Notes under the pieces: generated by a model
Told to the model about the DNA's origin: nothing
What the model saw: only the letters and a program-made list of their open reading frames with translations
Database searches by the model: none
Translations under genes and position numbers: made by a program
Source of the DNA: a virus
Lineage: Duplodnaviria; Heunggongvirae; Uroviricota; Caudoviricetes
Direction: 5' to 3' (one strand)
IMG/VR virus record: IMGVR_UViG_2516143071_000006
DNA: 62,764 nucleotides
In this document: piece after piece, positions 1 through 62,764 of the stretch
How positions within the stretch are numbered: position 1 is the stretch's first letter
Layout: each line of letters opens with the position of its first letter

Positions 1-2397
1 ATGAAGGCTGAAATCAGCCGTAGAAGTCTGATGAAAACCTCCGCACTTGGCAGTCTTGCGCTGGCAAGCAGTGCTTTCACTCTGCCATTTTCTCAAATGG
101 TCCGGGCGGCAGAGGCTCCGGTAGAAGAGAAAGCGGTCTGGAGTTCCTGCACCGTTAACTGCGGGAGCCGCTGTCTGTTACGTTTGCATGTGAAAGATGA
201 CACCGTGTACTGGGTGGAGTCTGATACGACAGGTGACGACGTCTACGGTAATCATCAGGTTCGCGCGTGTTTACGCGGGCGCTCTATCCGCCGACGGATG
301 AATCATCCTGATAGGTTGAAATATCCCATGAAGCGCGTCGGCAAGCGCGGTGAAGGTAAATTTGAACGGATAAGTTGGGACGAAGCCCTGGATACCATCA
401 GTGATAATCTTCGGCGGATCCTAAAAGATTACGGCAATGAGGCTGTACATGTCCTGTACGGAACAGGCGTAGATGGCGGAAACATCACCAACTCAAACGT
501 CCCGTACCGTCTGATGAACTCTTGCGGTGGTTTTCTCAGTCGCTATGGCAGCTACAGTACCGCACAGATCAGTGCCGCAATGAGTTATATGTTCGGTGCC
601 AATGATGGCAACAGCCCGGATGATATCGCCAATACGAAACTGGTCGTTATGTTCGGAAATAACCCGGCAGAAACGCGGATGAGCGGCGGTGGTGTCACTT
701 ACTACGTCGAGCAAGCCCGCGAACGTTCAAACGCACGCATGATCGTCATCGATCCACGTTATAACGACACAGCTGCCGGGCGTGAAGATGAATGGCTGCC
801 CATTCGCCCAGGCACCGATGGCGCACTGGCCTGTGCGATTGCCTGGGTACTGATTACTGAAAACATGGTCGATCAGCCATTTCTCGACAAATATTGTGTT
901 GGTTACGATGAAAAAACTCTGCCCGCCAACGCACCACGTAACGCGCATTATAAAGCCTATATTCTGGGCGAAGGGCCTGACGGCATAGCTAAAACGCCGG
1001 AATGGGCAGCAAAAATCACCAGCATCCCGGCAGAAAAAATTATCCAGTTGGCACGAGAGATCGGTTCAGCAAAACCTGCTTATATTTGTCAGGGTTGGGG
1101 GCCACAACGACATTCCAACGGCGAGCAAACGTCCCGCGCTATTGCCATGCTTTCCGTTCTCACCGGTAACGTCGGCATAAACGGCGGCAACTCAGGTGTA
1201 CGCGAAGGTAGCTGGGATCTGGGGGTAGAATGGTTCCCGATGCTTGAGAACCCTGTTAAAACGCAGATTTCCGTCTTTACATGGACAGATGCCATCGACC
1301 ATGGTAAGGAAATGACCGCGACCCGTGATGGTGTTCGTGGAAAAGAAAAACTGGATGTCCCCATCAAGTTTTTATGGTGCTACGCCAGTAACACATTGAT
1401 CAATCAACATGGCGACATCAATCACACCCATGAGGTGCTTCAGGATGACAGCAAGTGCGAGATGATTGTTGGCATTGACCACTTCATGACGGCCTCGGCT
1501 AAGTATTGCGATATCCTGTTGCCCGACCTGATGCCAACAGAGCAAGAAGACCTTATCTCTCATGAATCTGCAGGGAATATGGGCTATGTGATCCTCGCCC
1601 AACCCGCAACCTCTGCAAAATTTGAACGCAAACCCATCTACTGGATGCTGAGTGAAGTCGCCAAACGCTTAGGACCAGACGTTTATCAAACCTTTACTGA
1701 AGGTCGCAGTCAGCATGAATGGATCAAATATCTCCATGCGAAAACGAAGGAACGTAACCCTGAGATGCCCGACTACGAGGAGATGAAAACGACCGGGATC
1801 TTTAAGAAAAAATGCCCGGAAGAACACTACGTCGCTTTCCGCGCATTCCGTGAAGATCCCCAGGCAAACCCGTTGAAAACACCTTCGGGGAAAATCGAAA
1901 TTTATTCTGAACGACTGGCGAAGATTGCGGATACCTGGGAATTGAAAAAAGATGAAATTATTCATCCCCTTCCAGCTTATACGCCAGGTTTTGATGGCTG
2001 GGACGATCCCCTGCGGAAAACCTATCCACTGCAGTTAACGGGCTTCCACTACAAGGCGCGTACCCACTCCAGCTACGGCAATATTGATGTGTTACAGCAG
2101 GCCTGCCCACAAGAGGTGTGGATCAACCCCATTGATGCTCAGGCTCGCGGTATCCGTCATGGCGATACCGTGCGGGTATTTAACAATAATGGAGAAATGC
2201 TGATTGCCGCAAAAGTGACTCCGCGTATTCTGCCTGGCGTTACCGCCATCGGGCAAGGTGCGTGGCTTAAAGCGGATATGTTTGGTGACCGGGTCGATCA
2301 CGGCGGCAGTATCAATATTCTGACCTCTCACCGCCCTTCACCGCTGGCAAAGGGAAACCCGTCGCACAGCAATCTTGTCCAGATCGAAAAGGTTTAA
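1..2397 (+). CDS. ynfF: DMSO-reductase-family molybdopterin oxidoreductase catalytic subunit (YnfF-like); N-terminus probably continues upstream of the window
   Basis: 798-aa ORF with twin-arginine signal (SRRSLMK), N-terminal Cys cluster (CTVNCGSRC) and molybdopterin-type domains; immediately followed by a ynfG start. Confidence 0.9.
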   Translation: MKAEISRRSLMKTSALGSLALASSAFTLPFSQMVRAAEAPVEEKAVWSSCTVNCGSRCLLRLHVKDDTVYWVESDTTGDDVYGNHQVRACLRGRSIRRRMNHPDRLKYPMKRVGKRGEGKFERISWDEALDTISDNLRRILKDYGNEAVHVLYGTGVDGGNITNSNVPYRLMNSCGGFLSRYGSYSTAQISAAMSYMFGANDGNSPDDIANTKLVVMFGNNPAETRMSGGGVTYYVEQARERSNARMIVIDPRYNDTAAGREDEWLPIRPGTDGALACAIAWVLITENMVDQPFLDKYCVGYDEKTLPANAPRNAHYKAYILGEGPDGIAKTPEWAAKITSIPAEKIIQLAREIGSAKPAYICQGWGPQRHSNGEQTSRAIAMLSVLTGNVGINGGNSGVREGSWDLGVEWFPMLENPVKTQISVFTWTDAIDHGKEMTATRDGVRGKEKLDVPIKFLWCYASNTLINQHGDINHTHEVLQDDSKCEMIVGIDHFMTASAKYCDILLPDLMPTEQEDLISHESAGNMGYVILAQPATSAKFERKPIYWMLSEVAKRLGPDVYQTFTEGRSQHEWIKYLHAKTKERNPEMPDYEEMKTTGIFKKKCPEEHYVAFRAFREDPQANPLKTPSGKIEIYSERLAKIADTWELKKDEIIHPLPAYTPGFDGWDDPLRKTYPLQLTGFHYKARTHSSYGNIDVLQQACPQEVWINPIDAQARGIRHGDTVRVFNNNGEMLIAAKVTPRILPGVTAIGQGAWLKADMFGDRVDHGGSINILTSHRPSPLAKGNPSHSNLVQIEKV

Positions 2398-2407
2398 GGA
2401 GTAGCCC

Positions 2408-2521
2408 ATGACCACACAATATGGATTTTTTATCGATTCCAGCCGCTGTACTGGCTGTAAAACCTGCGAACTGGCGTGCAAAGATTTTAAAGTTGGTTAC
2501 GTATCGTTTAAAATCAATTAG
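2408..2521 (+). pseudogene. ynfG: 5' stub of ynfG (4Fe-4S subunit) truncated after about 28 codons by prophage insertion
   Basis: MTTQYGFFIDSSRCTGCKTCELACKDFK matches the YnfG/DmsB N-terminus, then reads into unrelated sequence and stops. Confidence 0.8.
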
Positions 2522-2744
2522 ATAGCCCGTCATTTCTGCGCTCACACGTCCCAACATTGAAAAACATGCAAAGCTTTGTAAGCCGATGCAAAGCTTTGTG
2601 TGTCTCACTTTTGTCCCAATACCAATCCGAATCCACCCTTTGTCATCATTGAGAAATGGCAAGGAAGAAAAGGATGTTACTGCACGATTTGACAAATCCG
2701 CCAGAGCTATCGCATACTGACCGCACTACAACGTCAGCGGTCAA

Positions 2745-2772
2745 CCGCACCCGATAGCTTTGCGGCTTTTTT
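2745..2772 (+). terminator. Hairpin plus T-run, terminator-like element in the junction region
   Basis: ccgcacccgatagctttgcgg followed by cttttttat. Confidence 0.3.
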
Positions 2773-2928
2773 ATGCCTGTTTACAGGTATCGCCATATCA
2801 ATGGCGGGTCGAGAGAGCCTAATACAATACCCTTTCGGGAAATACGCTCCGCCGTCTGACGCGGTAGTTGAAGCCCGCCCCCCCCCACTAAGGTGGCAGT
2901 CAATACTAAAACGTCAGGAGTCATAATT

Positions 2929-3564
2929 ATGACTAATCAACTCATTCCCGTTTTCGATGGAACCATCAACAACGAACCAGTTTTACTTTGCAATGCTCGC
3001 AATCTGCACGCTTTTCTTGGTATTGGTAAAATGTTTGCTCACTGGATCAAGGACAGGCTGGGTGAATATGGATTCGTTGAAAATCAAGATTTTGTGATTG
3101 CTTGCCAAAATTGGCAAGCAAAAGGTAGAGGCGGTCACAACCGCAAGGAATACCACCTCACCCTCGACACAGCCAAAGAGCTTGCGATGGTTGAACGTAA
3201 CGAAAAAGGCCGCCAGATACGCCGCTACTTCATCGAGTGCGAAAAGAAACTTCGCAACATTCAGCCAGTACAAGCAGAACCACAGCCGCAATTCACAGCC
3301 GAGGAAATCATCCTCCTTTGCTACATGCAGCTCTGGATGGAAAAAGCCCAACAACTCAGTAAACAGCTATACCCCGTCATGAGAGAACTGAACTCTGATT
3401 ACTATGGAAAGCTGTTTGATCTGGCCTACGAAACTCGTCATATAACCAACCGGACTCGCGACACATTGCTCCGCGAAGCAGCAAAACTTGATCCCGCCAA
3501 CTATACGGTGCACAGGGCCAGAAGTATGCTGGCGCAACTAAGAGCAAGACAATTTGAATTCTGA
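2929..3564 (+). CDS. Phage antirepressor (AntA-like N-terminal domain) with a C-terminal domain shared with 43794..44465
   Basis: ATG at 2929 with AGGAG 8 nt upstream; HAFLGIGKMFAHWIKDRL...YHLTLDTAKELAMVERNEKG motif; C-terminus QPQFTAEEIILLCYMQLWMEKAQ...RARQFEF repeated in the second antirepressor. Confidence 0.7.
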   Translation: MTNQLIPVFDGTINNEPVLLCNARNLHAFLGIGKMFAHWIKDRLGEYGFVENQDFVIACQNWQAKGRGGHNRKEYHLTLDTAKELAMVERNEKGRQIRRYFIECEKKLRNIQPVQAEPQPQFTAEEIILLCYMQLWMEKAQQLSKQLYPVMRELNSDYYGKLFDLAYETRHITNRTRDTLLREAAKLDPANYTVHRARSMLAQLRARQFEF

Positions 3565-3611
3565 AACCAAAGGAGCTTCGGCTCCTTTTTTCATGCCTGA
3601 AGGAAAGGAAA

Positions 3612-3833
3612 ATGGCAGATATCATCGACAATGCCGCTGAAATCGAAGAATTGCAGCGCAATCTCTCCCTGCAAAAATACAAATCCGATAGTAATGCCCC
3701 ATCTGCTACTCATTGTTGCGAGTGTGGCGATCCGATAGATGAGCGGCGACGCCAGGCTGTTCGCGGATGCCGAACTTGCGCCAGTTGCCAGCAGGATATT
3801 GAACTTATCAACAAACAGAGAGGTGTGAAGTGA
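3612..3833 (+). CDS. TraR/DksA-family C4 zinc-finger protein
   Basis: 73 aa with CxxC...CxxC (CCECGDPIDERRRQAVRGCRTCASC). Confidence 0.7.
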   Translation: MADIIDNAAEIEELQRNLSLQKYKSDSNAPSATHCCECGDPIDERRRQAVRGCRTCASCQQDIELINKQRGVK

Positions 3834-4114
3834 GCATAGACACCACTATAACGATCGATACGGCCCTCAACACAGGTCTGGCGCTTCTTGGTTATTTTTA
3901 CATTATGTTCTGCGCCGGGCGGTGGCTATCGCTGTTGTTACTGAAAAAATGGAATAAATGCCGTAAGCAGGATCAACGCCAGAAGGCAATGAATGCGTTT
4001 TCCGAAGCCTTCGGGATTGACAGCATGGAGCCAGGAGGTCCAGCTCGCGTAATTAGCAGAGGTGACGTTGTAATTCTTGTATACCGGAGCGAAGAGAAAA
4101 ATGAGCGAGATTAA
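3830..4114 (+). CDS. Hypothetical small membrane protein (GTG start overlapping the upstream stop)
   Basis: ORF with one hydrophobic helix (LALLGYFYIMFCAGRWLSLLLL); weak support. Confidence 0.3.
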   Translation: MSIDTTITIDTALNTGLALLGYFYIMFCAGRWLSLLLLKKWNKCRKQDQRQKAMNAFSEAFGIDSMEPGGPARVISRGDVVILVYRSEEKNERD

Positions 4115-4937
4115 CTATCAGGTACTGCGTGAAAAGGCAGAAAAAGCAACGCGTGGTGAGTGGTCGCTCGAATATGGAGAGAACCGATTTGATGGTGATG
4201 ATGCACTAATTCATCGCGAGGCTGCTGGATATATTCCCATTTGCAGAATTGAAGGAGCACATCCTGAAAGCGGTTTCGATGAAGATTTCCAAATGGAACA
4301 GCAGGCCAATGCTGAATTCATCGCCGCAGCCAATCCGGCTACCGTGCTGGCACTGCTGAATGAACGGGAAAGAAACCAGCAATACATCAAACGCCGCGAC
4401 CAGGAGAACGAGGAAATTGCTCTTACGGTTGGGAAGCTGCGTGTTGAGCTTGAGGAAGTAAAACAACACGCTGAAGAATTATCCGAAACCAAGGCTGTTC
4501 GTAACCAATGGCGGCCAGATATTTGCCCAATAACCGGACGTACATTTTTCATGTGGATTGAGCATCCAACATTGGGAAATGTGCCGACATGTGGTGGCCC
4601 ATTAGATAGTTACACCATTCCAACAAAGGACGGTGACGGTGAGTTTTCATGTGAGCGTTACGATCATGATTTTGGCGGTTGGGTAGAAAGCGAATGTCTT
4701 GGGTTATATCTGATTGATGATAGAGAACAATGCAGGGTCTACGAACTGGAGGAACGCGTTAAAGAGCTGGAAACGCGGGAAGTTCATTTGCCGACTCGCT
4801 ACGGCCTTCGATATGGACATCCGATAAATGATGATGAGCGCCACGTCATGATACCTAAAGAAAATGGCAGTTGGCTTTACCTGATTGACCTAGAACACGC
4901 ATTACGCGTCGCTGGCATTCGCATCAAAGGAGAGTGA
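4101..4937 (+). CDS. Ea22-like protein
   Basis: MSEINYQ start, NERERNQQYIKRRDQENEEIALTVGKLRVELE segment and C-terminal GIRIKGE as in lambda Ea22, with a longer central region. Confidence 0.65.
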   Translation: MSEINYQVLREKAEKATRGEWSLEYGENRFDGDDALIHREAAGYIPICRIEGAHPESGFDEDFQMEQQANAEFIAAANPATVLALLNERERNQQYIKRRDQENEEIALTVGKLRVELEEVKQHAEELSETKAVRNQWRPDICPITGRTFFMWIEHPTLGNVPTCGGPLDSYTIPTKDGDGEFSCERYDHDFGGWVESECLGLYLIDDREQCRVYELEERVKELETREVHLPTRYGLRYGHPINDDERHVMIPKENGSWLYLIDLEHALRVAGIRIKGE

Positions 4938-4938
4938 T

Positions 4939-5454
4939 ATGGCATTAACACACCGCGAACTCTGTCAGATTGCGTACAAGTTCCTTAAGCGCAACGGGTT
5001 CAAGGTTTGTTTTCATGACCGCTTTATAGCTGTAACCAGTACCGGAGAACAGCCAGATGCTATGGGATTCAGAAATTCAGCATCATGCCTGATAGAGGCG
5101 AAGTGTTCTCGTGCTGACTTGTTAGCAGATAGAAAAAAGCGTTTTCGTAAAAATCCGTCTCTTGGAATGGGCGACTGGCGATTCTTTATTAGTGAGCCGG
5201 GAATTATTTCAATTGAGGATTTACCACCTGGCTGGGGATTACTTCACGTTGTTAACGGAAGAGTACGGAAAGTACATGGGTGGCCCAAGGGTAATTGCTG
5301 TTGGGGTAATCCTGACGATAAGCCATTTACTGGGAATAAGCAGGTTGAATGCGATTACATGTTATCTGCATTAAGGCGCATGGAGTTGAGAGGGCACCTT
5401 AATGAAATATATGACGGTGTGATTGTTAATAAGAAAGAAGGAAACGCGGCATGA
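4939..5454 (+). CDS. Hypothetical protein, possible PD-(D/E)XK nuclease fold
   Basis: 171-aa ORF with D...EAK motif (DAMGF...CLIEAKC); stop overlaps next start. Confidence 0.45.
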   Translation: MALTHRELCQIAYKFLKRNGFKVCFHDRFIAVTSTGEQPDAMGFRNSASCLIEAKCSRADLLADRKKRFRKNPSLGMGDWRFFISEPGIISIEDLPPGWGLLHVVNGRVRKVHGWPKGNCCWGNPDDKPFTGNKQVECDYMLSALRRMELRGHLNEIYDGVIVNKKEGNAA

Positions 5455-5954
5455 TCACTATTACCAAAGGGCGACTGCTGACAATCAAACAGTGGCGCGA
5501 AACATACGGACCTGGTAGCAACGTTGTACTGCCAGCAGAAGAAGCGGAAGAACTGGCACGAATTGCACTGGCATCGCTTGAGGCAGAGCCGGTGGCGTGG
5601 AAGGTAACCTTCACGCAAATTGACCGTGAATATAACACGTTCACTGGTATGTATCCTGACAAAGCAGAAGTCGAACGGTGGGTGCGGCTGCATAAAGCAT
5701 GTAATTTTCGGGCAGATATAACACCGCTTTATACCGCTCAGCCAGTGCCGGTAACTCCGGATGGTTGGATAAGCTGTAGTGCGCGAATGCCCGCTCAAGA
5801 TGATTGGATTTTAATTTATTCAAAGCACGGCGAGTATATGGCAGGACAGGTAAAAGGGGAATACGTGGAGTTGAGCGACGGCACTTTATCGTGGTTAGGG
5901 AATGCCTTGTTCTGGATGCCGCTACCAGAACCGCCGAAGGAGGTACGCCAATGA
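5451..5954 (+). CDS. DUF551-type phage protein
   Basis: C-terminal DGWISC...WMPLPEPPKEVRQ, paralogous to the C-terminus of 47054..47638. Confidence 0.6.
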   Translation: MITITKGRLLTIKQWRETYGPGSNVVLPAEEAEELARIALASLEAEPVAWKVTFTQIDREYNTFTGMYPDKAEVERWVRLHKACNFRADITPLYTAQPVPVTPDGWISCSARMPAQDDWILIYSKHGEYMAGQVKGEYVELSDGTLSWLGNALFWMPLPEPPKEVRQ

Positions 5955-5955
5955 C

Positions 5956-6231
5956 CTAGCCTGAAGCATTTGCAATTGTAGTGGCTGCCATTTCGATCGC
6001 ACTGATTGTTTTTGCGATTTGCCGCTGGGGGTAAAATAGTTCACCTGCATGGAGATTTGATGCCGGGGAATTGTGGGGAGCATTCAAACCTCTCCCCTTC
6101 CCGGTTAAAGACTCCATTGCTTTGCGGTCAGAGAGATACATCAGCTTCATCAGCTTAATGAAACGCATAGATCCGCCATGCTTTTTCAGCAAATACGCTG
6201 CCATTTGCGCAACTTTTTCTTCATTAAACAT
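5956..6231 (-). CDS. Hypothetical protein; N-terminus loosely resembles Panacea/SocA-like phage-associated proteins, possibly truncated
   Basis: 91-aa ORF, N-terminal MRFIKLMKLMYLSDR pattern; weak RBS. Confidence 0.25.
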   Translation of the reverse strand: MFNEEKVAQMAAYLLKKHGGSMRFIKLMKLMYLSDRKAMESLTGKGRGLNAPHNSPASNLHAGELFYPQRQIAKTISAIEMAATTIANASG

Positions 6232-6354
6232 AAATCGGCTCTCTGTCTCACATGAAATACTCTTTCTGACTATATGTTAATAGCTCCGGTTATTACAGGT
6301 TAATGTGTGTTTATTTCTTAATCAGCCCCGCACTTCCGTACGGGGCCATTTCTG

Positions 6355-9300
6355 TTAATCCACTCCCACTTTTTTGTTGTACTCGCGGTTAAACCGATCC
6401 ACGGCAACCTTCATATCCCGCTCTACCGATTTCACCATCGCCGCCTGCTGCGCCAGACTGAGAGAACTGTCGGCATAAATGGCATCGCGCTGTTTGCGCA
6501 AATCCTTCAGTCTCTTCCGGGTATCCTGCATAAGCCCGTTCATCAACAATTTTCCGTTGTTCTCGTCAATGAACGCCGTTCTTTCTGCACCGGTCAGACT
6601 CTTCAGCTCTGCGTGATACTGCGCAACCTCTGTCATCCGGTCGTACATCTTCTGCTGGTCTGCATACGGCATCACCTCACCCGAAATTTTCCCCAGGAAG
6701 GGCACCTGCTGTTCCGGTATATCAATACCATTCAGCGATTTCACCGCCGCATCCGTGGTTTTGGAAATGAAGCGCCCTGTCCCTCCGGAGATATAGTCAA
6801 TCCAGAATTTCAGCGATTCCGGTGTGATATCCACCGCGCCGGGACGATACTGGCTGCCACCTGAGAACGCATTCAGCCAGAATGCAAACGCCTTGTACGC
6901 TTCTGGCGTTGAACGTCTTCCCAGCTGGCTGTCAGGTTTTGGTGTACCAAACGGCATGTTCTCCTGGTAAATCTGCGCCCCCATGAAGTTTTCGTTCATG
7001 GCAAGATTCGCAAACGGACGCAGAATTGTCGGTGCTGCATTTTTCAGCAATGCCCCGGACAGCGTTTCCGACGTCTCACTGCCAATCGGGCTGAATGCCC
7101 CCAGGATACCACCGACAACATTACCGGCAGCACGGGACGCCGTCAGGTCACCAGCAGCCACACCTTCAGAGGTATGCCCGAGCAGGAAGAAAACGTTGTA
7201 CCCGTAAGGCAGAGGAATACTCCAGTACTCTCCGGCCCTGCCCCCGAACATCGATTTCATAATGACGAGGTTACGCTCTTTCACATGATACGGCACCTTG
7301 TCGTACCAGTTAACCCCGTCATCATCCTCACCCGCCACACTGCGGTTAAGCGAGCCAAGCAGATAACCCGCTCCCACAGCTGCAAGCGCGATTTTCTGCG
7401 GTACATTGAGATTCTTCCAGCGAAGGCGCTCCAGTAACGGCCCGTCGCCATTAAGATGTCCGAGCGTTCTCACCAGGTTTGCGGTCCCCTGAATGCTGGC
7501 GTTGGCAAACATATACAGCGAGTTCATCAGCGCTCCCTGCTCACCACGACGGTTAAAGTTCACCGTCATGTTTTTGGCAAGAGATGCCGCCTGCTGGCGT
7601 GACAAACCGGCATCACGGGCGTGTTTATAGGCAGAAAGACGCAGAGCGTTTTCAACCGCGCCGTTGGCATCCTCGACCAGGTTCAGGAACGAATGCCATG
7701 CACCGATACTCTGGCCTTTCCATCCGCCCTTCGCCAGCGACACAAGGCGATCCATTTCCTTCTGCTGGCCTTCAAGGTCACCCATGTTAAACCAGCCGGT
7801 TTTACCTCCGTCCTCAACAAACTCTTTCCACACTTTCTGCCACTGTGCGCCTTTGCCCGTGAGGGTTTTACCCCGCAGACTTGCGTATACGGCTGACATG
7901 GCGGAACGGCTGTCTTTCACCACAGCCAGCGCGGATAAGTTATCCAGCCCTTTCAGTTTGCCGTCGCTTCTTCCCTGCTCAGCCTTCAGGTTCATCACCG
8001 CAGTCTGCACGTCACGGATGAAGTTACTGACCAGAAATTCCGGGTTATACGACGTGTTCACCGTTGCCAGGAAGCGGTTAACTTTCCCCAGCGTACGGAT
8101 TACGGCGTTACTGGTTTCCGGCCCCATGTTCTTCATCGCACGCATCAGGCGCGGATCATGAAGTTTAATGTAGTAAGTTTTGCCGTCCTTTTTGGTGGTG
8201 AAGTAGCGATCCGCCATCATTGCCATCGGCACAGGGCGCTCGACAACTTCGCGAATGGTTTCACCAGTTTCCTGGTCCTTGCGCTCTGCAATCACACGCA
8301 TTGTATCCGGTCTGTCATCAGTGAATACCTGCCAGTAATCCTTGTCGGGATTATCCTGTACCAGTTTCAGGAAGGCGTTACCCACTTCATTTTTGCGATT
8401 GCGGATCAGCGATTCACTCAAATCCTGTATCGCCTGAGTGGAAGGAGACTGTGCGCGGGATGCACGCCCCATGGCCTGCTTACTTTCACGCCCGCCGATG
8501 GTGAATCCCTTGCCTGTACGTGGCTGTGACACCACACCGTCAACATCCTGCCCTTTCAGGGGGACGTAGTAACGGTAGGCTTTCTGCCAGGCATCCACCA
8601 CGCCGCTCTCTTCCAGTCCTGCCTCACGGATAATCTCACGGCGACGGGCCAGCATATCGTCAATAATCCCTGCCAGACGGTCATACTGTGCCTGTTTGCC
8701 GCTGTTACGCACACGCTGCATGATTTCCGCCGCTTCCGCGTTGGTCATCCCCGAACCGCCGTCCGGCATTTTCGGGTTGATTTTCGCAATATGCGCGTTA
8801 CGTTCCGGCGCGTGACGGGCGTAGAGGTACTCATCCAGATCGGCCTGCGCAATTTTGTAGTCCGCCAGCAATTTGGCCAGCGGCTGAACGTAGCGCTCCT
8901 TCATTACGTTCAGGTCGTTTTCCGCCTTCCCGTGGAAGAGTTCTTCAGCCATATAGGCGTTATTGCTGTCATCTATTTTTCCGCCAGTTTTACGGATATT
9001 CTCCTGCACCGCCTTCAGCACCTGGAATTTATCCTGCATCTGGCGAACAAAACGGGATGCAATTGTCTCTTCCGGCGTCAGACTGCTGGTGCGGGAGTAA
9101 TACGGCCCCTTGCGAATATCTTCAGGATAGAGTATTTTATCAACAGAGCCGCGATAAGAATGTTCCCCTTTGGGCAATTGGAGCCCTCTGTGCAGAAGGT
9201 TATCGCGGCTTAATTTTTCTCTCCGGTACAACGTTAAACCGGTCATTTCCATACTCTTCAGTTTTTTCCCGTTTTCCGTACCGTAAACAGATGCCACCTT

Positions 9301-12300
9301 GTTGATTTCCAGGCGCGACCGGACAGCCTTCATGTGTACCGCTGACACCACCGGATCACCATTTTTATCCACGGCATCAAGCAGCATCACAACCGCGTTT
9401 CTTTCTGTCGCGGAACGGTAAATTGCATCCGGATCGTGCATCAGTTCCGGTAGTCTCTCGATAACATCCATCGGCACCACATGTTTCACACCATTGGTGG
9501 CCTTACGCACAGTGTCGCGGGAGATAACCAGCGGCAAATCTGGTGCGCCAAGGTGACGCAATACCGGCGGCGTACGCCCGATGTTTACCGTTAAATCCGT
9601 TGAGCGCAGAGACTTCATCATTCTGGCAAGGTCATCACGATAACGCTCGCCCTCACCTTCCGGCACTTTGAACGGATCAGGCTTACCGCTACGGGAGTAC
9701 TGAGACGATGCGTCCGCGCCATCCTCACGCGGCGTGTAACCTTCCCGCACACGCTGGCCTAACGTGCGAATAGTTTCGCGAACAAGTCTGATATCGTTCA
9801 GTTCCGTCGGCTTCAGTAACCCCGTACGACGCAGTACCCCTTTGACCAGGGCAACAACACGCTCCCATGCCGCCACGAATTTAATCGGCTGCTTCTCTGC
9901 CATATGCGCCAGAAATTCACCCGCCTGCACTTCCGGTGATTCCTTACCATAAGACGCATCAACCTTACGCCAGACTTCACGGATGGTGGCGTTATCACTG
10001 TCACGGGTTTTCAGCACGGTCTTAATAATCGTCTGATATTCCGCTGGCGTGACTACATGCTCCATTGCATGGTGAATAATCTCGTGACGTAACTTCTCGC
10101 GAACGGTCCGCCCGTCAGGGATGTTATCCGCCACCAGGACAATTTCACGTTTATCCGGACGATAGAACGCGTGCACCTTGCCGTAACCGTCGAATGATTC
10201 ACCCGCCAGTGCTTCAGCCTCTTTCTGTGACTTCACCACGCGGACCTTCAGGTCACTGTCCTTAATGCCACTAATCACGCCACGGGCAACAGCTTCAACC
10301 TGCGGGACCGGACTGCCTTTGGCTTCCGCACTGCGGTTAACATCCGAAATCAGATTGCCTTCAGGTGTGCGGGTCACGCCCTTACGGGAATAAAACTCAA
10401 CTCCCTTGTCCGTCTCACGGGTTTTCAGTGTTCGGAACAAGTGATCGAATGCCTCACGAATACCGCCATCCAGTTCTGCATTCGTCGGATAAGCGTAGGT
10501 GTCCAGCTGTCCATGGTCATCCGCCTTACGGATATTGACCAGATAATCATTCTCCACGCCAGCCATACGCGCTTTATCCTGAACATAACGCTCAAAGGCT
10601 CGCGCCGCCATTTCAACATCCGTTGACCAGTACGGTTTTGAACGAACGCCATCCAGGCGTTCAGAACGACGCAACATGTCACTGCTGTTAATGGCTTTCA
10701 TCACGCCTTTAAACGCGTCGTAAACCTCCTGACGTACCGGATATTCCGCATCAACATACCTGCCGTCTTTAAATACGCGCCCGGCACGCTGTGCTTCCGT
10801 CATATAGTCGCCACCTGACGTGATCTTCCCGTCAGTGGAAACATCATAACGACCAAAATAATTATCCAGTGAATGGAACCATTCGTGGGCCAGCGCCCCC
10901 GGTCCGTTACCTTTTGTCAGGTTGATTGCCACCTCACCCGGCTCATAGTGTGCCGCCGCCTTACCCTTACCACGGGCACCAAAAGCAAGCCCAAGACGAC
11001 CGTTCAGAGAAAGCGCTTTTGTCGGCACGTTCAGCACGTCAGCCAGGTCATGCAGCGAGTCATAAGCCCGGTTCAAATCAGCCTGACGACGCGGACTTTC
11101 CACATAATTACCAAACTGCACACCACGAAAACCAAACGCATCACTGAACTGCTCCGGCGAAACATCCCCCTTGCGGCGTTCTGGTCCGGTACGATCGCGG
11201 TTGGTGGCGTTACGCTGCTCCTCACGCGAGACTTCACGCAGCGCCTTCACCTGATTAACCAGCTCATCACGATGTGTGCGCACATAATCATGTGCATCAC
11301 GGGCAGACTCAAAACCGCCCTTCAGTTTCTGCCTGTTTTTGCCATAACCGATAAAAATGTCGCCACTGGCCTTATGCCGGTACACGTCAAAGGTTATTCT
11401 GTCATCAGCAGAGGTTGCTGGCGTTTCCCTTTCTCTGGAGCCTTGTTCATCGAAATATGCTTTCGCCTTTTTCAGTAACTCATCCCGGCTTTCCGAGAAA
11501 AAGAGGTCGCGCCCCTTGCTATCACGAAGCGAATACATCATTTGCGGCGGATCGTAACGTTTTCCCCCGACAAACGAATAAACACCGGACCTGACACGAT
11601 AGCCGGATGCTTTATCAATCTGCAATGCAGAAAGCGTACGGAGCAGTTTCCAGGTATCCGACATGCTCCGTAACCCCGGCTTACTGTCCATCATATCAGC
11701 CAGTTTCGCTGCCGGAATTTTCCCCTCCAGCATACCGGCAGTAGCTTCGCGACCGCTTTTAACAATGCTGATCCATTTCTGCATGTTACGGCTTGTTCTG
11801 GTGGGAATTTCACTGCGATACAACGCCATCATTGCCAGCGTGTCACTATCCACACCTTCTTTTTCCAGACGGGCATAATCCGGCTTTGGAAACAGTTTGC
11901 TCAGTGGTTGTGTCGCGTACTCCCCATCCTCCAGCGTTTTACCCATAGCTTCAGCAAGCTGCGCATAACGGTGTTTTGCCGCGCCCTTAATCTCCTCGCC
12001 AAAGTCTTCAATTTTCGCACCACGCACCTGCTGGTGAGTGCTCGGTTTATCTACCGGCACCGGCACCTCAGTATCCGGAACATCGGTTATGGTCTGGCGA
12101 TTATCCCCGGTCTGTCTGCGTGCTTCTGCCTGCTGTGCCAGTTCCGGAAGGGAGTCACGAACCATACGAGGGAGTGATTCAGGCTGTGGCATATCAACCC
12201 CACGCTGACTTTCAGGTGCAGGAAGTCCTTCACGCACTGGTGCTGTGGCGTTCTGCTCATCCGGTGACGGCAGACCACGACGAACTGTTTCGCCCTCCAG

Positions 12301-14706
12301 TATTTCCCCCTGGCGACCAGCGGCATTTTCCGGTGCCTGCTCACGTCCTTTCTGGAAACTCTGGCCCTTCACCTCACCGGTTGTGGTAAAACGACCACCA
12401 CGTCCGGCCTGATTTTCATCCGGCGTACGCGCCACTTCTCCTGGTAACGGATATCCCTGTCCGGGATGAATATCGCCGGGAGCGGGAAGGCGTGGACGCT
12501 CAGTTAACTCCTGTGCTGTCGGACCGGCATCACCTTCAGCCATCTGGGAACGCACCAGTTCTTCCGCCGTCGGCGCGTTGCCACGGGCAAGACGGGCCTG
12601 CACTTCTGTATCATCCCCCGTAAAACCACGGAATCGCGGGTCACGCATGAACGCGGGCTGTTCCATCGGATCAGCATCAGTAATACGCTCTCCGTCAGCC
12701 AGAGTGTTAATGGTCTCCGTTGCCACATCTTCAGAGAACGCAGGATTATCCATTTCAACGGCATACTGATTCTCGCCTTTCTTCACTACGGACGGTTTCA
12801 GGCCGGTGGCGCTGGCATTGCGGAAAACGTCGCTCCCCAGAGCACTTTTTTCATCCGTGAAATAACGGTTGTCCGGACGCACCTTTTCAATGCGTTCTGC
12901 TGGTCTGGACGCACCACTCTCGTTAATTTCAATACGAACTTCATCCGGATCGCGGAACCGCACCGTCGGGTAAATACTCCCGTCGCCATCATCCGCATTT
13001 TCCGGCTGTGGCTGTGCCTCCGGTCTGGCCTCCCGCTGAGGGCGAAGCACATCACGTATTGCCTGTAACTGCTGCTCTTCAGTATCAGTACGCCCTTCCT
13101 TCTGGCTGAGTTTTCGGTATTCCTCAAGCAGTTCAGGGCGCGGCTTCGCCTTCAGCTCATCCATCACCGCCTGTCGCTTCGCCTGTTCATCCAGTTCATT
13201 CAACAGCTGGCTGGCGGCTTCCCGGCGATGAACGGCAGACGTGTCTCCCTCATGTGCCATATCCGCATCAGCATACTGTTCCAGAAGCTGCTCGCGATTC
13301 ATCCCCTGCATAGATTCACGATGCTGTGCCACCGGATCAACCGGTTCGGGTTGCGGAGCCGATTCGTCCTGAGGAACGCTTTCAGCCTCACGCATGGCTG
13401 CTTCATCTGCCGCCTGACGTTTTCCACGATATCCGGCAGCCGCACCGAATGGTGCCCCCATTGCAGCACCAAGGGCTGCACCTTCGATCGTTGCGTCAGC
13501 CACGCCCTCCCACGGTGACACATCCATTCCGGCGGTCTCACGCAATGCCGTGTTTTCCTGATAGCGTGAATAGCCACCCTGCGCCGCATTAATCGTCCCC
13601 TGTTCCGTGGCATTTCTGACAATGCCGCTTTTAACGGTCTTCGCCGTGCCCCGCATCGCCAGATTAAGCAACTGAGCATCGCCCAGTTTTGCCGCCATGG
13701 CATTCACAGCCAGCAATTCAGGATCGGTTGCCAGTTGCGCACGCACCTCATCGGCAACACGCTCTTTTGCCAGGTCCATTTTCTGGCGGTCAGTAAGCTG
13801 CGCGTGCTGCGGATCTGCATCAATTGACAAAAAGGTCTGCTGAAATTTCGGTGACTTCGCCAGCTCAGAATAATCCGCGTTAAGAACAGCATCTGCCGCT
13901 GCCATTGCACTCCGCCCTTGCGCACTGACAGTGGAATGGGTGATCAGGCCTGCCTGGAAAAAATCCGGCATTTTTTTATCGACAGCTTCGGCTGCCAGTG
14001 CTGTGGCTCTTTCCGGCTGCATCCCTGCCGCGATGTATTTTTTCTCCAGCCCGGCGGTCAGCACTTTTCGCAGAGTGACATCACCCAGCTTTTTAGTCAC
14101 ACCGCCTGCAACCATATCCGGTACAAGCGCACCAATCAGGTTAACCCCTTTCGCTACCCAGACCGCTGAATCATCATATCCTTCAGTCATCGGTGTATTC
14201 AGCGCCCGCTGCGCCCCCGGCGACATCTTGCCAGTCAGCCATTCATCCGAGGCTTTAGCGCCGCCACTGACTGCCTTGCCTGTGACCTTCAGACCTTTAC
14301 CGACAGTATCAGTAACCGCATTTTTTCCATCAGGCAGAGTGTCGATGACCTCATCCGCCCCCTTGCTGCCACCGACAAAAATATCCTGAACAGTTGCTAC
14401 TCCCGGCAGCCCCATACGGCTGAACTCATTTAAAATACGTGCCCCTGTTTTTACCGGGCTCTGAATCATCGCATCACCGAGTCCACGGGCCATTTCCCCT
14501 GTCCCCCGGACGGACTGGGCGACACCTTTCCCCATAGTTGGCAATACATCGCCCAGGCTGAACGACGTGCTGTTGTCCTTCCAGCGATTGGGATCGGAGA
14601 AAAACACATCATAGCTGTCAGTCTCTCCCGGCTGCTGAATGTTCAGGCTGTTGCGGCTCTGGTTGCCAAATTGCGCTTCAGGGCGCTGTTCATCGGAATA
14701 AGCCAT
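6355..14706 (-). CDS. Giant 2783-aa phage protein with a zincin-like HEXXH motif; likely virion-associated polyvalent or ejected protein
   Basis: Uninterrupted 8.35-kb ORF at the distal end of the late gene block; ALAHEWFHSLD motif; long low-complexity acidic and Pro/Gln-rich linkers. Confidence 0.85.
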   Translation of the reverse strand: MAYSDEQRPEAQFGNQSRNSLNIQQPGETDSYDVFFSDPNRWKDNSTSFSLGDVLPTMGKGVAQSVRGTGEMARGLGDAMIQSPVKTGARILNEFSRMGLPGVATVQDIFVGGSKGADEVIDTLPDGKNAVTDTVGKGLKVTGKAVSGGAKASDEWLTGKMSPGAQRALNTPMTEGYDDSAVWVAKGVNLIGALVPDMVAGGVTKKLGDVTLRKVLTAGLEKKYIAAGMQPERATALAAEAVDKKMPDFFQAGLITHSTVSAQGRSAMAAADAVLNADYSELAKSPKFQQTFLSIDADPQHAQLTDRQKMDLAKERVADEVRAQLATDPELLAVNAMAAKLGDAQLLNLAMRGTAKTVKSGIVRNATEQGTINAAQGGYSRYQENTALRETAGMDVSPWEGVADATIEGAALGAAMGAPFGAAAGYRGKRQAADEAAMREAESVPQDESAPQPEPVDPVAQHRESMQGMNREQLLEQYADADMAHEGDTSAVHRREAASQLLNELDEQAKRQAVMDELKAKPRPELLEEYRKLSQKEGRTDTEEQQLQAIRDVLRPQREARPEAQPQPENADDGDGSIYPTVRFRDPDEVRIEINESGASRPAERIEKVRPDNRYFTDEKSALGSDVFRNASATGLKPSVVKKGENQYAVEMDNPAFSEDVATETINTLADGERITDADPMEQPAFMRDPRFRGFTGDDTEVQARLARGNAPTAEELVRSQMAEGDAGPTAQELTERPRLPAPGDIHPGQGYPLPGEVARTPDENQAGRGGRFTTTGEVKGQSFQKGREQAPENAAGRQGEILEGETVRRGLPSPDEQNATAPVREGLPAPESQRGVDMPQPESLPRMVRDSLPELAQQAEARRQTGDNRQTITDVPDTEVPVPVDKPSTHQQVRGAKIEDFGEEIKGAAKHRYAQLAEAMGKTLEDGEYATQPLSKLFPKPDYARLEKEGVDSDTLAMMALYRSEIPTRTSRNMQKWISIVKSGREATAGMLEGKIPAAKLADMMDSKPGLRSMSDTWKLLRTLSALQIDKASGYRVRSGVYSFVGGKRYDPPQMMYSLRDSKGRDLFFSESRDELLKKAKAYFDEQGSRERETPATSADDRITFDVYRHKASGDIFIGYGKNRQKLKGGFESARDAHDYVRTHRDELVNQVKALREVSREEQRNATNRDRTGPERRKGDVSPEQFSDAFGFRGVQFGNYVESPRRQADLNRAYDSLHDLADVLNVPTKALSLNGRLGLAFGARGKGKAAAHYEPGEVAINLTKGNGPGALAHEWFHSLDNYFGRYDVSTDGKITSGGDYMTEAQRAGRVFKDGRYVDAEYPVRQEVYDAFKGVMKAINSSDMLRRSERLDGVRSKPYWSTDVEMAARAFERYVQDKARMAGVENDYLVNIRKADDHGQLDTYAYPTNAELDGGIREAFDHLFRTLKTRETDKGVEFYSRKGVTRTPEGNLISDVNRSAEAKGSPVPQVEAVARGVISGIKDSDLKVRVVKSQKEAEALAGESFDGYGKVHAFYRPDKREIVLVADNIPDGRTVREKLRHEIIHHAMEHVVTPAEYQTIIKTVLKTRDSDNATIREVWRKVDASYGKESPEVQAGEFLAHMAEKQPIKFVAAWERVVALVKGVLRRTGLLKPTELNDIRLVRETIRTLGQRVREGYTPREDGADASSQYSRSGKPDPFKVPEGEGERYRDDLARMMKSLRSTDLTVNIGRTPPVLRHLGAPDLPLVISRDTVRKATNGVKHVVPMDVIERLPELMHDPDAIYRSATERNAVVMLLDAVDKNGDPVVSAVHMKAVRSRLEINKVASVYGTENGKKLKSMEMTGLTLYRREKLSRDNLLHRGLQLPKGEHSYRGSVDKILYPEDIRKGPYYSRTSSLTPEETIASRFVRQMQDKFQVLKAVQENIRKTGGKIDDSNNAYMAEELFHGKAENDLNVMKERYVQPLAKLLADYKIAQADLDEYLYARHAPERNAHIAKINPKMPDGGSGMTNAEAAEIMQRVRNSGKQAQYDRLAGIIDDMLARRREIIREAGLEESGVVDAWQKAYRYYVPLKGQDVDGVVSQPRTGKGFTIGGRESKQAMGRASRAQSPSTQAIQDLSESLIRNRKNEVGNAFLKLVQDNPDKDYWQVFTDDRPDTMRVIAERKDQETGETIREVVERPVPMAMMADRYFTTKKDGKTYYIKLHDPRLMRAMKNMGPETSNAVIRTLGKVNRFLATVNTSYNPEFLVSNFIRDVQTAVMNLKAEQGRSDGKLKGLDNLSALAVVKDSRSAMSAVYASLRGKTLTGKGAQWQKVWKEFVEDGGKTGWFNMGDLEGQQKEMDRLVSLAKGGWKGQSIGAWHSFLNLVEDANGAVENALRLSAYKHARDAGLSRQQAASLAKNMTVNFNRRGEQGALMNSLYMFANASIQGTANLVRTLGHLNGDGPLLERLRWKNLNVPQKIALAAVGAGYLLGSLNRSVAGEDDDGVNWYDKVPYHVKERNLVIMKSMFGGRAGEYWSIPLPYGYNVFFLLGHTSEGVAAGDLTASRAAGNVVGGILGAFSPIGSETSETLSGALLKNAAPTILRPFANLAMNENFMGAQIYQENMPFGTPKPDSQLGRRSTPEAYKAFAFWLNAFSGGSQYRPGAVDITPESLKFWIDYISGGTGRFISKTTDAAVKSLNGIDIPEQQVPFLGKISGEVMPYADQQKMYDRMTEVAQYHAELKSLTGAERTAFIDENNGKLLMNGLMQDTRKRLKDLRKQRDAIYADSSLSLAQQAAMVKSVERDMKVAVDRFNREYNKKVGVD

Positions 14707-14774
14707 ACAGACTCCATAAAAAAACCCGGCACAATGACCGGGTATCAGGAAATAGTATTAACGGGAATGGTGAA

Positions 14775-16040
14775 TTACTGCGCGTAATTCTGTTTCAGAC
14801 CACGGATAAACTCAGATGCAGAGGCCGCGCTATCATCCCTGGCCTGTTCCCCCCTGGCCTTTTGAATACGGAGAAAATTCGCATACCCGTGTTCCAGCAA
14901 TTTCTGATTCTGAGGCTCCAGCATTTCTGGCTGACGGGAGGCCACTTCTCTGGCAAATGCCTGCTTATCCGGATCATCACCCGCCCAACTGGTAATCCCT
15001 TGTTGAATTTTTTGCTGCTGAATTTGCTGCTGATACTGCGGCAGTCCCATCGAAGCATAATATTGCGTCACTGCTCCCTGCGCATCACCGCCGTCCTGTG
15101 CAACCTTTATCGCTACCTGGCTGGCTCCTTTCTGAAGTTGATCCGCAGAAAGTCCCTGCTGCTTCGGCGTGAAATAGCCGAAATTTTTCGAAATTTCCGC
15201 GAATTTACTGCGATCCCTGACAAGCTCAACAGCCTTATCAACAGGCACCGCCAGCACGGTTTGATCATCAGGATGTGCACTGCCGTATTCCGTAACGGGT
15301 TTATGTGCTGTAGAGCCATCACTGTATGTGAGATCAAGGCCGATAAGTATGTACCCTTCCTGCTGTGCCGGTACTATACTGCCAATCCTGGCCTCTTTTA
15401 TCGTCTTTTTCCCGGTTGAATCGGGCATGCCAATACGCTGTTGCAGTTCCGGGCCAAACACCCCGGAAAGGACATCAAGATTCTCCGGCGTATTAAGTGA
15501 AGCGATAGCCCTGTCTGGCTTGTCATCAAAGATTTTTTGCAGGTTGTTCACGGCCTGACCCGCTTTCGCTACATAGCCATCATTCGCCATCAGCCTCAGC
15601 GGATTACCCTCTGACAACTGGCCGTAAAGACGCATTGCTGCATCCCGATCGCCAGCATCCACAGCCTTTCCAAGCGCCGCCATCACAGGCTGATCGCGCG
15701 CCAGCATATCGTTATACTCAAGCCGTCGCTGGTTGTATTTCTGCATCCGGAGTCGCTGCTGCTCCATACCCAGCGACGCATTCCGGTAATTCTGGTTGGC
15801 GTTAAACTCCCTTTCCTGCAGTGCATAATTACGGTCGTCGACTTTGGCTCTGTAATCAAAGTTCCGCTGATCAACGTCTTTATTATGTTCAAACTGCGAC
15901 TGTGCAAATTCAAAATCGCGCTCGTTATTTTTCTGTTGTTGAGCAAGCTGTGCTTCTCGCAAACCAAGTTCCTTACGACGGGTCATTGCCTGGTCAACCG
16001 TGCTGAATCCGGCAAGTAAACCCTGTGCAAATCCGCTCAT
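14775..16040 (-). CDS. Hypothetical coiled-coil protein (possible internal virion or ejection protein)
   Basis: 421-aa ORF, Gln/Glu/Arg-rich helical N-terminus; immediately upstream of the giant ORF. Confidence 0.55.
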   Translation of the reverse strand: MSGFAQGLLAGFSTVDQAMTRRKELGLREAQLAQQQKNNERDFEFAQSQFEHNKDVDQRNFDYRAKVDDRNYALQEREFNANQNYRNASLGMEQQRLRMQKYNQRRLEYNDMLARDQPVMAALGKAVDAGDRDAAMRLYGQLSEGNPLRLMANDGYVAKAGQAVNNLQKIFDDKPDRAIASLNTPENLDVLSGVFGPELQQRIGMPDSTGKKTIKEARIGSIVPAQQEGYILIGLDLTYSDGSTAHKPVTEYGSAHPDDQTVLAVPVDKAVELVRDRSKFAEISKNFGYFTPKQQGLSADQLQKGASQVAIKVAQDGGDAQGAVTQYYASMGLPQYQQQIQQQKIQQGITSWAGDDPDKQAFAREVASRQPEMLEPQNQKLLEHGYANFLRIQKARGEQARDDSAASASEFIRGLKQNYAQ

Positions 16041-16050
16041 TCACCACTCC

Positions 16051-16302
16051 TTAAAACAAAGAACCAGCAATACCACCTATGACAGCACCAATAGCCGCAC
16101 CGGGGAGACCACCAACAGCAGCGCCCATAGCTGCACCCGTACCAATTCCCGTGCCGATATTCTGTTTGTTCTGTGCTTTCTGTTGCGCCGCCATCATCTT
16201 GTTTGACGCCTCAATTTCTTCACGTCGTCTGTCTGCATCACTTATTCCCTGTAATGCCTCACGCCGTGACTGATTCGCAATATCCAGTAAACCGTATCCC
16301 AT
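16051..16302 (-). CDS. Small glycine-zipper membrane protein
   Basis: C-terminal GTGIGTGAAMGAAVGGLPGAAIGAVIGGIAGSLF. Confidence 0.5.
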   Translation of the reverse strand: MGYGLLDIANQSRREALQGISDADRRREEIEASNKMMAAQQKAQNKQNIGTGIGTGAAMGAAVGGLPGAAIGAVIGGIAGSLF

Positions 16303-16311
16303 ATTTCCTCC

Positions 16312-16764
16312 TTAAGCTGACACCAGTTGTCCGCCAACACTCAGTTGCTGTCTTGCAGGTGCAGAAGCCCCCGTCAGTATGTTCATCTGACGATCCTGCT
16401 CTGCTTCACGGATACCATTTTTCGCGCCAGCAATTGCCAGGGCATTACGTAACCCCAGCGTATTACTGTTGGGATTATCAGGTCGGTTAACGCCATATCG
16501 TGCCATCTGGTTATCCTGCGCCATCTGCGCTGTACGGAGACTGGAAGTGGCAAGGCCGCCCACCCGGGCAAGCTGCGCATTCATCAGGCTGTTGTTCTCG
16601 CCAAGGTCAGCCAGCCTTGCCACGCGGGGCAAATATCTGGTTCGCCAGTCGTCGTATTGTTGGCGTGTCAGCGCTGCTGACGTCTGCCAGTCACCCTGTG
16701 GGCGGGCTGCTCCTGAATAACCAGCCCTTGCGAGAGTTTCGTATTTACCGTACTCCATAATCAC
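16312..16764 (-). CDS. Hypothetical phage protein
   Basis: 150-aa ORF in tight series with its neighbours. Confidence 0.5.
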   Translation of the reverse strand: MIMEYGKYETLARAGYSGAARPQGDWQTSAALTRQQYDDWRTRYLPRVARLADLGENNSLMNAQLARVGGLATSSLRTAQMAQDNQMARYGVNRPDNPNSNTLGLRNALAIAGAKNGIREAEQDRQMNILTGASAPARQQLSVGGQLVSA

Positions 16765-17417
16765 AGTCTCCAGTTCTGAGCCTGATGCTGAATGGCATTA
16801 GCGCCGGTGCCAGGTGTTTTAGCACCGCCACTTCCTCCGCTACCGCCAGCCTTATGCATCGCATATGCACCAACCGCACCCAGACCAGCGCCAACAAGAG
16901 AGGCTCGCCCCTGCTGTTTCGTAAACGCAGCCTGTGCGTCCGATTTAGCTTTTGCCAGACTGCTGTCTGCCAGCGAGTTAAAACTCTGTAACGCATCCGC
17001 CTTTTGACCAGAACCGAGAGCAGCAACATCCTGTAGCCCGGCAACATACTTATCTGCCTGCGATACCTGCCCCCGTGTGGTTGTGTCAATCTGCCCGGTT
17101 ACCTGATCACTCTGGTTCGCATTCATTACCGCGTTAAAGCGACCACTGGACGGGTCAACACCGGACTGAGTAAGATTACCCGCCAGCTCCTTCCGTGCTT
17201 CGCCAAACTGTTTCTGATACCCCAGATTTGTGGTGCCAGCAATATTGTCGTACTGCTGCTCACTGTTAAGGTTATCGACCTTTTCCATGAAGTTATCTTC
17301 AGCCGGGCGGAGGATTTTTTGATAATCCTGCCACCCTTTCCAGGCCACTTCTTCCTGTGCTATTTGCGCTGCTGTTGGTTTTACTTTGGTATCACCACCG
17401 CCTTTTTTTCCGCCCAT
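16761..17417 (-). CDS. Hypothetical phage protein (Gly/Ser-rich termini)
   Basis: 218-aa ORF; start follows an RBS just downstream of a terminator hairpin; stop overlaps next start. Confidence 0.5.
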   Translation of the reverse strand: MGGKKGGGDTKVKPTAAQIAQEEVAWKGWQDYQKILRPAEDNFMEKVDNLNSEQQYDNIAGTTNLGYQKQFGEARKELAGNLTQSGVDPSSGRFNAVMNANQSDQVTGQIDTTTRGQVSQADKYVAGLQDVAALGSGQKADALQSFNSLADSSLAKAKSDAQAAFTKQQGRASLVGAGLGAVGAYAMHKAGGSGGSGGAKTPGTGANAIQHQAQNWRL

Positions 17418-17432
17418 TATGGCTCCTCAGAT

Positions 17433-17459
17433 AACAAAAAACCCTGCCGGGGCAGGGTC
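17433..17459 (-). terminator. Intrinsic terminator candidate
   Basis: Minus-strand hairpin accctgccccggcagggt followed by a U-run. Confidence 0.45.
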
Positions 17460-17508
17460 AGAATGTGAATTGCAATTGGTTTACACACGATAATGAATAC
17501 AGTGGCAG

Positions 17509-17910
17509 TCAGACCGCTATCCTGAACACCATGAAGCCATCCTCATCATCCGGCATTCGCTCAAAGCCCAGACGTTTTCCCAGCCGGATAAATCCCCGCC
17601 TTGCCGTGTGGAATTCAGCCCAGCGTCCGCCAGCCAGACGGGTTAATGTCTTCACCTCCGGCAGATAACGCTCAACACCGGCACTCCCCGTACACACACC
17701 CAGCAACACCAGAACATAAGGGATACCGTCGTCACTGAGCACAGAACGCAGCACCAGAAAACCATCCGGTGCCTCAAAGCAAAACGCCTGCTTTTTAAGG
17801 CAGGCGTCTTTAACTTCATTCATAAATTCAGGGTTGCGGGAATTTCTCACAACACGCTGCATATACCGGAGAATTTTGTCGTCCATTCTCTCACCAGAAA
17901 CGAGTGCCAT
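17509..17910 (-). CDS. Hypothetical protein (moron-like, between two terminators)
   Basis: 133-aa ORF. Confidence 0.45.
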   Translation of the reverse strand: MALVSGERMDDKILRYMQRVVRNSRNPEFMNEVKDACLKKQAFCFEAPDGFLVLRSVLSDDGIPYVLVLLGVCTGSAGVERYLPEVKTLTRLAGGRWAEFHTARRGFIRLGKRLGFERMPDDEDGFMVFRIAV

Positions 17911-17966
17911 ATCGGCTGAACCTCAGCAACCAGTTGACGGGAACTTTCGTCCCCGTCGCGGTTTTC

Positions 17967-18107
17967 CTACTGCTTACACTGTAAGAACGCCGCAAACTCC
18001 GCCCCCCACAAATTCAGCCGGAGCTCACACAGCGAACCGTGTAACATCCAGATGGTGAAGATTACCGTCATACAAATTGTGACGGTGATGAGCGATTTTT
18101 GCGACAT
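17967..18107 (-). CDS. Hok/Gef-family-like small membrane toxin (46 aa), not in the ORF track
   Basis: MSQKSLITVTICMTVIFTIWMLHGSLCELRLNLWGAEFAAFLQCKQ: one TM helix then SLCEL...EFAAFL as in Hok-family proteins; AGGAGG 8 nt upstream of the ATG. Confidence 0.45.
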   Translation of the reverse strand: MSQKSLITVTICMTVIFTIWMLHGSLCELRLNLWGAEFAAFLQCKQ

Positions 18108-18291
18108 AGCGCTTGCCTCCTGAGTGGAGAGGCGCTAACCTTCTACTTGCTTAAGGTATGATGGTTAGGGCCTCGGGTTAAACAAAATGTTTGACTCGGG
18201 GCCTTTCCCCACATCAGGCCTTCAGGTTCACCTTCCAGCCATCAGCCGAAAGGCACCCGCGCATAATCTACGATTTTTGCCCTGCACGGGC

Positions 18292-18319
18292 AACAAAAAA
18301 CCCGCCATCACAGCGGGTT
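18292..18319 (-). terminator. Intrinsic terminator downstream of lom
   Basis: Minus-strand hairpin acccgctgtgatggcgggt followed by uuuuuug. Confidence 0.5.
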
Positions 18320-18341
18320 ATGACATGTTGTCGGGTATTAC

Positions 18342-19079
18342 TCAGAATTTCAGGCCAATGCCTGCAAATAAACCATCAGTTTTCCAGTCGCCAGAGCCTG
18401 AGCTTTCATAAGTGACGTCCATAGTAACACTTTCATTGAAGTTAAATTGCGCGCCGACAGACCATGCAATAGACGTTTTTTTGGTGCTGTTACTTTCAGA
18501 AAAACTACCGGCACCATGATTAAGATTGTCGTTAATTTTCAAGTCAGTGGTGACTTTTGCAACCCCCATACCAGCCATTGCATACACACTGAGGTATTCG
18601 TTAAACCGCCACGAAGGACCGGATAGTAGACTCCAGTAATTAGCCCTGATATCAGTTCTCGCTGAAGCTGCCGGGTTTTTTACCTCTCGTGATGGAGCGG
18701 AAGGCTTAACATCAATAAATGCCTGCGCATTAGTCATGGAGCGCGCCCATGTAAAAGAGGCTATAACACCCAGTTCATCAGTTATCTCGTAACGATACCT
18801 GATGCTCATCCCCAGGGGGCTTTTGGCTGTGCCGTCATGCCCCCGGGCAATAGCATTTTCGTATTCACCTGATGAATTAAAATGGTTTACGTTTACAACA
18901 TTCCTGAACGTATCCCGGTTATAAACACCCGCGTCTCTAACAAAATCCTTCAGCCCGGGGAAGCGTATGTGTGCAAACCCGAGAGATACCGTACTATCGC
19001 CTGATGCTGCATTTACCTGTGCAGTTAAGCAACTCATCACCAGAACTGCACACGCAAAAAATTTCATGATACTTTTCAT
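18342..19079 (-). CDS. lom: Lom/Ail/OmpX-family outer-membrane beta-barrel protein
   Basis: Signal peptide (MKSIMKFFACAVLVMSCLTAQVNA), alternating beta-strand pattern, C-terminal aromatic residue. Confidence 0.8.
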   Translation of the reverse strand: MKSIMKFFACAVLVMSCLTAQVNAASGDSTVSLGFAHIRFPGLKDFVRDAGVYNRDTFRNVVNVNHFNSSGEYENAIARGHDGTAKSPLGMSIRYRYEITDELGVIASFTWARSMTNAQAFIDVKPSAPSREVKNPAASARTDIRANYWSLLSGPSWRFNEYLSVYAMAGMGVAKVTTDLKINDNLNHGAGSFSESNSTKKTSIAWSVGAQFNFNESVTMDVTYESSGSGDWKTDGLFAGIGLKF

Positions 19080-19158
19080 TTTAAGTATTTCTCTGAATTA
19101 AAGGATGCGATGTCTGAAAGGAACGCTTTCGTTTTACACTATTAAAGTTTTTCTTACG

Positions 19159-19776
19159 CTAATCATATATTGAGGAACTAATAACCAGAACTTTATCTAT
19201 ATACGGCTTTCGGATATCCCATGTTGCACCACCGGAATAATGCTCACAGGAATATATTTTATTTCCTGTAGCACCAGTAGATGTGGTGTAAATCGGTCGG
19301 TCATAAGGTGTTCGTTTCCAGTTATAATATCCAACCAGTGCAGGCATAATTGCGCATGGATATCCAAGATCCTTCTCAAACTTGATATCAACTGGTATTA
19401 ACTTCGCGTCAAGCAGCATCATTTCGCCATGGTAAATCATCTCACCCGACGGGTTATACATGGCGATACCATACTCAGAAGGTTGAGTAACCATATTCGC
19501 AAAAGCATAAACAGTCGTAACACCGGGATTCGTTCCCCTGACAATTTGATGAAGCCTTAAGGCATGATATCCATCAATCTGTTCATGCGTGTACATGACA
19601 TCGGCCTTCTTCTCTGTTCTGATAAAGAAAAAACAACTTTTTCCTGACGGAATTGACGTTTTAAAAAAAGCCTTCTCAGTCGCCGGAATAGTTCCCTTAT
19701 TGATCAGACACTGAGGCGTAAACCCCGGGCTTATCCACAAGCTGCCATCTGGTTTCGTAATGCTTAAACCATACAT
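19159..19776 (-). CDS. Hypothetical phage protein
   Basis: ORF 19159..19785 with an internal ATG at 19776 preceded by an RBS. Confidence 0.45.
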   Translation of the reverse strand: MYGLSITKPDGSLWISPGFTPQCLINKGTIPATEKAFFKTSIPSGKSCFFFIRTEKKADVMYTHEQIDGYHALRLHQIVRGTNPGVTTVYAFANMVTQPSEYGIAMYNPSGEMIYHGEMMLLDAKLIPVDIKFEKDLGYPCAIMPALVGYYNWKRTPYDRPIYTTSTGATGNKIYSCEHYSGGATWDIRKPYIDKVLVISSSIYD

Positions 19777-19781
19777 ACAAC

Positions 19782-20060
19782 TCACCCCCAGAATGTATAA
19801 ATATATGACCCCATCCCCTGCTCAAGATTTGACCACGTCACCGTATTGCCATTAATGGTTATCTTCGGTACTTTCCGGTCCTTAAATACATTATTCCACG
19901 GAAATAATGAACAGACTGCCTGCAATGTTTTCCCTTCTGGTTTATTCGTATACGTTTTTGATCCCGACTCCGCCGTAAACCTGTCCAGGAAAAATATGGG
20001 AGTAAGCACGCCCGTAACATTAACGTTATTTCTGTTATAAATGGCAAAACCGTATTCCAA
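19782..20060 (-). CDS. Hypothetical phage protein
   Basis: 92-aa ORF directly downstream of the tail fibre gene. Confidence 0.4.
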   Translation of the reverse strand: MEYGFAIYNRNNVNVTGVLTPIFFLDRFTAESGSKTYTNKPEGKTLQAVCSLFPWNNVFKDRKVPKITINGNTVTWSNLEQGMGSYIYTFWG

Positions 20061-20074
20061 TACTCACCTCCTGA

Positions 20075-21343
20075 TCAGCGTAATCTGCCTATGCGAACAG
20101 CCAGTCGTCCATTCTGATCATAAACCTCAATTTTATCATTGCGGATCACCAGTCCTACATTCTGATTAGAGTAACGAATTGTCAGTTGCCCTTGTGACGT
20201 AACACTGAAAAGGCCTCCAATATTCAGGTTACCCTGAGAATCAACCTGAAAGTTTCCGTTCTGAATAACGGCACTCCGGATAACTGGCGAAGTGATACTT
20301 ACCCCAGCTTTTACCTCATCCGCCACAACCTTCCGCGACACCAGTGTTTCAATCACCGCGTCATAAATCATCGCTTTCGGGATCACTACCTTGCCACCTG
20401 ATACCGCAAACGGATAGGCTGTGTTATCCGGATTATTCGGGTCAAAGACAAACAACTGCGACGCAGAAATTGCAACCTGACTTACAGGCCTGCCTTCACT
20501 GTCTTTTCCGGCGACAATCCCGATCCCCGCAGTGATACCATCAACTCCCGCTTTTTTTGACCACATCGCAAGGAAGGCCTCACCGCCTTCTTTATCCAGT
20601 TTAGTGATGCGCTTGTCGACCTCATTAAGCGATTCACTGGTTGACGAATCCAGTGTGCTAATCCGGGTTTCAATACCAACAACCATTCTTGTCGTTTCTT
20701 CCCTGAGAGTCCCTACAACTTCGGTTGTCTTAATTGCAGCATCCTTTACAGCCTGCCCCTGCGCGTTTTTTATTTCTTTACGCAGCTCGGACACAACCGG
20801 CGACTTTGCAGCCTCATCGCGGATCTGGTCAATGATGGCCTTCACGCCGATCTGTGTTTGTGCCTGAGTGCCTTTTTCAGCATTCCATGGACCTTTCACT
20901 CCTGCCGCGTTAACAAAACGTATCCAGTAAAATCCCGACCAGCCAGGGTCAACCGGATCGCCGTAAACCTGCCCCGGCGTCGTGGCAACCAGCACTGCAT
21001 CAGCAAGGTCATCCTCCGTACCCCGCCAGATTTCAGTCAGTGAATGTCCGCGATAATTAGGCATATCCCATTCAAGAAGAACCGAGCCAAATCCACCTGT
21101 CGCCTTAAAATTCAGCGGTTTTGTGGGAAAATCAACAGTCATTAAAGTACTGTCAATCTCAATACCCGGATTCAGTGCATATGAGGCACCACCCTGTGTA
21201 CGACGTCGGGCAAGTTTAAGGCCAACCAGCTCTTCACGGGTCACAAAAGCATGACGACCGTCGCCACGCTGCCCGGTGCCAATTTCCATATTTTCCACAA
21301 CAGCGGATAAATCCTTCCCCGCCCGCCACGGTTTTTTGCTCAT
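20075..21343 (-). CDS. Tail fibre or host-specificity protein with an FN3-like segment
   Basis: GFGSVLLEWDMP...EIWRGTEDDLADAVLVATTPGQVYGDPV...GFYWIRFVNAAG pattern typical of J-type host-specificity proteins; start overlaps upstream stop (ATGA). Confidence 0.55.
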   Translation of the reverse strand: MSKKPWRAGKDLSAVVENMEIGTGQRGDGRHAFVTREELVGLKLARRRTQGGASYALNPGIEIDSTLMTVDFPTKPLNFKATGGFGSVLLEWDMPNYRGHSLTEIWRGTEDDLADAVLVATTPGQVYGDPVDPGWSGFYWIRFVNAAGVKGPWNAEKGTQAQTQIGVKAIIDQIRDEAAKSPVVSELRKEIKNAQGQAVKDAAIKTTEVVGTLREETTRMVVGIETRISTLDSSTSESLNEVDKRITKLDKEGGEAFLAMWSKKAGVDGITAGIGIVAGKDSEGRPVSQVAISASQLFVFDPNNPDNTAYPFAVSGGKVVIPKAMIYDAVIETLVSRKVVADEVKAGVSITSPVIRSAVIQNGNFQVDSQGNLNIGGLFSVTSQGQLTIRYSNQNVGLVIRNDKIEVYDQNGRLAVRIGRLR

Positions 21344-22965
21344 ATCGGTAACTCCGACATCGATGTACTCAGGGTTATTCGTTCCACCTGCCCAAATCCG
21401 GATACCATCACCTGCCAGTTTTGCCCGGTTGCTGCCGGAAGTCTCACCACACTTCCCTTAAACGTACCCGGCGCAAAATGAATAACAGGAACATCATCAA
21501 CCATAACGGTGATCCCCACCCGCTCAGGTGCTGGAGATTTCACCCTGATACAGGAAAAAGAGGTTCTTTCAGGCAATGAAAAAATTTTTGAATGCCACCT
21601 TATCGTGGACGGCAGAGAGCCCCCGGCAAGCACTGACATTTTGTCTCCTGTCACCACGCGCATCATATCTTTTGCGAGATCAACCCATGCGCAGTCAAAC
21701 GGTGTACTGAGATAGCGGATATCCATGTTCACCGGGTTGAAGACAAACACATCCTGCTTACCATCAGGTTTCGTGTAACAGGCAATGTACTCACCACGCC
21801 ATGAGTAAGCCACAATGGACGACGGATTAAACTGACTCTGCCACTGTTCTGGTGAAATGATTTTTTCCGTTACCACGGCTGTACTGCCGCCTGCATCAAC
21901 CGATACCAGGCCATTTGTTCCTGCATACAGCACGAATCCCTCCATCGCCACCATACTTCTTCGGCTCAGGCATGCCTGCATGGAAGGGATTTTGGAACCA
22001 GAAATTGTGGACGGTGATACCCCACTGAACAAATAAGGCTCCCCCTTTGTCGCCACCACCAGTGACGTTCCCAGCGGACAGATAGCTACAATATCTTCTG
22101 CCGTCGTGTGACGATTCACTTCCGGCCATGCATACGGCAGATACGCTTCCGAAAACATCACTTCATTACCGGCAAACCCGGCGGCAATACCGTTAGCCAT
22201 CAGGCAAAGGCCTGTCATATTCTCTGGCGGCGGCAGGTAATCCCATGTCGCCAGGGAAGGCCCAAGGTTTTTCGCCGGTATTTTGTCCGTGTAACTGAGC
22301 ACGGATGCATCCAGTTCAGCCACAAGTAAAAAATCCGACTCCCCTCCACCTGATGCAGAGCGATAAATCCGGCGACGTTTAATACTGGCATTCTGCAATG
22401 GCACCGGAGCCAGCGCCAGTTGTACCGCAGTTCCCGGAGTACGGAGTGTTACCTCCAGAGACGCCGGACCTGGCGGACCTTCTTCACCATAATCTGAGAC
22501 AAAGGTTTCCGTATAAAACCGGGTTTCATCATCATTCGGGTTATCGTCAGAAACATCACCGCCCTGCTGGACAGTACAGACAGGAGCTGTCGTCGGCGCG
22601 GGGATCCCAAGACGATACGATGATGTCGGGTGATTCCCGTCCCCTTTTGTGGCAATAGTCGCATCCGTCACTTTAGGAAAACGCCCGTCAGTGTAGTAAA
22701 TACGCCCGTGGGGGTCCTGAGCGATCGGACTGCGGATCACATCCACCACATCCGGCCATGCAAACCAGAAATCGTCACGGTAATGAAAAATTGTTTTTGG
22801 CTTAATTGTGAATGTTTTCTCAACCCCGGATATCTGACGTTCTGGTGTAATAACACCAAACCGGAAATGGCAGTCCTCCGCCAGTACAGCGGAATGCTCG
22901 GACAGCATGGATGTCACAACGCGCGGCATCATCCCACGCATCGTGGTGATATCGATATAGGGCAT
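21340..22965 (-). CDS. Tail-associated protein (hypothetical); may extend to a GTG at 23043
   Basis: Long ORF translationally coupled to the downstream fibre gene; ATG at 22965 has an AAGGA RBS. Confidence 0.5.
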   Translation of the reverse strand: MPYIDITTMRGMMPRVVTSMLSEHSAVLAEDCHFRFGVITPERQISGVEKTFTIKPKTIFHYRDDFWFAWPDVVDVIRSPIAQDPHGRIYYTDGRFPKVTDATIATKGDGNHPTSSYRLGIPAPTTAPVCTVQQGGDVSDDNPNDDETRFYTETFVSDYGEEGPPGPASLEVTLRTPGTAVQLALAPVPLQNASIKRRRIYRSASGGGESDFLLVAELDASVLSYTDKIPAKNLGPSLATWDYLPPPENMTGLCLMANGIAAGFAGNEVMFSEAYLPYAWPEVNRHTTAEDIVAICPLGTSLVVATKGEPYLFSGVSPSTISGSKIPSMQACLSRRSMVAMEGFVLYAGTNGLVSVDAGGSTAVVTEKIISPEQWQSQFNPSSIVAYSWRGEYIACYTKPDGKQDVFVFNPVNMDIRYLSTPFDCAWVDLAKDMMRVVTGDKMSVLAGGSLPSTIRWHSKIFSLPERTSFSCIRVKSPAPERVGITVMVDDVPVIHFAPGTFKGSVVRLPAATGQNWQVMVSGFGQVERITLSTSMSELPI

Positions 22966-23305
22966 AGAAATTCCTTTGACTGCTTCAGGCTTAAAAATCA
23001 GGGGATTTATGATGGAATTCGCTAAAATCGCGATCGGTATCACTGCAACAGAGTGTTGCTATGATATTCTGGGCAAGACGTAACAACTCACTAATTGTTA
23101 TCAAACTTCTTTCTTCTGGTCGGGGAGCATGTTGCTCCCCTTTTTATTGCATCATTACGGCAGCCACTGCACAGAGCGTTACCACTGCACCCAGCCACAC
23201 AAAAATCTCCTGCTGTGTAGTGCTTCTTTACGTATTTCAGATTTGCCTGTTTCATGACAATTTATCAATTAGCATTAGCTAAACATTTTATACATAGTAT
23301 ACGAT

Positions 23306-23533
23306 TTACATTATTTGAGAGCAGGTTGTGCTGTCAAATGCTCCAGCTCCAACCCAACGCCAGTTGTAGTGATGCCCTGCATGATACAATTTATACTTCC
23401 CGCTTTTCTTAATCCCATAAATTGGCATTATAGTTTCTTCCCCACCTAAATATGCTTTACCATGGCAAAGCGGAGTTGGCAAAGATTTGCAACCAGATAA
23501 TAATATCAATACAGCTAAAACACATTTGTACAT
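23306..23533 (-). CDS. Small lipoprotein
   Basis: MYKCVLAVLILLSGC lipobox; AAGGAG RBS. Confidence 0.5.
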   Translation of the reverse strand: MYKCVLAVLILLSGCKSLPTPLCHGKAYLGGEETIMPIYGIKKSGKYKLYHAGHHYNWRWVGAGAFDSTTCSQIM

Positions 23534-23545
23534 TATCAACTCCTT

Positions 23546-24091
23546 CTAAACCTTATAAACAGATATAGTTTTTCCGTTTTGATTAAAGAGCCAGTTTTTA
23601 GAAACTATTGCACTATAATGCCGAGTATTGTTTGCAAATGATAATGGTGTGAATGAGATATTGGTTCCATCAAATGATAGAGTAAAGTTTTGATTAGGCC
23701 CGTTCGTTAAGCCCAGATACATCTTGGTAGAGTCTTGCGTTTGAGAAAGATGCGTAATTGAACAACCTAACAACGAACCATTTATTGAACCAGCCGGATT
23801 TTGTGTTTGCACACGGCTGGAAACGGCAGAGCCAGCACCTGTCGTTGTTGAGTTATTAGAATACCCTCCATAGTTATTGTTTACAGGAACAATTTGTATA
23901 TTTGTTGCCTGAACTAAAACAACAAAATTTGAACGACCTACAGTGATAGAAAAGTCCTGTACACTTTTCCCAACCATTTGCGACATATAAAACGGTGTAC
24001 TTAGCTTAAGTTTGGCACCTGCCGATTTCATTGACCTTTCACCAGTTACACTAACGGCAGAGGAGCCAACCCATCCGGAAGCAACCCCCAT
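23546..24091 (-). CDS. Hypothetical virion protein
   Basis: 181-aa Ser/Thr/Asn-rich ORF next to the tail fibre gene. Confidence 0.45.
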   Translation of the reverse strand: MGVASGWVGSSAVSVTGERSMKSAGAKLKLSTPFYMSQMVGKSVQDFSITVGRSNFVVLVQATNIQIVPVNNNYGGYSNNSTTTGAGSAVSSRVQTQNPAGSINGSLLGCSITHLSQTQDSTKMYLGLTNGPNQNFTLSFDGTNISFTPLSFANNTRHYSAIVSKNWLFNQNGKTISVYKV

Positions 24092-24173
24092 TTAACATCC
24101 TCCTGTCATTCGGACGATAACACCAACCATCTTCTGCCTCAGACTAATGGTTCTCTGTTCTCTGATTGTTTTA

Positions 24174-26081
24174 TTATTTCTCTTTAAGGTCGCTAATCTC
24201 TTTACGCAGATTTTTTATTCCTTCAACTAACAGCGCAATAACACCATTATAATTTAATCGAAATCTCTCTTCACCAGATATGATATCTGTATCAGATGTA
24301 ACTAACTCTGGTTGAGCCTTTAACGCATCCTGTGCAAATAATCCCACAGATTGTTGCCAACTGCCATCAGCATTCTGTATTTCATACAAATAACCCGTTA
24401 GCAAGTCAAGCTTCTCCAGACAATTATCTATTCGTATTGCATTTCGCTTGTTGCGTTTATCCGAACGGATCTGAACATCGTTAAATGAGCCGTTTCCGGT
24501 CACCGTCAAATTGCCATTAATACCACCATTAAAAGTTTGTGCCTGAGTCCATGTATTGGCAGTAGTAAGCAGTTCTGTTCCTTGCCCGGGGGCTCCTGTG
24601 TCTCCCTTCGGTCCCTGTGGCCCTGCCGGACCTGCTGGTCCAGCCACCCCCGGATCGCCTTTGTCACCTTTTGGCCCCTGTGCGCCTGCCGGGCCTGCGG
24701 CTCCCGTATCCCCTTTCGGTCCCTGTGGGCCTGCCGGACCCGTATCGCCCTTGTCTCCCTTCGGGCCGGGAACGCCACCACCTGCAGCAACCTCTTCTGC
24801 CTTCTGTCTCGCCGCCTTGGCCTCATCCATTGCCGCCTTCACAGCCTTCGACGTGGCAGCCTTTGTTTCGTCATTACTGGCAGTATCACTACTTAGCTGC
24901 ACAATTCCCTTCTGTGCCGTCGTCGCGTCCACCACATTTGCTGCGCTGCCCGCCGGACCAGGCTCCCCGCGGGGGCCCTGAGGCCCAGCTTCGCCTCGTT
25001 CACCTTTCGGACCTGCCGGACCTGTCGCACCGGCATCTCCTTTCGGTCCCTGCGGCCCCGCCGGGCCTCTCTCTCCTGCAGGTCCGCGTAGCCCCTGCTC
25101 TCCCTGAGGCCCTCGTTCTCCCGGCTCACCTTTTTCACCTGCGGGACCGGCTGGTCCGGTGTCACCTTTAGGTCCTGCATCACCTTTCGGCCCGGGTGGT
25201 CCCCCCGGGTCTCCGGGGGCTCCTTTTTCACCTCTGGCCCCGGTTTCACCTCGTGGACCAGCAGGCCCCTGAATCCCCCGCTCTCCTTGCGGCCCCACCG
25301 GTCCTGTTTCACCGCGTGGTCCTTGTGCGCCTTGTGGACCTGTTTCTCCACGAGGGCCTGCATCACCTTTCGGTCCGGTATCACCTTTAGGGCCTCTGGC
25401 ATTCTCTGCCATACGCCTGGCCTCTTCAGCACTAACCGTAGCAGCCTCAGCACGTTTAAGAACGTCTCCGGCGGCCTCATGAGCCACTCTGGCGGTTTCA
25501 GCATGTTGTCTGGCATCATTCGCGTCTGCTGCCGCGGCCTTTTCAGACTCGCATGCCCGGGTCGCCGCTTCTGCAGCTTCACTGGCTTTTTGTCCGGCTT
25601 CAGCCGCCCTGCTGGTTGCCGTCTTTGCACTGTCAGATGCACTCTTCGCACTGGCTGCTGCACTGTCTTTTGACTGTGTGGCCTGAGTGTTTTTTGTCGC
25701 CGTGTCTTCATTCAGGCGACGAATAGTGGCAAGGTCATCAGCCACATTATTCTGTATCTGCCGGAAATCTGTCAGCAGTTCTCCGGGTATGCTCACCTCA
25801 ACAAGACTGCGGCGTAACAGCATATTGAGCGTCACCGTACTTTCGGTCCCCTCAATACGCACACGTCCGTAGACAGCAGTCTTCCCTTTCACCGTCACCG
25901 AAACCGCATACTCCCCCGGATCCATCGTCATTCCGTAATATCCACCTTCACGGGTCACTGCCGACGCACTGGTGCCGCTGAGCGCATCCGGTGAAACTGT
26001 CAGCGCCGTCAGGGTAATATTTGCGCCTGATATCGCCTCACCATCAGGAGATTTCAGCGTCCCCGAAACAACAACACTCAC
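24174..26081 (-). CDS. Collagen-like tail fibre protein with a C-terminal intramolecular-chaperone (S74-type) domain
   Basis: Two long runs of G-X-Y triplets ([11 protein letters not shown]...), Ala-rich coiled-coil N-terminus, C-terminal chaperone-like segment. Confidence 0.8.
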
Positions 26082-26728
26082 ATTCCACCTCCGTTAAACA
26101 CCTTCTTGCGGGCAGACAATGCACTGTCTGCACCCTGTTTAATCCCGAGCTGCTCAACAAAACTCTGATAATGTTGTGCTGCCAGTCCTGACTCTGCACC
26201 ACCGGCTGCATCCTTGCTGAATGCACGAAACAACATCCAGTCAACCAGCGGGTTAACATAAGCCTCTTCCAGCGGTACTGGCGTATCATCGTCCTGCGTC
26301 AGAACATACACTGCCTCCGGAATGCGGCTGACCACTGCATCAATACTCACAGCCTCGTCCGGTGCAGGAAACAGCCAGAACACGCGCGGGGCAAGGTCGC
26401 TGCTGATAAAACATTCAGGTTTCCCCTTCAGTATGGGCCAGTCAGGATACTGTGCATCAAGCACCTCACGGGATTGTGGTTTGATAGCACTACCGTCACT
26501 GAGGCATATCACGTCAAGAAGTTGTATTACACCATCGGGCAAAGTCTGACGTGCACCAGGAACACAACTCAGTGTCTCCAGACTTGCGCCTGCATCCGGC
26601 CTTGCCAGAATCACCGCCCGCACAGCATCATTGTAATAATCACACAGCTCAGCCAGAGGCCAGCGCACCATCATCGGGTCAACCAGTTGCGTGTTCACTC
26701 GTCCGATGATTTCAGTAATCGTCGTCAT
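26078..26728 (-). CDS. Hypothetical virion protein
   Basis: 216-aa ORF coupled to neighbours. Confidence 0.5.
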
Positions 26729-27291
26729 CAGTAAAACCTTTGTCTGCGGACAGGATTGCGGTATGAGGAGTACGGACTTGTCGCCAGTGTGTCGCGATAT
26801 GCCCGACGGATACCCTCAGAAAACAGCACAGAGAAATACTGTGCGCGCGACGGGTCTGACCATGAAACCCCGGTCTGCATGAACAACCGTTCAAGCGCCC
26901 CCGCAGCCACTTCTTCAGACCATGTCCGCAGTTCATCCTGTATCTGGCTGCTTCCGGCTTTCGGAGCAACGGCATAAAGCACGCTCACCTCTCCGGGAGA
27001 ACAGGCAAAATGCATGGCCCGTCCGGAGCGGATATCCACATCACGACCGGCAAAAAGCTCATGACTATCGTCAAGGATACGAATAATATGAACGCACTCT
27101 TCATTCTCTGCGTCATATGGCAGCACACAGTCCTCTCCGGCTGACGGTGACAGCGTGGCTTCACGGCGGCACAACAGGGACTGACGGCAGAATGCCACTG
27201 CCGACATGGATAACGCATCCGTCATCATAATGTTCAGCGGACCACTGATATGGCGACGGACATACGGTAAAAAATCAGTCAGTTCCGCCAT
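26728..27291 (-). CDS. Hypothetical virion protein
   Basis: ORF 26728..27351 with an internal ATG at 27291. Confidence 0.45.
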   Translation of the reverse strand: MAELTDFLPYVRRHISGPLNIMMTDALSMSAVAFCRQSLLCRREATLSPSAGEDCVLPYDAENEECVHIIRILDDSHELFAGRDVDIRSGRAMHFACSPGEVSVLYAVAPKAGSSQIQDELRTWSEEVAAGALERLFMQTGVSWSDPSRAQYFSVLFSEGIRRAYRDTLATSPYSSYRNPVRRQRFY

Positions 27292-27736
27292 GCTGTTCAG
27301 TCTCCGCAACACGACGGCGAAATGCCTCACGCACACGGACACGAAATGCATCAGCCGTTTCTTTCGGGTCTTTGTGAATATTCAGCTCTTCTGCCTCACA
27401 CAACGTTGCCAGCCGTGCGGACGTGAGTTTGCTCAAATCCACATCCTGACCACCAACGCTAACCACAAAACTGTTCTCCGCTTCTGCAAGAGCAAGCTGT
27501 TCTCTTTCCTGCGCCTGCTGTGCCTGCCGCAACTGCTCATCCTGTTGTTGCTTTTTGAGCACACCATCAAGCTCTTCATGACGAACCCAGACATCCGGAA
27601 AGGCCAGCAGCTGCCAGGCAATCGCACTGTCAACATGCACCGGCTCAAGACGCGGGAACAGTGTGCGGCTCCCGGTAATGGTATCCTTTTTCACGGGTTT
27701 GGGGCCGATATAGACAACGGCAATTTTCTCACTCAT
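27275..27736 (-). CDS. Hypothetical virion protein
   Basis: 153-aa ORF downstream of the capsid gene. Confidence 0.45.
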   Translation of the reverse strand: MSEKIAVVYIGPKPVKKDTITGSRTLFPRLEPVHVDSAIAWQLLAFPDVWVRHEELDGVLKKQQQDEQLRQAQQAQEREQLALAEAENSFVVSVGGQDVDLSKLTSARLATLCEAEELNIHKDPKETADAFRVRVREAFRRRVAETEQHGGTD

Positions 27737-28230
27737 ATAATTCCCCGGATAAAAAAGCCGGCAGACGCGGGGCGGGAGGGTTTATTCAGTTTCCCACCAA
27801 CGGTTTACCGCGCCAGACATTCCAGGTGCCCGGTCCCACGGGCGTTCTAATTGTGACACTTAACCAGCCCCCCTTACCGCGGGGTGGGGTCCGGCCCACT
27901 GGCAAATAACCTGGAAAATTTTGCAGAAAAACTTCCCTTGTTTCGATGGGAACCAGCTCCCCGGGCCTAAATCTGAAGGTTGCCGTTCCCAGAACACCCG
28001 GTGGAAACAGTTGGAGTGAGGTTGAAAGGATGACCACCTGGAGTGGAAGAAAGAGAATTAAAACGTCCCGCTTCGCAACCTTCACCTGAAATCACACTTT
28101 TTCCAACCACCTAATTACGGTGCTAACCGGAAAAACTCCTCCCACTCATTGCGGGGGAAAGAATGTCCTTTCCATAATTTAAGGACCCCGAAAAAGCCGG
28201 GGGAAAAACCCGGATTGGGAAAGGAAAAAA

Positions 28231-29445
28231 TCAGAGCTTCACTGCGGTATCAACGGCAATAACGCCGTGATCCTGCATCTTGCCGCTCTTCTCGGGGAAA
28301 CGGATTTTTTTCAGACCGTTGATCCAGCTGATTGCTATCTCAGTACGGTTATCCATATCCGTTTTCTTCTCAACCATGTTGAAGTGGCCGCCGCCCTTCT
28401 GGCCGTACGCATTCGCCAGCGCCTGAGCCCCCAGCAGCATGGCACGGTCGATGTTGGTCTTGGCCTGCTTCTCCTCTGTGGTTGCTGCCATATCGTTTTT
28501 CGATACAAGGACCTTTGAGTCCTTATAGAAACGGATCGGCATCCCCGCATACTTACGGACCAGAATATTGCGCCACATCGCACATTCGCCTTTGAACAGC
28601 GGATGGTTAAACCCTTTTGAGCGGTTTACGGCACGCGTCATCATCTGGTTCCAGTCCTTGCCGGACGTGGAGGTGTACCAGTCATTCCACTGACGCGGCG
28701 TGACGTAGAGGACGTAATACGGATCTTCGCCATACAGCTCATCACCGGACAGGCGTACCGGTTGTAACGGATGAGCCATCTCGTCAATAAACAACGAGAG
28801 ATTATCGACCAGCGCAAGGGTGAACAGGTCAGACTGGTCAATACCTTCAAAACTCGTCGCATCCCCACCGAAAAAATGACGATCATGCGTCGGCGGCAGT
28901 ACGTCGTTGATCATGATTTTTTTGAATTCAGGGTGATCTGCCGTTGGCAGAATGGTGTCATCAGCAACAAAATCACCGCGGGCACCGGCAAGATGCACTA
29001 TCGCACACTGGTCCTGCAGGTCGTTAAAGTACGTACCCAGCAGCGTTCTGGCAGAGGATGCCAGGTTGAACTTCGTACGCTGCTGGCTCATACGTCCGCC
29101 CGCATCCACCAGGTGACGGCCCTGATTAATTTTCAGGGAAAAATCAGCATGGCTGAGGTCTTCACCACGGCCTTCAACGCGCTCATCCCCCATCGTCGGA
29201 CGTTTAGAGAGTTTGTGCATGATGCTGAACGTCACTTCATCACCGGCCTGTTTGTTGAGGTCCGTGATTCGCACAACCGGTGCACCGGCACTGGTCTGCT
29301 TCGTGCTTTTCTTGTCAGGCGAAACTGCTTTTGGTGCATCCTGCTGTTCAGTGAGTATATTCACCATTGAGCGGTTGCGGTTGGCAGCCGTGAAAAGCGC
29401 CACCTGATACAGCTTATTCGCCTGGGCTGTTGTTACTGTGGTCAT
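28231..29445 (-). CDS. Major capsid protein (putative)
   Basis: 404-aa ORF directly downstream of the scaffold-like gene. Confidence 0.6.
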   Translation of the reverse strand: MTTVTTAQANKLYQVALFTAANRNRSMVNILTEQQDAPKAVSPDKKSTKQTSAGAPVVRITDLNKQAGDEVTFSIMHKLSKRPTMGDERVEGRGEDLSHADFSLKINQGRHLVDAGGRMSQQRTKFNLASSARTLLGTYFNDLQDQCAIVHLAGARGDFVADDTILPTADHPEFKKIMINDVLPPTHDRHFFGGDATSFEGIDQSDLFTLALVDNLSLFIDEMAHPLQPVRLSGDELYGEDPYYVLYVTPRQWNDWYTSTSGKDWNQMMTRAVNRSKGFNHPLFKGECAMWRNILVRKYAGMPIRFYKDSKVLVSKNDMAATTEEKQAKTNIDRAMLLGAQALANAYGQKGGGHFNMVEKKTDMDNRTEIAISWINGLKKIRFPEKSGKMQDHGVIAVDTAVKL

Positions 29446-29467
29446 TACGTCAGTACTCCTTCAGTGG

Positions 29468-30475
29468 TTACCCGAGTTTTTCCAGAATCGCGTCAATTTC
29501 AGCGTCCGTCATGCCTCGCATGGCTGCTTCAATTTCGGTATGGGAAGCACCAAGTAACCGTTCAAAATTATCACCGGTTCCGACGGAAGCCGTGTTGCCA
29601 AGCTCTGACGGGGAAGCAGGCACTGCCATCTCCCGTTCAGCGGCTTTCACTTTTTCTTCCGCAGTTTTCCGGATATCCGTGTTGTCTGCCTTGTCATCAG
29701 AAGGCGGCTCACTGGCTTCACCGAAAGCAAGCTGCGTACGGCGGGCCACTTCGGCGAAACGTTCAGTGAGCGGTTTGTCTTTCCATGCGGGGTCATTCTG
29801 GAGCTTCCCGTCGATGGATACGGCAACCGAGAAGCGATCCGGATCGGAGTTCTGCCACGTTTTCAGCACCGGCACGGCATTCATCGCATCAAGAACCGGT
29901 GATAAATCCTCACCACCATGACCTTCTGCCTGCTGTGCTGATTGCTGAACACGGGACTGGAGATAGTTATTTTTACGGATGAGCGAAGCCACCGCGTCAC
30001 CAATTTCCGGATACATCTCCCTGATACGGGCAATCTTCTCATCAGAGATTTTTTCGTTTTCCGGTAACGGTGCGGGTTTCATACCGGCCTGGTGGATCTG
30101 AGACGTCAGCAGTTCAACCAGGCGTTTTTCTTCGGCTATCTGTCCCCGAAGAAGTGCGGCTTCCTGTTCGGCCCGCTGCTTACCGGAACGTTCAGCCTCA
30201 AGGACTTCATAGGGAATGACGTGTTTACCATCGCGGGTGAGCACACCCTTCGCCTCCGGCTCCTTCACGTCCTGCGTCTGCTCAGCACTGGCATCCGGCG
30301 TCGGTGCCGCAGTGTTATCGCCCGTCTGTGTCTGTGCTGCCTCATCCGCATGATTTTCTGTGGCGGCCTCTGTCACGCCGTCCTGTTCGTGACCGTCAAT
30401 ATCCACATCCCCAAGCCCTTCCAGCATTTTTTCCAGTTGTTCCGGGGTTTCTTCACCCGTAAATTCAAAATCCAT
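29468..30475 (-). CDS. Scaffolding protein (putative)
   Basis: 335-aa acidic helical protein between portal and capsid. Confidence 0.5.
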   Translation of the reverse strand: MDFEFTGEETPEQLEKMLEGLGDVDIDGHEQDGVTEAATENHADEAAQTQTGDNTAAPTPDASAEQTQDVKEPEAKGVLTRDGKHVIPYEVLEAERSGKQRAEQEAALLRGQIAEEKRLVELLTSQIHQAGMKPAPLPENEKISDEKIARIREMYPEIGDAVASLIRKNNYLQSRVQQSAQQAEGHGGEDLSPVLDAMNAVPVLKTWQNSDPDRFSVAVSIDGKLQNDPAWKDKPLTERFAEVARRTQLAFGEASEPPSDDKADNTDIRKTAEEKVKAAEREMAVPASPSELGNTASVGTGDNFERLLGASHTEIEAAMRGMTDAEIDAILEKLG

Positions 30476-30632
30476 AAATAACTCCGCATGGTCTGTTTAT
30501 CGGACAGATCCGAATGGTTGAGTAAATAAGGCTTATCGCTGCCCCCGCGAATAAGCGCACCGCTCCCGGAACGCTTATCTCCGGAAACAAAAAACCCCGT
30601 ACGATGACGGGGTTCCGTTAAGTTCAGGATTT

Positions 30633-32777
30633 TCAGAGCGGCATTTCATGCATCCGCTGTTGTAGTGTATGCAGCATCTGTTGCTGAAGAACTTCCTGCT
30701 CCTGTTCCATATTCTGTATGCCGGTAATGATTTCTGCCGTATGCGCCTGGTTGAGCGCATCCACATAACGCTGTCCCTGTGCCGCGGCGACATCCCGTTG
30801 TGCGCCAGCATTATCCCGTTGCGCAGCTGCCTGTGCCCTGGCAGCTTCTGCTTCCAGTTTAGCCACCCGGCCTGCCATCTCGCGCATCTGGAGTTCTTCC
30901 TGTTGTTGCTCCAGGGCCTGTTGTTGTGCCGCTACTTGCTGTTCTTCCGGGGTCATTTCATCCGGTGATTTTGGCGTCCCCAGCGCCGCACGAATACGTT
31001 CGACAAACTCCTGTTTCTGCGGCACATCCAGAAGGTTAACCCACAGGTCGAGCACGACGGCCTGCACCTGAGGTGGCAGCCCCTGAATAACCTCTGACAT
31101 TCGCTGTGCAAGCTGTGCCTTAAACGCCGGTGTCTGCTGAACAGGAGCCAGCGCAATATGTGTATTTAACCTTGAAATATCATTGGTCAGTTCACCATTA
31201 TCACCTTCAGCATTGAGAACAATGGTCTGGCGACGCTGGCGATCATCACGATTAATCACCACCGCATGATTACGCCGCTTTTTCAGGCCATCGAGAAGAT
31301 AAGCGAGCAACAGCCTTCCCACCTGCTGGCAGGCAAACTGGTAGTTATCGTTGATTTCGGCAAGGGTTGTGGCTCCCTGCTCCACCAGGTTGCTGATCGC
31401 CACGCCGGACGATGCATTTGAATCCTGCCCGAGAAATGCGGAATAAACCCCCATCGTGTCCTGGATAAGTTTTTCCGACTCCTGCATGACCTGAAACTGC
31501 TGGCTGGCAACCTGAAAATCCTGTTCAACCCGGAAAACATCAGCAACGCTTTTCTGATTTTTTCGGGCCGGATTCAGTTTAATAATGCCATCCGGACGCT
31601 CGATCTGCTCCATCAGCTCGTTGTCTGACAACTGGGTGGCATCCTCGTCCATAATCACGCGTTTGGCCTGAAGCAACCACGTCAGTTTTATACGACGAAA
31701 ATTCACCTCATCCTGTGCCGGAATGGCCCGGGAAATCAGCCCGTAAGGCTCCCCGGTTTTATCCTTCCGGTATCCCCAGAAGGGAACCAGCGGGAACATC
31801 CCCTGCGGCGCACTGCAGGGGCGATCCACAATAAAGTGCGGTCCCACAAACCAGGCTTCACGAATACGACTTACCCGCCCGACTCTCACCTGCACCCGCC
31901 CGGATGCCACAGCCACCGCATGCATCAGATTATTTTTATCAAAGGCCACCACCCGTCCATTACTGAGTTCAATCACCGGAAGACGCTCGAATGTACGGTA
32001 ATAAACCACCTGAAGCAGCACACGACGGCGTTCACGCTGAAGCCATTCGTTCTCCTTACGATCCCATGACTGATACTCTTCCCATGCACTCATCAACGGA
32101 CTGGGCTGGCCTTCAGTAACCGTGGTATCGACAAAACCACGCCAGTCATCAATGGCATAATCGATAACCTGAGCCATTCCCGGGAATGTGGCTTTTGCCT
32201 CATCGGTATCCATCCAGCGGCGGCGCATCAGCCAGCGGCAGTCACTTAAATCAGCTTCCCGGCTGAGCCAGTCCCAGAACACTTCTTTCCGGCTGACAGT
32301 AGACACCTTAAACTCAGGCCCGAACGGATCGCTGTTCCGTCTGACCTCCACCCAGCTGAGCCCCGCCTTGATTTGTTCCGCATAGGCATCAGAGCGGGCT
32401 TTATTCATATTGCCAAGGCGGCATGCATCGGCAAATTCAGCATTAATAGCTTCAGCCAGTTTTTCAGTTTCATCATCTGGTTCGTCTGACATCACCACCA
32501 GATCAGTCCGTGTTTTGGCCTCCATTCCCAGAACACCATCAACGGTAGGCGCGATGAGGTTATGGATAGTCATCGGCTGACCGCGATCTTTCAGTACCTG
32601 AAGAACTTCTGGTGGCAACTGGTCACCATCGTAATACGCACAGGCCTTGTTTGCGGCATCGCGCCATTTAGGCTGACTGTCAATATCAGAACAAAGCGCC
32701 TGTAACTGGCGCTGAGAAAAACGCGGCGTGGCTCCGTTGTCGTTTTTCGTCGCCATGGTATTAGTTTCATTTTTCAT
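30633..32777 (-). CDS. Portal protein
   Basis: 714-aa ORF immediately downstream of TerL with overlapping stop and start. Confidence 0.7.
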   Translation of the reverse strand: MKNETNTMATKNDNGATPRFSQRQLQALCSDIDSQPKWRDAANKACAYYDGDQLPPEVLQVLKDRGQPMTIHNLIAPTVDGVLGMEAKTRTDLVVMSDEPDDETEKLAEAINAEFADACRLGNMNKARSDAYAEQIKAGLSWVEVRRNSDPFGPEFKVSTVSRKEVFWDWLSREADLSDCRWLMRRRWMDTDEAKATFPGMAQVIDYAIDDWRGFVDTTVTEGQPSPLMSAWEEYQSWDRKENEWLQRERRRVLLQVVYYRTFERLPVIELSNGRVVAFDKNNLMHAVAVASGRVQVRVGRVSRIREAWFVGPHFIVDRPCSAPQGMFPLVPFWGYRKDKTGEPYGLISRAIPAQDEVNFRRIKLTWLLQAKRVIMDEDATQLSDNELMEQIERPDGIIKLNPARKNQKSVADVFRVEQDFQVASQQFQVMQESEKLIQDTMGVYSAFLGQDSNASSGVAISNLVEQGATTLAEINDNYQFACQQVGRLLLAYLLDGLKKRRNHAVVINRDDRQRRQTIVLNAEGDNGELTNDISRLNTHIALAPVQQTPAFKAQLAQRMSEVIQGLPPQVQAVVLDLWVNLLDVPQKQEFVERIRAALGTPKSPDEMTPEEQQVAAQQQALEQQQEELQMREMAGRVAKLEAEAARAQAAAQRDNAGAQRDVAAAQGQRYVDALNQAHTAEIITGIQNMEQEQEVLQQQMLHTLQQRMHEMPL

Positions 32778-34483
32778 CAGTGAGCCATCCAGTGTGTGGT
32801 TCTGCGTTTATCCGTTTTCTGTCTTACCCTCACCGGCATTCTGGCGCGCATCTCCTGGGCAATCATGTAGCTCATAAGCTGATCATCAAAACAGCCTTCC
32901 TGTGCATTCATGGAGCCTTTCGCGTCATAAACGTAGGTGTTCATTTCTGATAATGTGCCCGTCCAGCGGATCCCCGACAGGCCGTTATTCAGCAGCGTTT
33001 TCATTCCCTCAGTCAGGACCGGTTTACTCTGGCGGGTTGTCAGCCAGCCAAGACGGGGCGTATCGTCGTCATATGCCTGGTCAAGGTGCTGTTCGTTGTA
33101 GATATAACGCGTCGGATAGAGTTCCCGGAGTTTCAGGATAACGGCATGTCCGTGATTGTTACGCTCCGGCCCCACAAACGCGTTGTTGTACATACGGCAG
33201 ACCTGCGCAATGAGATGAGCGAAAAGCTCCGCATCGAGATGACCAAACCAGTGAGCTACCTGCTCACCATTACTGCGTTTGATAATATCCAGCGATGAGC
33301 GGTCTCCGTGCTCCAGCCCCTCAGCGGTATCCGCTCCGCATACATACTCTTCATCCGGATCCGGTAGCTCCCAGACCAGCAGATAATTCATCAGCGTCCG
33401 GTGCTGTTCGGCTTTATTCCCGTCACGCAGAGACTGCGCTTTGGTCTTCGTTCCTGTAACCGGTTCAATGTCATAAACAATCAGCGGTGGCGAACAGAAT
33501 GACTCTGCCTGCAGCGTGCTTTCCGCACTGAACACCCGTCGTCCGGACGTCAGAAACGCCTCCTGTGGTGTTGAGGGAAACTCCTGCTTCATTTCCTCAC
33601 GCTGTTCAGTTTCCTTGCAGATGTACCAGTGTTTCTGCTCATCGGTAAGCGTGATGTTCATTGCTTTTTCAACCGCAGAAAAATACGCTGTTTTTTCCCG
33701 TGACAGCTTAAGTCCGCTTTCCGGCACTCTGGCGCTGTATTTGAGATCCTGCCACCAGGCGTAAAAATGGAATTTATAATCCTGTGGCGTCAGCGCCAGC
33801 CCTGATGCAGTGATTTCCTGTGCCCGGTTACTCATCTCGTAAAAATCGCCACCCACACCTTCAGCAGTGGACTCATCAAAAATAATGCACTCATCAGAGA
33901 CGGCATTAAGTGTACCGGTTCGCAGCTCTTTCGCCTTAGCCGGATATTTTGCGCAAATTTTGCCGTGCTCTGAGATATGCAGGCGCTGCACCGTACCTGA
34001 ACGGAATGAGGTTGCCACCTGGATACTCGAGCCGTGCCCAAACAGGATATAGCCACCGCTGGCTCCGCTACGACGTTCAACGATGGTGAATGAGGCTCTC
34101 AGCCAGTCAGGAAGATGATCAAACGGTACAGCAATTTTGGTGCGGAAAATTTCACTGGCAGCCTGTTTATCCTGAGCGACAATCCCGCATTTGAGATGCG
34201 GTATGAATAATGCCTGGTCGAGAAGATAAATATCAATGGCCGTGGAAAACCCCAGCTGGCGTGCTTTCAGGATAATATTTTTATTGTGCATGCTCCGGAA
34301 CAACTGGCGCTGCGCCGGTCGCATTCTGAAGGTGACCAGCTCACCTTTTTCGTTCTGTATCTTGTAGAGATGATTGAGCCGCCACCAGGGATTGCTCAGT
34401 TTAGTCATGATGAACAGACGTTGTTCGGCCTCTGTCATTTCTGACGGTTCATCACATCGCGGTTCATTCTTCCGGAATGTCAT
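32777..34483 (-). CDS. Terminase large subunit
   Basis: 568 aa; Walker-type ATPase N-terminus and C-terminal nuclease-like region; overlaps TerS end. Confidence 0.8.
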   Translation of the reverse strand: MTFRKNEPRCDEPSEMTEAEQRLFIMTKLSNPWWRLNHLYKIQNEKGELVTFRMRPAQRQLFRSMHNKNIILKARQLGFSTAIDIYLLDQALFIPHLKCGIVAQDKQAASEIFRTKIAVPFDHLPDWLRASFTIVERRSGASGGYILFGHGSSIQVATSFRSGTVQRLHISEHGKICAKYPAKAKELRTGTLNAVSDECIIFDESTAEGVGGDFYEMSNRAQEITASGLALTPQDYKFHFYAWWQDLKYSARVPESGLKLSREKTAYFSAVEKAMNITLTDEQKHWYICKETEQREEMKQEFPSTPQEAFLTSGRRVFSAESTLQAESFCSPPLIVYDIEPVTGTKTKAQSLRDGNKAEQHRTLMNYLLVWELPDPDEEYVCGADTAEGLEHGDRSSLDIIKRSNGEQVAHWFGHLDAELFAHLIAQVCRMYNNAFVGPERNNHGHAVILKLRELYPTRYIYNEQHLDQAYDDDTPRLGWLTTRQSKPVLTEGMKTLLNNGLSGIRWTGTLSEMNTYVYDAKGSMNAQEGCFDDQLMSYMIAQEMRARMPVRVRQKTDKRRTTHWMAH

Positions 34484-35270
34484 CCAGTCTCCCCGAATTA
34501 CTCATTTCATGCAGCGATGACACGATGTCACTGACAGGCGTAACAACGCCCCGACGCTGGCTGGTCAGAATATCGGTTTCCGCTCTGAGTTTATCTCTGG
34601 CAGCGTTGGTTCTTTCCCGGTCAGCACGAAGTTTTGGTGCTGTTTCAGCCAGAACGTCCAGCGTCAGCAATGAGCGTTCAATTGACTCGATACGGGCAAT
34701 ATTCCGGTCAAGGGCCTGTTCAGCTTTGAGTATTTTGTCGTAAAGAGCAACGCGGGTTTCCACGTCAGTTGCCTCTTCCAGGTCGGCGAACATCCCTTTA
34801 AGTGCCTTAGTTACTGAAAGTGCGCGGGCCCGGGTGAACACCAGTTCATCGAACAGCACCATGTCGGACGCATCATCCATGAGGTTATCTGCCTCAAGAT
34901 ACTTCGCATATCCACGGTGTCTTACGGCGTGGGTGTTTCGCTGAGAAAAAGCGTTTGAAGGTGGTAAAAGTCGGGAACCACGAATCCGTTTCGTTTCTGC
35001 CGAATTTGCGCAGTTTTTTTCAGAGTTTTTTGCGCATTTTTCATCGCCGGAACCCGCGTCATTGCAGGGTTCTTCATCTGAGATGTCATGATCGATTTCA
35101 TGATCGGTTTTATGATCAATTTCATGATCGATTTTGCCCATTTTTATACGGGTTCTGGCGGTGTTGTAATTAATCTTTTTCTTCCGGCACCAGTCCAGTA
35201 ATGTTATTCCCGTTTCGGCATGTTCGCGTCGGAATGCCTGCTCCAGCTTTTTCCAGTCCAGCTTTGCCAT
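34464..35270 (-). CDS. Terminase small subunit (putative)
   Basis: 268-aa ORF upstream of TerL; HTH-like N-terminus; contains a DHEIDH tandem repeat. Confidence 0.55.
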   Translation of the reverse strand: MAKLDWKKLEQAFRREHAETGITLLDWCRKKKINYNTARTRIKMGKIDHEIDHKTDHEIDHDISDEEPCNDAGSGDEKCAKNSEKNCANSAETKRIRGSRLLPPSNAFSQRNTHAVRHRGYAKYLEADNLMDDASDMVLFDELVFTRARALSVTKALKGMFADLEEATDVETRVALYDKILKAEQALDRNIARIESIERSLLTLDVLAETAPKLRADRERTNAARDKLRAETDILTSQRRGVVTPVSDIVSSLHEMSNSGRLDDIPEE

Positions 35271-35562
35271 GTCACTTTCTGACGTCCTGTGTTAAAAACT
35301 GATGCATAATGACCGCTGTGATTTTTCAGATTTCACACAGCAGCACCATATTTGATCGATATTTGCACAATGCGGTTGTTTTATCCGGTTTCTTCCACCA
35401 CCGCACCGGACAGGCGGCTTCGCGGGAAATCGCTCCCATCTCGTGAAAAATGAGAAAACCCGGTGTGCATCGTTTTTGATTATCCCCGCACACTCACGCA
35501 GATAAGGTGGCTGCAGTCTCTGTTAATGCGGGAATACGGCGACGATACGGCGCATGGCTATG

Positions 35563-36114
35563 TCAGGCTGAAATGCCTTTATCAAATCCGGGTAACGCAA
35601 TCTGCCCCTGCTGCTCCAGCCTGTCCAGCCTTGCCAGCAACTGAGGCTTCTTCACCCTGCCCCAGCGATTGAGCAAACGACCTGACATACTGGCGACATC
35701 TTTCTCTTTCATGTACTCCAGCATTACAGCGTTGCGCTCCGCCTCCAGATTCGCCAGACCTTGCTGAATAAGCTCAGCCATCCAGTTGAAAGCCTGAATG
35801 TACGCTTCCTTAAAGGTCATAGCAGCCTTCCCCGTAAAACCAAATACCAACATCGTCCAACCGTCTTTTGTCATTCGATATATGGGCTGGGGTTTACCGT
35901 TCTGTAACTCATTGTTTTCATAGCAAAGCGCAAAATTGCGCTCTGCAAATTCTTTTGAGCATTGTTGAACAACGGCTCTTGTTTTCCGCAATACATCTTT
36001 GTGTTCTTTGCCAAATGCTACGGCAACCTTTCGGGTATCCGTCACCGGCTCGTTGCCTGTCACAAAAACAAGATCTCGAAAATCGATGCCGTTAACGATA
36101 GTTGGATAATTCAT
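35563..36114 (-). CDS. Rha-family phage regulatory protein
   Basis: MNYPTIVNGIDFRDLVFVTGNEPVTDTRKVAVAFGKEHKDVLR N-terminus. Confidence 0.65.
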   Translation of the reverse strand: MNYPTIVNGIDFRDLVFVTGNEPVTDTRKVAVAFGKEHKDVLRKTRAVVQQCSKEFAERNFALCYENNELQNGKPQPIYRMTKDGWTMLVFGFTGKAAMTFKEAYIQAFNWMAELIQQGLANLEAERNAVMLEYMKEKDVASMSGRLLNRWGRVKKPQLLARLDRLEQQGQIALPGFDKGISA

Positions 36115-36316
36115 CAGTGCACACCTTTTAGTGATGAACCTTGTCACACAGGATTCCGGCCCACAGAAAGGCACCGATCACCAAACCGGCATCCTCAAGG
36201 GTCATCCTGAAAGGTTCTGTGTTCATAAGTCGCGCGTGTGAAGCGCGTTTACTGCGGACATAAAAAAGCCCCGTATCGCGAGGCTCATTAAATTGACTTT
36301 GTGATTTGCAAAAAAA

Positions 36317-36745
36317 TTATTTCAGGCATTGCGTCCTGATGTATTCCTGCAGGTAGTTAACCTGCGCAGTTATCTTGTCGATTCCACTTCTGAGACGGTA
36401 ATAATTGAGTTCAGCATCTGCTGTAAGTCCTGGGCTTTCTCCATCGCCCATGCTGCTGGCTCCGGTCGTTGACTTTGCACAGGTGGCGGCGACTTGCAGG
36501 CGCTTACGCCCAGCAGAAACATCAGCACGGAGACTTTCGATAGTCGCATTAGCATCAGCAAGCTCCTTTGTGTATCTGGCGTCAAGTTCTGCTACATCAC
36601 GTTGCCGCTTCTGCATATCTGCGATGATGGATGTGGCTTTATCGCGCTGCTCTTTGTAAGCGATGGCGTTATCACGGTAATGATTCAGCCCCAGACTAAG
36701 CGCACCACAGACCACCAGCAGAATAACGGTAAACGCGGAAAGCAT
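36317..36745 (-). CDS. Rz: Rz i-spanin
   Basis: N-terminal TM helix then NHYRDNAIAYKEQRDK...YTKELADA, closely resembling lambda Rz; start could be the upstream GTG. Confidence 0.75.
   Translation of the reverse strand: MLSAFTVILLVVCGALSLGLNHYRDNAIAYKEQRDKATSIIADMQKRQRDVAELDARYTKELADANATIESLRADVSAGRKRLQVAATCAKSTTGASSMGDGESPGLTADAELNYYRLRSGIDKITAQVNYLQEYIRTQCLK
36370..36555 (-). CDS. Rz1: Rz1 o-spanin lipoprotein, embedded in Rz in another frame
   Basis: Signal plus lipobox (LLGVSAC) followed by a Pro-rich stretch (KSPPPVQSQRPEPAAW). Confidence 0.55.
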   Translation of the reverse strand: MLMRLSKVSVLMFLLGVSACKSPPPVQSQRPEPAAWAMEKAQDLQQMLNSIITVSEVESTR

Positions 36746-36905
36746 TCGGTTTATGCTCACCCCACCAGCCCTGCCGAAGTCAACGCCATCCAGTTTATGG
36801 AAAGAAAAAGAACAACCAGCATTAGTGAAAATGAAATACCGACGATTACACAAAGGCCCTTCGCCAGCGTTATGAGTTTATCCGATATCATTAGCCACCA
36901 CTCCA

Positions 36906-37475
36906 TCAATCCGCCTTTGTTATTTTCCCTTTGCCTGTATCAGCCAGGACAAAATCAATCAGCAGATTCGCTTCGTTTATCAATGTGCGGATTTTTGATA
37001 CATGCGCGGCTTTAACCTGTTTCCACTCATTCAGCCCGGTAGCAAACACACTGGCAATGTTTTTATCCCGTTTCATGTCAGCGCAGGCCTGATTGAGTTC
37101 TTCCATCACACTCATTCGACGGGGATTAACGACACCCCCCTTCGTCCAGTATTCATAGAGAACATCGTCGCACTCTTCCTGATACTGGATTACCTTGTCG
37201 CGGATTTCGGGTTTTACTTTGTTGGGATTGATGGTTTGTAACCAGCCTGCAAGTTTTCGAAGTGGCAGGGACACCATATTGCGTCGTTTCCCATCCTCAG
37301 CAACCATAACGATTTCCGTTATAGTTGACGCAAAACGCTGTCTTAACTTAGCCAACTGTGATTGCCAGGCCAGCCCCATCCCCGCAACGACAGGTTTCAT
37401 GGGAACGTATGGCTCACCGTTATGGTTAACCACATAAAGAGAATCGCCGTGAAACGGCACGGTCATCATATTCAT
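36906..37475 (-). CDS. Phage antirepressor-like protein (P22 antirepressor N-terminal type)
   Basis: MTVPFHGDSLYVVNHNGEPYVPMKPVVAGMGLAWQSQ motif; sits between R and Rz. Confidence 0.55.
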   Translation of the reverse strand: MNMMTVPFHGDSLYVVNHNGEPYVPMKPVVAGMGLAWQSQLAKLRQRFASTITEIVMVAEDGKRRNMVSLPLRKLAGWLQTINPNKVKPEIRDKVIQYQEECDDVLYEYWTKGGVVNPRRMSVMEELNQACADMKRDKNIASVFATGLNEWKQVKAAHVSKIRTLINEANLLIDFVLADTGKGKITKAD

Positions 37476-37748
37476 CGGTTATTTCCTTTTAGTGATGAAC
37501 CCTGCGCACAGGAATAACCAGCCCAAAGAGGGTTAACCAGACCACTGCCGGTTATCCACCAGGGCTCATCCTGAAAGGTTCTTTGGTTTATTTACGCTTG
37601 TGCGAAGCGCAGAAATGACAAAGACACCATTACGGTGCCTCAGCGTGAAACAATCTTCCTGACTTTATTCACTTGCATTTTGCCAGTTCGCAGGATTTCG
37701 TGTTATCCGTCCGCGTGAGCAAACGTCATTTTTCAGCAAAATATTCTG

Positions 37749-38282
37749 CTACCTGTCGATACCCCAGCATGCCAGCGCACTCTCCTGGTCGCGACGGGAT
37801 ACCTGACCGTAGCAATTATTTGAGCGGATACGGCAGTCTCTGCCACCGTCCTTAATCCACCAGCGAATCGCTTCACACGCTCCCCTGCGATCGCCTGCAT
37901 TAATTCGTTTATAAAACGTCGACGGGAAACACTTACCGGGGCCAATGTTGTAAGGACAGAATGACGCGATCCCCGCTTTCTGAGGTTCGGTCAGTGGCAC
38001 TCTGATGTTTTTCGCCACCCATGCCAGCGCCTTATCACGTTCAATGGCGTTAACCTGGTCGCATTTTTCCTTCGACAACTTCATGCCGGGGACGACAAGC
38101 TTACCATCCACCTGGGTGGCACCACGGCAGATGGTCCAGATACCCACACCATCACGGTATGCCGTGGTGTGGTTGCCTTCCTTTTCATCCAGAAACTGGT
38201 CGAGGATTTCAGGCGCAGAAGCACCTGCGGCAATCAGCGCCAGAACGGCAGCCGATAAACCATAGCGGAGTTTCCTGCTCAT
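37749..38282 (-). CDS. R: Endolysin R, lysozyme with an N-terminal signal-anchor-release helix
   Basis: Hydrophobic N-terminus (LSAAVLALIAAGASA) then lysozyme core (EGNHTTAYRDGVGIWTICRG). Confidence 0.8.
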   Translation of the reverse strand: MSRKLRYGLSAAVLALIAAGASAPEILDQFLDEKEGNHTTAYRDGVGIWTICRGATQVDGKLVVPGMKLSKEKCDQVNAIERDKALAWVAKNIRVPLTEPQKAGIASFCPYNIGPGKCFPSTFYKRINAGDRRGACEAIRWWIKDGGRDCRIRSNNCYGQVSRRDQESALACWGIDR

Positions 38283-38286
38283 CAGC

Positions 38287-38502
38287 TTACTCTCCCCGTG
38301 CCGCCTTACGCCTGTCCTCTCTGATTTTGAAATACAGGTTCGTCAGGTACGTCAGCAGACCAAACAGCAGACTCCCCAGCACGCCTATTGCCGCCCACTG
38401 AGACGGGGAAACCCTGTCCAGCAACTGCAGGAACCAGTAGCCCGTTCCCACCGCTGACGTGGTGTATGACACACCTGTTGTGATTTTTTCCATCTGGTAC
38501 AT
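38287..38502 (-). CDS. S: Holin S (class II, dual-start)
   Basis: MYQMEK dual-start motif, two TM helices, charged C-terminus [13 protein letters not shown]. Confidence 0.75.
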
Positions 38503-38578
38503 ACCCCGTCTCCCGCAATCCGGAAGCTCACAACAATATAAAGACCACCGGCACACACCGATGGTCCCTTGCGCATGC

Positions 38579-38824
38579 TTACATCATCATGTCGCTGTCA
38601 GGTGTAGGTTCACCGCCATCTGAAGCACTCCCGTCACCCGCGATACCTTCCGGCTCAGGAACCGCTGGTACGCCCAGCAGCTCATCCAGAATGGCATCCA
38701 CTTCTGCATCAAGACGCGACTCAAGGTTCTGGCGAAGTTTCTGTTTCAGTGCGCTCCGGACTTCTTCAGAGCGCAGGACTTCCTTCACTGCCTCTGCAGT
38801 GACCAGGGATGTGATTTCTGACAT
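38579..38824 (-). CDS. Hypothetical small acidic protein
   Basis: ORF 38579..38986 with an internal ATG at 38824 ([16 protein letters not shown]...). Confidence 0.35.
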
Positions 38825-38849
38825 GGGATTTTCTCGCTGAAAGGGGTTG

Positions 38850-39032
38850 TTAAGGAGTAACGGGCTCTTCGGGTTTGCTTCCGGCTGACTGACTGGCGCT
38901 GATTTTCTCAGCGGCCCTTTTATCAATCTGCCTGCACCAGAAATCGCGCACAGCCCTGTACCCACCCGAAAGAAGATACAGCACACAGACCGCCGTACAG
39001 AAGTACAGCATCACCTGATGAATAAATGTCAT
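38850..39032 (-). CDS. Hypothetical small membrane protein
   Basis: 60-aa ORF with one TM helix. Confidence 0.3.
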   Translation of the reverse strand: MTFIHQVMLYFCTAVCVLYLLSGGYRAVRDFWCRQIDKRAAEKISASQSAGSKPEEPVTP

Positions 39033-39170
39033 AATTTCTTACCGTTATGGTTGACAATGAGAATTGTTTTCATTTAAAAACCAATGTACGAAAGCATCTT
39101 TTCTTTACATTCTCCATTGGGATTACCTCCGCCAGCTTCCATTCCTGCCGCTGGCGGCTTTTTTTAGCAA

Positions 39171-41081
39171 TTATGCGGCTGCTCCAGCTTTGTTTGCTTT
39201 AACTTCCACCGTATCAATAAGTACAGGGTAGGTTTCTGCACTACCTGTAATATCCGTAATGACAAACCTGTTGAGTCCATTAGCAGTATTGGCCCATTTC
39301 ACCAGGTCAAACGCCTGTCCATCCACACCATCGAGCACCGGAGTAACATTAATGCTGTTACTGCCCTTAAATTTAAATGCAAGCGTATGCCAGTCATGGT
39401 CGAATGCGCCAAACGTGCCAAGTTCTTTTTGTTGATTAACTGTATGATGGTATGCAACATTAATACTGGCTTTATCTGTCTGGACAAAGAAAGAACTCAG
39501 ATGGCCTTCACCACCCTCACCCGGCCATTCCGCTATTCGCCAGTACAAACCAAAGGCATACTTGTTTCTGGTTGTCTCAAGATTGACGTTTTCGGGGATT
39601 TTAAACCGGACAGCAATTTCCCCGCCTTTTTCCAGTAAAAGTTTTGCCTTGTCTGCAGCAATATCACAGTACATTGACCAGGATTTCGCGCTGTTATTTT
39701 TCTCAATTCGCAGAGCTTTATTGCCGCTGTCATCAACCAGTGTGCGCCTGCCATACACACCGTCCCAGCCATAGGGTTTCAGCTGATTGTCTGTAGCTTT
39801 TTTGGCATCGTAAAAAATTACAGACTCTGAGGTGGTAACCGGTCTGTCTGGAACAACCACCCCGGCAGTACCATTAACAAACGCAGAAGACTTACCCGCG
39901 CAGCTCAGAATCGCAGTTGCCAGACGGTCGGAAATAATCCCACGGCGAGCCCATGAACTGAAATGGCTCGCCCTGTCCTGTGACGTCCAGGTGGCTGAGC
40001 TGTCACGCCATTTCGAACCGTAATAACCGATACCCGGAATGTCCGGGTCTTCTTCCGGTTTGTTCGTCGGCACATTCACCCCGTTCTCATCGGTCATGAA
40101 CGGTACGAAATGGATATTCTTTTCCGTTTTATTTTTATAGCTGCCGTACACCGTCTGGTACGTGGATTCGTTCTTCTGCTTCCAGAAATACGTCGTGTCC
40201 CCGCATATCCAGGGAACACCGCCAGCAGAGCCACCGACGCACTGGCCTGCCATATCCGCCAGGTCTGCACGGAATTTATCAACCAGCGCACCAAACTGTG
40301 CGGCATGATTTGCCGGCGTACCGCCAAAATCAAATTCCCCCTGCATCCACACCACGGCAAACAGCACATTTTTCGGGTTCTTCTCCAGTGCCGCTTTTGT
40401 TCGACCGATAAGGTCCTTATACAGCGGCTTGTCCACACCCCAGCGGGTTGAATTCTCCGAGGCGCCACTCGCGTCACTGTATGTGCCATCAGCTCCGGTG
40501 GTGAACGCTGAACCACCACGACAGCACGGAACCAGCAGAATGCCCGCATTCGCCGGTATAAACGGCAGCAGTTTTTTGGCGATATGCAGCCCCTGCCCCA
40601 CGGTTCCGTACTGCCCCTTTGACAGGTCCGCTTTCGGATGGTTAAGACGGCTCATGTCCTGCACATCATGCAGACAATGGTCCGCCGGAATGATGTCGTT
40701 ATATTTGCATGCTGCACCGCCCGGTGTCACCGTACTGCGACGCGCTAACTGTTTAATACGTGGATCAGGGCTGTCGAATGTATCCGGTAATGGCAGTCCC
40801 TCACCGTATGACATACCATTGGACTGACCAGCAAGCGCGATCACATAGTAATATTCTGGCGCAACAGAAGGCGCTGAGGTCGTCGGACGGTTGCCTGGCT
40901 CCTCTGGTGATGAGATGCTCCCCTCACTCACAACTGGCTGGATGAACTCCGCACCATAACCAGCTGTCGAAATCAGCGCACTACCATAAGGCTGCCACCC
41001 TTCCTTCAGTTTTTGAGTTATTCGTTTCGCAAGGTCTGACGGCGACGCCGCCCTGACAACATCATAGTGTTTAAATGCCAT
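39171..41081 (-). CDS. nanS: NanS-p-type sialate O-acetylesterase (DUF1737 N-terminal domain plus SGNH esterase)
   Basis: MAFKHYDVVRAASPSDLAKRITQKLKEGWQPYG N-terminus and GQSNGMSYG esterase motif; located between Q and S. Confidence 0.8.
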   Translation of the reverse strand: MAFKHYDVVRAASPSDLAKRITQKLKEGWQPYGSALISTAGYGAEFIQPVVSEGSISSPEEPGNRPTTSAPSVAPEYYYVIALAGQSNGMSYGEGLPLPDTFDSPDPRIKQLARRSTVTPGGAACKYNDIIPADHCLHDVQDMSRLNHPKADLSKGQYGTVGQGLHIAKKLLPFIPANAGILLVPCCRGGSAFTTGADGTYSDASGASENSTRWGVDKPLYKDLIGRTKAALEKNPKNVLFAVVWMQGEFDFGGTPANHAAQFGALVDKFRADLADMAGQCVGGSAGGVPWICGDTTYFWKQKNESTYQTVYGSYKNKTEKNIHFVPFMTDENGVNVPTNKPEEDPDIPGIGYYGSKWRDSSATWTSQDRASHFSSWARRGIISDRLATAILSCAGKSSAFVNGTAGVVVPDRPVTTSESVIFYDAKKATDNQLKPYGWDGVYGRRTLVDDSGNKALRIEKNNSAKSWSMYCDIAADKAKLLLEKGGEIAVRFKIPENVNLETTRNKYAFGLYWRIAEWPGEGGEGHLSSFFVQTDKASINVAYHHTVNQQKELGTFGAFDHDWHTLAFKFKGSNSINVTPVLDGVDGQAFDLVKWANTANGLNRFVITDITGSAETYPVLIDTVEVKANKAGAAA

Positions 41082-41274
41082 GAATCCTCCCGGCCGGGAT
41101 AATATTGTGAGTAAAATAAGGAGCGGGCTGAAGTCCGGAAGTTACAGGACAATGGCAGAAGGGAGACTACAGCCCGCAATTCGAAAAAGGTCGCGCAGTT
41201 GCGCAGAGTGATTACTATGGGGTATTATTCGCCAGCTGAAATATTACTTCACGTTTCATTGTTCATTCCTTGCC

Positions 41275-41304
41275 GCCCGCGTCTCCCAGCGCGGGCTTTT
41301 TTGT
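41275..41304 (+). terminator. Hairpin plus T-run in the Q-nanS gap, followed by a second hairpin at 41315..41332
   Basis: cccgcgtctcccagcgcggg then cttttttg. Confidence 0.35.
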
Positions 41305-41565
41305 CCATAAGAAAGCCCCTCCGGAGAGGGGCTGGAGAGTGGCGCTATGTGCCATTGCATGGTGCCGGGTGCCTCCCGGTGAGTTCAGCCCGGTGCCACT
41401 AAACCCGCGTCATTCTCGTTTTGATAATCAGAGATTATACCGTCACCAGTCGCCCCTCCGCTCAGGGGGATTCACCATGCAGTTTTTTCTAACAAATTCT
41501 CATCCGGGCAGACAACATTCAACTGACTTAATTGTGAGGTATGTAACATTCCCGTTGAACGGATA

Positions 41566-41597
41566 CAAAAAAAGCCAGCCACCAGGGGAGGCTGGCA
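41566..41597 (-). terminator. Late-operon terminator candidate (tR'-like)
   Basis: Minus-strand gccagcctcccctggtggctggc followed by uuuuuuug. Confidence 0.45.
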
Positions 41598-41775
41598 AAC
41601 TCGTAGAGCAAAATGCTGTTACGCAAACTTCGTTACAGGGTTATCCTGCAATACTTAAAATATACAATATTTAGAAAACTAATAGTGCCATATGAGATTT
41701 TTAAGATTTTGTTATTAATTGCGGTCGTACCTTCCTTTCTGTGTACTTTCCGTATAGCTCACAGGATTCTGGGTA

Positions 41776-41800
41776 CAAAAAAACCCGCGCATCGGCGGGT
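41776..41800 (-). terminator. Second intrinsic terminator candidate about 50 nt downstream of the Q stop
   Basis: Minus-strand cccgccgatgcgcggg followed by uuuuuuu. Confidence 0.4.
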
Positions 41801-41846
41801 TCGGCTGCGTGGCAATGTAACCACTCTTATCATGATATGCAGATTT

Positions 41847-42380
41847 TTACGATCGTAAACTATTTTTTCGCTGATAAAATACAGAGCTTCTCCCTCCCGG
41901 CAATTCACGCTCAACATACCGATCCATCTCAAGCCTCACTCCCAGCATCATCAGCATGCCTTCAACAATCCCCTCCGCTTTGTGAAGGCGTTTACCTATA
42001 CAGGTGTCAGAGCACCCATGTTTCCGTGCCAGCGCCATGAACGTCTCCCCCAACACGTAGTAATCAACCAGCAAGTCATGCAGATCGCGATTGTTCCGGT
42101 AAAGGCGGGCTATGCACCCGCATATCACCATCGCATCATCGTCACAGCACTGTGGACGTGATTTTACTTTTTCGGGGATCAGTCCCTTAAATCCGGCAGC
42201 AATGGGCGACCATGTAACATCCTCATAGTTATTTACCGCCCATGCCCCCCAGCGCTCAAGAACCTGCCGGATATCACGCATCAGTATCTTTACCCCATCC
42301 GCGATGAACCATAAGGACGCCATTGACGACGGCGTGCTTTTTCGCATCTTTATCATCAATGTATTTTCTGACTGTAGCAC
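41847..42380 (-). CDS. Q: Late antiterminator Q (non-lambda type); true start probably an internal Met near 42281
   Basis: Position after the nin genes and before the late terminators and lysis genes; Cys-rich region; overlaps ninH end. Confidence 0.65.
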
Positions 42381-42471
42381 GATTGCAGTTCAGTATTCTG
42401 GCGACTTCTGTCTGATTTCCCCTGGTGCAGATCAGTAATTCAGGTATCGTTTGAATTTTAGCATTCATCAA
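42274..42471 (-). CDS. ninH: NinH
   Basis: [38 protein letters not shown]...VLMVHRGW resembles lambda NinH. Confidence 0.8.
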
Positions 42472-42830
42472 ATGTTCTCCAGTTCGGTGATTTTTATCCC
42501 CACTCTACCGCCAGGCACTTTCACGCCGCGAATTACGCGAATGTCATCGAATTGCTCGTCGTCGTCCGCAAATCCGGCGTGGATAAGAGAGTCGAGTAAA
42601 CCTTTCAGGATGTTATCGAGGTCGCGACGGCGGGAATCTGGTGGTTCAGCAATAATTGTGATGCGAAGTCGTGATTTAGTGAAAATGTCTAATCTGAGTT
42701 GCCGGATGATTTGCTGTACGTCTTTTCGGTATTTCTGGCCTTTATCGCTGATGTAGTACTGGCTTCCCCGTCTTCGCCAGTAGGTATTCACCGTCGGCGG
42801 CCAGGGAAGCACAAACTCATATTCATTCAT
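42468..42830 (-). CDS. rusA: RusA Holliday-junction resolvase
   Basis: LPWPP...RRRDLDN motifs. Confidence 0.85.
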   Translation of the reverse strand: MNEYEFVLPWPPTVNTYWRRRGSQYYISDKGQKYRKDVQQIIRQLRLDIFTKSRLRITIIAEPPDSRRRDLDNILKGLLDSLIHAGFADDDEQFDDIRVIRGVKVPGGRVGIKITELENI

Positions 42831-43120
42831 GACTTAATCTTCCCCTCCTTCAGCAATATCGCCTGCGTCCTGATCACGCCTTCCAGGTGGTAAAGTCTGG
42901 CGTCGTTGTTGTCGAGAATTCGGGTGCGTCGGTCGATCTCCGCGTGGCAGTCACTACAAGCCCATGCACCGATCAGGTCGTCAGGCTTCATTCCCGTTCC
43001 GCAAATTCCAGCCATCCGGTAATGTGCCAGAACTGTCGTTTCAGGATTGCCATTGCATACGCCGTAAATCCGTACCTGGCATTCTCTGCCGCGCGCTTCT
43101 TTGCGTAGGTTTGCCATCAT
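42827..43120 (-). CDS. YbcO-like (DUF1364) nin-region protein
   Basis: RGRECQVRIYGVCNGNPETTVLAHYR...CSDCHAEIDRR. Confidence 0.7.
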   Translation of the reverse strand: MMANLRKEARGRECQVRIYGVCNGNPETTVLAHYRMAGICGTGMKPDDLIGAWACSDCHAEIDRRTRILDNNDARLYHLEGVIRTQAILLKEGKIKS

Positions 43121-43328
43121 CTTATTCCTCGTACATTGAACTATCCGGAGTGACTATTAAATCTTGCACGACGTCTGAGCCACCGGACATCCCACAGGTG
43201 AGACGTATAATTGAAGGTTTTTACATCAGATTCGTTGGGGATTGGCCTGGGTTTATTTCGGGAGCGTTTCGTTGGAAGGTAATTGCAGTTTTCACAGACT
43301 ATATCGGTAATGCTTCGTCGCTGTCGTC

Positions 43329-43739
43329 TCATTCATACCTCCTGTCGGTAAATCTGACACCCTGCTCCACAGCCCAGGAAGTTGTGTACTCAATCAGGCT
43401 TGCCATACGCTTCACGCTCATCTGCGCACTGCTTTCGCGGATATTGACGTATTCACCTTCAAGACCTGGCAAAACATCAGCTTCCTGTTTTGTAGCCACG
43501 GCATGACCGCTGATTAACAAAACTTTCCACTGTTCTGGTTTTAGCCATCTGCCGCACCACTGAACCTGTCGGGAGATATCAGCGACCATCGCGTGAAATT
43601 TGGCATTTTGATCGAGATTCCGCTTGTAATCGGTGATGCGGATCGTAACGGGTTTGTCTTTATCGAGAGTTGTTGCAAGGATGGCGTTAATGGCGAATTG
43701 TTGCTGCTGCTTACTTCGGAGGAAGATAGTCTGGTTCAT
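43329..43739 (-). CDS. ninB: NinB recombination protein
   Basis: [25 protein letters not shown] resembles lambda NinB. Confidence 0.8.
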
Positions 43740-43793
43740 TATTCCCTCTCACTGGATTTTCCCAACAAAAAAGGAGCCGAAGCTCCTTTAGTT

Positions 43794-44465
43794 TCAGAAT
43801 TCAAATTGTCTTGCCCGCAGGCTTTTCAGCATTGGCATGGCCCGCTGGATAATGGAACTTGACATGTCGAGACGTGTTACCTCCCTTAGTAGCGCGTCTC
43901 TGTTCTTCGTCACCATGTAGATGGTCTCAAACGCAATGTCATACAGCTTGTTCGTGTATGAGGAGTTCAGCTCTTTCATAATGGGATACAGGTGTTTGCT
44001 GAGGTCCTGGGCTTTTTCCATCCAGAGCTGCATGTAGCAAAGGAGGATGATTTCTTCGGCTGTGAATTGTGGCTGAATCTGCGGCTGCTGTTCGGTTGGT
44101 GCTGTTTTTCCCTGGCTGAAATAGCAGTCTTCCAGTTTTTCGAATACCTCCCACGCCTGATCAGTTTCGAGCATTTTTGCGTGACGGGCTGCGCCGCGTT
44201 CTGTCCATAGGATGAGGGAGCGAACGTTACGGGCAATTTTCACAGAGTAGTTAAAAGCTACTCTGTGCTTGAACTCACGTAAAGTTTCACCTTCAAGTTT
44301 GAAGAAGTGTTTTTCCTCAATGAAACGACCTTTGTTTTCGTGGTGATTCTGGCGAATACGAATAGCTTCTGTGCCGTAAAGGTGCGCCAAAAGTTCGGTA
44401 GTGATAACGGGGATCTGCTTGTAAGTAATCGTGGAGAGTGTTTCAACAGAAACTTGAGTTGTCAT
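43794..44465 (-). CDS. Phage antirepressor (ORF6N/KilA-N-type N-terminus), C-terminus shared with 2929..3564
   Basis: ITYKQIPVITTELLAHLYGTEAIRIRQNHHENKGRF motif; shared QPQFTAEEIILLCYMQLWMEKAQ...RARQFEF tail. Confidence 0.7.
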   Translation of the reverse strand: MTTQVSVETLSTITYKQIPVITTELLAHLYGTEAIRIRQNHHENKGRFIEEKHFFKLEGETLREFKHRVAFNYSVKIARNVRSLILWTERGAARHAKMLETDQAWEVFEKLEDCYFSQGKTAPTEQQPQIQPQFTAEEIILLCYMQLWMEKAQDLSKHLYPIMKELNSSYTNKLYDIAFETIYMVTKNRDALLREVTRLDMSSSIIQRAMPMLKSLRARQFEF

Positions 44466-44809
44466 AATGACGCCCTCGAGTGGTTTCTAAACTATCACCA
44501 CCGTCAGGTTCCTAATCATCGGGTGGCGAGACGTACAGGGTTAGGAACTACCGGGAAACCAACCGGCGAGCTTTTCAGCTCCCCTATACGCCCCACCATA
44601 ATTCAGATGTGCGTGTGCATACGACAATAAAAAACACGCTCGCGGCGTGTCTCTGTCGCGGTTTCTATCCGGGGTTCCTAATCCCGACGCCAGATTTTGC
44701 TGGCGTGCGATGAATATAATCCCGGATACGCGACGTTGTCAAACTGATGGCATTGCAGATCCCTACGCAATGTAACACTATGTGTTATACATTAATAACG
44801 GAACAAAAA

Positions 44810-45117
44810 ATGCGCATTTTTAAAAACGCCTGGTTTGAGCGACTTGCACGCAAAACAAAATATCCGACCAATCACTGCGCGAAATTGTTAAACAGGCTGA
44901 TAACGGGCTTATCTCAGCAAACCTGGGTAACGGCGTTATCAAGCAACGTCTGCCACGAGTCGGTGGCGGCAAATCTGGCGGTTATCGCACAATCATTTTC
45001 TATCGCGTCGGCACAAGGGCCTTTTTCGTATATGCATACGCAAAAAATGAACGTGAAAATATAACCGCTACTGAGGAAAGTGCATTTCGGAAGGGGCTCC
45101 TCACGTACTCAATCTAA
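44810..45117 (+). pseudogene. RelE/ParE/HigB-like toxin interrupted by a +1 frameshift in an A-run
   Basis: Frame 1 reads MRIFKNAWFERLARK; frame 3 continues QNKISDQSLREIVKQADNGLISANLGNGVIKQRLPRVGGGKSGGYRTIIFYRVGTRAFFVYAYAKNERENI...; junction at aaaa 44852..44855. Confidence 0.6.
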
Positions 45118-45171
45118 CAGATGAACAACTGGCACAACTGATTCTACAGGGTCAGTTTACGGAGGTACCCA

Positions 45172-45489
45172 ATGAGTAAAAATTACCGCAGTGATGCGCT
45201 TGCATCCGTACATGAAATGATGGAATCGCTTCATGATATCGGCGCAGTAACGAAACAGACTATGCGAGAATTCGATGAAACTTGTCTCCAGCCAGCGCCG
45301 GTAATGTCTCCGGAAAGGATCCGTGCACTGCGCGAACGAGAGCATCTGTCTCAACCTGTTTTTGCCAGATACCTCAACGTCAGTAAAAACCTGATATCAG
45401 ACTGGGAACGTGGTGTAAAACGGCCGGGAGGTGCCGCTCTTCGCCTTCTTTCAGTCGTAGAGAAAAACGGAATCCAGGTAATATCATGA
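45172..45489 (+). CDS. HTH (XRE-type) antitoxin-like protein, HigA-like partner of the upstream toxin
   Basis: 105 aa, C-terminal HTH (LSQPVFARYLNVSKNLISDWERG); immediately downstream of the toxin reading frame. Confidence 0.65.
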   Translation: MSKNYRSDALASVHEMMESLHDIGAVTKQTMREFDETCLQPAPVMSPERIRALREREHLSQPVFARYLNVSKNLISDWERGVKRPGGAALRLLSVVEKNGIQVIS

Positions 45490-45499
45490 TACTCCAATA

Positions 45500-45530
45500 C
45501 AACAAAACCCGCCGAAGCGGGTTTTCATTA
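45500..45530. terminator. Bidirectional terminator between convergent genes
   Basis: acccgccgaagcgggt hairpin flanked by A-run and T-run. Confidence 0.5.
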
Positions 45531-45539
45531 GAAGCACCT

Positions 45540-46025
45540 TTAGTTTTGCTGTTCTATTTTAAGCTTGATAGTTTCATACAAAACAATAGTTGCGCCTGTT
45601 TTACATAATTCCCGGCTGTCATACGCACGAGACCAATAACACAACCAGTTCTCGAGATCTTCTCGAGTATAGGTTTTGCAGGCCAGTCCCTCTGCCATTT
45701 CCACGATTTCATCGCCTGGTGCTGTTAACTCATAGCCATTCAACAACAAGAAGACATAACCAGCCATCATAGCTGTTCGTTTGTTTGCATTAGCAAATGG
45801 ATGATTCTGAATCAGACTTTCAATCAATACTGATGCCAGTACAAACATGTCATTAGTCTGTTCATACCATCGAACCATGCTGGGACGAGACTGAGAAGAA
45901 CTTAAATTATCAACACTCAGCACACTAACAGGTTCATCTGGTGTTTGAAGCTCAATTAAAAGGCGATTAATTTCGGTAAGATCATCAAACGAAAGGTAGT
46001 GCACTCCTTCAACAATCTCAGCCAT
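45540..46025 (-). CDS. doc: Fic/Doc-family toxin
   Basis: HPFANANKRTA motif (HPFxxGNKR type). Confidence 0.7.
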   Translation of the reverse strand: MAEIVEGVHYLSFDDLTEINRLLIELQTPDEPVSVLSVDNLSSSQSRPSMVRWYEQTNDMFVLASVLIESLIQNHPFANANKRTAMMAGYVFLLLNGYELTAPGDEIVEMAEGLACKTYTREDLENWLCYWSRAYDSRELCKTGATIVLYETIKLKIEQQN

Positions 46026-46043
46026 AGAGCACAATACCCATCA

Positions 46044-46268
46044 TTACACTTTTGAAAGTTCTTCCATTGCCTTCTCGTAACGAGAAAAACCGAAATCGAA
46101 AGCATTTTTCACCTGCTCACGATGAGTGCAATTTTCATCGATAGCCGGGCGCGGAGCTGCCACAACGCTTTTATCGCGAGGGGGAATAGTCAATCGCGGG
46201 TGTTTTTTTAGTGCGTAGCTCATTGGGTGTACCCTTACTTCTCCGTCCTGTTCTTTAACAAAAATCAA
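46044..46268 (-). CDS. Putative antitoxin for the Doc-like toxin
   Basis: Small ORF 10 nt upstream of the toxin on the same strand; no family assigned. Confidence 0.4.
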   Translation of the reverse strand: MIFVKEQDGEVRVHPMSYALKKHPRLTIPPRDKSVVAAPRPAIDENCTHREQVKNAFDFGFSRYEKAMEELSKV

Positions 46269-46341
46269 GTCAATACAAAATTAGTCAGGCTAATGTTGTT
46301 AGCATAGCCTAATACCAATCGTATTCACAACCACAGTAAGT

Positions 46342-46364
46342 GAAAAAACCCGCCGAAGCGGGTT
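46342..46364 (-). terminator. Intrinsic terminator downstream of hok
   Basis: Minus-strand acccgcttcggcgggt followed by uuuuuuc. Confidence 0.5.
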
Positions 46365-46432
46365 AAGTGCGGGTGCGTTGAGGATGCCTGACACATCAGA
46401 GGTGGCGAGGGATTTCTCCCTCGCCGGGTCTC

Positions 46433-46588
46433 TTACTCCTCAGGTTCGTAAGCTGTGAAGACAGCAACCTCCGTCTGACCGGTTCGGATTCGTACCTCGC
46501 AGAGGTCTTTCCTCGTTACCAGTGCCGTCACTACGACGGTAATACAGATGACGATCAGGGCGACTAACATCGCCTTTTGCTGCTTCAT
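46433..46588 (-). CDS. hok: Hok-family type I toxin (HokD/RelF-like); an in-frame upstream extension to 46645 is mok-like
   Basis: MKQQKAMLVALIVICITVVVTALVTRKDLCEVRIRTGQTEVAVFTAYEPEE is near-identical to HokD/RelF as remembered. Confidence 0.8.
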   Translation of the reverse strand: MKQQKAMLVALIVICITVVVTALVTRKDLCEVRIRTGQTEVAVFTAYEPEE

Positions 46589-46833
46589 AGCCTGCTTCTC
46601 CTTGCCTTTCGGCGCGTAAGAGGCTAACCTACATGTGTCTAGCATGAAATTGGCCTCAGATTAATGTTAGGCGTCTTGCAGGACGCGTAATGTTAACTGG
46701 GGTTTTTCTCTGTCTGCCTTACGGTGGCATGCCCGAGGCAGACAGCCTCAAGCACCCGCAGCAATTCTACTTAACTCTCGCTTTACCGCAAACCGTTTTT
46801 ACCCGATATGGGAATTCCCATATCGTAATGAAT

Positions 46834-46938
46834 TCAGTTCCCTAGTCGATCCATCAAAAACACAACCAGGCAGTAAACGCCCACAACAGCAATAACAGCC
46901 AGCGCACCTTCCATTGCCAGTGATATATCATCCGACAT
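46834..46938 (-). CDS. Small hydrophobic peptide (34 aa), not in the ORF track
   Basis: MSDDISLAMEGALAVIAVVGVYCLVVFLMDRLGN with AGGAGG 6 nt upstream of the ATG. Confidence 0.35.
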   Translation of the reverse strand: MSDDISLAMEGALAVIAVVGVYCLVVFLMDRLGN

Positions 46939-46973
46939 ATTCCCTCCTTTGGTGTTAATCCCGGCGAACGTTT

Positions 46974-47057
46974 TTACCCCCACCGACAAATAACATATAC
47001 TAAAAAAGTGATAGCCATAGCAACGCCTGTAATTGCAAATGCTTCAGGCCAGTTCAT
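46974..47057 (-). CDS. Small hydrophobic peptide (27 aa), translationally coupled to the DUF551 gene
   Basis: MNWPEAFAITGVAMAITFLVYVICRWG; ATG overlaps the DUF551 stop (ATGA); a stop-disrupted copy lies at 5951..6035. Confidence 0.35.
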   Translation of the reverse strand: MNWPEAFAITGVAMAITFLVYVICRWG

Positions 47058-47638
47058 TGGCGCACCTCCTGCGGCGGTTCTGGTAGCGGCATCCAGTCGG
47101 TTACATTGCGGCTCTGTGTTTCGAAAAATTCATCACCATCACGGACTACATCAAAAAACTCACCGTCTCGATATTGCGCATAAAGAACGAATGCGCCATC
47201 ACATAAAATAATTACGTGCTGACCGTCATCCGGCATTCGCTCACTACAGCTTATCCAACCATCCAGAGTTACCGGATGGTTGGTTGACGTTTCCGAGATT
47301 TCCCGAAAATTATTGGTTGACGAACCCTTCTTTTCCCGAAAGTTTCCAGCCTGAAGCATGGCGGCGCTGTCTGGCGGGGCAGCATATAGCGGCACGTATA
47401 TTTCCGGTTCCTTATCAGCACCGGGTTGCTCTTCCAGTGAGAATGTCTTTCCGGTAAATCGATTCATATAAAGCACGGGCTCTGCTTCCAGCGAAGCCTG
47501 AGCAACAAGGGCCAGTGCTAAATCCAACTCAATTGCCTCGAGAGAATTTTTGAATGCTGTCTGTTTTACTGCAAATTTCATCGCCTTTACATTTTCACTA
47601 ACATGACTGATTAACTGCTCTTTTGTAAAAGTGGTCAT
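47054..47638 (-). CDS. DUF551-type phage protein
   Basis: C-terminal DGWISCSERMP...WMPLPEPPQEVRQ; ATG at 47638 has an AAGGAG RBS. Confidence 0.6.
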   Translation of the reverse strand: MTTFTKEQLISHVSENVKAMKFAVKQTAFKNSLEAIELDLALALVAQASLEAEPVLYMNRFTGKTFSLEEQPGADKEPEIYVPLYAAPPDSAAMLQAGNFREKKGSSTNNFREISETSTNHPVTLDGWISCSERMPDDGQHVIILCDGAFVLYAQYRDGEFFDVVRDGDEFFETQSRNVTDWMPLPEPPQEVRQ

Positions 47639-47694
47639 CTCATTCTCCTTTGATGCGAATGCCAGCGACAATTGAAGCCTGATAGCTAATTTAC

Positions 47695-48105
47695 TCACAG
47701 TACCGCCTCCTGAAAATTCCCCTGATAGAAAGCCAGCACGCGCTGCATAACTTCACTATTCCGGCACTCGCGACAGATTATGTTCAGGCGTCTATCGTAG
47801 CGGCGAATTTCTCCGTCTGGTAACTTTCGAATCAATGTCTGGTCAGTTGTTTTCTCCGGTGTCTTACGCCATACGCGATACACCTGTTCTGATGCAAAAA
47901 CACCGTATTTACCGGACATGTATAAATCGCCACAAGCCAGTACATCCACAAGGCAACGTCTGACTGAATGCCAGCCTGCTCCCGTCGCTCTCTCCAGTTG
48001 CGATATCGTCATGCGTTCATTTTTGCGTACCAATCCGATAATTCGTGCCTTCAGTTCTTCCCGCTGTTCGTGTGTAAAAGGTTTCGCCATAAGCGCCTCC
48101 GGCAA
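47695..48105 (-). CDS. Hypothetical protein
   Basis: 136-aa ORF between replication and DUF551 genes. Confidence 0.45.
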   Translation of the reverse strand: MPEALMAKPFTHEQREELKARIIGLVRKNERMTISQLERATGAGWHSVRRCLVDVLACGDLYMSGKYGVFASEQVYRVWRKTPEKTTDQTLIRKLPDGEIRRYDRRLNIICRECRNSEVMQRVLAFYQGNFQEAVL

Positions 48106-48876
48106 TCACTTTTCCGACACAATACGACCGGATGAATCGACAATCTGTCGAACAATATCCCGGTGCTTGTTCAGCTCCCGCAGCGCGGCGCAGACTCGCT
48201 CCCACTTCTGGACCTGTTTTTTGGCGCGACGAAGTTCTCGACTGGCAGCATGCAGCGATGGAAGCATCACCGAACTGGCAGATTTTTCGGTGAATGATGG
48301 AACTTCTCGGATAAACTCATCTGTACTGGCCTTTGCCGTGCTCTCTGATGCCAACGGAAAACGATTCATTTCATCGCCTGCCGCGCTGTTTTCTGCGTCA
48401 TGGTGTGATTGCTTATTCTGCGATGATAAGGCGCTCAAATCGCCGTTTTCGACATCAGGCATTTTGTAACGGAATTTTCCGTTGCTGATCTCGCGTACCA
48501 GGCGTCTCGTTGCTGTTACCACCGCCAACGTGGAAGCAACCTTACGAGTGCTGACACCGAACTTCCCCGCCAGTTCCTCACAGGTTTTAGCCCCCTCCTG
48601 AGAGATAAACTCAATCATCATGTCAGCGCTAACTTTTGGAGCGACCTCTTCGGTCAGCATATCCTGTGTTTCAGATTTTACTGGCCGCTCTTCGGTTACC
48701 CCGGCTTCACCTTCGACAGCCAGAAACCAGGTGTGACCCGTTTTATCAACAACGCCATTTTTTTTGAGCTCCCACAGTTCGTTGAGAACTTCTTCACGGC
48801 TGATATCAAGCCGCGCCGCCAGTTCAACAGAATTGGCTTTTCCCATCGCTTTCAGTGCATGCAATACGGTTTCCAT
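48106..48876 (-). CDS. Hypothetical phage protein with a winged-helix-like N-terminus
   Basis: 256-aa ORF directly downstream of the DnaC-like gene. Confidence 0.5.
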   Translation of the reverse strand: METVLHALKAMGKANSVELAARLDISREEVLNELWELKKNGVVDKTGHTWFLAVEGEAGVTEERPVKSETQDMLTEEVAPKVSADMMIEFISQEGAKTCEELAGKFGVSTRKVASTLAVVTATRRLVREISNGKFRYKMPDVENGDLSALSSQNKQSHHDAENSAAGDEMNRFPLASESTAKASTDEFIREVPSFTEKSASSVMLPSLHAASRELRRAKKQVQKWERVCAALRELNKHRDIVRQIVDSSGRIVSEK

Positions 48877-48901
48877 CGAAAATTTACCTCGTCAAAAATT
48901 C

Positions 48902-49642
48902 TCACATACCCTGACGTCCAACGTTTGACCGCCAGCTCTCCCAGTTAAAATTCACCCAACGACCACCGTTCATGGTCATCCGGTCCATAATCCTCTCACC
49001 AAGAAGCGTGCTCATTGCGGCATGATTCAGGTTTGTCAGCATCCCGACACTGCGCAGTGATGCCGTCCGGCGGTCAACAATCTGGTGCAGTACCACCTGC
49101 TCGTTTTTCGTCTCACGCTGGATGCCAATTTCGTCAAGAACCAGGAGGTCCACTTCGCACAGTTCACGCAAAAATTTTTCCCCTGACAGTCCGTCGTCAT
49201 AGCTGGCATGTAACGCGCTCATCACATCCGCCACGGTGACCACTATCACGGATTTACCGGCCTTCAGCAGACGATTACCCACAGCCGCCGCCAGATGATT
49301 TTTTCCGGTTCCCGGATTCCCGCTGAACACGAAGTTTGTATAACTGGTCATCAATTCATCGACAATGGATTTCGCCTGGCTCAGAGCATGGCGCTGACCG
49401 TCGTTCTGCACCCGGTAGTTCCCGAATGAGCACTTCCTGTGAAGCGGCTGGATGCCCGCACGGTTCAGGATTTTTTCAACCCGCGCCTGATGATTCAGGC
49501 GGTTAATTTCCTCGCTGCGCTTACGGCCCTCAGCCAGTTGCCATTCCCGCCATTCGTCGGTCGTCCGGAACGGTGCTGCCACGTGCGGTGGTGCCAGACG
49601 GCGCACCCGTTCAAGAATCCCTCCAGTCGAAATGTTTTTCAT
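48902..49642 (-). CDS. DnaC/IstB-like helicase loader (replication protein P analogue)
   Basis: Walker A GNPGTGKNHLAAAVG, Walker B DLLVLDEIG. Confidence 0.8.
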   Translation of the reverse strand: MKNISTGGILERVRRLAPPHVAAPFRTTDEWREWQLAEGRKRSEEINRLNHQARVEKILNRAGIQPLHRKCSFGNYRVQNDGQRHALSQAKSIVDELMTSYTNFVFSGNPGTGKNHLAAAVGNRLLKAGKSVIVVTVADVMSALHASYDDGLSGEKFLRELCEVDLLVLDEIGIQRETKNEQVVLHQIVDRRTASLRSVGMLTNLNHAAMSTLLGERIMDRMTMNGGRWVNFNWESWRSNVGRQGM

Positions 49643-49648
49643 GGCTGA

Positions 49649-50731
49649 TTACCCCCTGAAACCCGGCGGAATTTCGGTGTCCGGTTCAGAAATGTGATTC
49701 ACGCAACGCAGGCTGACTGCGCCAGCCTTCGGCAGCGACCACGGATTTTCGAAATTCCTGTTCGGGCCAAAAAACGTCGATGCCTGCTGAACAAATTCAG
49801 TTCCCGCTTTCCCGGTAGCCTCCAGGTATCTTGCGTAACGCCTCACGCCATCCAGCACGACATCCGGTGACACCCCTTCGCGTAATCTGGCCCTCCAGGC
49901 ATTGAACGCGGATTTCTTCGGGTTTGACCCTGCCCGATGCGGATATTCACGCCAGACCCGTTCGAACACGTCAGGATAATCAACTCGTCCCGCAGACGGT
50001 CCCGGCATCTCCCGGGTTAACCCAATCGGCTTCCCGCTCATCGCGGAATCGGCATCAGGCTGCTGCGGTTGGTGCTGTTGCTCCGGTTCGACGATCAGCA
50101 CCTGCTGCACACAACGCCCGGAATCTGCTTCCGGTGTCGTGCCAGTTGGTCCTGGACGCTCAGTCAGAACGGGGCAAGAATCCCCCTGTGGGTCCGTGGC
50201 GATTTTTTCGCCATGGACCAGAAGGGTTTTATCTCTTTCCTGTTCCTGTTCCTGTTCTTGTTCTTGGCTTGAAAGGGGCTCTGAAGGGGCTTCAATTTTC
50301 CGACATGATTCACGTCTGACATCCAGGTGGAAATCATCCTTATATCTATCATAAAAGGATGATAAAAAAGGATTTTCCAGCAACGCGGAATATTCATTTC
50401 TTACCCCAGCACAACGGTTATCGCCAGGTTTCAGCGATTCACCAACCTGCCATGCTGCCATTTCATGCACCCATACAACCTCAGAATCATGGTCATAGCT
50501 GCAAAAACCAGCCTCGCAAGCCATTTGAAGCCCCTTAGAAGCCCCTTCAGGATCAAGTCCGGTTTCGTGAGCAATGTACAAAACAGGCAGGTAATAAAGG
50601 CCCAGCATATTGGAATGAGGCGAGGTCATCATATACAACGCCACTACCATACATTCCGGACCAGACTTCCTTAGTTTTCTCCCTGTTTCGCCTAACCAGA
50701 ACTGAGGTGAAATTGTTGCGTAATTACGCAT
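49649..50731 (-). CDS. O: Replication initiator (O-like)
   Basis: Position between cII and the DnaC-like gene; internal EQ and QQPQ repeats overlying repeated DNA. Confidence 0.65.
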   Translation of the reverse strand: MRNYATISPQFWLGETGRKLRKSGPECMVVALYMMTSPHSNMLGLYYLPVLYIAHETGLDPEGASKGLQMACEAGFCSYDHDSEVVWVHEMAAWQVGESLKPGDNRCAGVRNEYSALLENPFLSSFYDRYKDDFHLDVRRESCRKIEAPSEPLSSQEQEQEQEQERDKTLLVHGEKIATDPQGDSCPVLTERPGPTGTTPEADSGRCVQQVLIVEPEQQHQPQQPDADSAMSGKPIGLTREMPGPSAGRVDYPDVFERVWREYPHRAGSNPKKSAFNAWRARLREGVSPDVVLDGVRRYARYLEATGKAGTEFVQQASTFFGPNRNFENPWSLPKAGAVSLRCVNHISEPDTEIPPGFRG

Positions 50732-50762
50732 AGTCCCCTCGCATACAAGATTTACTCCATAC

Positions 50763-50935
50763 CGCAGACGGTCCCGGTATCTCCCGGGTTAACCCAATCG
50801 GCTTCAGGCTGCTGCGGTTGGTGTGACTGCACATTGGTGTGACTGCACATCTTCACAGACGGTCCCGGTATCTCCGGGTTAACCCAATCGGCTTCAGGCT
50901 GCTGCGGTTGGTGTTGTTGCTGGCGAAATTCTTCC
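50763..50935. repeat. Two tandem copies of a roughly 60-bp segment also present inside the O gene (around 49990..50090), plus a 16-bp doublet
   Basis: cgcagacggtcccggtatctcccgggttaacccaatcggcttcaggctgctgcggttggtg occurs twice here and once within O; contains the gggttaaccc palindrome. Confidence 0.6.
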
Positions 50936-50984
50936 AGATGTGGCAGAATTATTCCCGTGTATTGCTCCATGCCCTGCCTGAATA

Positions 50985-51281
50985 TCAGATATTCATCAGG
51001 ATTTGCTCAGAACGTCCGGCCCCAACCGGACGTTTTTTATTTGCATGAACGTTAATGGCATGCTGGAAAGCCCGGCTGATCGGACTGATATCAGATGCCA
51101 TCTGAAACGCGCATAAAATCGCCGCGATGTATCGCCAGTCGGTACGACTGACCTTCGATTCATGACAGCCAATCATCTTCGCCAGTCCCCTTTGCGTCAG
51201 AGCTGACAGGTTGATAAGTAAATCCGTTTCAGCGCGATCGATATCGCGCTGTGATAGTTTGCTGTAACTTGTTTGTTCCAT
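50985..51281 (-). CDS. cII: CII-like transcriptional activator
   Basis: 98 aa with an HTH and C-terminal NKKRP...RSEQI motif like lambda CII; position after cro and nutR. Confidence 0.7.
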   Translation of the reverse strand: MEQTSYSKLSQRDIDRAETDLLINLSALTQRGLAKMIGCHESKVSRTDWRYIAAILCAFQMASDISPISRAFQHAINVHANKKRPVGAGRSEQILMNI

Positions 51282-51366
51282 TTCTTAAGATTTCCAATAG
51301 TGAATAGTTAGTTGAAAGGTATGCGTGGAAACGCATATGGCCTTAGTTGGTCAGATATATTGGGAC

Positions 51367-51412
51367 TCGCTTTGTCAGCGACGTAGGACGAATGTCCATT
51401 GTGAAAAGAGCG
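51367..51412 (-). promoter_or_regulatory. nutR candidate: boxA-like cgctctttt plus boxB hairpin
   Basis: Minus strand, just downstream of cro; boxB stem-loop ucgcugacaaagcga. Confidence 0.45.
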
Positions 51413-51419
51413 GTGTTAC

Positions 51420-51620
51420 TTATGCAGTTGTTTTTTTGTTACTTGGGAAGGGCTTTATTTCTTCCGCATAAACGCTTCCATCAGCGTTTATAGTTAAAAA
51501 AATCTTTCGGCCTGCATGAATGGCCTTGTTAATCGCGCTTTGATATACGCCGAGATCTTTAGCCGTCTTGGTTTGCCCAAAGCGTATTGCATAATCTTTC
51601 AGGGTTATGCGTTGTTCCAT
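51420..51620 (-). CDS. cro: Cro repressor, lambda-type
   Basis: [66 protein letters not shown], near-identical to lambda Cro as remembered. Confidence 0.9.
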
Positions 51621-51635
51621 ACAACCTCCTTAGTA

Positions 51636-51710
51636 CATGCAACCATTATCACCGCTAGAGGTAAAATAGTCAACACGCACGGTGTTAGATATTTATCCCT
51701 TGCGGTGATA
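51636..51710. promoter_or_regulatory. OR operator region with pR and pRM: OR1 51647..51663, OR2 51671..51687, OR3 51694..51710
   Basis: Matches the lambda OR1-OR2-OR3 layout and pR -35/-10 except for one base in OR1. Confidence 0.8.
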
Positions 51711-51717
51711 GATTTAA

Positions 51718-52434
<717 letters not shown>

Positions 52435-52480
52435 CAAGAAGCACAGGTATTAACAATAGCTTTCATGGTGATACGAATCA

Positions 52481-53023
52481 GTGGCTAAAAAAGGCGACTT
52501 TAAGCCTACCCAGAAAGAGGTTGACCAAGCTATTACTCGCTTGAAAAAAGTAACTTTTAGCGGAGTTACATGGACCGGAAGTGAGGGACGAACCCCAATC
52601 TGGTTTAAATTGGATCTCAAAGCTTTTGATGAAATTGGCAACCCAATCACAGGCATAAGATTTATGCTTCACTGGCGTCCTCCTATCGTTGAAGGGGTGG
52701 ATATAGTGAAGATTTCATTTGTGATGTTTCTTCATGACAGGCGCATTTACGCGCTTGATCCGTACCCTGCGGATAACAAGCCACACCGTAATAAATCTAT
52801 AGTGAACCATCCAGATTTTGTTGAGGTGGCTCGAGGTCCTCACTATCACATGTACTTCGAATCAGCTGGGGAAGAAATTGCACTTAAGCTTGAAACGAAC
52901 ATCAAGCCAGATGATTTTTTTGGCTACTGGAATTATTTTTGCGAGGCGCTTAATATCATATATGAAGGCAGCCCACCTTTACCTAATCAAGATAAATCAG
53001 GTCAGTTATCATGGGAAATGTAA
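52481..53023 (+). CDS. Unknown protein, first gene of a two-gene module in the rexA/rexB position
   Basis: 180-aa ORF 46 nt downstream of cI, co-oriented; AT-rich; no recognisable family. Confidence 0.6.
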   Translation: MAKKGDFKPTQKEVDQAITRLKKVTFSGVTWTGSEGRTPIWFKLDLKAFDEIGNPITGIRFMLHWRPPIVEGVDIVKISFVMFLHDRRIYALDPYPADNKPHRNKSIVNHPDFVEVARGPHYHMYFESAGEEIALKLETNIKPDDFFGYWNYFCEALNIIYEGSPPLPNQDKSGQLSWEM

Positions 53024-53787
53024 CGTGTTCAACAGTCATATCTAAGCTCGGGTTTGAATGCCACCCAATGAGCGACACGTTGCTGCGCGTTATTAGTCCA
53101 TTCACATACTACGATGATTGTGAGCAGATAAGTGTATTCGTTCAAGAGATGAGTGGTCAGTATAGGGTTACAGACTACTGCGATACATTGATGAATATTG
53201 AATCACGCGGCATCCACCTGACTAAAAAGAAAATTGATCTGATCAGGTCATCACTCGCTTCGCAAGGAATTTCATTAAATGACTCTGGAGAGATATCTGC
53301 GTGGGCAGATGAGTCGTCCGTTGGACAGGTAACTGCAAATGTTATTCGTGGTGGGATTCTTGCATCCGCCCAAACTGCTGATTGGTATGCTGAGGTCAAA
53401 GACGATAAGTTCGAAAAATGTGTAATCAGTTACTTAAAATCAGCAGGGCTTGGGAAGCGACTAGCCTTAAAGGAAAAAGTGAAAGGTATTAGTGGGCATA
53501 ACATTACTGTTCCGTTAACGCTAAGGAATGAGTCTCGACTAATACCACCAAAACGCGGGTTTACGGTAAGCCTTGCCAGCAGTAAGGGATGGAATACTGC
53601 CCACTCAACAGTTGGGAAGATTGTTGACTTAAGTCAGGTCGTTCCTGACATAAACAATAGATTTGTAATAGTTGACAGCGATGGGTTAACACCTGAGCTA
53701 CAGCAACTATCACTACTATTTAATGATACCGCACGAGTGTTGCCATTCCATACCAGAGACTCTTGGATTGAGTCTCTGGTAGCCTAG
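53011..53787 (+). CDS. Unknown protein, second gene of the module in the rexA/rexB position
   Basis: 258-aa ORF overlapping the upstream gene by 13 nt; ends about 180 bp before OL/pL. Confidence 0.6.
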   Translation: MGNVTCSTVISKLGFECHPMSDTLLRVISPFTYYDDCEQISVFVQEMSGQYRVTDYCDTLMNIESRGIHLTKKKIDLIRSSLASQGISLNDSGEISAWADESSVGQVTANVIRGGILASAQTADWYAEVKDDKFEKCVISYLKSAGLGKRLALKEKVKGISGHNITVPLTLRNESRLIPPKRGFTVSLASSKGWNTAHSTVGKIVDLSQVVPDINNRFVIVDSDGLTPELQQLSLLFNDTARVLPFHTRDSWIESLVA

Positions 53788-53970
53788 AAAAACCCGGCCT
53801 CAGCGCCGGGTTTTCTTTGCCTCACCCCCCCACCTAAAGACACATAACCAAATGTATTTATTGAAAAATAAATAGATACAACTCACTAAACATCGCAATT
53901 CAGATCTCTCGATCACCTCCCAAGCCACTCAACCCTGCAAAAAATAAATCCATATAAAAAACATACAGAT

Positions 53971-54039
53971 AACCATCTGCGGTGATAAATTATCTCTGGC
54001 GGTGTTGACATAAATACCACTGGCGGTGATACTAAACAC
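53971..54039 (+). promoter_or_regulatory. OL operator with pL promoter, lambda-type (OL3, OL2, OL1; -35 TTGACA, -10 GATACT)
   Basis: accatctgcggtgataaattatctctggcggtgttgacataaataccactggcggtgatact matches lambda OL/pL as remembered. Confidence 0.85.
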
Positions 54040-54101
54040 ATCAGCAGGACGCACTACTCACCAGGGCGGTGAATATACAACGATTCAAATATGAATCTAC
54101 G

Positions 54102-54116
54102 GCGCTGACAAAGCGC
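54102..54116 (+). promoter_or_regulatory. nutL boxB candidate, P22-type
   Basis: gcgctgacaaagcgc stem-loop between pL and N. Confidence 0.45.
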
Positions 54117-54281
54117 AATAACCAAAGTGAACTTTGGGGTGTGGTGAAGGGTTCATGGACGGGAATATGTCGCACGTAAAGCGGCGGGGCCTGCGGGACT
54201 ATTGCCGAATTGAAGTAGGCCGAAACAGGTCGAAATGGGTCTCCCACCTACCACACCACCAAAGTTCATCAGGAGGTCTAT

Positions 54282-54665
54282 ATGACACGCAGAACTCAGT
54301 TCAAAGGCAATTCACGCTCTCATCGTCGTGAGCGTTTAAAGGCAAAGGCATTAGCTAACGGCGTGCTGGCCCGCGAAGAAGCAATAAGTTCAGAAGTATT
54401 ACACCGCCCTACTCTAAGCAGAGCGCAGATTCAGGCTAAAGGTACTCACGAAACGCCTGAGCGCATAGAAGACGCTAAGCCAATTAAGTTCATGGCACAG
54501 GACGTGATCTGGCAACAGAAAGAATACAGACGCAATCTGGAGCGAGCAGCCATTGTGTACGCGAATGAGTTTGGACATAAGCAACCAGAAACTGGTGTAT
54601 GTCTTCCAAACGTAGCCATTTACGCGGCAGGCTACCGGAAATCAAAACAACTGACGGCGAGGTGA
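54282..54665 (+). CDS. N: N antiterminator (P22 gene 24-like, not lambda N)
   Basis: Arg-rich motif NSRSHRRERLKAKA; C-terminus VAIYAAGYRKSKQLTAR; first gene after pL. Confidence 0.75.
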   Translation: MTRRTQFKGNSRSHRRERLKAKALANGVLAREEAISSEVLHRPTLSRAQIQAKGTHETPERIEDAKPIKFMAQDVIWQQKEYRRNLERAAIVYANEFGHKQPETGVCLPNVAIYAAGYRKSKQLTAR

Positions 54666-55382
54666 TTGATGACCACGCCTTCAGTTTTGCCGCAAAAATT
54701 ATGGCGTCCGCTTGCAGAGATTAAAAACTTCGTTGAAAAAATGCCTGATGGAGTTCGCCTTACGGAAGTTACTAAAAAAGTTAAGACATTTGCCGAACTG
54801 TCAGGAAAGGAGAGAAACCAGCTCATAGATTTTATCGATAAACGGGAAAGCATCATTGTATTTAAGGTCAGAAAAGAAGGTTCTGGTAACGGAGTAACCT
54901 TTTTCCGCCACAAAAAATATGGATATCCCAAACGGGAAGGAAACGTCACAATCATTAAGGACCTTCAATCAAAATTATGTACCAGATGCGGGCAGACAAA
55001 ATCAGTCAATGATTTTTATTCAGATGCCAGCAAGCGTGACGGGAGAGCCATTTATTGCAAGAAGTGCGAATCTGCAATGAAACGCTCACGCAGAGAATGC
55101 AACAAATTAATTCTGCAACAACAGGAACCTGAAATGAATAACCTCAAAGCAGTTTCACCTTCACCAGAAATACTCAGAAAACAGGCTGAAGAATTGCTGA
55201 AAGCCGCCGAAATTGCGGAGAAAAAACGCCAGGAAGATGATGCATTCAACAAAAAACTTGCGCCCTTAAAACTTGAAATTCTTCAGGCCGCCGGAAAAAT
55301 GCAGCTTAAACTGGACGAATTCATCGACTGTATGGATGAAATGAATAAAGCAGTTCAGAAGCTTAAAGAGCTGACCGCCTGA
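54666..55382 (+). CDS. Hypothetical protein with a zinc-ribbon motif and coiled-coil C-terminus
   Basis: 238-aa AT-rich ORF directly after N; CTRCG...CKKCES. Confidence 0.5.
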   Translation: MMTTPSVLPQKLWRPLAEIKNFVEKMPDGVRLTEVTKKVKTFAELSGKERNQLIDFIDKRESIIVFKVRKEGSGNGVTFFRHKKYGYPKREGNVTIIKDLQSKLCTRCGQTKSVNDFYSDASKRDGRAIYCKKCESAMKRSRRECNKLILQQQEPEMNNLKAVSPSPEILRKQAEELLKAAEIAEKKRQEDDAFNKKLAPLKLEILQAAGKMQLKLDEFIDCMDEMNKAVQKLKELTA

Positions 55383-55413
55383 TATTAATAAATTGCAACT
55401 ACCGGAGTTAACT

Positions 55414-55773
55414 ATGAATGAAACAGAACTGAAGCACATTATCGCCCTGCTTCTGGAAGATGCCAGACAGGTTTATCGACTTAGCCCAAATTCCGCAACG
55501 CTGACACGCATCCAGATGGCAGAAAAAGCACTGAAACAGGACAATGGAAACGGCATATCCAAATTTAGCGCCGCCAGTGAAAATGAAGTAATAGAAATAA
55601 ACAGCAATATCAGCGACAGTTGCGTCGCTTACAGCCACCAAATAATTCGTGTAAGTGCAAGAATAATGGAAGTGATGGCAAGTGAGCTTGAAAAGAACAA
55701 CATCAAACCCACTGATTGTTGTTTAAGAACCGTAATGAACGTTATTTATTACTCGATGTTCCGAAGTCGCTAA
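55414..55773 (+). CDS. Hypothetical protein
   Basis: ORF 55393..55773 with a probable ATG at 55414. Confidence 0.4.
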   Translation: MNETELKHIIALLLEDARQVYRLSPNSATLTRIQMAEKALKQDNGNGISKFSAASENEVIEINSNISDSCVAYSHQIIRVSARIMEVMASELEKNNIKPTDCCLRTVMNVIYYSMFRSR

Positions 55774-55951
55774 CAGCGTCGAGTTTTTCATCAAAAAATG
55801 ATTCAAATGCATCGTAAAATACGGCAATAGCACCGCCCTTATCTACCGCGGCAGGAACTGCCTTTTGAGGTATATCTTTCTCCCTGAATTGTGTGTTGTA
55901 GGTATCGACAGCCAGCCGCATCAGAAACATCACTTTTTCTTCTTGTGTCAT
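55742..55951 (-). CDS. Hypothetical small protein, antisense to the pL operon
   Basis: 69-aa ORF convergent with the upstream gene. Confidence 0.3.
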   Translation of the reverse strand: MTQEEKVMFLMRLAVDTYNTQFREKDIPQKAVPAAVDKGGAIAVFYDAFESFFDEKLDAVSDFGTSSNK

Positions 55952-56190
55952 AAATTCACTCTCCTTACGGGGTTTGTAGTTGAGGAGTTCTCCACGGGTG
56001 AGGTGGAGATCGTGCGCCGGACACGGGTGAGTTCCGGCACTCTCAGTTTACTGAACAGACATTACCCTGAAAGCCAGGGTACAACACGAAAGTGCACGGC
56101 GAAGACTCTTACCCATTGAAGGCTTGTCGTTAGATTTCTTCGACCGTGCGCTTCCGGTTGTGAATAACAACATTGCTGTGTGTAGCCCTT

Positions 56191-56232
56191 GGCGGACATC
56201 GGTTTGCCGATTGCTGATGTCCGCCCTTTTTA
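56191..56232 (+). terminator. Intrinsic terminator inside the pL operon (tL-like)
   Basis: ggcggacatc...gatgtccgcc stem followed by ctttttaaag. Confidence 0.5.
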
Positions 56233-56389
56233 AAGTGAATTTTGTGATGCGGTGAATGCGGCTATGCGCACGCGGAACAGTTAAACCGACAGGATGTCAC
56301 GGAAAGTCATCGTCCCCTGACCCGGCGTTAGTTGTTAACTGGTTAACGTCACCCGGAGGCACCAGGCACCGCATCAACAAAGTTCATTT

Positions 56390-56629
56390 GTGAAAATGGA
56401 GATAATTATGATTGCTCATCACTTCGGAACTGATGAAATACCACGTCAGTGCGTGACGCCTGGCGATTATGTTCTTCATGAAGGTCGGACATATATCGCT
56501 TCAGCAAACAATATTGAAAAGAGAAAACTCTATATTCGTAACTTCACAACAAAAACATGCATTACCGACTGCATGATTAAAGTTTTCATCGGGCGCGATG
56601 GCTTACCCGTAAAAGCAGCGTCGTTGTGA
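56390..56629 (+). CDS. Hypothetical small protein
   Basis: 79-aa ORF; start may be the internal Met at 56408. Confidence 0.4.
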
Positions 56630-56712
56630 CGAGTAATAAAATACACCTTCCATATCTGTAACAGACAAGCCGAAATAAAACCGCATTAATTATCAATCAC
56701 GGAAAAATCAAA

Positions 56713-57099
56713 ATGAAAGAACTTGCGCAAAATGAAATATTTTCCAAAACCAGTCCTGATGCAATAAATGAACTCAAAGAAATTGCAGAACGCATCAGTA
56801 AAATATGCAAAGAATACAAAATCGACTTTGTATTTTCTTTTTCAGTGCTTACAGAAGTTGGAAATAACGAATATAAGGACAGTCGTTTTGTTTTATGTGG
56901 GTTAAATGGCAAAACACCAAGCCCATATATTCATGCTGCACGTGAAGTTGTCAGAAGCAACATTGGAGTACAACAAATCCATACACTTGCACAGGCTCTT
57001 GAGTTTGCAAGAGAAAATTCTGAGTGCGACTGCCCTGAATGCCAGCACGAAAAGGGAAAAACAACTCACAAAACAGCAAACCAGGCAACCTTCCACTGA
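56713..57099 (+). CDS. Hypothetical protein with a C-terminal Cys/His cluster
   Basis: 128 aa; ECDCPECQHEKGK. Confidence 0.45.
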   Translation: MKELAQNEIFSKTSPDAINELKEIAERISKICKEYKIDFVFSFSVLTEVGNNEYKDSRFVLCGLNGKTPSPYIHAAREVVRSNIGVQQIHTLAQALEFARENSECDCPECQHEKGKTTHKTANQATFH

Positions 57100-57206
57100 A
57101 ATAAAAATCCGGCAGCGCAGGCTACCGGATTTCTCCCTGCGTCACCGTATTCGGAGAAATCAGACAAAGGGCCGCTAATTCTAATCCAGCCAGAGGTTTA
57201 AATACA

Positions 57207-59279
57207 ATGAGCGCTGATAAACAGACTTTTGCACTACACTGCGAAGCAAAAAACGATAAAGTCAGAAAACGCCTTGGCATCAAAGGCGGTTTTTTCTGGA
57301 CCGAGGCCAGAAAACTTTCTGTCGCAGTTTCCCGCTGCATTGCAGCCATGGACGATGCAGGCTACGACGAGGATGATTTCAAAAAACCCGTTCGCGTAAA
57401 TTTCCCCGTCGTGAATGACCTTCCACCGGAAGGCGTGTTTGATACTGAATTCTGCAACCGCTATGAAAAAGGCGGTAACGATGGCATCACCATGATGGCT
57501 ATCCCCTTCGATGACAACATCAACGGTGAAGATGCCACAACTGCTGGCGATGACAACGATAACCTGGACGGAACTATTCCGGATGATGTGGAGAAAAGCG
57601 AATCCCCGGACAGCGACGATGACTGTTCTGAGTGTGAAATTCCCGTCGCCACTCTGAGCCTTACTCATCGCTTCCTTCACCTCTTCTTATTCAGCAAAGA
57701 TGAAGATGGAAAATACCGGCATCATGCCACACCAGAACAACGCAATAACGTGATCCGTATGGAGATGGACACAGAGGACAGTTACCTTCAGAGCCTGCTT
57801 ACTGCTGTGCGCGCCGCGCATCATGAACTGGATAAACTGACGAACTATCACCTTAGTCGCCTGGCTGAATCTGTAGGGAAAGCATTCCCCCACTCTGCAA
57901 ATCATCGCATCAGCCCGGCTGAATTCGACAAGTTCATTTCCACCTGGATGAAAACTGACTACCTTGATCAGGGCCTGCTGACAAAAGAATGGCAGAACGG
58001 AAATTATGTTTCAGGCATTACCCGTACGCCTTCCGGTGCTAACGCTGGCGGCGGAAATATTACCGATCGTGGTGAAGGATTCAAACATGATAAGACATCA
58101 CTCGCACGAGATGTAGCCACCGGCGTTCTGGCCCGTTCAATGGATGTGGATATTTATAACCTGCACCCAGCACACGCAAAACGCGTTGAAGAAATCGTGT
58201 CAGAGAATAAGCCGCCCTTTTCTGTTTTTCGCGACAAATTTATCGCCATGCCCGGTGGGCTGGATTATTCCCGCGCCATTGTGGTGGCTTCCGTGAAAGA
58301 AGCACCAATCGGCATTGAGGCCATCCCGGCACGCGTGACTGAATATCTCAACAAAGTGTTGACCGAAACCGATCACACTAACCCGGATCCGGAAATCGTG
58401 GAAATTGCCTGCGGTCGCTCATCAGCACCGATGCCGCAGCGCGGAACAGCAGAAGGAAAACATGGCGATGAAGAAAAGCAACAAGCATCGGACACAATGG
58501 CTAATGAACAGGCAGCGCCTGAATCAGTGGAAGAAATTCCAGTTAAACATAATGAGGACACGCAATCACTGGAAAATGTCTCATCTGTAGAAACGAAATA
58601 CCAGGAACTGAGGGAGGAACTCAATAAAGCCAGGGAAAACATCCCCCCAAAAAATCCAGTCGATGCCGACAAATTACTGGCTGCCTCGCGTGGAGAATTC
58701 GTTGAAGGCATCAGTAACCCTGCTGATCCGAAGTGGGTTAAGGGGATCCAGACTCGCGACACTGAGGACCAGAATCAGTCCAAAGTGGAACAAATTGCCC
58801 CAGAAGCGGGACAAAACAGCCCGGATACGCAACAAAACGGGCCAGAAGAGCAACAGCCAGGGCCAGTAATGCAACAGGAAGTGGAAAAGGTTTGCACCAC
58901 ATGCAGTCAGAACGGTGGCGGCCATTGCCCTGACTGTGGTCCAGTAATGGGAGATGAAACTTACGCTGAAACTTTTGGAGAAAATGACGCCGCTGATGGA
59001 GAAGACTCAGCACAAACTGAGGAGAAGATCATTCAGGAAAACGCTGTTGATGCCGCTCAGGAGGGCGAAACCGTTGTTCAGAACGAGCCAGGCAGTGATA
59101 CGTCCGGCGATGACGCCAATTCTGAGCCAGTAACTCTCGACTGGAAAAGACAGCTCGTGATTGCCGCCGTCTATGGTTTGTGCGCCAACCCCGCATGTAT
59201 AGCCACAGCGCCAGCAATCCCTGATATCGCCATCATGATTGCCAACAGGCTTGAAAATTTCGGAGGTGATAAATCATGA
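57207..59279 (+). CDS. Large acidic hypothetical protein (690 aa) immediately upstream of gam
   Basis: Long ORF with Asp/Glu-rich tracts and a [16 protein letters not shown] motif; stop overlaps the gam start (ATGA). Confidence 0.6.
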
Positions 59280-59572
59280 ATGCCTGGCTTATCCCCGATC
59301 GCATTGAAGAGCAGTCATGGGCACGACACTACCAGCAAATTGCCCGTGAAGAAACTGAAGCTGAGCTGGCAGACGACCTGGAAAAAGGTCTGCCCCAACA
59401 CCTGTTTGAATCGCTATGCATCGATAATCTGCAACGTCACGGGGCCAGCAAAAAAGCTATTTCCCGTGCATTTGATGACGATGTCGATTTTCAGGAACGC
59501 ATGGCAGAACACATCCGCTACATGGCTGAAACCATCGCCCGTCACCAAATTAATATTGATTCAGAGGTATAA
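59276..59572 (+). CDS. gam: Gam (RecBCD inhibitor), lambda-type
   Basis: [22 protein letters not shown]...[13 protein letters not shown]...[14 protein letters not shown]...[11 protein letters not shown] resembles lambda Gam. Confidence 0.9.
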
Positions 59573-59577
59573 AACGG

Positions 59578-60363
59578 ATGAGTACAGCACTCGCAACGCT
59601 GGCAGGGAAGCTGGCTGAACGTGTCGGCATGGATTCTGTCGACCCACAGGAACTAATCACCACTCTTCGCCAGACGGCATTTAAAGGTGATGCCAGCGAT
59701 GCGCAATTTATCGCATTGTTGATCGTCGCCAACCAGTACGGCCTTAATCCCTGGACGAAAGAAATTTACGCCTTCCCTGACAAGCAGAACGGCATCGTTC
59801 CGGTGGTTGGCGTTGATGGCTGGTCCCGCATTATCAATGAAAACCAGCAGTTTGATGGCATGGACTTTGAGCAGGACAATGAGTCCTGTACATGCCGGAT
59901 TTACCGCAAAGATCGCAATCACCCGATCTGCGTTACCGAGTGGATGGATGAATGTCGCCGCGCACCATTCAAAACCCGCGAAGGCAGAGAAATCACCGGA
60001 CCGTGGCAGTCGCATCCCAAACGGATGTTACGGCACAAAGCCATGATTCAGTGTGCTCGCCTGGCCTTCGGATTTGCTGGCATCTATGACAAGGATGAAG
60101 CCGAGCGTATTGTCGAAAATACTGCATATACTACAGAACGTCAGCCGGAACGCGACATCACCCCGGTTAACGAAGAAACCATGTCGGAAATTAACGCCCT
60201 TCTTACTTCCATGGAAAAAACGTGGGATGACGACCTGTTGCCGCTCTGTTCCCAGATTTTTCGCCGCAACATTTACACATCTTCAGAACTAACACAGGCT
60301 GAAGCTGTGAAGGTTCTTGGATTCCTGAAACAGAAAGTCACAGAGCAGAAGGTAGCAGCATGA
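59578..60363 (+). CDS. bet: Bet (Red-beta single-strand annealing protein), lambda-type
   Basis: [66 protein letters not shown]... near-identical to lambda Bet as remembered. Confidence 0.95.
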
Positions 60364-61040
60364 CACCGGACATTATCCTGCAACGTACAGGGATCGACGT
60401 GAGAGCTGTCGAACAGGGGGATGATGCGTGGCACAAATTACGGCTCGGCGTCATCACCGCTTCAGAAGTTCACAACGTGATAGCAAAACCCCGCTCAGGA
60501 AAGAAATGGCCTGACATGAAAATGTCCTACTTCCACACCCTGCTTGCTGAGGTTTGCACCGGTGTGGCTCCGGAAGTTAATGCCAAAGCACTGGCCTGGG
60601 GAAAACAATACGAGAACGACGCCAGAGTCCTGTTTGAGTTCACCTCCGGCGTGAATGTTACTGAATCCCCGATTATCTATCGCGACGAAAGTATGCGTAC
60701 AGCCTGCTCTCCCGACGGTTTATGCAGTGACGGCAACGGCCTTGAGCTGAAATGTCCGTTTACCTCCCGGGATTTCATGAAATTCCGGCTCGGTGGTTTC
60801 GAGGCCATAAAATCAGCTTACATGGCCCAGGTGCAATTCAGCATGTGGGTGACTCGAAAAGATGCCTGGTACTTTGCCAACTATGACCCGCGCATGAAGC
60901 GTGAAGGCCTGCATTATGTCGTGGTCGAGCGGGATGAAAAATACATGGCTGGTTTTGACGAGATGGTGCCGGAGTTCATCGAAAAAATGGACGAAGCACT
61001 GGCTGAAATTAGTTTTGTATTTGGGGAGCAATGGCGATAG
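60360..61040 (+). CDS. exo: Exo (Red-alpha 5'-3' exonuclease), lambda-type
   Basis: [50 protein letters not shown]... near-identical to lambda Exo as remembered. Confidence 0.95.
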
Positions 61041-61087
61041 CCGTAGCAACGAGGTGAAAATGATATGACAGTTAAGGAATTCTACCG

Positions 61088-61339
61088 GTGTTCGTCCTGA
61101 TCCAGCGCGGGCAATCTTTCGTCGATGCCAACAACTATCCGGTGGAAATCTGCAAGGTAACTCTTACTCAGGTGATCTACCGAAGACTCGACGGCAGAAC
61201 CCGAGCCACTTCAATTGGTGCATTTAATGAAGAATTTGAGCGAGTCGACCACAACGAACTACACATGATTAAAGCGGAAATTGAGAAGGAAATGCATATT
61301 GCCAGCCTTCGAAAAATGCGACGTACATCAATCAACTGA
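61088..61339 (+). CDS. Hypothetical small protein between exo and xis
   Basis: 83-aa ORF. Confidence 0.35.
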   Translation: MFVLIQRGQSFVDANNYPVEICKVTLTQVIYRRLDGRTRATSIGAFNEEFERVDHNELHMIKAEIEKEMHIASLRKMRRTSIN

Positions 61340-61373
61340 CAACCGCCTTCGGGCGGTTTTTAATGGCAAAAAT

Positions 61374-61745
61374 ATGGATTCACACAGTATCACCCTCAAA
61401 GAGGCCTGTAAGTTTCTCAAGATATCAAGGCCAACAGCTGTTAACTGGATACGAACGGGCCGACTACAGGCAACCCGAAAAAATTCTTCCGGTAAAAGAT
61501 CACCTTATCTCACAACCCGGCAAGCCTGCATTGCAGCACTTCATTCACCGCTGCATACTGTCCAGGTGAGCGCGGGTGATGGCATAACAGAGGAAAGAAA
61601 ATGTCACTCTTCCGCAGAGGTGAAATATGGTACGCCTCGTACTCGCTCCCGGGCGGGAAGCGAATTAAGGAGTCTCTTGGCACAAAGGACAAGCGGCAAG
61701 CTCAGGAGTTGCACGACAAGCGAAAAGCAGAACTCTGGCGAGTAG
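61374..61745 (+). CDS. xis: Excisionase-like HTH protein; reading frame runs 145 nt into int
   Basis: [32 protein letters not shown] resembles excisionase-family DNA-binding proteins; no stop until 61745. Confidence 0.5.
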
Positions 61746-62764
61746 ACAGACTGGGGGATATGCCAGATGTCACTTTCGAAGAAGCCTGCCTGAGATGGCT
61801 TGAGGAAAAAGCCGACAAGAAATCCATCGATTCCGATAAATCCAGAATCGCATTCTGGATTGAGCATTTCGAGGGAATAAGGATTAAGGATATATCGGAG
61901 GCAATGATCTACTCAGTTATCAGCAAAGCGTATAACCGAAAAACAAAGGAGAGATGGAAGTTGCAGGTGGAGGCTGCATTAAGAAAAGGGAAAGAACCAC
62001 CAGCCTATATACCTAAATCGGTGAGCACGCAAACAAAAGCAACACACCTGGCAATGATCAAGGCTATTCTGCGCGCCGCAGAGCGAGACTGGAAATGGCT
62101 TGAAAAAGCACCTGTAATCAAAATACCTGCCGTAAAAAACAAACGCGTGAGATGGCTGGAAAAAGAAGAAGCCAGGAGACTCATTGATGCATGTTCTGAT
62201 CCCCTGAAATCTGTAGTTAAATTTGCACTGGCAACTGGCCTGAGGAGATCAAACATTATTAATCTGGAGTGGCAACAAATCGATATGCAGCGACGTGTTG
62301 CCTGGGTAAACCCTGAAGACAGTAAGTCAAACCGCGCTATTGGGGTCGCACTGAATGACACTGCCTGCAAGGTGTTGCGTGATCAAATAGGCAAACATCA
62401 CCGCTGGGTGTTTGTTTATACCACTGCTGCCAGAAGGCCTGACGGGACAATGACACCAAGCATCAGAAAGATGCGCCTGGACTATAACACATCGTGGTTA
62501 ACAGCATGTCGTCGGGCAGGAATTGAAAATTTCCGTTTTCATGACCTCCGCCATACCTGGGCCAGTTGGTTAATTCAGTCAGGTGTACCACTGTCAGTAC
62601 TTCAGGAAATGGGCGGCTGGGAGTCTATCGAAATGGTGCGTAGGTACGCACACCTTGCACCTAATCATTTGACAGAGCACGCGAGGAAAATTGACGACAT
62701 ATTGGGTGACGATGTCCCAAATTTGTCCCACCCTGAGGTTTTTGAGGATGCAAAGAAAGCATAA
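61601..62764 (+). CDS. int: Tyrosine integrase
   Basis: 387 aa; catalytic R...HDLRHTWAS...VRRYAHL motifs; stop is the last codon of the window. Confidence 0.9.

What the first reader, a model, noticed from the sequence alone, without database searches (positions are those of the whole stretch)
45540..47057. Stacked addiction-type modules: Doc-like toxin pair, hok locus and two unannotated hydrophobic peptides
On the minus strand lie a HokD/RelF-like hok with an in-frame mok-like extension and a terminator, an antitoxin-sized ORF followed 10 nt later by a Doc/Fic toxin (HPFANANKR), and two short membrane peptides of 34 and 27 aa with good RBS or translational coupling to the DUF551 gene. With the RelE-like pair this makes three toxin-antitoxin-like loci within 2.5 kb between the nin genes and the replication genes.
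Basis: partly seen in the sequence, partly recalled or inferred. Interest (0 to 1): 0.5.

Follow-up and report, generated by a model that had tools for sequence, protein, structure and literature searches.

The report
Prophage toxin-antitoxin cassettes plus two micro-ORFs
This stretch of an E. coli O104:H4 lambdoid prophage carries a complete hok/sok killer locus, an inserted Doc toxin cassette whose small partner belongs to no described antitoxin family, and two tiny membrane-peptide genes; most of it is ordinary and already annotated.

Summary
The window is 100% identical to an E. coli O104:H4 prophage. On the minus strand, between the replication and nin genes, lie four units.

- **hok/mok/sok:** a complete type I locus, 92% identical to the experimentally proven hokW-sokW. 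It is the full-length form of K-12 hokD.
- **Doc cassette:** an 841-bp insertion bounded by an exact 20-nt duplication of the hok terminator. It encodes a Doc-family toxin (motif HPFANANKR) preceded by a 59-aa protein.
- **27-aa membrane ORF:** its start overlaps the stop of the upstream gene (ATGA).
- **34-aa membrane ORF:** has a strong ribosome-binding site.

RefSeq already annotates hokD, Doc, the 59-aa ORF and the 34-aa ORF. Only the 27-aa ORF is unannotated, yet it is conserved under purifying selection in many lambdoid and Stx phages.

The 59-aa protein sat directly upstream of this Doc subfamily in all 8 contexts checked. It is not Phd/YefM. It is predicted as one conserved C-terminal helix with no DNA-binding fold, so it is probably a minimal antitoxin of an undescribed family.

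Nothing marks the two small peptides as addiction modules. The neighbouring RelE-like toxin is a pseudogene with two frameshifts. Overall these are new members of known kinds, of modest interest.

The parts
46974..47057 (-). 27-aa single-pass membrane micro-ORF (MNWPEAFAITGVAMAITFLVYVICRWG). It is translationally coupled (ATGA) to the stop of the upstream DUF551 gene and is unannotated.
   Evidence: Searches show the ORF. Homologues occur in 933W, PhiR12_5 and more than 460 viral contigs. There are 13 nucleotide alleles, all of 27 codons with no indels. Pooled pN/pS is 0.37 in this frame, against 0.88 and 1.25 in the other two sense frames. The best 19-aa Kyte-Doolittle window scores 2.32 at residues 6-24.
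46834..46938 (-). 34-aa hydrophobic ORF (MSDDISLAMEGALAVIAVVGVYCLVVFLMDRLGN) with a strong Shine-Dalgarno sequence (AGGAGG). RefSeq lists it as hypothetical protein WP_001278450.1.
   Evidence: Searches show the ORF and its annotation. It is found only in E. coli prophages at 78% identity or more. Variation is too low to test selection. Net charge is -3.
46794..46979 (-). 175-bp module carrying the 34-aa ORF, flanked by 11-bp direct repeats GGGTAAAAACG (46979-46969 and 46804-46794). The module is absent in 933W, where the 27-aa ORF abuts the hok promoter.
   Evidence: Sequence; alignment with 933W.
46804..46825 (.). Perfect 22-bp palindrome CGATATGGGAATTCCCATATCG between the 34-aa ORF and the hok promoter. 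Its function is unknown.
   Evidence: unique in the window, with 0 matches expected by chance.
46764..46791 (-). Putative hok promoter: TTGCGG, 16-nt spacer, TAGAAT. The Rfam model's 5' end (46757) lies 7 nt downstream.
   Evidence: Read from the sequence. It is invariant between the window and 933W. It falls below the threshold of the consensus scan, so this is an inference.
46345..46757 (-). Full-length hok mRNA. The 5' tac element GGGUGCUUGAGG (46757-46746) pairs with the 3' fbi element CCUCAACGCACCC (46383-46371). The terminator is at 46364-46345.
   Evidence: The Rfam RF01794 leader model scores 110 bits against a gathering score of 59, on the hok sense strand. The MFE fold pairs the 5' and 3' ends, with z = -6.6. 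Compensatory changes relative to 933W are seen. tac and fbi are invariant in 45 alleles.
46433..46645 (-). mok reading frame (70 aa), in frame with hok and including it.
   Evidence: The mok ATG is invariant in 45 alleles. The equivalent mokW is annotated in 933W.
46433..46588 (-). hok toxin gene (51 aa), named HokD by RefSeq.
   Evidence: Pfam HOK_GEF 1.4e-23; phrog_251 1.8e-32; RefSeq hokD; near-identical to K-12 hokD across the ORF and 3' UTR.
46602..46708 (+). Sok-type antisense RNA gene. The promoter is TTGCCT (46602-46607), 17-nt spacer, TAACCT (46625-46630). The RNA runs about 46637-46707, with a long hairpin and a U-run.
   Evidence: The coordinates map onto the annotated sokW of 933W. 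The fold is -30.8 kcal/mol, z = -4.7. The -35 and -10 elements are invariant in 45 alleles, while the Sok 5' end is hypervariable. sokW RNA has been shown experimentally in Sp5 (PMC8621323).
45504..46344 (-). 841-bp Doc cassette, inserted at the hok terminator. It is bounded by an exact 20-nt direct repeat AACCCGCTTCGGCGGGTTTT (46364-46345 and 45523-45504).
   Evidence: One search shows the repeat. Prophages without the cassette have hok directly next to the HTH gene. The cassette follows hok in 9 of 67 viral loci and is present in 125 of 5426 complete E. coli genomes.
46044..46223 (-). 59-aa partner of Doc, the putative minimal antitoxin (phrog_2208, function unknown).
   Evidence: It has no Pfam or NCBIfam hit and matches phrog_2208 at 2.7e-42. 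It sat directly upstream of this Doc subfamily in 8 of 8 contexts. AF2 predicts a single helix at residues 34-57 with pLDDT 84-93. pN is 0.05-0.09 in the C-terminal half while pS is saturated.
45540..46025 (-). Doc (death-on-curing) family Fic-fold toxin, 161 aa, motif HPFANANKR.
   Evidence: TIGR01550 122 bits against a cut-off of 38.65; phrog_577 1e-50; PDB 9vzc 1e-12 and P1 Doc 3k33 1e-4.
44809..45117 (+). RelE-like (PF06296) toxin pseudogene with two 1-nt deletions. This is context, outside the finding's coordinates.
   Evidence: Three-frame translation and alignment with the intact 123-aa homologue of E. coli E2865.
45172..45489 (+). Intact HTH (MqsA/HigA-like) antitoxin gene of the decayed RelE pair. 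It runs convergent to doc.
   Evidence: Pfam HTH_3 1e-7; phrog_2104 3e-43. In intact homologues it overlaps the toxin gene by 8 nt.

Best explanation
The interval is a mosaic of independent accessory cassettes. They lie in the rightward early operon of a lambdoid prophage of E. coli O104:H4, between the replication and nin genes.

**1. hok/mok/sok, a complete type I toxin-antitoxin locus.**
- Shown: a stable hok mRNA (46757 to 46345) folds with its 5' end paired to a 3' element.
- Inferred by homology: this pairing closes the mok and hok ribosome sites. 3' trimming then lets mok be translated, and hok with it. Hok depolarises the inner membrane.
- Shown: an antisense Sok RNA gene (about 46637-46707 on the plus strand) overlaps the mok start.
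- Inferred: Sok triggers RNase III cleavage of the hok mRNA. By analogy with the 92%-identical hokW-sokW, the locus probably helps lysis and phage release on induction rather than simple 'addiction'.

**2. A type II Doc cassette, an 841-bp insertion at the hok terminator.**
- Inferred from family membership and an intact catalytic motif: Doc phosphorylates EF-Tu and stops translation.
- Inferred from strict synteny, strong purifying selection and the predicted structure: the 59-aa protein upstream neutralises Doc through its conserved C-terminal amphipathic helix. It has no DNA-binding domain, so it is a neutralisation-only antitoxin and not a Phd.

**3. The 27-aa ORF.** It is a real, conserved single-pass membrane microprotein, translated by coupling to the upstream DUF551-type gene. 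Its function is unknown and it is not a TA component.

**4. The 34-aa ORF.** It sits in a 175-bp inserted module and is a plausible but weakly supported membrane peptide.

**5. The adjacent RelE/HTH pair.** It is a decayed TA locus.
For: **Identity.** The interval is 100% identical to O104:H4 chromosomes, and RefSeq annotates it as hokD, Doc, two hypothetical proteins and DUF551.

**hok**
- Pfam and PHROG hits; Rfam leader model at 110 bits.
- tac-fbi pairing in the MFE fold, z = -6.6.
- Sok hairpin, z = -4.7.
- Colinear with the annotated mokW, hokW and sokW, with compensatory stem changes.
- Regulatory elements are invariant across 45 alleles.
- hokW-sokW was shown to be a type I TA that aids Sp5 release (PMC8621323).

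**Doc**
- TIGR01550 at 122 bits.
- Motif HPFANANKR, against HIFNDANKR in P1 Doc and HCFYNANKR in the toxic E. faecalis EF-Tu kinase 9VZC.

**59-aa partner**
- In 8 of 8 contexts checked, across at least 6 unrelated neighbourhoods, a 58-62-aa family member sits 3-18 nt upstream of this Doc subfamily.
- pS is saturated while pN is 0.05-0.09 in the C-terminal half.
- AF2 predicts one helix at residues 34-57 with pLDDT 84-93.
- 39 representatives among 1.84 billion proteins, almost all stand-alone and 47-66 aa.

**Insertion.** An exact terminator duplication bounds the cassette, and E2865 shows the empty site.

**27-aa ORF.**

**RelE decay.**
Against: - No expression or toxicity data exist for this locus itself. 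Every functional step is inferred by homology.
- No convincing sigma-70 promoter was found for the Doc cassette in this context (and reading of the sequence). Its upstream 121 nt differ between contexts.
- The Doc model from AF2 was of low confidence (pLDDT 52), so the fold was not confirmed structurally.
- A Doc-partner complex could not be modelled.
- The resemblance of the partner's helix to the Phd C-terminal hot-spot spacing is what any amphipathic helix would show, and hhalign finds no relationship (probability 0.2%).
- Some alleles of the 34-aa ORF carry disruptive changes within the hydrophobic segment (L to P, VY to GD).
- The antisense frame of the 27-aa ORF also shows a lowish pN/pS (0.48).
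Confidence: 0.75

Rival explanations
1. The two short hydrophobic ORFs are themselves type I-like membrane toxins. This would make the region a stack of four or five addiction modules.
For: Both peptides are predicted to be single-pass and hydrophobic, and they sit next to hok. The plus strand has promoter-like hexamers antisense to both ORFs, at 46914-46941 and 46973-47001.
Against: - The promoter-like hits are no more frequent than in shuffled sequence (3 found against 2.4 expected).
- No Rfam or other RNA signal was found there.
- The 27-aa ORF has no promoter or leader of its own. It is coupled by ATGA to the preceding gene, and it occurs in phages with no hok nearby.
- The 34-aa peptide has net charge -3 and the 27-aa peptide is net neutral (as is Hok), so charge gives no support.
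- Neither matches any toxin family.
Confidence: 0.08
2. The 59-aa protein is not an antitoxin. It could be a regulator, an adaptor or a co-substrate. The Doc-like enzyme would then be a non-toxic Fic-type modifier used by the phage, so the pair is not a TA system.
For: - The partner has no similarity to Phd/YefM or to any known antitoxin.
- It lacks a DNA-binding domain.
- Its conserved N-terminal I-P-x-R-D-K motif has no known role.
- Several cassettes sit inside phage structural operons.
Against: - The architecture is the classic type II one: a small upstream gene, a 3-18 nt gap, and a toxin with an intact Doc-specific HxFx[D/N]ANKR motif.
- The pair moves as a unit between unrelated loci.
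- Antitoxins that consist of a neutralisation domain alone, and portable Phd-C-like helices, are documented (PMC10440598).
Confidence: 0.12
3. The loci are inert relics, like the chromosomal hok loci of E. coli K-12. They would be conserved only because the prophage is recent, with no current function.
For: - The neighbouring RelE-like toxin has decayed.
- K-12 hokD has lost its whole regulatory 5' part.
- The Doc cassette lacks a recognisable -35 element here.
- POCJ13 has a nonsense codon in the 27-aa ORF.
Against: - Every hok regulatory element is intact and invariant over 45 alleles, while neighbouring positions vary.
- The Doc ORF and its partner ORF are intact in 125 genomes and under strong purifying selection across genera.
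- The near-identical hokW-sokW is functional (PMC8621323).
Confidence: 0.1

Closest known systems
hokW-sokW of Stx2 phages 933W and Sp5 (type I TA; Takada et al. 2021, PMC8621323)
   Same: The whole locus is colinear and about 92% identical: promoter, tac, mok, the Sok promoter and hairpin, hok, the 3' hairpin and fbi. In both, a 27-aa ORF coupled to the preceding ea/DUF551-type gene lies upstream.
   Different: - The Hok C-terminus is of the HokD type (FTAYEPEE against FVDYESEK).
- The window's locus ends in a canonical terminator that 933W lacks.
- The window has a 175-bp module carrying the 34-aa ORF between the 27-aa ORF and the hok promoter.
- The window's block lies in the pR operon between the replication and nin genes, whereas in 933W it lies near attR.
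hokD (relF) of the relBEF operon, cryptic prophage Qin, E. coli K-12
   Same: The hok ORF, 3' hairpin, fbi and terminator are near-identical. Both lie in a lambdoid prophage next to a RelE-type TA pair.
   Different: In K-12 the homology stops at the hok Shine-Dalgarno sequence. The mok start, the Sok promoter and tac are replaced by the relE 3' end. The window holds the complete, regulated form. Its RelE-type neighbour belongs to a different family (PF06296 plus HTH), is convergent to hok, and is decayed.
hok/sok of plasmid R1 (the paradigm)
   Same: It has the same set of elements: tac-fbi fold-back, mok-coupled translation, and a short antisense RNA with a terminal hairpin whose promoter lies inside mok. 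This comparison rests on established knowledge plus the Rfam RF01794 match.
   Different: Here mok is in frame with hok. In R1, as I recall, it is out of frame. The context is a prophage, not a plasmid.
Phd-Doc of phage P1 and of E. faecalis (PDB 3K33, 9VZC)
   Same: The toxin belongs to the Doc family and has an intact HxFx[D/N]ANKR motif. The antitoxin gene lies immediately upstream. Neutralisation is presumed to occur through a C-terminal helix, as it does for Phd residues 52-73 (PMC9207808).
   Different: - The partner is not Phd/YefM. It has no Pfam hit, and hhalign gives a probability of 0.2%.
- It has no N-terminal dimeric DNA-binding domain.
- It carries a conserved I-P-x-R-D-K motif instead.
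- The Doc is about 160 aa, with a variable C-terminal tail, against 126 aa in P1.
Neutralisation-domain-only antitoxins, such as PaaA2 of the O157 paaR2-paaA2-parE2 system (from memory) and the portable Phd-C element (PMC10440598)
   Same: These are short, largely unstructured antitoxins with a toxin-binding helix and no DNA-binding domain.
   Different: No sequence relationship was found. No dedicated regulator gene accompanies this cassette in the 8 contexts examined.

Membership tests
hok/sok type I toxin-antitoxin | Hok/Gef-family toxin peptide of about 50 aa | tested here: met
   Pfam PF01848 at 1.4e-23 covering the full model 1-42 of 42; phrog_251 at 1.8e-32.
hok/sok type I toxin-antitoxin | An overlapping mok frame that starts upstream of hok | tested here: met
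   A 70-aa ORF at 46433-46645 shares the hok stop codon. Its ATG is invariant in 45 alleles.
hok/sok type I toxin-antitoxin | Conserved mRNA leader, and 5'-3' fold-back (tac-fbi) pairing | tested here: met
   Rfam RF01794 scores 110 bits against a gathering score of 59, full length. The MFE fold pairs 46757-46746 with 46383-46371, z = -6.6. Compensatory changes relative to 933W appear.
hok/sok type I toxin-antitoxin | A cis-encoded antisense Sok RNA with its own promoter, opposite the mok start | tested here: met
   On the plus strand, TTGCCT-17-TAACCT, then a hairpin and a U-run at 46637-46707. This maps onto the annotated sokW. The promoter hexamers are invariant in 45 alleles. Transcription itself was not tested.
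hok/sok type I toxin-antitoxin | Toxicity of Hok and neutralisation by Sok | not testable with these tools
   Shown only for the 92%-identical hokW-sokW (PMC8621323).
Doc (death-on-curing) toxins, Fic fold | A match to the Doc subfamily model above the curated cut-off | tested here: met
   TIGR01550 scores 122.2 bits against a cut-off of 38.65. Pfam Fic scores 44.5 bits against a cut-off of 24.
Doc (death-on-curing) toxins, Fic fold | The Doc-type catalytic motif HxFx[D/N][A/G]NKR | tested here: met
   HPFANANKR is present. It aligns with HIFNDANKR of P1 Doc and HCFYNANKR of 9VZC. H75, F77, N79, N81, K82 and R83 are invariant in 29 homologues.
Doc (death-on-curing) toxins, Fic fold | Fic/Doc three-dimensional fold | tested here: inconclusive
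   The AF2 model has a mean pLDDT of 52, so no fold search was run.
Doc (death-on-curing) toxins, Fic fold | EF-Tu kinase activity and growth arrest | not testable with these tools
   Inferred from family membership only.
Phd/YefM antitoxins (tested for the 59-aa ORF) | Sequence membership (Pfam PhdYeFM, or similarity to P1 Phd) | tested here: not met
   No Pfam or NCBIfam hit. No PDB hit below E = 0.19. hhalign against P1 Phd gives a probability of 0.2%.
Phd/YefM antitoxins (tested for the 59-aa ORF) | A folded N-terminal dimerisation and DNA-binding domain | tested here: not met
   AF2 shows residues 1-33 without regular structure and one helix at 34-57. No family member is fused to a DNA-binding domain.
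Type II toxin-antitoxin module (generic) | A small gene immediately upstream of the toxin gene, with the pair conserved as a unit across unrelated genomic contexts | tested here: met
   8 of 8 contexts show this. The cassette insertion has defined borders.
Type II toxin-antitoxin module (generic) | Direct toxin-antitoxin binding and autoregulation | not testable with these tools
Type I membrane toxins (tested for the 27-aa and 34-aa ORFs) | An own promoter and leader, plus an antisense or divergent regulatory RNA | tested here: not met
   The 27-aa ORF is coupled by ATGA to the upstream gene. There is no Rfam hit, and the antisense promoter-like sites are at chance level.
RelE (PF06296) / HTH antitoxin pair | An intact toxin reading frame overlapping the antitoxin gene | tested here: not met
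   There are two 1-nt deletions relative to the intact 123-aa homologue. The frame is broken, and the remaining ORF ends 54 nt before the HTH gene starts.

The most novel reading that the evidence does not exclude
The 59-aa protein (phrog_2208) would found an undescribed family of minimal antitoxins that consist of a neutralisation helix alone and have no DNA-binding domain. The family would be dedicated to a roughly 160-aa Doc subfamily. Together they would form a self-contained cassette of about 0.8 kb that hops between phage and chromosomal sites across Enterobacterales. In addition, the 27-aa ORF would be a genuine membrane microprotein, never annotated, that is carried by many lambdoid phages including the Stx phage 933W.
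Probability: 0.6. Interest if true: 0.4.

Novelty: new member of a known kind. Interest (0 to 1): 0.3.

Why it matters
**hok/sok.** This part adds little. It is an intact relative of a locus already shown to be functional, and it shows what K-12 hokD looked like before it lost its regulatory half.

**Doc cassette.** This is the more useful part. A widespread Doc subfamily in Enterobacterales is paired, in all 8 contexts checked, with a small protein that every curated library calls 'hypothetical'.
- If this protein neutralises Doc with a single helix and without a DNA-binding domain, it is a compact natural Doc inhibitor. That is relevant to work on Phd-mimetic peptides.
- It would also be one more example of antitoxins that consist of a neutralisation domain alone.

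**27-aa ORF.** It is a clean case of a conserved phage microprotein missed by annotation pipelines, including in the well-studied phage 933W.

**Insertion sites.** The exact cassette junctions show how TA 'stacks' in prophages build up by insertion at terminators, while neighbouring modules decay.

Tried and rejected
- **Toxin-partner complex.** I tried to model it by translating through the two stop codons and then by using a linker fusion.
- **Phd-like motif in the 59-aa protein.** The spacing F42, F46, Y49, M53, L56 matches the Phd hot spots F56, F/M60, H63, L67, L70 (PMC9207808), and both proteins end 3 residues after the last Leu. However, hhalign shows no relationship, and this spacing is generic for an amphipathic helix. 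I keep it only as an analogy.
- **AF2 model of Doc.** It used 29 homologues and came out at pLDDT 52, so I ran no fold search.
- **PADLOC defence models.** Nothing meaningful turned up for any gene here.
- **Rfam hits isrK, rsmX and istR** at 46343-46430 and 45501-45591. All score below their gathering thresholds and simply reflect the two terminator copies.
- **A sigma-70 promoter for the Doc cassette.** None was convincing in this context. Cassettes in other contexts have TTGAAG-17-TACACT-type promoters at the homologous position, but the -35 element is replaced at the insertion junction here.
- **Deeper homologues of the 34-aa ORF.** None was found below 78% identity, so no test of selection was possible.
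- **Literature.** Searches for the RefSeq accessions and for DUF551-linked small proteins found nothing.
Full report
**Source and context**

The 1.8 kb around the finding is 100% identical to chromosomes of E. coli O104:H4, for example NC_018658.1. RefSeq annotation places it in a lambdoid prophage. The minus-strand gene order is cro, cII, replication genes, DUF1627, DUF977, DUF551, [the finding], an ORF6N antirepressor, ninB, ninE, rusA, ninH and Q. All genes of the finding lie on the minus strand, so they run in the same direction as rightward early transcription.

RefSeq already lists the following:
- a death-on-curing family toxin (161 aa);
- a 59-aa hypothetical protein;
- hokD;
- a 34-aa hypothetical protein (WP_001278450.1);
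- DUF551.

The 27-aa ORF is not annotated. Its exact sequence is absent from a collection of 15 billion proteins.

**The observation**

All the ORFs described are present at the stated coordinates.
- Hok matches Pfam HOK_GEF at 1.4e-23, and the 70-aa mok frame shares the hok stop codon.
- The Doc-like ORF matches Pfam Fic and, well above its cut-off, TIGR01550 (122 bits against 38.65). It also matches phrog_577, 'Doc-like toxin'.
- The Doc motif is HPFANANKR. It aligns with HIFNDANKR of P1 Doc and with HCFYNANKR of 9VZC. 9VZC is the E. faecalis Doc, a toxic EF-Tu kinase (PMC13034048). An Asn at motif position 5 is therefore compatible with activity.
- The conserved Doc start is the ATG at 46025, 18 nt after the partner's stop codon. 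The TTG at 46034 is not conserved.

**hok/mok/sok**

*Leader and antisense RNA.* The Rfam model called 'sok' (RF01794) matches 46757-46583 over its full length at 110 bits, against a gathering score of 59. The match lies on the hok sense strand and ends at the hok start codon. It therefore identifies the conserved hok leader, not the antisense RNA itself.

On the plus strand, TTGCCT (46602-46607), a 17-nt spacer and TAACCT (46625-46630) precede a transcript of about 70 nt. That transcript has a long hairpin and a U-run (-30.8 kcal/mol, z = -4.7). By colinear alignment it maps exactly onto the sokW RNA annotated in phage 933W.

*mRNA fold.* The full-length mRNA (46757 to 46345) folds with its 5' GGGUGCUUGAGG paired to the 3' CCUCAACGCACCC. 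This is the classical tac-fbi fold-back (z = -6.6). The window and 933W differ by compensatory changes in the 5' stem and in the 3' hairpin.

*Variation across alleles.* Among 45 distinct alleles recovered from viral contigs, some elements are invariant or nearly so: tac, fbi, the mok ATG and both Sok promoter hexamers. The first few mok codons, which form the 5' recognition end of Sok, are hypervariable.

*Experimental precedent.* hokW-sokW has been shown to be a type I TA that depends on RNase III and Hfq. After mitomycin C, sokW falls and HokW rises, and deleting the locus halves Sp5 phage release (PMC8621323).

*Relation to K-12.* K-12 hokD in prophage Qin is near-identical across the hok ORF, 3' hairpin, fbi and terminator. 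Homology stops at the hok Shine-Dalgarno sequence, and the regulatory half is replaced by the 3' end of relE. The window therefore carries the complete form of hokD.

**The Doc cassette**

*Insertion site.* In E. coli E2865 the same hok locus is followed directly by the convergent HTH/RelE pair. In the window, 841 bp lie between them. This insert is bounded by an exact 20-nt direct repeat of the hok terminator, AACCCGCTTCGGCGGGTTTT. The repeat occurs only twice in the window, with 0 expected by chance.

*Frequency.* Only 9 of 67 viral loci that have the 34-aa ORF followed by hok carry the cassette after hok. It is present in 125 of 5426 complete E. coli genomes.

*The partner protein.* The 59-aa ORF has no Pfam, NCBIfam or PADLOC match. 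It equals phrog_2208, whose function is unknown.

I sampled eight contexts:
- the window;
- an Ewingella myovirus baseplate region;
- a Salmonella island that also holds hok, parDE and vapBC;
- a dinI/umuDC neighbourhood;
- the Providencia chromosome between topA and sodC;
- Pantoea and Xenorhabdus phage regions;
- Serratia.

In every one, a 58-62-aa member of the same family lies 3-18 nt upstream of a Doc that is 63-78% identical to the window's.

*Selection and structure.* Synonymous sites are saturated (pS 0.7-1.0). pN is only 0.05-0.09 in the C-terminal half and 0.17-0.28 in the N-terminal half. AF2 predicts a single helix at residues 34-57 (pLDDT 84-93) and no fold for residues 1-33.

An exhaustive HMM search of 1.84 billion representative proteins found 39 relatives. 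Nearly all are stand-alone and 47-66 aa long, and none is fused to a DNA-binding domain. The conserved features are an I-P-x-R-D-K motif and helix positions A41, Y49 and L56.

*Not a Phd.* hhalign against P1 Phd gives a probability of 0.2%. I had first verified that Phd sequence against PDB 3K33.

The spacing of the helix's hydrophobic residues does coincide with the Phd hot spots reported in PMC9207808. That spacing is generic for amphipathic helices, so I treat it only as an analogy.

Antitoxins that consist of a neutralisation domain alone, and a portable 'Phd-C' helix, are recognised concepts (PMC10440598). The most likely mechanism is therefore helix-mediated neutralisation of an EF-Tu kinase by a minimal antitoxin. 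Every step of that mechanism is inferred.

*Promoter.* No convincing promoter for the cassette was found in this context.

**The small ORFs**

*The 27-aa ORF.* It is conserved in 933W, where it is unannotated and lies between L0139 and mokW. It is also conserved in phage PhiR12_5 next to the integrase-proximal ea genes, in more than 460 viral contigs, and in several Escherichia and Shigella chromosomes.
- Every copy starts with ATGA overlapping the upstream gene's stop codon, with GGAGG upstream.
- All 13 nucleotide alleles have exactly 27 codons.
- The lineages are 52-63% identical at the protein level.
- The motifs M-x-W-P-[ED]-A and I-C-R-W are conserved around a variable hydrophobic core.
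- Pooled pN/pS is 0.37 in this frame with no stop codons. The other two sense frames give 0.88 and 1.25 with many stops.
- One phage, POCJ13, has a nonsense codon at position 3.

This is good evidence for a real membrane microprotein. Nothing links it to toxin-antitoxin biology, and it also occurs without hok nearby.

*The 34-aa ORF.* It sits in a 175-bp module flanked by 11-bp direct repeats, and 933W lacks this module.
- It has a strong Shine-Dalgarno sequence.
- It is found only in E. coli at 78% identity or more, with almost no variation. Some alleles carry L to P or VY to GD changes within the hydrophobic segment.
- Its net charge is -3.
- It is followed by a unique, perfect 22-bp palindrome of unknown role.

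Whether it is translated remains open.

**The RelE-like pair**

The intact E2865 gene encodes 123 aa and overlaps its HTH antitoxin gene by 8 nt. Relative to it, the window's toxin gene has two 1-nt deletions. RefSeq calls only an 85-aa remnant. The HTH gene is intact. The region therefore holds two intact TA modules and one decayed one.

**Verdict**

- The 'stacked addiction modules' interpretation is right for hok/sok and Doc. It is wrong or unsupported for the small peptides, and overstated for RelE.
- hok/sok is already known.
- The Doc cassette is a new member of the type II class with an uncharacterised minimal partner family.
- The 27-aa ORF is a small annotation gain.
- Interest is modest.

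Noticed in passing
window 44519-44719 (minus strand), upstream of ORF 43794-44465: Rfam matches a C4 antisense RNA (66 bits against a gathering score of 45), isrK (69 bits against 50) and the c4 a1/b1 target (44 bits, just under 46.7). All lie directly upstream of an ORF6N antirepressor gene. This looks like a P1 immI-like, or Gifsy-1 IsrK/AnrP-like, antirepressor control module inside a lambdoid nin region.
   Followed up: no
window 44809-45117 (plus strand): The RelE-like (PF06296) toxin gene has two 1-nt deletions relative to the intact 123-aa homologue of E. coli E2865, while its HTH antitoxin (45172-45489) is intact. One related strain (L179) shares only the first deletion.
   Followed up: yes
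window 46630-46645, and 45 hok alleles from loci L099-L178: The first few mok codons, which form the 5' recognition end of Sok, are hypervariable among hok alleles. The flanking promoter, tac and fbi elements are invariant. This could keep the several hok/sok copies in one genome from cross-reacting. E. coli genomes carry a median of 2 and up to 12 matching places.
   Followed up: partly
window 46804-46825: A perfect 22-bp palindrome, CGATATGGGAATTCCCATATCG, lies between the 34-aa ORF and the hok promoter. It is unique in the window and has no U-run after it, so it is not a classical terminator.
   Followed up: partly
L185 (K-12 MG1655, prophage Qin) 2520-2900: K-12 hokD keeps the hok ORF, the 3' UTR and the same terminator. 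Its homology to the complete locus stops at the hok Shine-Dalgarno sequence, and the mok start, Sok promoter and tac are replaced by the relE 3' end.
   Followed up: yes
L005 (Salmonella enterica contig DAAWNC010000008.1) 2496-5009: This is another TA stack. A hok gene, the 59-aa/Doc cassette, parDE and vapBC lie side by side within 2.5 kb.
   Followed up: no
P0070 (74 aa) and L009 (phage POCJ13) 1249-1332: Some contigs fuse the 27-aa and 34-aa ORFs into one 74-aa reading frame through an indel. Phage POCJ13 has a TAG at codon 3 of the 27-aa ORF.
   Followed up: no
L002 (phage 933W) 2939-3022 compared with window 46974-47057: The block of DUF551/ea-type gene, 27-aa ORF and hok lies near attR, in the ea region, in 933W and PhiR12_5. 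In this prophage it lies between the replication and nin genes. The block has therefore moved between the early-left and early-right operons.
   Followed up: no

Follow-up and report, generated by a model that had tools for sequence, protein, structure and literature searches.

A Two-Gene Cassette in the rexA-rexB Slot of a λ-Type Immunity Region as a Candidate Exclusion Module of Prophage Repressor Operons

Described systems closest to the cassette

In phage λ, two genes, rexA and rexB, lie between the cI stop codon and the terminator that precedes OL/pL; they have the orientation of cI and are transcribed together with it in the lysogen. RexA is a DNA-binding sensor protein and RexB a small polytopic membrane protein. 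The locus described here presents the same arrangement. In a 62,764-nucleotide stretch of viral DNA (IMG/VR record IMGVR_UViG_2516143071_000006; hereafter the window), the place of rexAB is taken by two other genes, ORF-A and ORF-B, which are oriented like cI, end before the corresponding terminator and are predicted to be co-transcribed with the repressor gene in the lysogen. The resemblance does not extend to the proteins. With blastp, neither A nor B resembles a λ Rex protein (lowest E value, 0.9), nor did Pfam or PADLOC give a Rex match. Membrane-spanning segments, a feature of RexB, are absent too, hydropathy over 19 residues peaking at 1.22 in A and 0.79 in B as compared with 2.39 in RexB. 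The pair was thus correctly described at the outset as lacking RexA- or RexB-like features. The predicted folds differ as well, B consisting of a DUF1828 domain followed by a domain of restriction-endonuclease fold and A being a β protein with no match in the PDB.

The slot downstream of a prophage repressor is also where BstA is encoded, an abortive-infection protein whose link to a virulence phenotype came first and whose role in defense was found later (Owen et al. 2021, PMC8585504). The same authors note that the region between cI and N is known as a hot spot of mosaicism (PMC8585504). A BstA homologue actually stands in for A-B in phage PhiR5_2; however, BstA is a single protein with a KilA-N domain and is not homologous to either A or B.

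The candidate system PDC-M24 in the PADLOC collection likewise consists of two genes, A followed by B, of similar sizes, except that ORF-A exceeds the PDC-M24 models by about 30 residues. The PDC set comprises 145 candidate systems recognized by "guilt-by-embedding" inside BREX, DISARM or type I restriction-modification loci (Payne et al. 2024, bioRxiv 10.1101/2024.01.29.577857), whereas the branch to which our pair belongs is found in prophage repressor operons. Judged by profile E-values, without PADLOC's own calling thresholds, the matches of the pair itself are weak: 3.8e-4 for ORF-A against PDC-M24A (18.8 bits, C-terminal half only) and 5.4e-7 for ORF-B against PDC-M24B (27.5 bits). All 12 of the diverse B relatives compared match PDC-M24B, the best at 4e-15, and several of 19 A relatives match PDC-M24A, the best at 4.1e-6. 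On these profile comparisons, the relationship of A-B to PDC-M24 is real but distant. No other family in PADLOC-DB matches either protein or the relatives compared, so that the PADLOC comparison suggested in the initial annotation does point to candidate defense profiles, but weakly.

The family was also flagged by DefensePredictor, in which a sister-clade pair from an E. coli strain is listed as "Predicted novel defense gene" (Science 2026, PMC13092281). The log-odds scores are 5.64 for WP_000968518.1 and 4.90 for WP_001062368.1, with a cut-off of 4, and the smaller gene, WP_001062368.1, has as its cluster representative WP_001074607.1, which is ORF-A itself (PMC13092281). The accessions and the contig of the sister pair are not in the tables of cloned or validated units of that study, whose overall validation rate was 45% (PMC13092281). 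Since neighboring genes are part of the input of the model, the flag cannot be counted as evidence separate from the positional argument developed below.

Two further comparisons concern the C-terminal part of B. In the HipAD (DS-6) system, DS-6B carries DUF1829, the Pfam family of the C-terminal domain in relatives of B. Unlike ORF-B, DS-6B joins DUF1829 to DUF3037 and is partnered by a HipA-like kinase, and neither a DUF1828 domain nor an ORF-A-like protein is present. In this validated system, the DUF1829 domain has been proposed to belong to a DNA-binding, antitoxin-like partner rather than to the effector (PMC13092281). As for Can2/Card1 and NucC, defense effectors that combine a sensor with a PD-(D/E)xK nuclease, B differs from these in having neither a CARF domain nor a cyclic-oligonucleotide signaling partner, and in showing no evident D...(D/E)xK residues of the canonical type.

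Accessory defense cassettes of repressor operons, in which a sensor-plus-nuclease-fold protein has a partner, are already well known as a kind, and the A-B family has been both catalogued and computationally flagged. Literature searches returned no functional study of DUF1828, DUF6978, PDC-M24, either RefSeq accession or the PHROG families to which the two proteins belong. Novelty would therefore lie in any experimental function, in the mechanism, and in the structure and function of ORF-A.

The cassette swap between cI and OL

The features of the region, in window coordinates, are as follows.

50985-51281, minus strand: cII, in the immunity region (window orientation)
51420-51620, minus strand: cro, 66 aa, divergent from cI; product 97% identical to λ Cro (64/66)
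51621-51720, no strand: OR operators with pR and pRM; 1 of 100 bases differs from λ OR
51673-51645: pR-like site within the OR region
51721-52434, plus strand: cI, 237 aa, Pfam HTH_3 and Peptidase_S24; 98.7% identical to λ cI (234/237)
52435-52480, plus strand: cI-to-ORF-A spacer, 46 nt, with a GGTGA Shine-Dalgarno-like motif
52465-52488: 7-codon uORF overlapping the GTG start of ORF-A
52481-53023, plus strand: ORF-A, 180 aa, GTG start; RefSeq WP_001074607.1, hypothetical protein
53011-53787, plus strand: ORF-B, 258 aa, ATG start; RefSeq WP_000528776.1, DUF1828 domain-containing protein
53793-53818, plus strand: intrinsic terminator, hairpin CCCGGC-CUCAGC-GCCGGG, then UUUUCUUU
about 53960-54040, plus strand: OL operators and pL, by λ homology; pL fires toward N, away from the cassette
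54005-54033: pL-like site TTGACA-17-GATACT
54282-54665, plus strand: N antiterminator, 127 aa, non-λ type; Pfam N_peptide, E 3.7e-14

Comparison with λ by blastn defines the borders of the cassette. A first block of homology (51406-52434, 97% identity) runs through the whole of the cI stop codon and ends there. A second block (53786-54072, corresponding to λ 35831-35550, with 89.5% DNA identity) begins within the stop codon of ORF-B and covers the final codons of rexB together with the terminator and OL/pL. Because of these junctions, the 1.35 kb at 52435-53785 is a precise swap for rexA, the spacer that separates it from cI, and all but the end of rexB. These data bear out what the initial annotation had proposed: λ-like cI, Cro, OR and OL/pL on the flanks, and, in the rexA/rexB slot, a 180-aa and a 258-aa ORF that overlap by 13 nt and share the orientation of cI. 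The N protein is 25.6% identical to λ N, and the DNA of the N region is 97-99% identical to that of HK97 and PhiR5_2. The two genes had also been called AT-rich relative to cI and N; the direction is right, but the difference is slight (GC contents of 42.4% for ORF-A and 43.5% for ORF-B, versus 45.4% for cI and 49.2% for N).

ORF-A and ORF-B are genuine genes, both under purifying selection. Relative to the Pantoea copy, pN is 0.135 for A and 0.107 for B while pS is about 0.8; these values are given in place of dN/dS because synonymous sites are saturated.

From its identity to the λ sequence, we infer that pRM is the lysogenic promoter of cI, ORF-A and ORF-B. The cI-to-ORF-A spacer has no terminator-like or promoter-like site, and its predicted fold is weak and lacks a U-tract. 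Two sites in ORF-B (53411-53440 and 53645-53672) were considered as a possible internal promoter like λ pLIT and were rejected, as they are no commoner than in shuffled sequence. The hairpin just 3' of ORF-B, overlooked by a terminator scan, is clear on RNA folding (-17.0 kcal/mol, with a U-tract) and is the counterpart of the terminator that follows λ rexB. A-B transcripts would probably start with cI at pRM in the lysogen, and at pRE during establishment of lysogeny, and end at this hairpin. The 13-nt overlap suggests translational coupling, through which A and B would be made in a fixed ratio before associating in a complex.

A look at what follows λ-type cI in other phages, recommended in the initial annotation, proved informative. 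Besides rexAB in λ, the slot holds hicAB in mEp234 and HK106, the uncharacterized pair gp49-gp48 in HK97, a gene for an NYN protein with weak PADLOC HEC-09/NYN matches in ev099, and the KilA-N/BstA homologue of PhiR5_2 (PADLOC BstA, E 2.5e-20), where the flanks are 99% identical to the window. The slot is a cassette hot spot that takes known defense or toxin-antitoxin genes. Position alone does not prove a defense role, since toxin-antitoxin genes are among the occupants and RexA acts in the lysis-lysogeny switch.

Linkage to repressors and the role of the pair

The reading that we favor, with a probability of roughly 60%, is that A-B is an exclusion or abortive-infection module expressed in the lysogen, co-transcribed with cI and acting as a complex of the two proteins. 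It draws on the rexAB swap, the other occupants of the slot, the linkage to repressor genes, the PDC-M24 matches, the DefensePredictor flag and the signature of purifying selection. The initial annotation had reached a similar view from position, orientation and base composition; the first two are reinforced by the clean swap and by the repressor linkage, while the argument from composition is weak.

ORF-A lies directly upstream of ORF-B in 79 of 80 viral loci from IMG/VR; the two overlap by 13 nt in 45 of them and by 4 nt in 34, and the one locus that departs from this order carries a frameshifted copy. A gene for an S24-type repressor is found upstream on the same strand in 75 of these 79 loci, usually at a distance of 39-112 nt; in the rest, shorter HTH repressor-like genes occupy the same place. 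Grouped at 80% identity or more in their N-terminal domains, the S24-type repressors make up 21 clusters. The same arrangement recurs in 8/8 genome loci of six genera (Pantoea, Providencia, Yersinia, Xenorhabdus, Thorsellia and Izhakiella) and in 7/7 loci of remote ORF-A homologues. In Burkholderia phage phi644-2, gp48 matches the ORF-A profile with an hhalign probability of 94.5% and adjoins the B homologue; Pseudomonas phage phPA-G shows the arrangement too, with an ORF-A gene that lacks annotation. In short, A adjoins B in every complete locus examined and the pair follows a maintenance repressor in nearly every one. With at least 21 repressor types represented, it is the maintenance-repressor operon, and no particular immunity type, to which the cassette is tied.

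Such linkage might also be expected if the pair served the development of the phage itself, tuning the lysis-lysogeny switch or induction, or acting on phage DNA when lysogeny is established or the prophage induced. RexA has been reported to modulate the lysis-lysogeny switch, B has the predicted fold of a nucleic-acid enzyme, and the association with the switch, including predicted co-transcription with cI, is kept across the 21 or more immunity types. The cassette can nonetheless be dispensed with or exchanged: other phages that share this cI have unrelated genes or other cassettes in the slot, and of 5426 complete E. coli genomes just 61 carry the exact A-B cassette. A core switch function would not be exchanged this readily, and we consider this explanation quite improbable.

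The window is a lambdoid prophage of E. coli O104:H4: the 1461-nt region around the pair is 100% identical to many chromosomes of this serotype, while the exact cassette is absent from sequenced phage records. Members of a sister clade, with protein identities of 51% and 40%, are present in phages ev207, ev017, PhiR57_1 and PhiR63_2 and in an Stx1a phage, where the A-B pair follows a different cI. That the host is a pathogen brings to mind lysogenic conversion, that is, a function unrelated to phages (in host physiology or virulence) or some other role; it is worth recalling that BstA, too, was first tied to virulence by its phenotype. Against this idea, neither A nor B has a signal peptide or a membrane segment, the family occurs in temperate phages whose hosts are unrelated and live in unrelated niches (Pseudomonas, Burkholderia, Xenorhabdus, Thorsellia), and the only PADLOC profiles matched are those of defense candidates. 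A conversion function thus appears just as improbable as a developmental one, and exclusion remains the reading that we prefer.

Domains of A and B and a possible mechanism

The initial annotation could name no family for either protein and called the operon unknown. This part has to be revised, as B contains an above-threshold DUF1828 domain and both proteins belong to PHROG families, in addition to their weak PDC-M24 matches. Searches against NCBIfam gave no match for A or B, and single-sequence and profile searches of the PDB gave nothing meaningful; the top PDB match to the ORF-A profile was a His-tag artifact.

ORF-A falls in PHROG 2017 (E 7e-74), a family of unassigned function. Its similarity to Pfam DUF6978 (PF22398) scores 23.6 bits, below the cut-off of 29.6, and covers residues 98-159 only; a PF22398 match is precomputed for three close homologues. 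The confident structural model of A is mostly β and has no fold match in the PDB, so that of the two proteins it is B for which structure prediction, another of the analyses initially suggested, led to fold assignments. Conserved residues of A include R88, D93, H102, N104, G119, H121 and H123. The invariant Arg/Asp/His/Asn/His/His cluster suggests a metal-dependent catalytic or sensing site. The C-terminal S-G-Q tail of A, modeled as disordered, is conserved as well.

ORF-B belongs to PHROG 1960 (E 3e-119), also of unassigned function. Residues 30-112 match Pfam DUF1828 (PF08861) with 40.9 bits, against a cut-off of 22. In the structural model, this N-terminal domain resembles in fold the chaperones of type III secretion that hold peptides in an extended form; polar residues conserved throughout the family in the N-terminal domain are C6, C17, D36, D55 and E94. 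The C-terminal domain is modeled as a DUF1829-like domain of restriction-endonuclease fold, with the α-β-β-β-α-β core present. DUF1829 (PF08862, clan PDDEXK) goes undetected in ORF-B itself by hmmscan; it is found in gp47 of phi644-2, a remote homologue of B, with 23.4 bits against a cut-off of 22.2, and it has been reported in residues 155-241 of the sister protein WP_000968518.1 with an HHblits probability of 98.8 (PMC13092281). A canonical D...(D/E)xK motif is not evident in ORF-B: as judged from the alignment and secondary structure alone, the second strand of the core opens with S161-G162-H163, where the catalytic Asp would be expected, and (D/E)xK is absent from the third. Nuclease activity is for this reason doubtful. 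The polar residues conserved in the domain are S161, H163 and D206, along with an acidic one at position 222. Judging from the modeled fold, the domain may bind, and possibly cut, nucleic acid.

The same features could fit an addiction module of the toxin-antitoxin kind, in which one protein would be a toxin inactivated by its partner and the benefit would be prophage stabilization or post-segregational killing, defense being incidental. A and B are small, overlapping and tightly coupled; hicAB occupies the same slot in mEp234 and HK106; remote A-B loci adjoin TacA/GNAT and HicA-like genes; the chaperone-like domain of B could sequester A; and the DUF1829 protein of HipAD is itself proposed to be an antitoxin-like partner. 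However, Pfam, NCBIfam and fold searches of A and B revealed no antitoxin DNA-binding domain and no known toxin fold, and the pair tracks the repressor operon instead of traveling as an autonomous, self-regulated locus. The explanation also overlaps with a defense role, because prophage toxin-antitoxin modules often act as defense. On balance, it seems to us an unlikely account, if a better one than lysogenic conversion or a role in phage development.

Under the exclusion reading, the DUF1828 domain of B would dock the conserved disordered tail of A, the restriction-endonuclease-fold domain would bind and possibly cut nucleic acid, and the residue cluster of A would provide the catalytic or sensory site. 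Infection would trigger the complex to block phage or host nucleic-acid functions, and the lysogen might thereby be shielded from superinfecting phages, as it is by rexAB, and by BstA in the slot of a sibling phage. It is tempting to speculate further that the mechanism is a new one for a repressor-operon module: an effector or sensor of unsolved fold (A) held in check through its tail by the DUF1828 domain of B, the degenerate nuclease-fold domain of B serving to sense phage DNA as it invades or replicates. Given that the pair accompanies repressors of at least 21 specificities, in phages from enterobacteria to Pseudomonas and Burkholderia, exclusion might also be coupled to the state of the lysis-lysogeny switch. 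We put this scheme forward tentatively, as one that has the odds against it.

If active, A-B would join RexAB and BstA among the prophage defenses of repressor operons, as a two-protein and mechanistically uncharacterized member. It would provide a first function for the DUF1828, DUF1829-like and DUF6978-like families, and would validate the PDC-M24 candidate, flagged by two published computational screens. The near-obligate position after a repressor, in several proteobacterial orders, makes the pair a good model for studying how prophages arm their hosts and how they avoid self-targeting upon induction. In the epidemic O104:H4 lineage, the cassette could shape which phages superinfect, Stx phages included. 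The ORF-A family is itself small, with 22 cluster representatives among 1.84 billion proteins.

Content of the rexA-rexB slot in related phages

Escherichia phage PhiR5_2 (PV340546.1) shares 99% identity with the window in its cI and N flanks; there, the place taken here by ORF-A and ORF-B holds a gene for a 253-aa KilA-N/BstA homologue (1567-2328; PADLOC BstA, E 2.5e-20), which the record labels merely as a hypothetical protein. The viral record IMGVR_UViG_2548876529_000017 (L069), with the same cI as the window, carries at 2588-3896 a decayed copy of the exact ORF-A/ORF-B cassette: ORF-A is broken into two pieces of 114 aa and 68 aa, while the N-terminus of ORF-B is truncated. Frameshift is thus one way in which the module can be lost. 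Pseudomonas phage VB_PaD_phPA-G (PP083311.1) has a homologous pair: an unannotated 194-aa ORF-A homologue (2420-3004) shares 4 nt with the annotated DUF1828 gene (3001-3756), two genes downstream of the CI-like repressor.

Small reading frames upstream of ORF-A

In five of the compared loci (L004, L008, L009, L015 and L106) the repressor is separated from ORF-A by an additional ORF of about 80-115 aa with no Pfam match, which could belong to the system as a third component in some branches or be a small cassette in its own right. In the window, a 7-codon upstream ORF (ATGGTGATACGAATCAGTGGCTAA; 52465-52488), read in a different frame from ORF-A, runs across its GTG start; this could be a translational-coupling element or a product of chance.

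The N gene and its neighbor

The 127-aa ORF at 54282-54665 matches Pfam N_peptide (E 3.7e-14) but shares only 25.6% identity with lambda N. At this position RefSeq shows just a pseudogene fragment of 69 bp, labelled "regulator, missing N-terminus", in O104:H4 and UPEC records alike, which looks like a probable annotation miss. Directly after N in the window, and also following N in PhiR5_2, comes the gene for WP_000211196.1 (54666-55382; 238 aa), a protein with CxxC...CxxC motifs and a coiled-coil-like region at its C-terminus, for which neither an above-threshold Pfam match nor a PADLOC match was obtained.

Other genes of the prophage

The pL operon (57207-61040) combines two recombination nuclease systems in a single prophage. 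The late region (39171-42281) is Stx-phage-like in its Q antiterminator, its SASA/NanS-p esterase and a 933W-like podovirus structural module at 6766-15117; no stx gene lies between Q and the esterase gene, and ARAGORN found no tRNA genes in that interval or anywhere in the window. A toxin-antitoxin gene cluster occupies the nin region (44911-46588), and a second Hok/Gef gene and the gene of the Cor exclusion lipoprotein lie elsewhere.

Recombination, late-region, toxin-antitoxin and exclusion genes of the window
57207-59279, RecE-family exonuclease (pL operon)
59276-61040, full Gam-Bet-Exo set (pL operon)
41847-42281, Q antiterminator (late region)
39171-41081, SASA/NanS-p esterase (late region)
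6766-15117, 8.3-kb LPD38 gene in the 933W-like podovirus structural module
44911-45489, RelE/ParE and HTH gene (nin region)
45540-46223, Doc and a small upstream ORF (nin region)
46433-46588, HokD (nin region)
18378-18518, second Hok/Gef gene (among the tail genes)
23717-23944, Cor exclusion lipoprotein

Follow-up and report, generated by a model that had tools for sequence, protein, structure and literature searches.

The block at positions 54,666 to 57,099 of the window (the whole 62,764-nt stretch of DNA that was analysed) belongs to a lambdoid prophage of the Stx-phage kind and forms the N-distal accessory part of its early-left (pL) operon. Five genes and a structured noncoding module are combined in it as a mosaic. 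The explanation that accounts best for this arrangement, and which we consider very probable, is that a pL accessory block carries a homologue of the K-12 small RNA KilS, whose terminator and following leader control the division inhibitor gene kil. What the analysis demonstrates is homology, conservation, RNA structure and family membership. The block is mostly ordinary: kil and the copy of KilS are of already-known kinds, and they are accompanied by four conserved small genes. The exception is a tentative resemblance of KilS to the host sRNA RprA.

The prophage and its pL accessory genes

The lambdoid prophage in the window belongs to E. coli O104:H4, and its sequence runs in the direction of pL transcription. 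Sequence comparison gave 100% identity between this region and E. coli O104:H4 chromosomes, and 92–98% identity to Stx-type phages that have their genes in the same order; the same block is present in related Stx-type phages (Stx1c, Shigella Stx). On the plus strand, N is followed by ORF237, ORF119, the minus-strand ORF69, a spacer of ~190 nt, and KilS with its terminator. The second half consists of a leader of ~175 nt, kil, ORF128, an ORF resembling the N-terminus of RecE, gam and bet. With N on one side and gam/bet on the other, the block indeed lies where an initial annotation had placed it, in the accessory part of the pL operon. The five ORFs and the hairpin described there are real and conserved, each at, or a few bases from, the position given, and all five ORFs are full-length matches to phage protein families (PHROG profiles). 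The reported AT-richness is a property of the ORFs (GC 0.38–0.42 vs 0.50 for the whole window) but not of the 456 noncoding nucleotides between them (GC 0.51).

The first gene after N, ORF237 (54666/54669..55382, plus strand, 237 aa), starts with an ATG that is preceded by a GAGG ribosome-binding site and lies three bases downstream of the N stop codon (TGA). The protein belongs to phrog_2539 (E 7e-131). Its 68 homologues are all from Enterobacterales, and two of them are fused to an AlpA HTH domain. The AlphaFold model (pLDDT 82), with strands across residues 94–131, predicts a winged helix at the N-terminus, a zinc ribbon (CxxC...CxxC) as an insert and, at the C-terminus, a long coiled-coil helix. 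The zinc ribbon had been recognized from the sequence before, and is borne out by two CxxC pairs, C105/C108 and C131/C134, in a predicted beta-rich segment (238-aa numbering from TTG 54666; residue numbers drop by one when counted from ATG 54669). This segment is missing from about half of the family. Profile matches of the ribbon to ribbon-bearing families range from E 1e-9 to 1e-6, including a weak similarity to a "Lar-like restriction alleviation protein" (phrog_5558, E 2.6e-9), with endonuclease VII and HNH ribbons scoring about equally well. ORF237 probably binds nucleic acids. In a related prophage (L009), a Ral-tagged gene adjoins the ORF237 homologue, which indicates that ORF237 has not replaced Ral.

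ORF119 (55393/55414..55773, plus strand, 119 aa from ATG) matches phrog_2982 (E 1e-79), and the profile match begins at ATG 55414, which is residue 8 of the 126-aa reading. The protein consists of a conserved N-terminal module of ~42 aa and a lineage-specific C-terminus: most of the 33 representatives found in an exhaustive search share residues 1 to ~45 only and differ in their C-termini. Constant N-termini combined with variable C-termini are a pattern known from phage–host conflict proteins. ORF119 found no match in Pfam or PDB. ORF128 (56713..57099, plus strand, 128 aa) occupies the position of racC in Rac, shows no similarity to RacC and belongs to phrog_2016 (E 2e-78). All of its 26 homologues come from E. 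coli wherever an organism is named. The Cys/His cluster attributed to this protein holds in part, since C107 and C110 of the C-terminal CxxC motif are invariant while C105 and H112 vary. The structural model of ORF128 is weak (pLDDT 71, five models disagree), and its structure matches are generic helical bundles only. PDB sequence searches with ORF237, ORF119, ORF69 and ORF128 returned nothing useful, and none of these four proteins matched a PADLOC or NCBIfam model. The only weak PADLOC matches in the window are two ORFs in the rex slot, outside the block.

ORF69 (55742..55951, minus strand, 69 aa) is convergent to the other genes, shares 32 nt with the 3' end of ORF119, and has the ribosome-binding site AAGGAGAG seven bases before its ATG. 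Two observations could suggest that this frame is noncoding and that its conservation reflects the antisense strand of the pL-operon RNA or DNA signals: it is unannotated in phage records such as PhiR5_2 and phiSTEC1589, and its first 15 codons lie inside a block that is almost invariant in nucleotides. We regard this reading as very unlikely, because the initially proposed 69-aa ORF is a full-length match to phrog_2605 (E 1.5e-45), and because homologues with 59% and 46–49% identity, in kil-type and dicB-type prophages alike, retain frame, start, ribosome-binding site, length (63–69 aa) and the position opposite Kil or DicB. Furthermore, other loci contain different genes with ribosome-binding sites that start at the same point. 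Across ~130 related loci, roughly a dozen unrelated small genes fill this antisense slot, as expected of a cargo slot; in K-12 Rac it is sieB that sits there, on the strand opposite kilR. ORF69 is best interpreted as cargo of this hypervariable antisense slot, with possible expression from the prophage. Unlike SieB, which is a membrane protein, ORF69 is acidic (pI 4.6) and contains no transmembrane or hydrophobic segment (the top 19-residue window has a Kyte–Doolittle mean of 0.99), so that it cannot work like the RefSeq-annotated SieB.

These properties also bear on the idea that the block serves anti-restriction or superinfection exclusion, as a functional counterpart of lambda ral and sieB. 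The location between N and the recombination genes fits this idea: the block takes the same part of the early-left operon as the ral/sieB region of lambda and Rac, and ORF69 shares slot and antisense cargo orientation with Rac sieB. The hypervariable, cargo-like nature of this slot, the weak Lar-like match of the ORF237 ribbon and the conflict-protein pattern of ORF119 point in the same direction. However, in Pfam, PHROGs and NCBIfam none of the five ORFs resembles Ral (PF11058) or SieB by sequence or profile, and none matches an anti-phage defence model in PADLOC 2.0. One of the ORFs is kil, the ORF237 ribbon is optional in its family and fits endonuclease VII and HNH ribbons about as well, ORF69 lacks a membrane segment, and the Ral-tagged gene of L009 stands next to an ORF237 homologue. 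Taken as a description of the whole block, a ral/sieB equivalent is thus quite unlikely. The antisense slot beside KilS nevertheless provides a defined place to seek new exclusion or defence genes.

The noncoding module upstream of kil

The third of the four plus-strand ORFs, which the initial annotation had set in a typical location for anti-restriction or exclusion genes, is kil (56390/56408..56629, plus strand, 73 aa from ATG), an inhibitor of host division and elongation rather than a gene of either kind. The protein scores 154.5 bits against the NCBIfam model NF008465 "FtsZ inhibitor protein" (cut-off 92) and matches the Kil profile phrog_294 (E 1e-37). It is identical to K-12 KilR in 66 of 73 residues (90%) without a gap, with differences in the last residues (AASL vs AESW). 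RefSeq annotates the ORF at 56408–56629 as kil, and Kil homologues in related loci carry the tag PF27398:KilR. Members of the KilR family inhibit FtsZ-dependent division, and KilR from the Rac prophage of K-12 inhibits both FtsZ and MreB (PMC12482147, PMC5793797). Expression of K-12 KilR causes filamentation that is relieved by extra FtsZ, and kilR in Rac is repressed by Rho and NusG (PMC12482147). One "accessory ORF" is hence identified as a toxic division and elongation inhibitor.

The sequence preceding kil contains a homologue of the K-12 sRNA KilS (b4833), which is annotated as the ncRNA kilS upstream of kilR in the K-12 RefSeq record. This homologue (56142..56232, plus strand, ~90 nt) is a relative of DicF and comprises a 5' hairpin, a single-stranded seed (AAUAACAACAUUGCUGUGUGUAG) and a terminator. 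The window aligns to K-12 kilS over the -10 region, the body, the seed and the terminator, and the match to Rac spans 56146–56643 at 84–86% DNA identity, in the same position and on the same strand upstream of kilR. In K-12, KilS was predicted from Hfq RIL-seq, where it is present in chimeras, and was verified by northern blot as an RNA with its own transcription start (Bar et al. 2021, PMC8175672). The Rfam model of DicF (RF00039) scores 29.5 bits on KilS (E 7e-4; threshold 48), with most of the match in the terminator; the modules around the two RNAs are nevertheless clearly homologous.

The intrinsic terminator of KilS (56191..56231, plus strand) consists of a hairpin (56191–56225; 13-bp stem, 9-nt loop) and, downstream of it, C and UUUUU (56227–56231). 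Its folding energy of -23.9 kcal/mol (z = -5.7) was reached by none of 200 shuffled sequences, and related loci contain compensatory stem variants (GGCGG/CCGCC vs GGUGG/CCACC). This is the first strong terminator-like hairpin on the plus strand after N. A consensus scan of the plus strand listed no terminator-like site from 54666 to 56190, although the same scan, limited to loops of 3–8 nt, missed the hairpin at 56191 too. The strong hairpin reported in the initial annotation is therefore real, but it is not merely an "internal terminator": it is where the KilS copy, unannotated so far, ends at its 3' side. KilS itself has been described but little studied.

Among the KilS-type copies, the single-stranded seed is conserved. 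The 12-nt seed core UGCUGUGUGUAG is kept in 24 of 29 KilS-type copies (8 distinct seed variants), while the flanks vary. The order of sRNA, terminator, leader and division inhibitor is preserved in ~130 loci, and the seed class goes with the inhibitor: KilS-type seeds accompany Kil in 27 of 28 classifiable loci, and DicF-type seeds accompany DicB in 71 of 73.

Between the starts of ORF69 and KilS lies a conserved noncoding spacer (55952..56141, ~190 nt), which is common to kil-type and dicB-type prophages, as seen in a sequence alignment and in 91 distinct copies. The antisense gene probably has its promoter and 5' UTR here, and a -10-like element of KilS probably lies here as well. This hexamer (TAGATT, 56131–56136) stands at the position of TAAATT in Rac. 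By alignment, the putative KilS promoter in the window is weaker than the extended -10 promoter of Rac (TGnTAAATT), as it lacks the TGn extension and a good -35 element. The consensus scan listed no promoter in the spacer or upstream of KilS. Given these weak elements, KilS RNA may arise here solely by processing of pL transcripts. For DicF, the title of a paper cited in PMC5069750 likewise describes production by processing, with no need for a promoter of its own. Two spacer hairpins with a shared GGGUGAG loop were considered as protein-binding sites and rejected, because the loops vary among loci and the folds are not clearly better than those of shuffled sequences (z -1.1 and -2.1).

Downstream of the terminator comes a leader with STnc100/PasD-type structure (56233..56407, plus strand, ~175 nt), in which a closing helix surrounds three hairpins. 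This 20-bp helix (56234–56254 paired with 56367–56388) begins right after the U-tract and stops just before the ribosome-binding site of kil (GGAG). In 40 distinct leader copies, pairing is found in 99.3% of cells, compared to 30–45% with slid partners, although these copies come from close relatives and the same alignment served to derive the structure. Among the same closely related copies, three pairs are altered on both sides. Helix 1, the closing helix, varies by G–U/U–G pairs only, which points to a plus-strand RNA. The copy in the window contains a C–A mismatch in helix 5.

A covariance model built from the 40 leaders (R1) recognizes the true STnc100 copy of the window (41355–41481, minus strand) with 54.5 bits, E 8e-12 and many compensated pairs. 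In the opposite direction, the Rfam model of STnc100 (RF02076) scores the leader with 26.5 bits and E 0.003, below the threshold of 47. Like STnc100 and PasD, the kil leader has a long closing helix that encloses hairpins, including a conserved CACC(U/G)GGAGGCACC(A/C)GGCACC hairpin. By these matches the leader is homologous to STnc100, and it is also homologous to the N leader of the phage itself. STnc100 and PasD are located in the late region near Q and an esterase gene, and have been described as free-standing sRNAs (bioRxiv 10.64898/2026.05.13.724894). In contrast, the element upstream of kil has no terminator of its own and continues directly into the kil ribosome-binding site, and therefore acts as a 5' leader. 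Its closing helix is a presumed RNase III site, by analogy with related RNAs.

Proposed control of kil by termination and leader processing

These elements suggest how a lethal gene may be kept silent in the lysogen, by a terminator and then by a structured leader. In the repressed prophage, or whenever polymerase lacks N, transcripts from upstream or from the KilS promoter would stop at the terminator, so that the toxic Kil would not be made and the product would be the sRNA KilS. Upon induction, N-modified polymerase from pL would, by analogy, pass the terminator and transcribe the leader, kil and ORF128. RNase III could then cut the 20-bp leader helix, releasing the sRNA and trimming the kil mRNA. 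We infer this cleavage because the processing of DicF is reported to depend on RNase III, and because the N leader of lambda contains an RNase III site. Kil would then block FtsZ ring formation and, at higher levels, MreB.

The same region could also be explained without a functional sRNA, if the hairpin were only an operon-internal terminator of the tL type and the KilS-like sequence a remnant. The promoter elements, weaker than those of Rac and absent from the consensus scan, and the C–A mismatch in helix 5 of the leader would agree with such decay. We nevertheless judge it unlikely, since the single-stranded seed has been conserved between variable flanks, with the core UGCUGUGUGUAG in most KilS-type copies, and since the seed class tracks the downstream division inhibitor. 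In addition, the K-12 homologue is a detected RNA in Hfq RIL-seq chimeras (PMC8175672), and DicF, judging from the title cited above, also arises by processing and can do without a promoter of its own. A third possibility is that KilS and kil form a type I toxin–antitoxin pair, in which the sRNA silences the kil mRNA by pairing. The toxic gene lies directly downstream of the sRNA, and this linkage is tight across loci. Yet KilS is encoded upstream of kil on the same strand, and the duplex that the seed is predicted to form with the kil leader or start region (-22.8 kcal/mol) was equalled by 22% of shuffled seeds, albeit in a low-power test. KilS as an antitoxin of kil was consequently rejected as a candidate and appears very improbable.

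The KilS seed and a possible shuffling cassette

The KilS seed resembles that of RprA (RF00034), an sRNA of the core genome: GUGAAUAACAAC-AUUGCUGUGUGUAG in the window corresponds to GUGAA-ACAACGAAUUGCUGUGUGUAG in RprA, and K-12 KilS and RprA match at 25 of 26 positions with one gap. Outside the seed, 5' hairpins and terminator included, the two RNAs show no similarity. The Rfam model of RprA scores 29.7 bits on KilS (threshold 70), and the seed stretch alone aligns. When both strands of the whole window (125 kb) were searched with RprA, the observed score of 36 was not significant (best shuffle 38), so that the likeness is notable only as a comparison of two sRNA seeds. In the literature searched, KilS and RprA were nowhere connected. 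RprA uses its CCCCU part on rpoS, and this part is lacking in KilS. Activation of rpoS in the manner of RprA and action on ftsZ in the manner of DicF were both rejected, since pairing of the seed with either leader was no better than that of shuffled seeds; the duplex with the yncL leader did not exceed shuffled seeds either. This duplex test has low power, as full-length DicF and ftsZ, a known pair, failed to stand out too.

Both KilS and RprA are predicted to pair with CUACACACAGCAGUG in the 5' UTR of csgD. The conserved single-stranded stretch (A/C)A(U/C)UGCUGUGUGUAG of KilS would base-pair at the RprA site, which lies in the upstream portion of this UTR. A tentative interpretation, possible but somewhat doubtful, is that KilS mimics the RprA seed on csgD and that, more widely, the unit of sRNA, terminator, leader and inhibitor is a shuffling cassette. 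If the mimicry were true, Rac-type and Stx-phage-type prophages could repress curli and biofilm formation via KilS. Prophages of pathogenic E. coli would then act directly on the csgD biofilm switch, which would constitute a new link between lysogeny and biofilm. In the cassette, the seed may be swapped together with the inhibitor (KilS–Kil, DicF–DicB), and the kil leader, STnc100/PasD and the leader of the phage's N gene may all belong to a single family.

A related module is the dicF-dicB region of Qin (dicBF operon). Its spacer, its -10 region, the first ~25 nt of the RNA, the terminator (GGCGG...CCGCCCUUUUU) and the leader of ~170 nt are all homologous to the window, and a division inhibitor gene comes next. 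The dicB type differs from the window by an insertion of ~135 nt, by its seed and by the inhibitor, which is DicB instead of Kil. The seed of DicF acts on ftsZ, xylR and pykA. The kilS-kilR region of Rac (b4833, b1352) shares with the window the order of sRNA, terminator, leader and kil, and the seed core AUUGCUGUGUGUAG. Rac differs in its surroundings: the antisense slot contains sieB in place of ORF69, ydaE and racC follow kilR where the window has ORF128, and control is exerted by RacR, whereas the window, as read from its sequence, has cI/pL of the lambda type, with an N gene upstream.

The KilS–leader–kil unit

All five open reading frames (ORFs) that the initial annotation had placed directly downstream of N are present. 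Each is a full-length match to a phage protein family (E 1e-37 to 7e-131), and none of them is a chance ORF. Ribosome-binding sites, database annotation and the beginnings of the profile matches point to likely starts at 54669, 55414, 56408 and 56713 on the plus strand and at 55951 on the minus strand. The description of the region as AT-rich holds for the ORFs (GC 0.38–0.42 versus 0.50 for the window), but not for the 456 nt between the minus-strand ORF69 and kil (GC 0.51). The strong hairpin was also found as described: it occupies 56191–56225 with a 13-bp stem ahead of C and UUUUU, and its fold (−23.9 kcal/mol, z −5.7) was equalled by 0 of 200 shuffled sequences. Upstream of it, on the plus strand of 54666–56190, a consensus scan listed no terminator-like sites; the same scan overlooked the 56191–56225 hairpin, whose loop of 9 nt is longer than the scan allows.

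At its core the region carries a known unit, in which the KilS sRNA and its terminator are followed by a structured leader and kil. By sequence, the third plus-strand ORF (56408–56629) is kil. Its 73-aa product scores 154.5 bits against the NCBIfam model NF008465 "FtsZ inhibitor protein" (cut-off 92), is 90% identical to KilR of the cryptic prophage Rac in E. coli K-12, and carries the RefSeq name kil. Previous studies have shown that KilR disrupts the Z-ring and, at higher levels, MreB too, and that Rac KilR is held off by Rho and NusG (PMC12482147; PMC5793797).

According to megablast, nucleotides 56146–56643 are homologous to the Rac region upstream of and including kilR. At the corresponding Rac site, the K-12 RefSeq record contains a 98-nt ncRNA annotated as kilS (b4833). 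This sRNA was predicted from Hfq RIL-seq, detected by northern blot and assigned its own transcription start, with yncL listed as a target (Bar et al., PMC8175672). The window aligns to K-12 KilS across the −10 region, the short 5' hairpin, the single-stranded middle and the terminator, and by homology a putative KilS copy spans approximately 56142–56232. The −10-like hexamer reads TAGATT where Rac has TGnTAAATT, and any active promoter belonging to the window copy itself is therefore putative. There is no KilS family in Rfam; the KilS and leader region produces below-threshold matches to DicF (29.5 bits, E 7e-4), RprA (29.7 bits) and STnc100 (26.5 bits). The most likely logic of this arrangement is that kil would be kept silent by the terminator, and possibly also by Rho in the leader, until N-modified polymerase reads through.

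The structured leader and its conserved module

The consensus fold of 40 distinct leaders (56233–56407 in the window) has a closing helix of 20 bp, formed in the window by 56234–56254 with 56367–56388, which encloses three hairpins. In this alignment of close relatives, from which the structure was itself derived, 99.3% of the cells are paired, versus 30–45% with the partners slid by 1–3 columns, and at three pairs both partners have changed. The closing helix varies only from G-C to G-U or from U-A to U-G; such wobble-only changes are compatible with a plus-strand RNA only.

A covariance model of the leader also detects the window's true Rfam STnc100 copy (41355–41481, minus strand; 54.5 bits, E 8e-12) and, more weakly, the phage's own N leader (54119–54300, plus strand; 26.9 bits, E 7e-5). 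An equivalent long closing helix (AAGUGAACUUUGGGGUGUGGUG ... UACCACACCACCAAAGUUCAU) is present in the N leader and stops immediately ahead of the N ribosome-binding site. The N leader, the leader of kil and dicB, and STnc100 appear to be one family. [quoted passage not shown] By analogy with both, we infer that the closing helix of the kil leader may be an RNase III substrate. Elsewhere in the prophage, STnc100, isrK, C4 antisense RNA and sok score above the Rfam threshold (41303–41508, 44519–44706 and 46583–46757, all on the minus strand); this STnc100 copy lies directly upstream of a 636-aa ORF (39171–41081).

An alignment of the window with one kil-type prophage, one dicB-type prophage, K-12 Qin and two Rac copies delimits the module. 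Four parts are common to prophages with Kil and those with DicB as the division inhibitor: a spacer of 190 nt, the −10 region together with roughly the first 25 nt of the RNA, the terminator, and a leader of ~170 nt that extends to the start codon. In contrast, the dicB type contains an insertion of ~135 nt and a DicF seed, whereas the kil type contains a KilS seed. A pattern scan of IMG/VR found the leader in numerous additional loci, for a total of ~130. Seed class and downstream gene go together in this set: of 28 classifiable loci with a KilS-type seed, 27 have Kil downstream, and of 73 with a DicF-type seed, 71 have DicB. DicB also follows a third class of seed, CCAUGUUGAUU; the third sRNA seed class is also recorded as CCAUGUUGAUUACCUUUUGG. 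At L015, L042, L062, L072, L082, L097, L100 and other collected loci, the gene behind the leader is of a third kind, distinct from both kil and dicB; it reads AAGGUAGAGAAAAUGUUGAAUGUAGCUAU in the extracts that include its start. Terminator and leader of the E. coli type also occur with 85–87% identity in PP818812.1 (Actinobacillus phage vB_Apl-pPE4), a record that also contains kil, and in MT713136.1 (Aeromonas phage AP1). These copies, in records assigned to distant hosts, could reflect horizontal transfer or assembly contamination.

Resemblance of KilS to RprA

The single-stranded part of KilS (GUGAAUAACAACAUUGCUGUGUGUAG) resembles RprA (GUGAAACAACGAAUUGCUGUGUGUAG): K-12 KilS and RprA match at 25 of 26 positions with one gap. 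As a seed-to-seed comparison this sequence match is striking, but a scan of RprA against both strands of the whole window does not single it out. RprA reportedly binds csgD mRNA on both sides of the main hairpin in its 5' UTR (PMC4152358). The KilS seed is predicted to pair with CUACACACAGCAGUG at positions −99 to −82 of the csgD leader (−31.3 kcal/mol; 0 of 200 shuffled seeds as good), and the best predicted RprA–csgD duplex uses the same site. A 12-nt core, UGCUGUGUGUAG, is kept in 24 of 29 KilS-type copies, and in eight copies ACACUGCUG makes the csgD match fully Watson–Crick. Predicted duplexes of the KilS seed with rpoS, ftsZ, yncL and kil gave no signal, and no link between KilS and RprA was found in the literature searched. 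We hypothesize that KilS may act on csgD through its RprA-like seed.

Accessory genes and prophage setting

Beside the known unit, the block contains four conserved genes: ORF237 (54669–55382), ORF119 (55414–55773) and ORF128 (56713–57099) on the plus strand, and ORF69 (55742–55951) on the minus strand. The anti-restriction or exclusion function proposed for this region lacks direct support. None of the four matches PADLOC, Ral or SieB. The resemblance of ORF119 to many small proteins is limited to its first ~42 residues; their C-termini differ. ORF128 is restricted to E. coli and contains one invariant CxxC only; its predicted model is weak, and a fold search returned no informative match. 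Just past its stop codon lies a second plus-strand hairpin (57105–57132, AAUCCGGC...ACCGGAUU; folded as a 55-nt stretch, −17.2 kcal/mol, z −2.6). UCUCCC follows it in place of a U-tract, and the hairpin may act as a weak terminator or stabilise the RNA.

ORF69 (phrog_2605) encodes an acidic protein without a hydrophobic segment. Its homologues are 59% identical in kil-type prophages and 46–49% identical (63 aa) in dicB-type prophages. They always occupy the same position, on the strand opposite to the division inhibitor, and the N-terminus MTQEEKVMFLMRLAV is invariant among them. K-12 Qin lacks the gene, and K-12 Rac carries sieB in this slot. Among the collected loci, the same start point serves about a dozen unrelated small genes (48–106 aa). 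Of ten tested, seven fall into PHROG families without assigned function; Pfam gave no match. ORF69 is a genuine gene, and the slot it occupies is a hypervariable cargo slot.

The initial annotation had placed the block correctly on the phage map: 54666–57099 is part of a lambdoid prophage and is read along the early-left operon. Upstream are a repressor gene (51721–52434, 237 aa), whose product we take from the lambda sequence to be a lambda-type CI, a presumed lambda-type OL/pL operator/promoter (~53960–54035), recognised in the same way, and the N antiterminator gene (54282–54665; Pfam N_peptide, E 3.7e-14). The N protein (127 aa) is presumably of the 933W/H-19B type. Judged by these resemblances, the immunity region 51721–54665 would be a hybrid.

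Many E. coli O104:H4 chromosomes carry the 2434-nt block with 100% identity, and 60 of 5426 complete E. coli genomes contain it almost in full. PhiR5_2, phiSTEC1589-Stx1c, Shigella phage 75/02 Stx and POCJ13 contain it with 92–98% identity and identical gene order. At L009, a locus in a related prophage whose immunity region differs, the ORF237 homologue has a short gene with the Pfam tag Ral (PF11058; 5334–5431) just upstream of it, so the ORF237–ORF128 block moves as a unit behind different N/immunity alleles.

Downstream of the block, a 690-aa RecE N-terminal-like ORF (57207–59279, plus strand) directly precedes gam and bet. Its match to the exonuclease VIII (RecE) model is confined to the N-terminal 598 of 877 positions and scores below the cut-off; the missing C-terminal part is presumably where the nuclease domain would be expected. 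Two overlapping plus-strand ORFs (52481–53787) between the repressor gene and pL occupy what we take to be the position of rexA/rexB in lambda. These ORFs of 180 aa (DUF6978, phrog_2017) and 258 aa (DUF1828, phrog_1960) show weak PADLOC matches to the candidate defence pair PDC-M24A (E 3.8e-4) and PDC-M24B (E 5e-7); they probably form a defence pair that the prophage expresses.

Follow-up and report, generated by a model that had tools for sequence, protein, structure and literature searches.

A RecE N-terminal-region homologue without the nuclease domain, encoded ahead of gam in a hybrid Rac/lambda early-left operon

The gene and its operon

The window, the whole stretch of viral DNA that was analysed, is 62,764 nucleotides long, and the ORF and the neighbouring genes described here lie on its + strand. 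The open reading frame (ORF) at 57207-59279 starts with ATG and has 690 codons plus a stop, and about 3e-9 ORFs of that length would be expected by chance in six frames at the base composition of the window. It is a genuine gene, conserved and early-left. The product is 100% identical to WP_001271588.1 from E. coli O104:H4, its MS(A/T)DK N-terminus is kept in homologues, and a Shine-Dalgarno-like GAGG can be read in the sequence 10 nt before the ATG (57193-57196). The preliminary description, made from the letters alone, spoke of a large acidic protein with Asp/Glu-rich tracts, and the composition bears this out, with 125 D+E against 67 K+R and peaks of acidity at residues 101-150 (net -17) and 593-642 (net -14).

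A lambda-pL-like promoter, TTGACA-17-GATACT (54005-54033), lies about 3.2 kb upstream of the ORF, and an N gene (PF25694) is also found upstream. Two genes before the ORF is a KilR-type kil (56390-56629, phrog_294), whose product is 90% identical to Rac KilR, and the directly upstream partner, in conserved synteny, is a 128-aa gene (56713-57099, phrog_2016). This gene was considered as a homologue of RacC, which was ruled out since it has no similarity to RacC; in this respect the operon differs from that of recE. The intergenic hairpin at 57106-57131 was likewise rejected as a terminator, being not significant against shuffles. Downstream follow gam (59276-59572, 98 aa; PF06064, E=4.8e-65) and the rest of the lambda Red module, bet (59578-60363) and exo (60360-61040), and with its KilR and its gam-bet-exo genes the operon is a Rac/lambda hybrid. 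The overlap of the ORF stop with the gam start, pointed out earlier, was found as described, as the TGA (59277-59279) and the gam ATG (59276-59278) share the ATGA at 59276-59279, and the downstream 98-aa ORF is Gam by PF06064. The gam Shine-Dalgarno GGAGGTGA (59262-59269) falls within the last codons of the ORF, and together with the overlap (59262-59279) it forms what appears to be a translational-coupling arrangement.

In lambda, kil is located immediately upstream of gam, and Gam is an inhibitor of a host nuclease. The ORF had been described as lying where lambda carries kil and cIII, but it is no replacement for kil, as the phage has the KilR-type gene two genes upstream; besides the ORF, this region has its own kil and a normal 98-aa Gam. 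The likeness to lambda Kil, CIII and Gam is positional only, and there is no sequence similarity. When the window was searched by tblastn, no lambda-cIII-like ORF and no match to lambda kil or ral was found in the pL region; these results are a lead only.

Domain architecture and relation to RecE

The ORF is not an orphan. Over residues 1-~600 its product shares homology with the first ~555 residues of Rac RecE (NP_415866.1, 866 aa, E. coli K-12). Pfam PF06630 (Exonuc_VIII), which is present in both proteins, matches with E=1.3e-12 and 48.4 bits (cutoff 25), phrog_607 matches over positions 1-618 of 883, and the NCBIfam ExoVIII equivalog NF007259 over 1-598 of 877 with 738 bits, as compared to a cutoff of 1269. 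BLASTP aligned residues 51-601 with residues 43-555 of K-12 RecE at 53% identity (E=2e-178) and gave no alignment past RecE residue 555; through the core, the helix and the Cys knuckle the identity is about 85-90%. As the relative is a phage recombination protein and not a housekeeping protein, this kinship does not refute the preliminary description. Like the ORF, RecE is encoded early-left, in an operon where a KilR-type kil precedes it, but it is paired with an adjacent recT, whereas the ORF precedes gam-bet-exo. The largest difference is at the C-terminus, where RecE has a PD-(D/E)XK 5'-3' dsDNA exonuclease domain (564/606-866, PF12684) and the ORF an acidic linker and a tail of 46 aa. PF12684 was not found in the ORF, whereas RecE and the nuclease-bearing protein P0117 have it. 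The ORF also gave zero matches to PDB sequences, though crystals of the RecE nuclease domain have been obtained (review PMC11611040).

Structure prediction, proposed earlier as a check, gave a confident AlphaFold model of a globular fold of ~370 aa, split in two by an acidic insert. The first part (aa 1-102, 57207-57512) is predicted as strand-helix-strand-helix with AF2 pLDDT 82-97 and has a dN/dS of 0.09-0.26; the first ~290 nt of the ORF are common, at ~81%, to many prophage 'exonuclease' genes. The insert (aa 103-144, 57513-57638) is predicted to be disordered (pLDDT <50), carries a net charge of about -17, has low alignment occupancy in the family and is under relaxed selection (dN/dS 0.3-1.0). 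The second part (aa 145-418, 57639-58460) is mostly helical, with pLDDT 88-98 and dN/dS 0.07-0.18, and within it lies the core that the whole family shares (aa ~265-410, 57999-58436), which is the most widely matched segment of the ORF among 207 representatives. Within aa 265-410 the ORF has the core signature SG..GGG..TDR ... PG.LD(Y/F)SRA ... LTE.DH.NPDP, the last element as LTETDHxNPDP, and the conserved residues of the scaffold are W262, T286-D287-R288, E387 and P393. Searches with the model in PDB and BFVD returned no informative structural relative, and no DNA-binding fold was detected. Between disordered linkers follows a conserved helix region (aa 458-494, 58578-58688) with predicted helices at 458-477 and 487-494; dN/dS is 0.06-0.12 over aa 466-520.

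The cysteine motif that the preliminary description had singled out is present as a CxxC-x9-CxxC knuckle (aa 563-578, 58893-58940; pLDDT about 60) in a disordered linker, and it may be a small Zn-binding element. It is inherited from RecE; in the E. coli clade it is conserved, and both Rac RecE and the relatives with a DEDD exonuclease share it. Since only 12 of 101 family members carry the motif (it is absent from 89), and one natural copy (P0120/L011) has it deleted in frame, it is not the key feature.

Both in the DNA alignment and by BLASTP the recE homology stops right after ...TYAETFGE. Beyond this breakpoint come the acidic disordered linker (aa 579-644, 58941-59138; pLDDT about 30-38, dN/dS 0.24-0.47) and then, in the position of the RecE nuclease domain, the tail (aa 645-690, 59139-59276), which is predicted to form a two-helix hairpin (helices 646-659 and 662-684) and gives a mean pLDDT of 76.5 when folded alone. 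Its signature is W(K/R)xQLxIAAxxGLCANPA...IPxxA, where AA..G.C.NP is invariant across 22 diverse tails; its dN/dS is 0.07-0.23, and in 21 representatives it always lies 3-17 residues from the C-terminus. The tail has no match in Pfam or among PDB sequences. Candidate free-standing homologues were found in Serratia (79 aa) and in cyanobacterial MAGs (65 aa), while a 54-aa tail ORF of Enterobacter was rejected as a gene of its own, as a frameshift in an A-run splits it from a 638-aa gene. In some variants the tail finishes with the acidic tip ...LPDF, which we take to resemble the C-terminal tip of E. coli SSB.

Exchange of C-termini and conservation

Among 84 representatives, the scaffold carries the RecE nuclease in 20, a DEDD 3'-5' exonuclease in 14 and the tail in 21, and all of these alternative domains are joined after ...TYxETF. 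The DEDD form is exemplified by the ~813-aa DicB-type prophage 'exonuclease' (WP_000102181.1, O157:H7; L005:6001-8445), with a scaffold 61% identical over aa 1-590. As in the ORF, the Cys knuckle is included and the gene is in an early-left operon, where it stands last. Unlike the ORF, the protein ends in an Rv2179c-like DEDD 3'-5' exonuclease domain (PF16473, E=2e-67), and directly after the gene come xis and int, while gam and the Red genes are absent.

More distant are the YdfE-type proteins (e.g. Citrobacter L021:5243-7147), which have two parts in common with the ORF, the core of ~150 aa (46% identical, E=1e-36) and, at E=2e-5, the module that forms the C-terminal tail. Their N-terminal ~200 aa differ and show no BLASTP similarity to ORF aa 1-250, with a weak motif match only in the comparison with the Enterobacter protein. 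The Cys knuckle is absent from them, as are gam and Red genes from the DNA downstream; in Lelliottia, Buttiauxella, Citrobacter and Cedecea the gene is followed by DUF7740, an Rrf2-like gene or xis, and then by int. Neither gam, bet, exo, recT nor a recombinase-sized ORF was detected beside the gene in these four genera, and DUF7740, which takes the gam position, has no similarity to Gam. This implies that the unit of core and tail functions without an adjacent recombinase, and a specific docking of the tail onto Gam, Bet or Exo is weakened by the same loci. Pfam gives YdfE_N/YdfE_C for this type, as precomputed for L015. K-12 ydfE (Qin prophage) is a pseudogene of the same kind, cut short by IS2, and it was rejected as a truncated member of the scaffold of the ORF, as YdfE and the ORF give no BLASTP alignment and the full-length YdfE-type proteins share only core and tail with it.

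The ORF is conserved. Diverged copies at 77-99% identity are 663-700 aa long and keep the order kil/128-aa gene/ORF/gam/bet/exo, the 4-nt overlap with gam is found in all those examined, and intact copies occur in hundreds of contigs. Wherever the tail form occurs in E. coli and Shigella, a gam that overlaps it comes next, and after gam either bet-exo or a gene for an AAA_24 (PF13479) protein. The dN/dS is 0.20-0.25 for the ORF overall and 0.06-0.2 for its ordered blocks and tail, as compared to 0.07-0.13 for gam and bet. Judged from homology and substitution rates, the product of the ORF belongs to the RecE N-terminal-region family, has no nuclease domain and is selectively maintained.

Possible roles of the protein

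The best explanation as a whole, and one which we hold with middling confidence, is that this RecE-N-type protein serves as an accessory to the DNA-end and recombination module of the early-left region and not as an enzyme. How it would act is a more tentative matter. It is conceivable that the globular scaffold works as an adaptor or targeting module, with DNA ends or a host factor of DNA metabolism as what it engages. In the relatives this disordered linker joins it covalently to an exonuclease, which may be of either polarity. In this phage the co-transcribed Gam-Bet-Exo, with gam overlapping the ORF stop, would supply the catalysis in trans. The tail hairpin might then be a module for protein-protein interaction or oligomerisation, taking the place of the oligomerising nuclease domain, though this is pure inference. 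The recurrence of the scaffold with a PD-(D/E)XK domain, an Rv2179c-like DEDD domain or the tail argues for such a non-catalytic adaptor, as does the overlapping gam that the tail form has in E. coli and Shigella; the relatives with core and tail but no adjacent recombinase, the strong acidity of the protein and the lack of an informative fold in the searches argue against it. Reviews call the N-terminal region of RecE "of unknown function". According to two reviews that cite Fu 2012 (PMC11611040, PMC11610958), linear-linear recombination (direct cloning) is more efficient with full-length RecE than with just its nuclease domain; this sole experimental hint on the function of the N-region comes from the fused (cis) protein.

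With much the same reserve as for the adaptor mechanism, the N-terminal region of RecE may be a functional protein of its own, with its own dedicated tail domain, and classical RecE and the DEDD-type exonucleases would then be its fusions to nucleases. If this is true, the autonomous module could act beside Gam without a nuclease, either by tethering or protecting DNA ends in a new way, or as a new kind of inhibitor or hijacker whose target is a host factor of DNA metabolism or defence.

The host-takeover or anti-defence idea of the preliminary description is a serious rival, serious because the core and tail relatives of other Enterobacteriaceae have no adjacent recombinase, though we find it rather doubtful. 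According to it, scaffold and tail form an autonomous host-directed or anti-defence protein that works independently of recombination, by binding a host factor (a nuclease or a defence sensor, for instance) and neutralising or hijacking it; the acidic disordered tracts might be nucleic-acid mimics, and the RecE and DEDD forms secondary fusions. The position of the gene amid early-left accessory genes (kil, gam) would fit this, as would the highly acidic disordered segments, the purifying selection on a scaffold with no catalytic partner in cis, the ...LPDF tip of some tails, the absence of gam as well as a recombinase beside the core and tail genes in several Enterobacteriaceae, and the occurrence of the tail as a free protein of ~65 aa even in cyanobacterial MAGs. 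The acidic tracts, however, evolve fast and are not conserved in distant members, whose linkers before the tail are Pro/Lys-rich. No informative structural relative was found, and a profile search of the ORF against PADLOC, a library of defence and not anti-defence proteins, gave no match. That fusion to exonucleases has occurred repeatedly, and that the linkage to gam is constant in E. coli and Shigella, points instead to DNA-end biology.

Far less probable is a tail-anchored membrane protein, in which a hydrophobic C-terminal hairpin in the inner membrane would tether the acidic protein. The most hydrophobic 19-residue segment of the protein on the Kyte-Doolittle scale does fall in the tail (mean 1.75), but the segment is only borderline hydrophobic and is broken by the invariant N-P and by polar residues, the corresponding segment of distant members is amphipathic and more polar (QQLTIAALQGLCANPAY..DD.P), and the tail is predicted as a soluble helix-turn-helix hairpin. 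We regard this reading as unlikely.

The ORF could also be a decaying remnant, a functionless open 5' fragment left when the 3' part of recE and recT were replaced by lambda gam-bet-exo. In favour are the collinearity of the DNA with recE, which breaks off sharply, the hybrid operon with its Rac-like KilR, and the copies in Shigella sonnei that IS elements have disrupted. The overall dN/dS implies that the ORF is not decaying, and its constraint is structured by domain. The reading frame has stayed intact across the diverged copies, the tail beyond the breakpoint is itself conserved, constrained and common to distant YdfE-type proteins, and in diversity the tail form equals the RecE form (21 and 20 representatives). 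The selection analysis has effectively refuted this explanation.

Least credible of all is a genuine exodeoxyribonuclease VIII (RecE), which has the database names on its side but lacks the PD-(D/E)XK domain, scores under the NCBIfam equivalog cutoff and shows no other nuclease fold in the AF2 model. With that domain replaced by the tail, the product cannot be exonuclease VIII, and exonuclease activity is predicted to be absent. The name exodeoxyribonuclease VIII or RecE, given in every record found (GenBank, RefSeq, PHROGs), is therefore misleading and over-stated, since a helical tail is found where the nuclease should be. The mis-annotation is systematic, as hundreds of database entries called "exodeoxyribonuclease VIII" are without the nuclease domain.

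RecE/RecT is a workhorse of recombineering, and the ORF offers a natural separation-of-function allele, with the N-region (~600 residues in RecE) alone, under purifying selection, and lambda Red and Gam encoded in trans. What the comparison also brings out is a modular scaffold whose C-terminal effector domains are exchanged, and a tail domain that is small and conserved. As the N-region occurs alone in a phage that can be grown and in prophages of pathogens, the question of what it does in RecE is directly testable. Phage PhiR5_2, which grows on K-12 and plates on MG1655, is one carrier; others are Stx-converting phages of Shigella and the prophages found in pathogenic E. coli O104:H4.

The ORF, its operon and its relation to RecE

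The ORF is located at 57207..59279 (+), starts with ATG and encodes 690 aa, as stated in the preliminary description, and the chance expectation for an ORF of this length is ~3e-9 (six frames, window composition). The product is indeed acidic (125 D+E as compared to 67 K+R), and its charge is focused in one tract at aa 101-150 (net -17) and another at aa 593-642 (net -14); the Cys motif lies at aa 563-578. The overlap described between the ORF stop and the gam start is present as ATGA, with the gam Shine-Dalgarno GGAGGTGA 6 nt before the gam ATG. The gene 3' of the ORF is a canonical Gam of 98 aa (PF06064, E=4.8e-65), followed by bet, exo, a DUF4222 gene and int. On the 5' side there are a lambda-pL-like promoter (TTGACA-17-GATACT, 54005-54033), N (PF25694), two genes of no assigned function, a KilR-type kil (56390-56629, phrog_294, 90% identity to Rac KilR) and, between kil and the ORF, a 128-aa gene (phrog_2016). 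The ORF is a pL-operon gene overlapping gam, and it does not replace kil as proposed earlier, since kil is present upstream.

The product is matched by PF06630 (Exonuc_VIII) in Pfam, by phrog_607 over profile positions 1-618 of 883, and by the NCBIfam ExoVIII equivalog over positions 1-598 of 877, with 738 bits as compared to the curated cutoff of 1269. In BLASTP, aa 51-601 align with residues 43-555 of K-12 RecE (53% identity, E=2e-178) and are nearly identical from aa ~250 to 590, Cys motif included (CNACGQTGGDNCPDCG in RecE); beyond ORF aa 601 and RecE 555 there is no alignment. The PD-(D/E)XK domain PF12684, present in RecE and in the 1049-aa close relative P0117, was absent from the ORF product in a Pfam scan. 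The lack of this domain and the end of the homology at RecE 555 show that the ORF protein corresponds to the N-terminal region of RecE, minus the nuclease. The nuclease domain of RecE has been crystallised (review PMC11611040), whereas the ORF product has no match among PDB sequences. Two 2023 reviews call the RecE N-terminal region "of unknown function" or "unclear". The gene is already in public records as "exodeoxyribonuclease VIII", "RecE family exodeoxyribonuclease" or, in PHROG, "exonuclease VII", names that are not supported, because a search for the nuclease domain that defines such enzymes showed it to be absent.

The ORF is 100% identical to WP_001271588.1 from an E. coli O104:H4 prophage adjoining ynfG. 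The copy in phage PhiR5_2 has 99.1% identity, those in the Stx-converting Shigella phages 75/02 and POCJ13 are ~90% identical, and at least 80% of the ORF is present in 98 of 5,426 complete E. coli genomes. With protein identity down to 77-84%, copies still have 663-700 aa and retain both the 4-nt gam overlap and the gene order kil, 128-130-aa gene, ORF, gam, bet, exo, with the 128-130-aa gene call missing in loci L011 and L012. Nei-Gojobori dN/dS against four copies in this identity range was 0.20-0.25 overall, 0.06-0.26 in the ordered blocks (aa 1-100, 151-410, 466-520) and the C-terminal two-helix module, here called the tail (643-690), and 0.3-1.0 in the disordered acidic tracts; the control genes gam and bet gave 0.07-0.13. 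That the ORF is a decaying recE fragment can be rejected, because the constraint follows the domain structure.

The scaffold, its C-termini and the tail module

A scaffold of ~590 aa is combined with three different C-termini. In type A, RecE in Rac, it carries the PD-(D/E)XK domain and recT is the next gene. Type B, in DicB-type prophages, consists of ~813-aa proteins with 61% identity to the ORF over aa 1-590, which end in an Rv2179c-like DEDD 3'-5' exonuclease domain (PF16473, E=2e-67) and have xis and int directly 3'. Type C is the ORF, where the scaffold is followed by an acidic linker and the tail. The three types are collinear in DNA up to ...CPDCG.VMGD.TY.ETF; the window departs right after this point, whereas types A and B stay alike for ~150 nt further, in the linker. 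A family census gave 207 hits in 1.84 billion proteins (clusters at 50% identity), and among the 84 representatives of at least 450 aa the C-terminus was the tail in 21, PD-(D/E)XK in 20 and DEDD in 14, with 29 matched by none of these three probes. We found no description of the nuclease-less architecture, the conserved tail module or the three-way C-terminal exchange in the searchable literature.

The residues conserved family-wide all lie in the globular scaffold (K15, D71, P73, D79, D188, W262, T286-D287-R288, E387, P393). The emphasis placed earlier on the Cys knuckle could not be upheld: it is confined to an E. coli-like clade (12 of 101 members), and in one natural copy, the 663-aa P0120 (L011:5001-6992), an in-frame deletion of 26 aa removes exactly the CxxC...CxxC knuckle, the rest being intact and syntenic.

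AlphaFold2, run with a 102-sequence family alignment, gave a confident globular fold at aa 1-102 and 145-418 (pLDDT mostly 88-98), split by an acidic disordered insert (103-144), then two helices (458-477, 487-494), extended disorder from 511 to 644, where the Cys knuckle has a pLDDT of ~60, and a hairpin of two helices at the end (646-684, pLDDT 55-75). The tail alone, with its own 22-sequence alignment, was again a helix-turn-helix (mean pLDDT 76.5). Foldseek of the model against BFVD and against PDB returned nothing at E<=1e-3, the family profile had no match to PDB sequences, and the predicted structure has no informative relative in BFVD or PDB. The ORF brings out a large fold, predicted with confidence, for which no relatives are known.

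In tail-type representatives the 46-aa tail (aa 645-690 of the ORF) is always 3-17 residues from the C-terminus. Its signature is (L/F)(T/S)(Y/W)xQQLTIAALQGLCANPA...(D/E)(D/E)(I/L)PxMA, with AA..G.C.NP invariant in 22 diverse tail sequences, and it has no match in Pfam or PDB. The tail also closes proteins of Lelliottia, Buttiauxella, Citrobacter and Cedecea that begin with ~200 aa of YdfE type and have a ~150-aa core (46% identity, E=1e-36) plus the tail in common with the ORF. In K-12, IS2 has truncated a gene for a YdfE-type protein; the N-terminus that is left is the ydfE pseudogene, which taken alone is not similar to the ORF. As free small proteins the tail occurs in Serratia (79 aa) and in cyanobacterial MAGs (65 aa); the loci L024, L025:4583-4780 and L026:1525-1731, from Spirulina and other cyanobacterial MAGs far outside Enterobacteriaceae, encode free-standing 65-68-aa proteins with the tail motif FRQQLIIAAVQGLCANP. 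In Enterobacter asburiae (L015:5900-6010) a +1 frameshift in an A-run (AAACCGAAAAAAAGC) parts the tail from its 638-aa YdfE-type gene; slippage, a pseudogene or an error in sequencing may explain it. In some tail variants of E. coli and Shigella (P0244, P0134, P0122, L028:5001-5234) the chain continues beyond the hairpin to an acidic tip, ...GVTSDERLPDF, DDEHMPDF or DDEHIPDF; the window copy ends ...NFGGDKS, without the tip. Such tips resemble the C-terminal tip of E. coli SSB (...DDDIPF), through which host exonucleases and helicases are recruited.

Possible role of the protein

The ORF protein is a predicted non-catalytic protein in which a conserved globular scaffold is joined by flexible linkers to a small helical module at the C-terminus. 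Most plausibly, the scaffold would target or tether DNA-end-processing activities to DNA ends or to a host DNA-metabolism factor. The enzymes Exo and Bet and the RecBCD inhibitor Gam would be supplied in trans in the window phage, and the tail, in place of oligomeric nuclease domains, would give interaction or oligomerisation (RecE is a tetramer, PMC11611040). Taken as a whole the proposal is tentative, and we put its probability somewhat below even. A targeting or tethering role is suggested by the repeated joining of the scaffold, via the same disordered linker, to exonucleases that are unrelated in fold and opposite in polarity, and by full-length RecE outperforming its own nuclease domain, specifically in the recombination of two linear DNAs, according to the reviews PMC11611040 and PMC11610958. 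The constant gam linkage in E. coli and Shigella also fits an adaptor at DNA ends: the tail form there always has an overlapping gam next, and then bet-exo or, in Shigella sonnei, an AAA_24 (PF13479) protein.

The main argument against a recombination adaptor comes from other genera, where the YdfE-type core+tail genes have only DUF7740, Rrf2-like or xis genes after them, and then int. We called ORFs at these loci, searched them with probes and scanned the neighbouring ORFs against Pfam, and found no recombinase; core and tail must therefore have a function for which a phage recombinase is not required. This keeps alive the idea of the preliminary description, a host-takeover or anti-defence protein, which we rate as a serious rival, less probable than the adaptor. 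RecE has a known defence-related phenotype, the triggering of retron-Sen2 through msDNA degradation by its nuclease (bioRxiv 10.1101/2020.06.22.160242), but this cannot be transferred to the ORF protein because the effect needs that nuclease. The ORF reveals no mechanism, yet it makes the old question of the RecE N-terminus directly testable.

Further observations

A 180-aa gene overlaps one of 258 aa (DUF1828) at 52481-53787 (+), between cI and pL, where lambda has rexA/rexB; both are candidates for prophage-encoded exclusion or defence genes. At 54282-54665, identical to the region of locus L003, the window has a full 127-aa N ORF matching PF25694, as does PhiR5_2; the O104:H4 RefSeq record annotates N as no more than a partial pseudogene of 69 nt (L003:4391-4459, 'regulator, missing N-terminus'). 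The 238-aa gene directly after N (54666-55382 (+), phrog_2539) has weak PHROG matches at aa ~100-190 to Lar-like restriction-alleviation, HNH and endonuclease VII zinc-finger regions, and may be an anti-restriction candidate in the pL operon.

A DicF-like small RNA match at 56177-56226 (+) (RF00039 model 1-52, 29.5 bits, E=0.0027), below the gathering score of 48, sits in a ~600-nt non-coding gap (55774-56390) 5' of the KilR-type kil, and this parallels Qin dicF before dicB and Rac kilS before kilR. Just 3' of the 128-aa gene, ~75 nt before the ORF, a hairpin at 57106-57131 (+), AAATCCGG...CCGGATTT then UUUCUCCCU, looks like a weak terminator, with a folding energy not significant against shuffles (z = -1.3). 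In a Shigella sonnei DicB-type prophage (L028:112-9669) the RecE-N-type scaffold is broken by an IS into a 530-aa fragment and a 77-aa tail fragment, and is followed by gam with a 23-nt overlap and then by a 365-aa AAA_24 (PF13479) protein in place of bet and exo.
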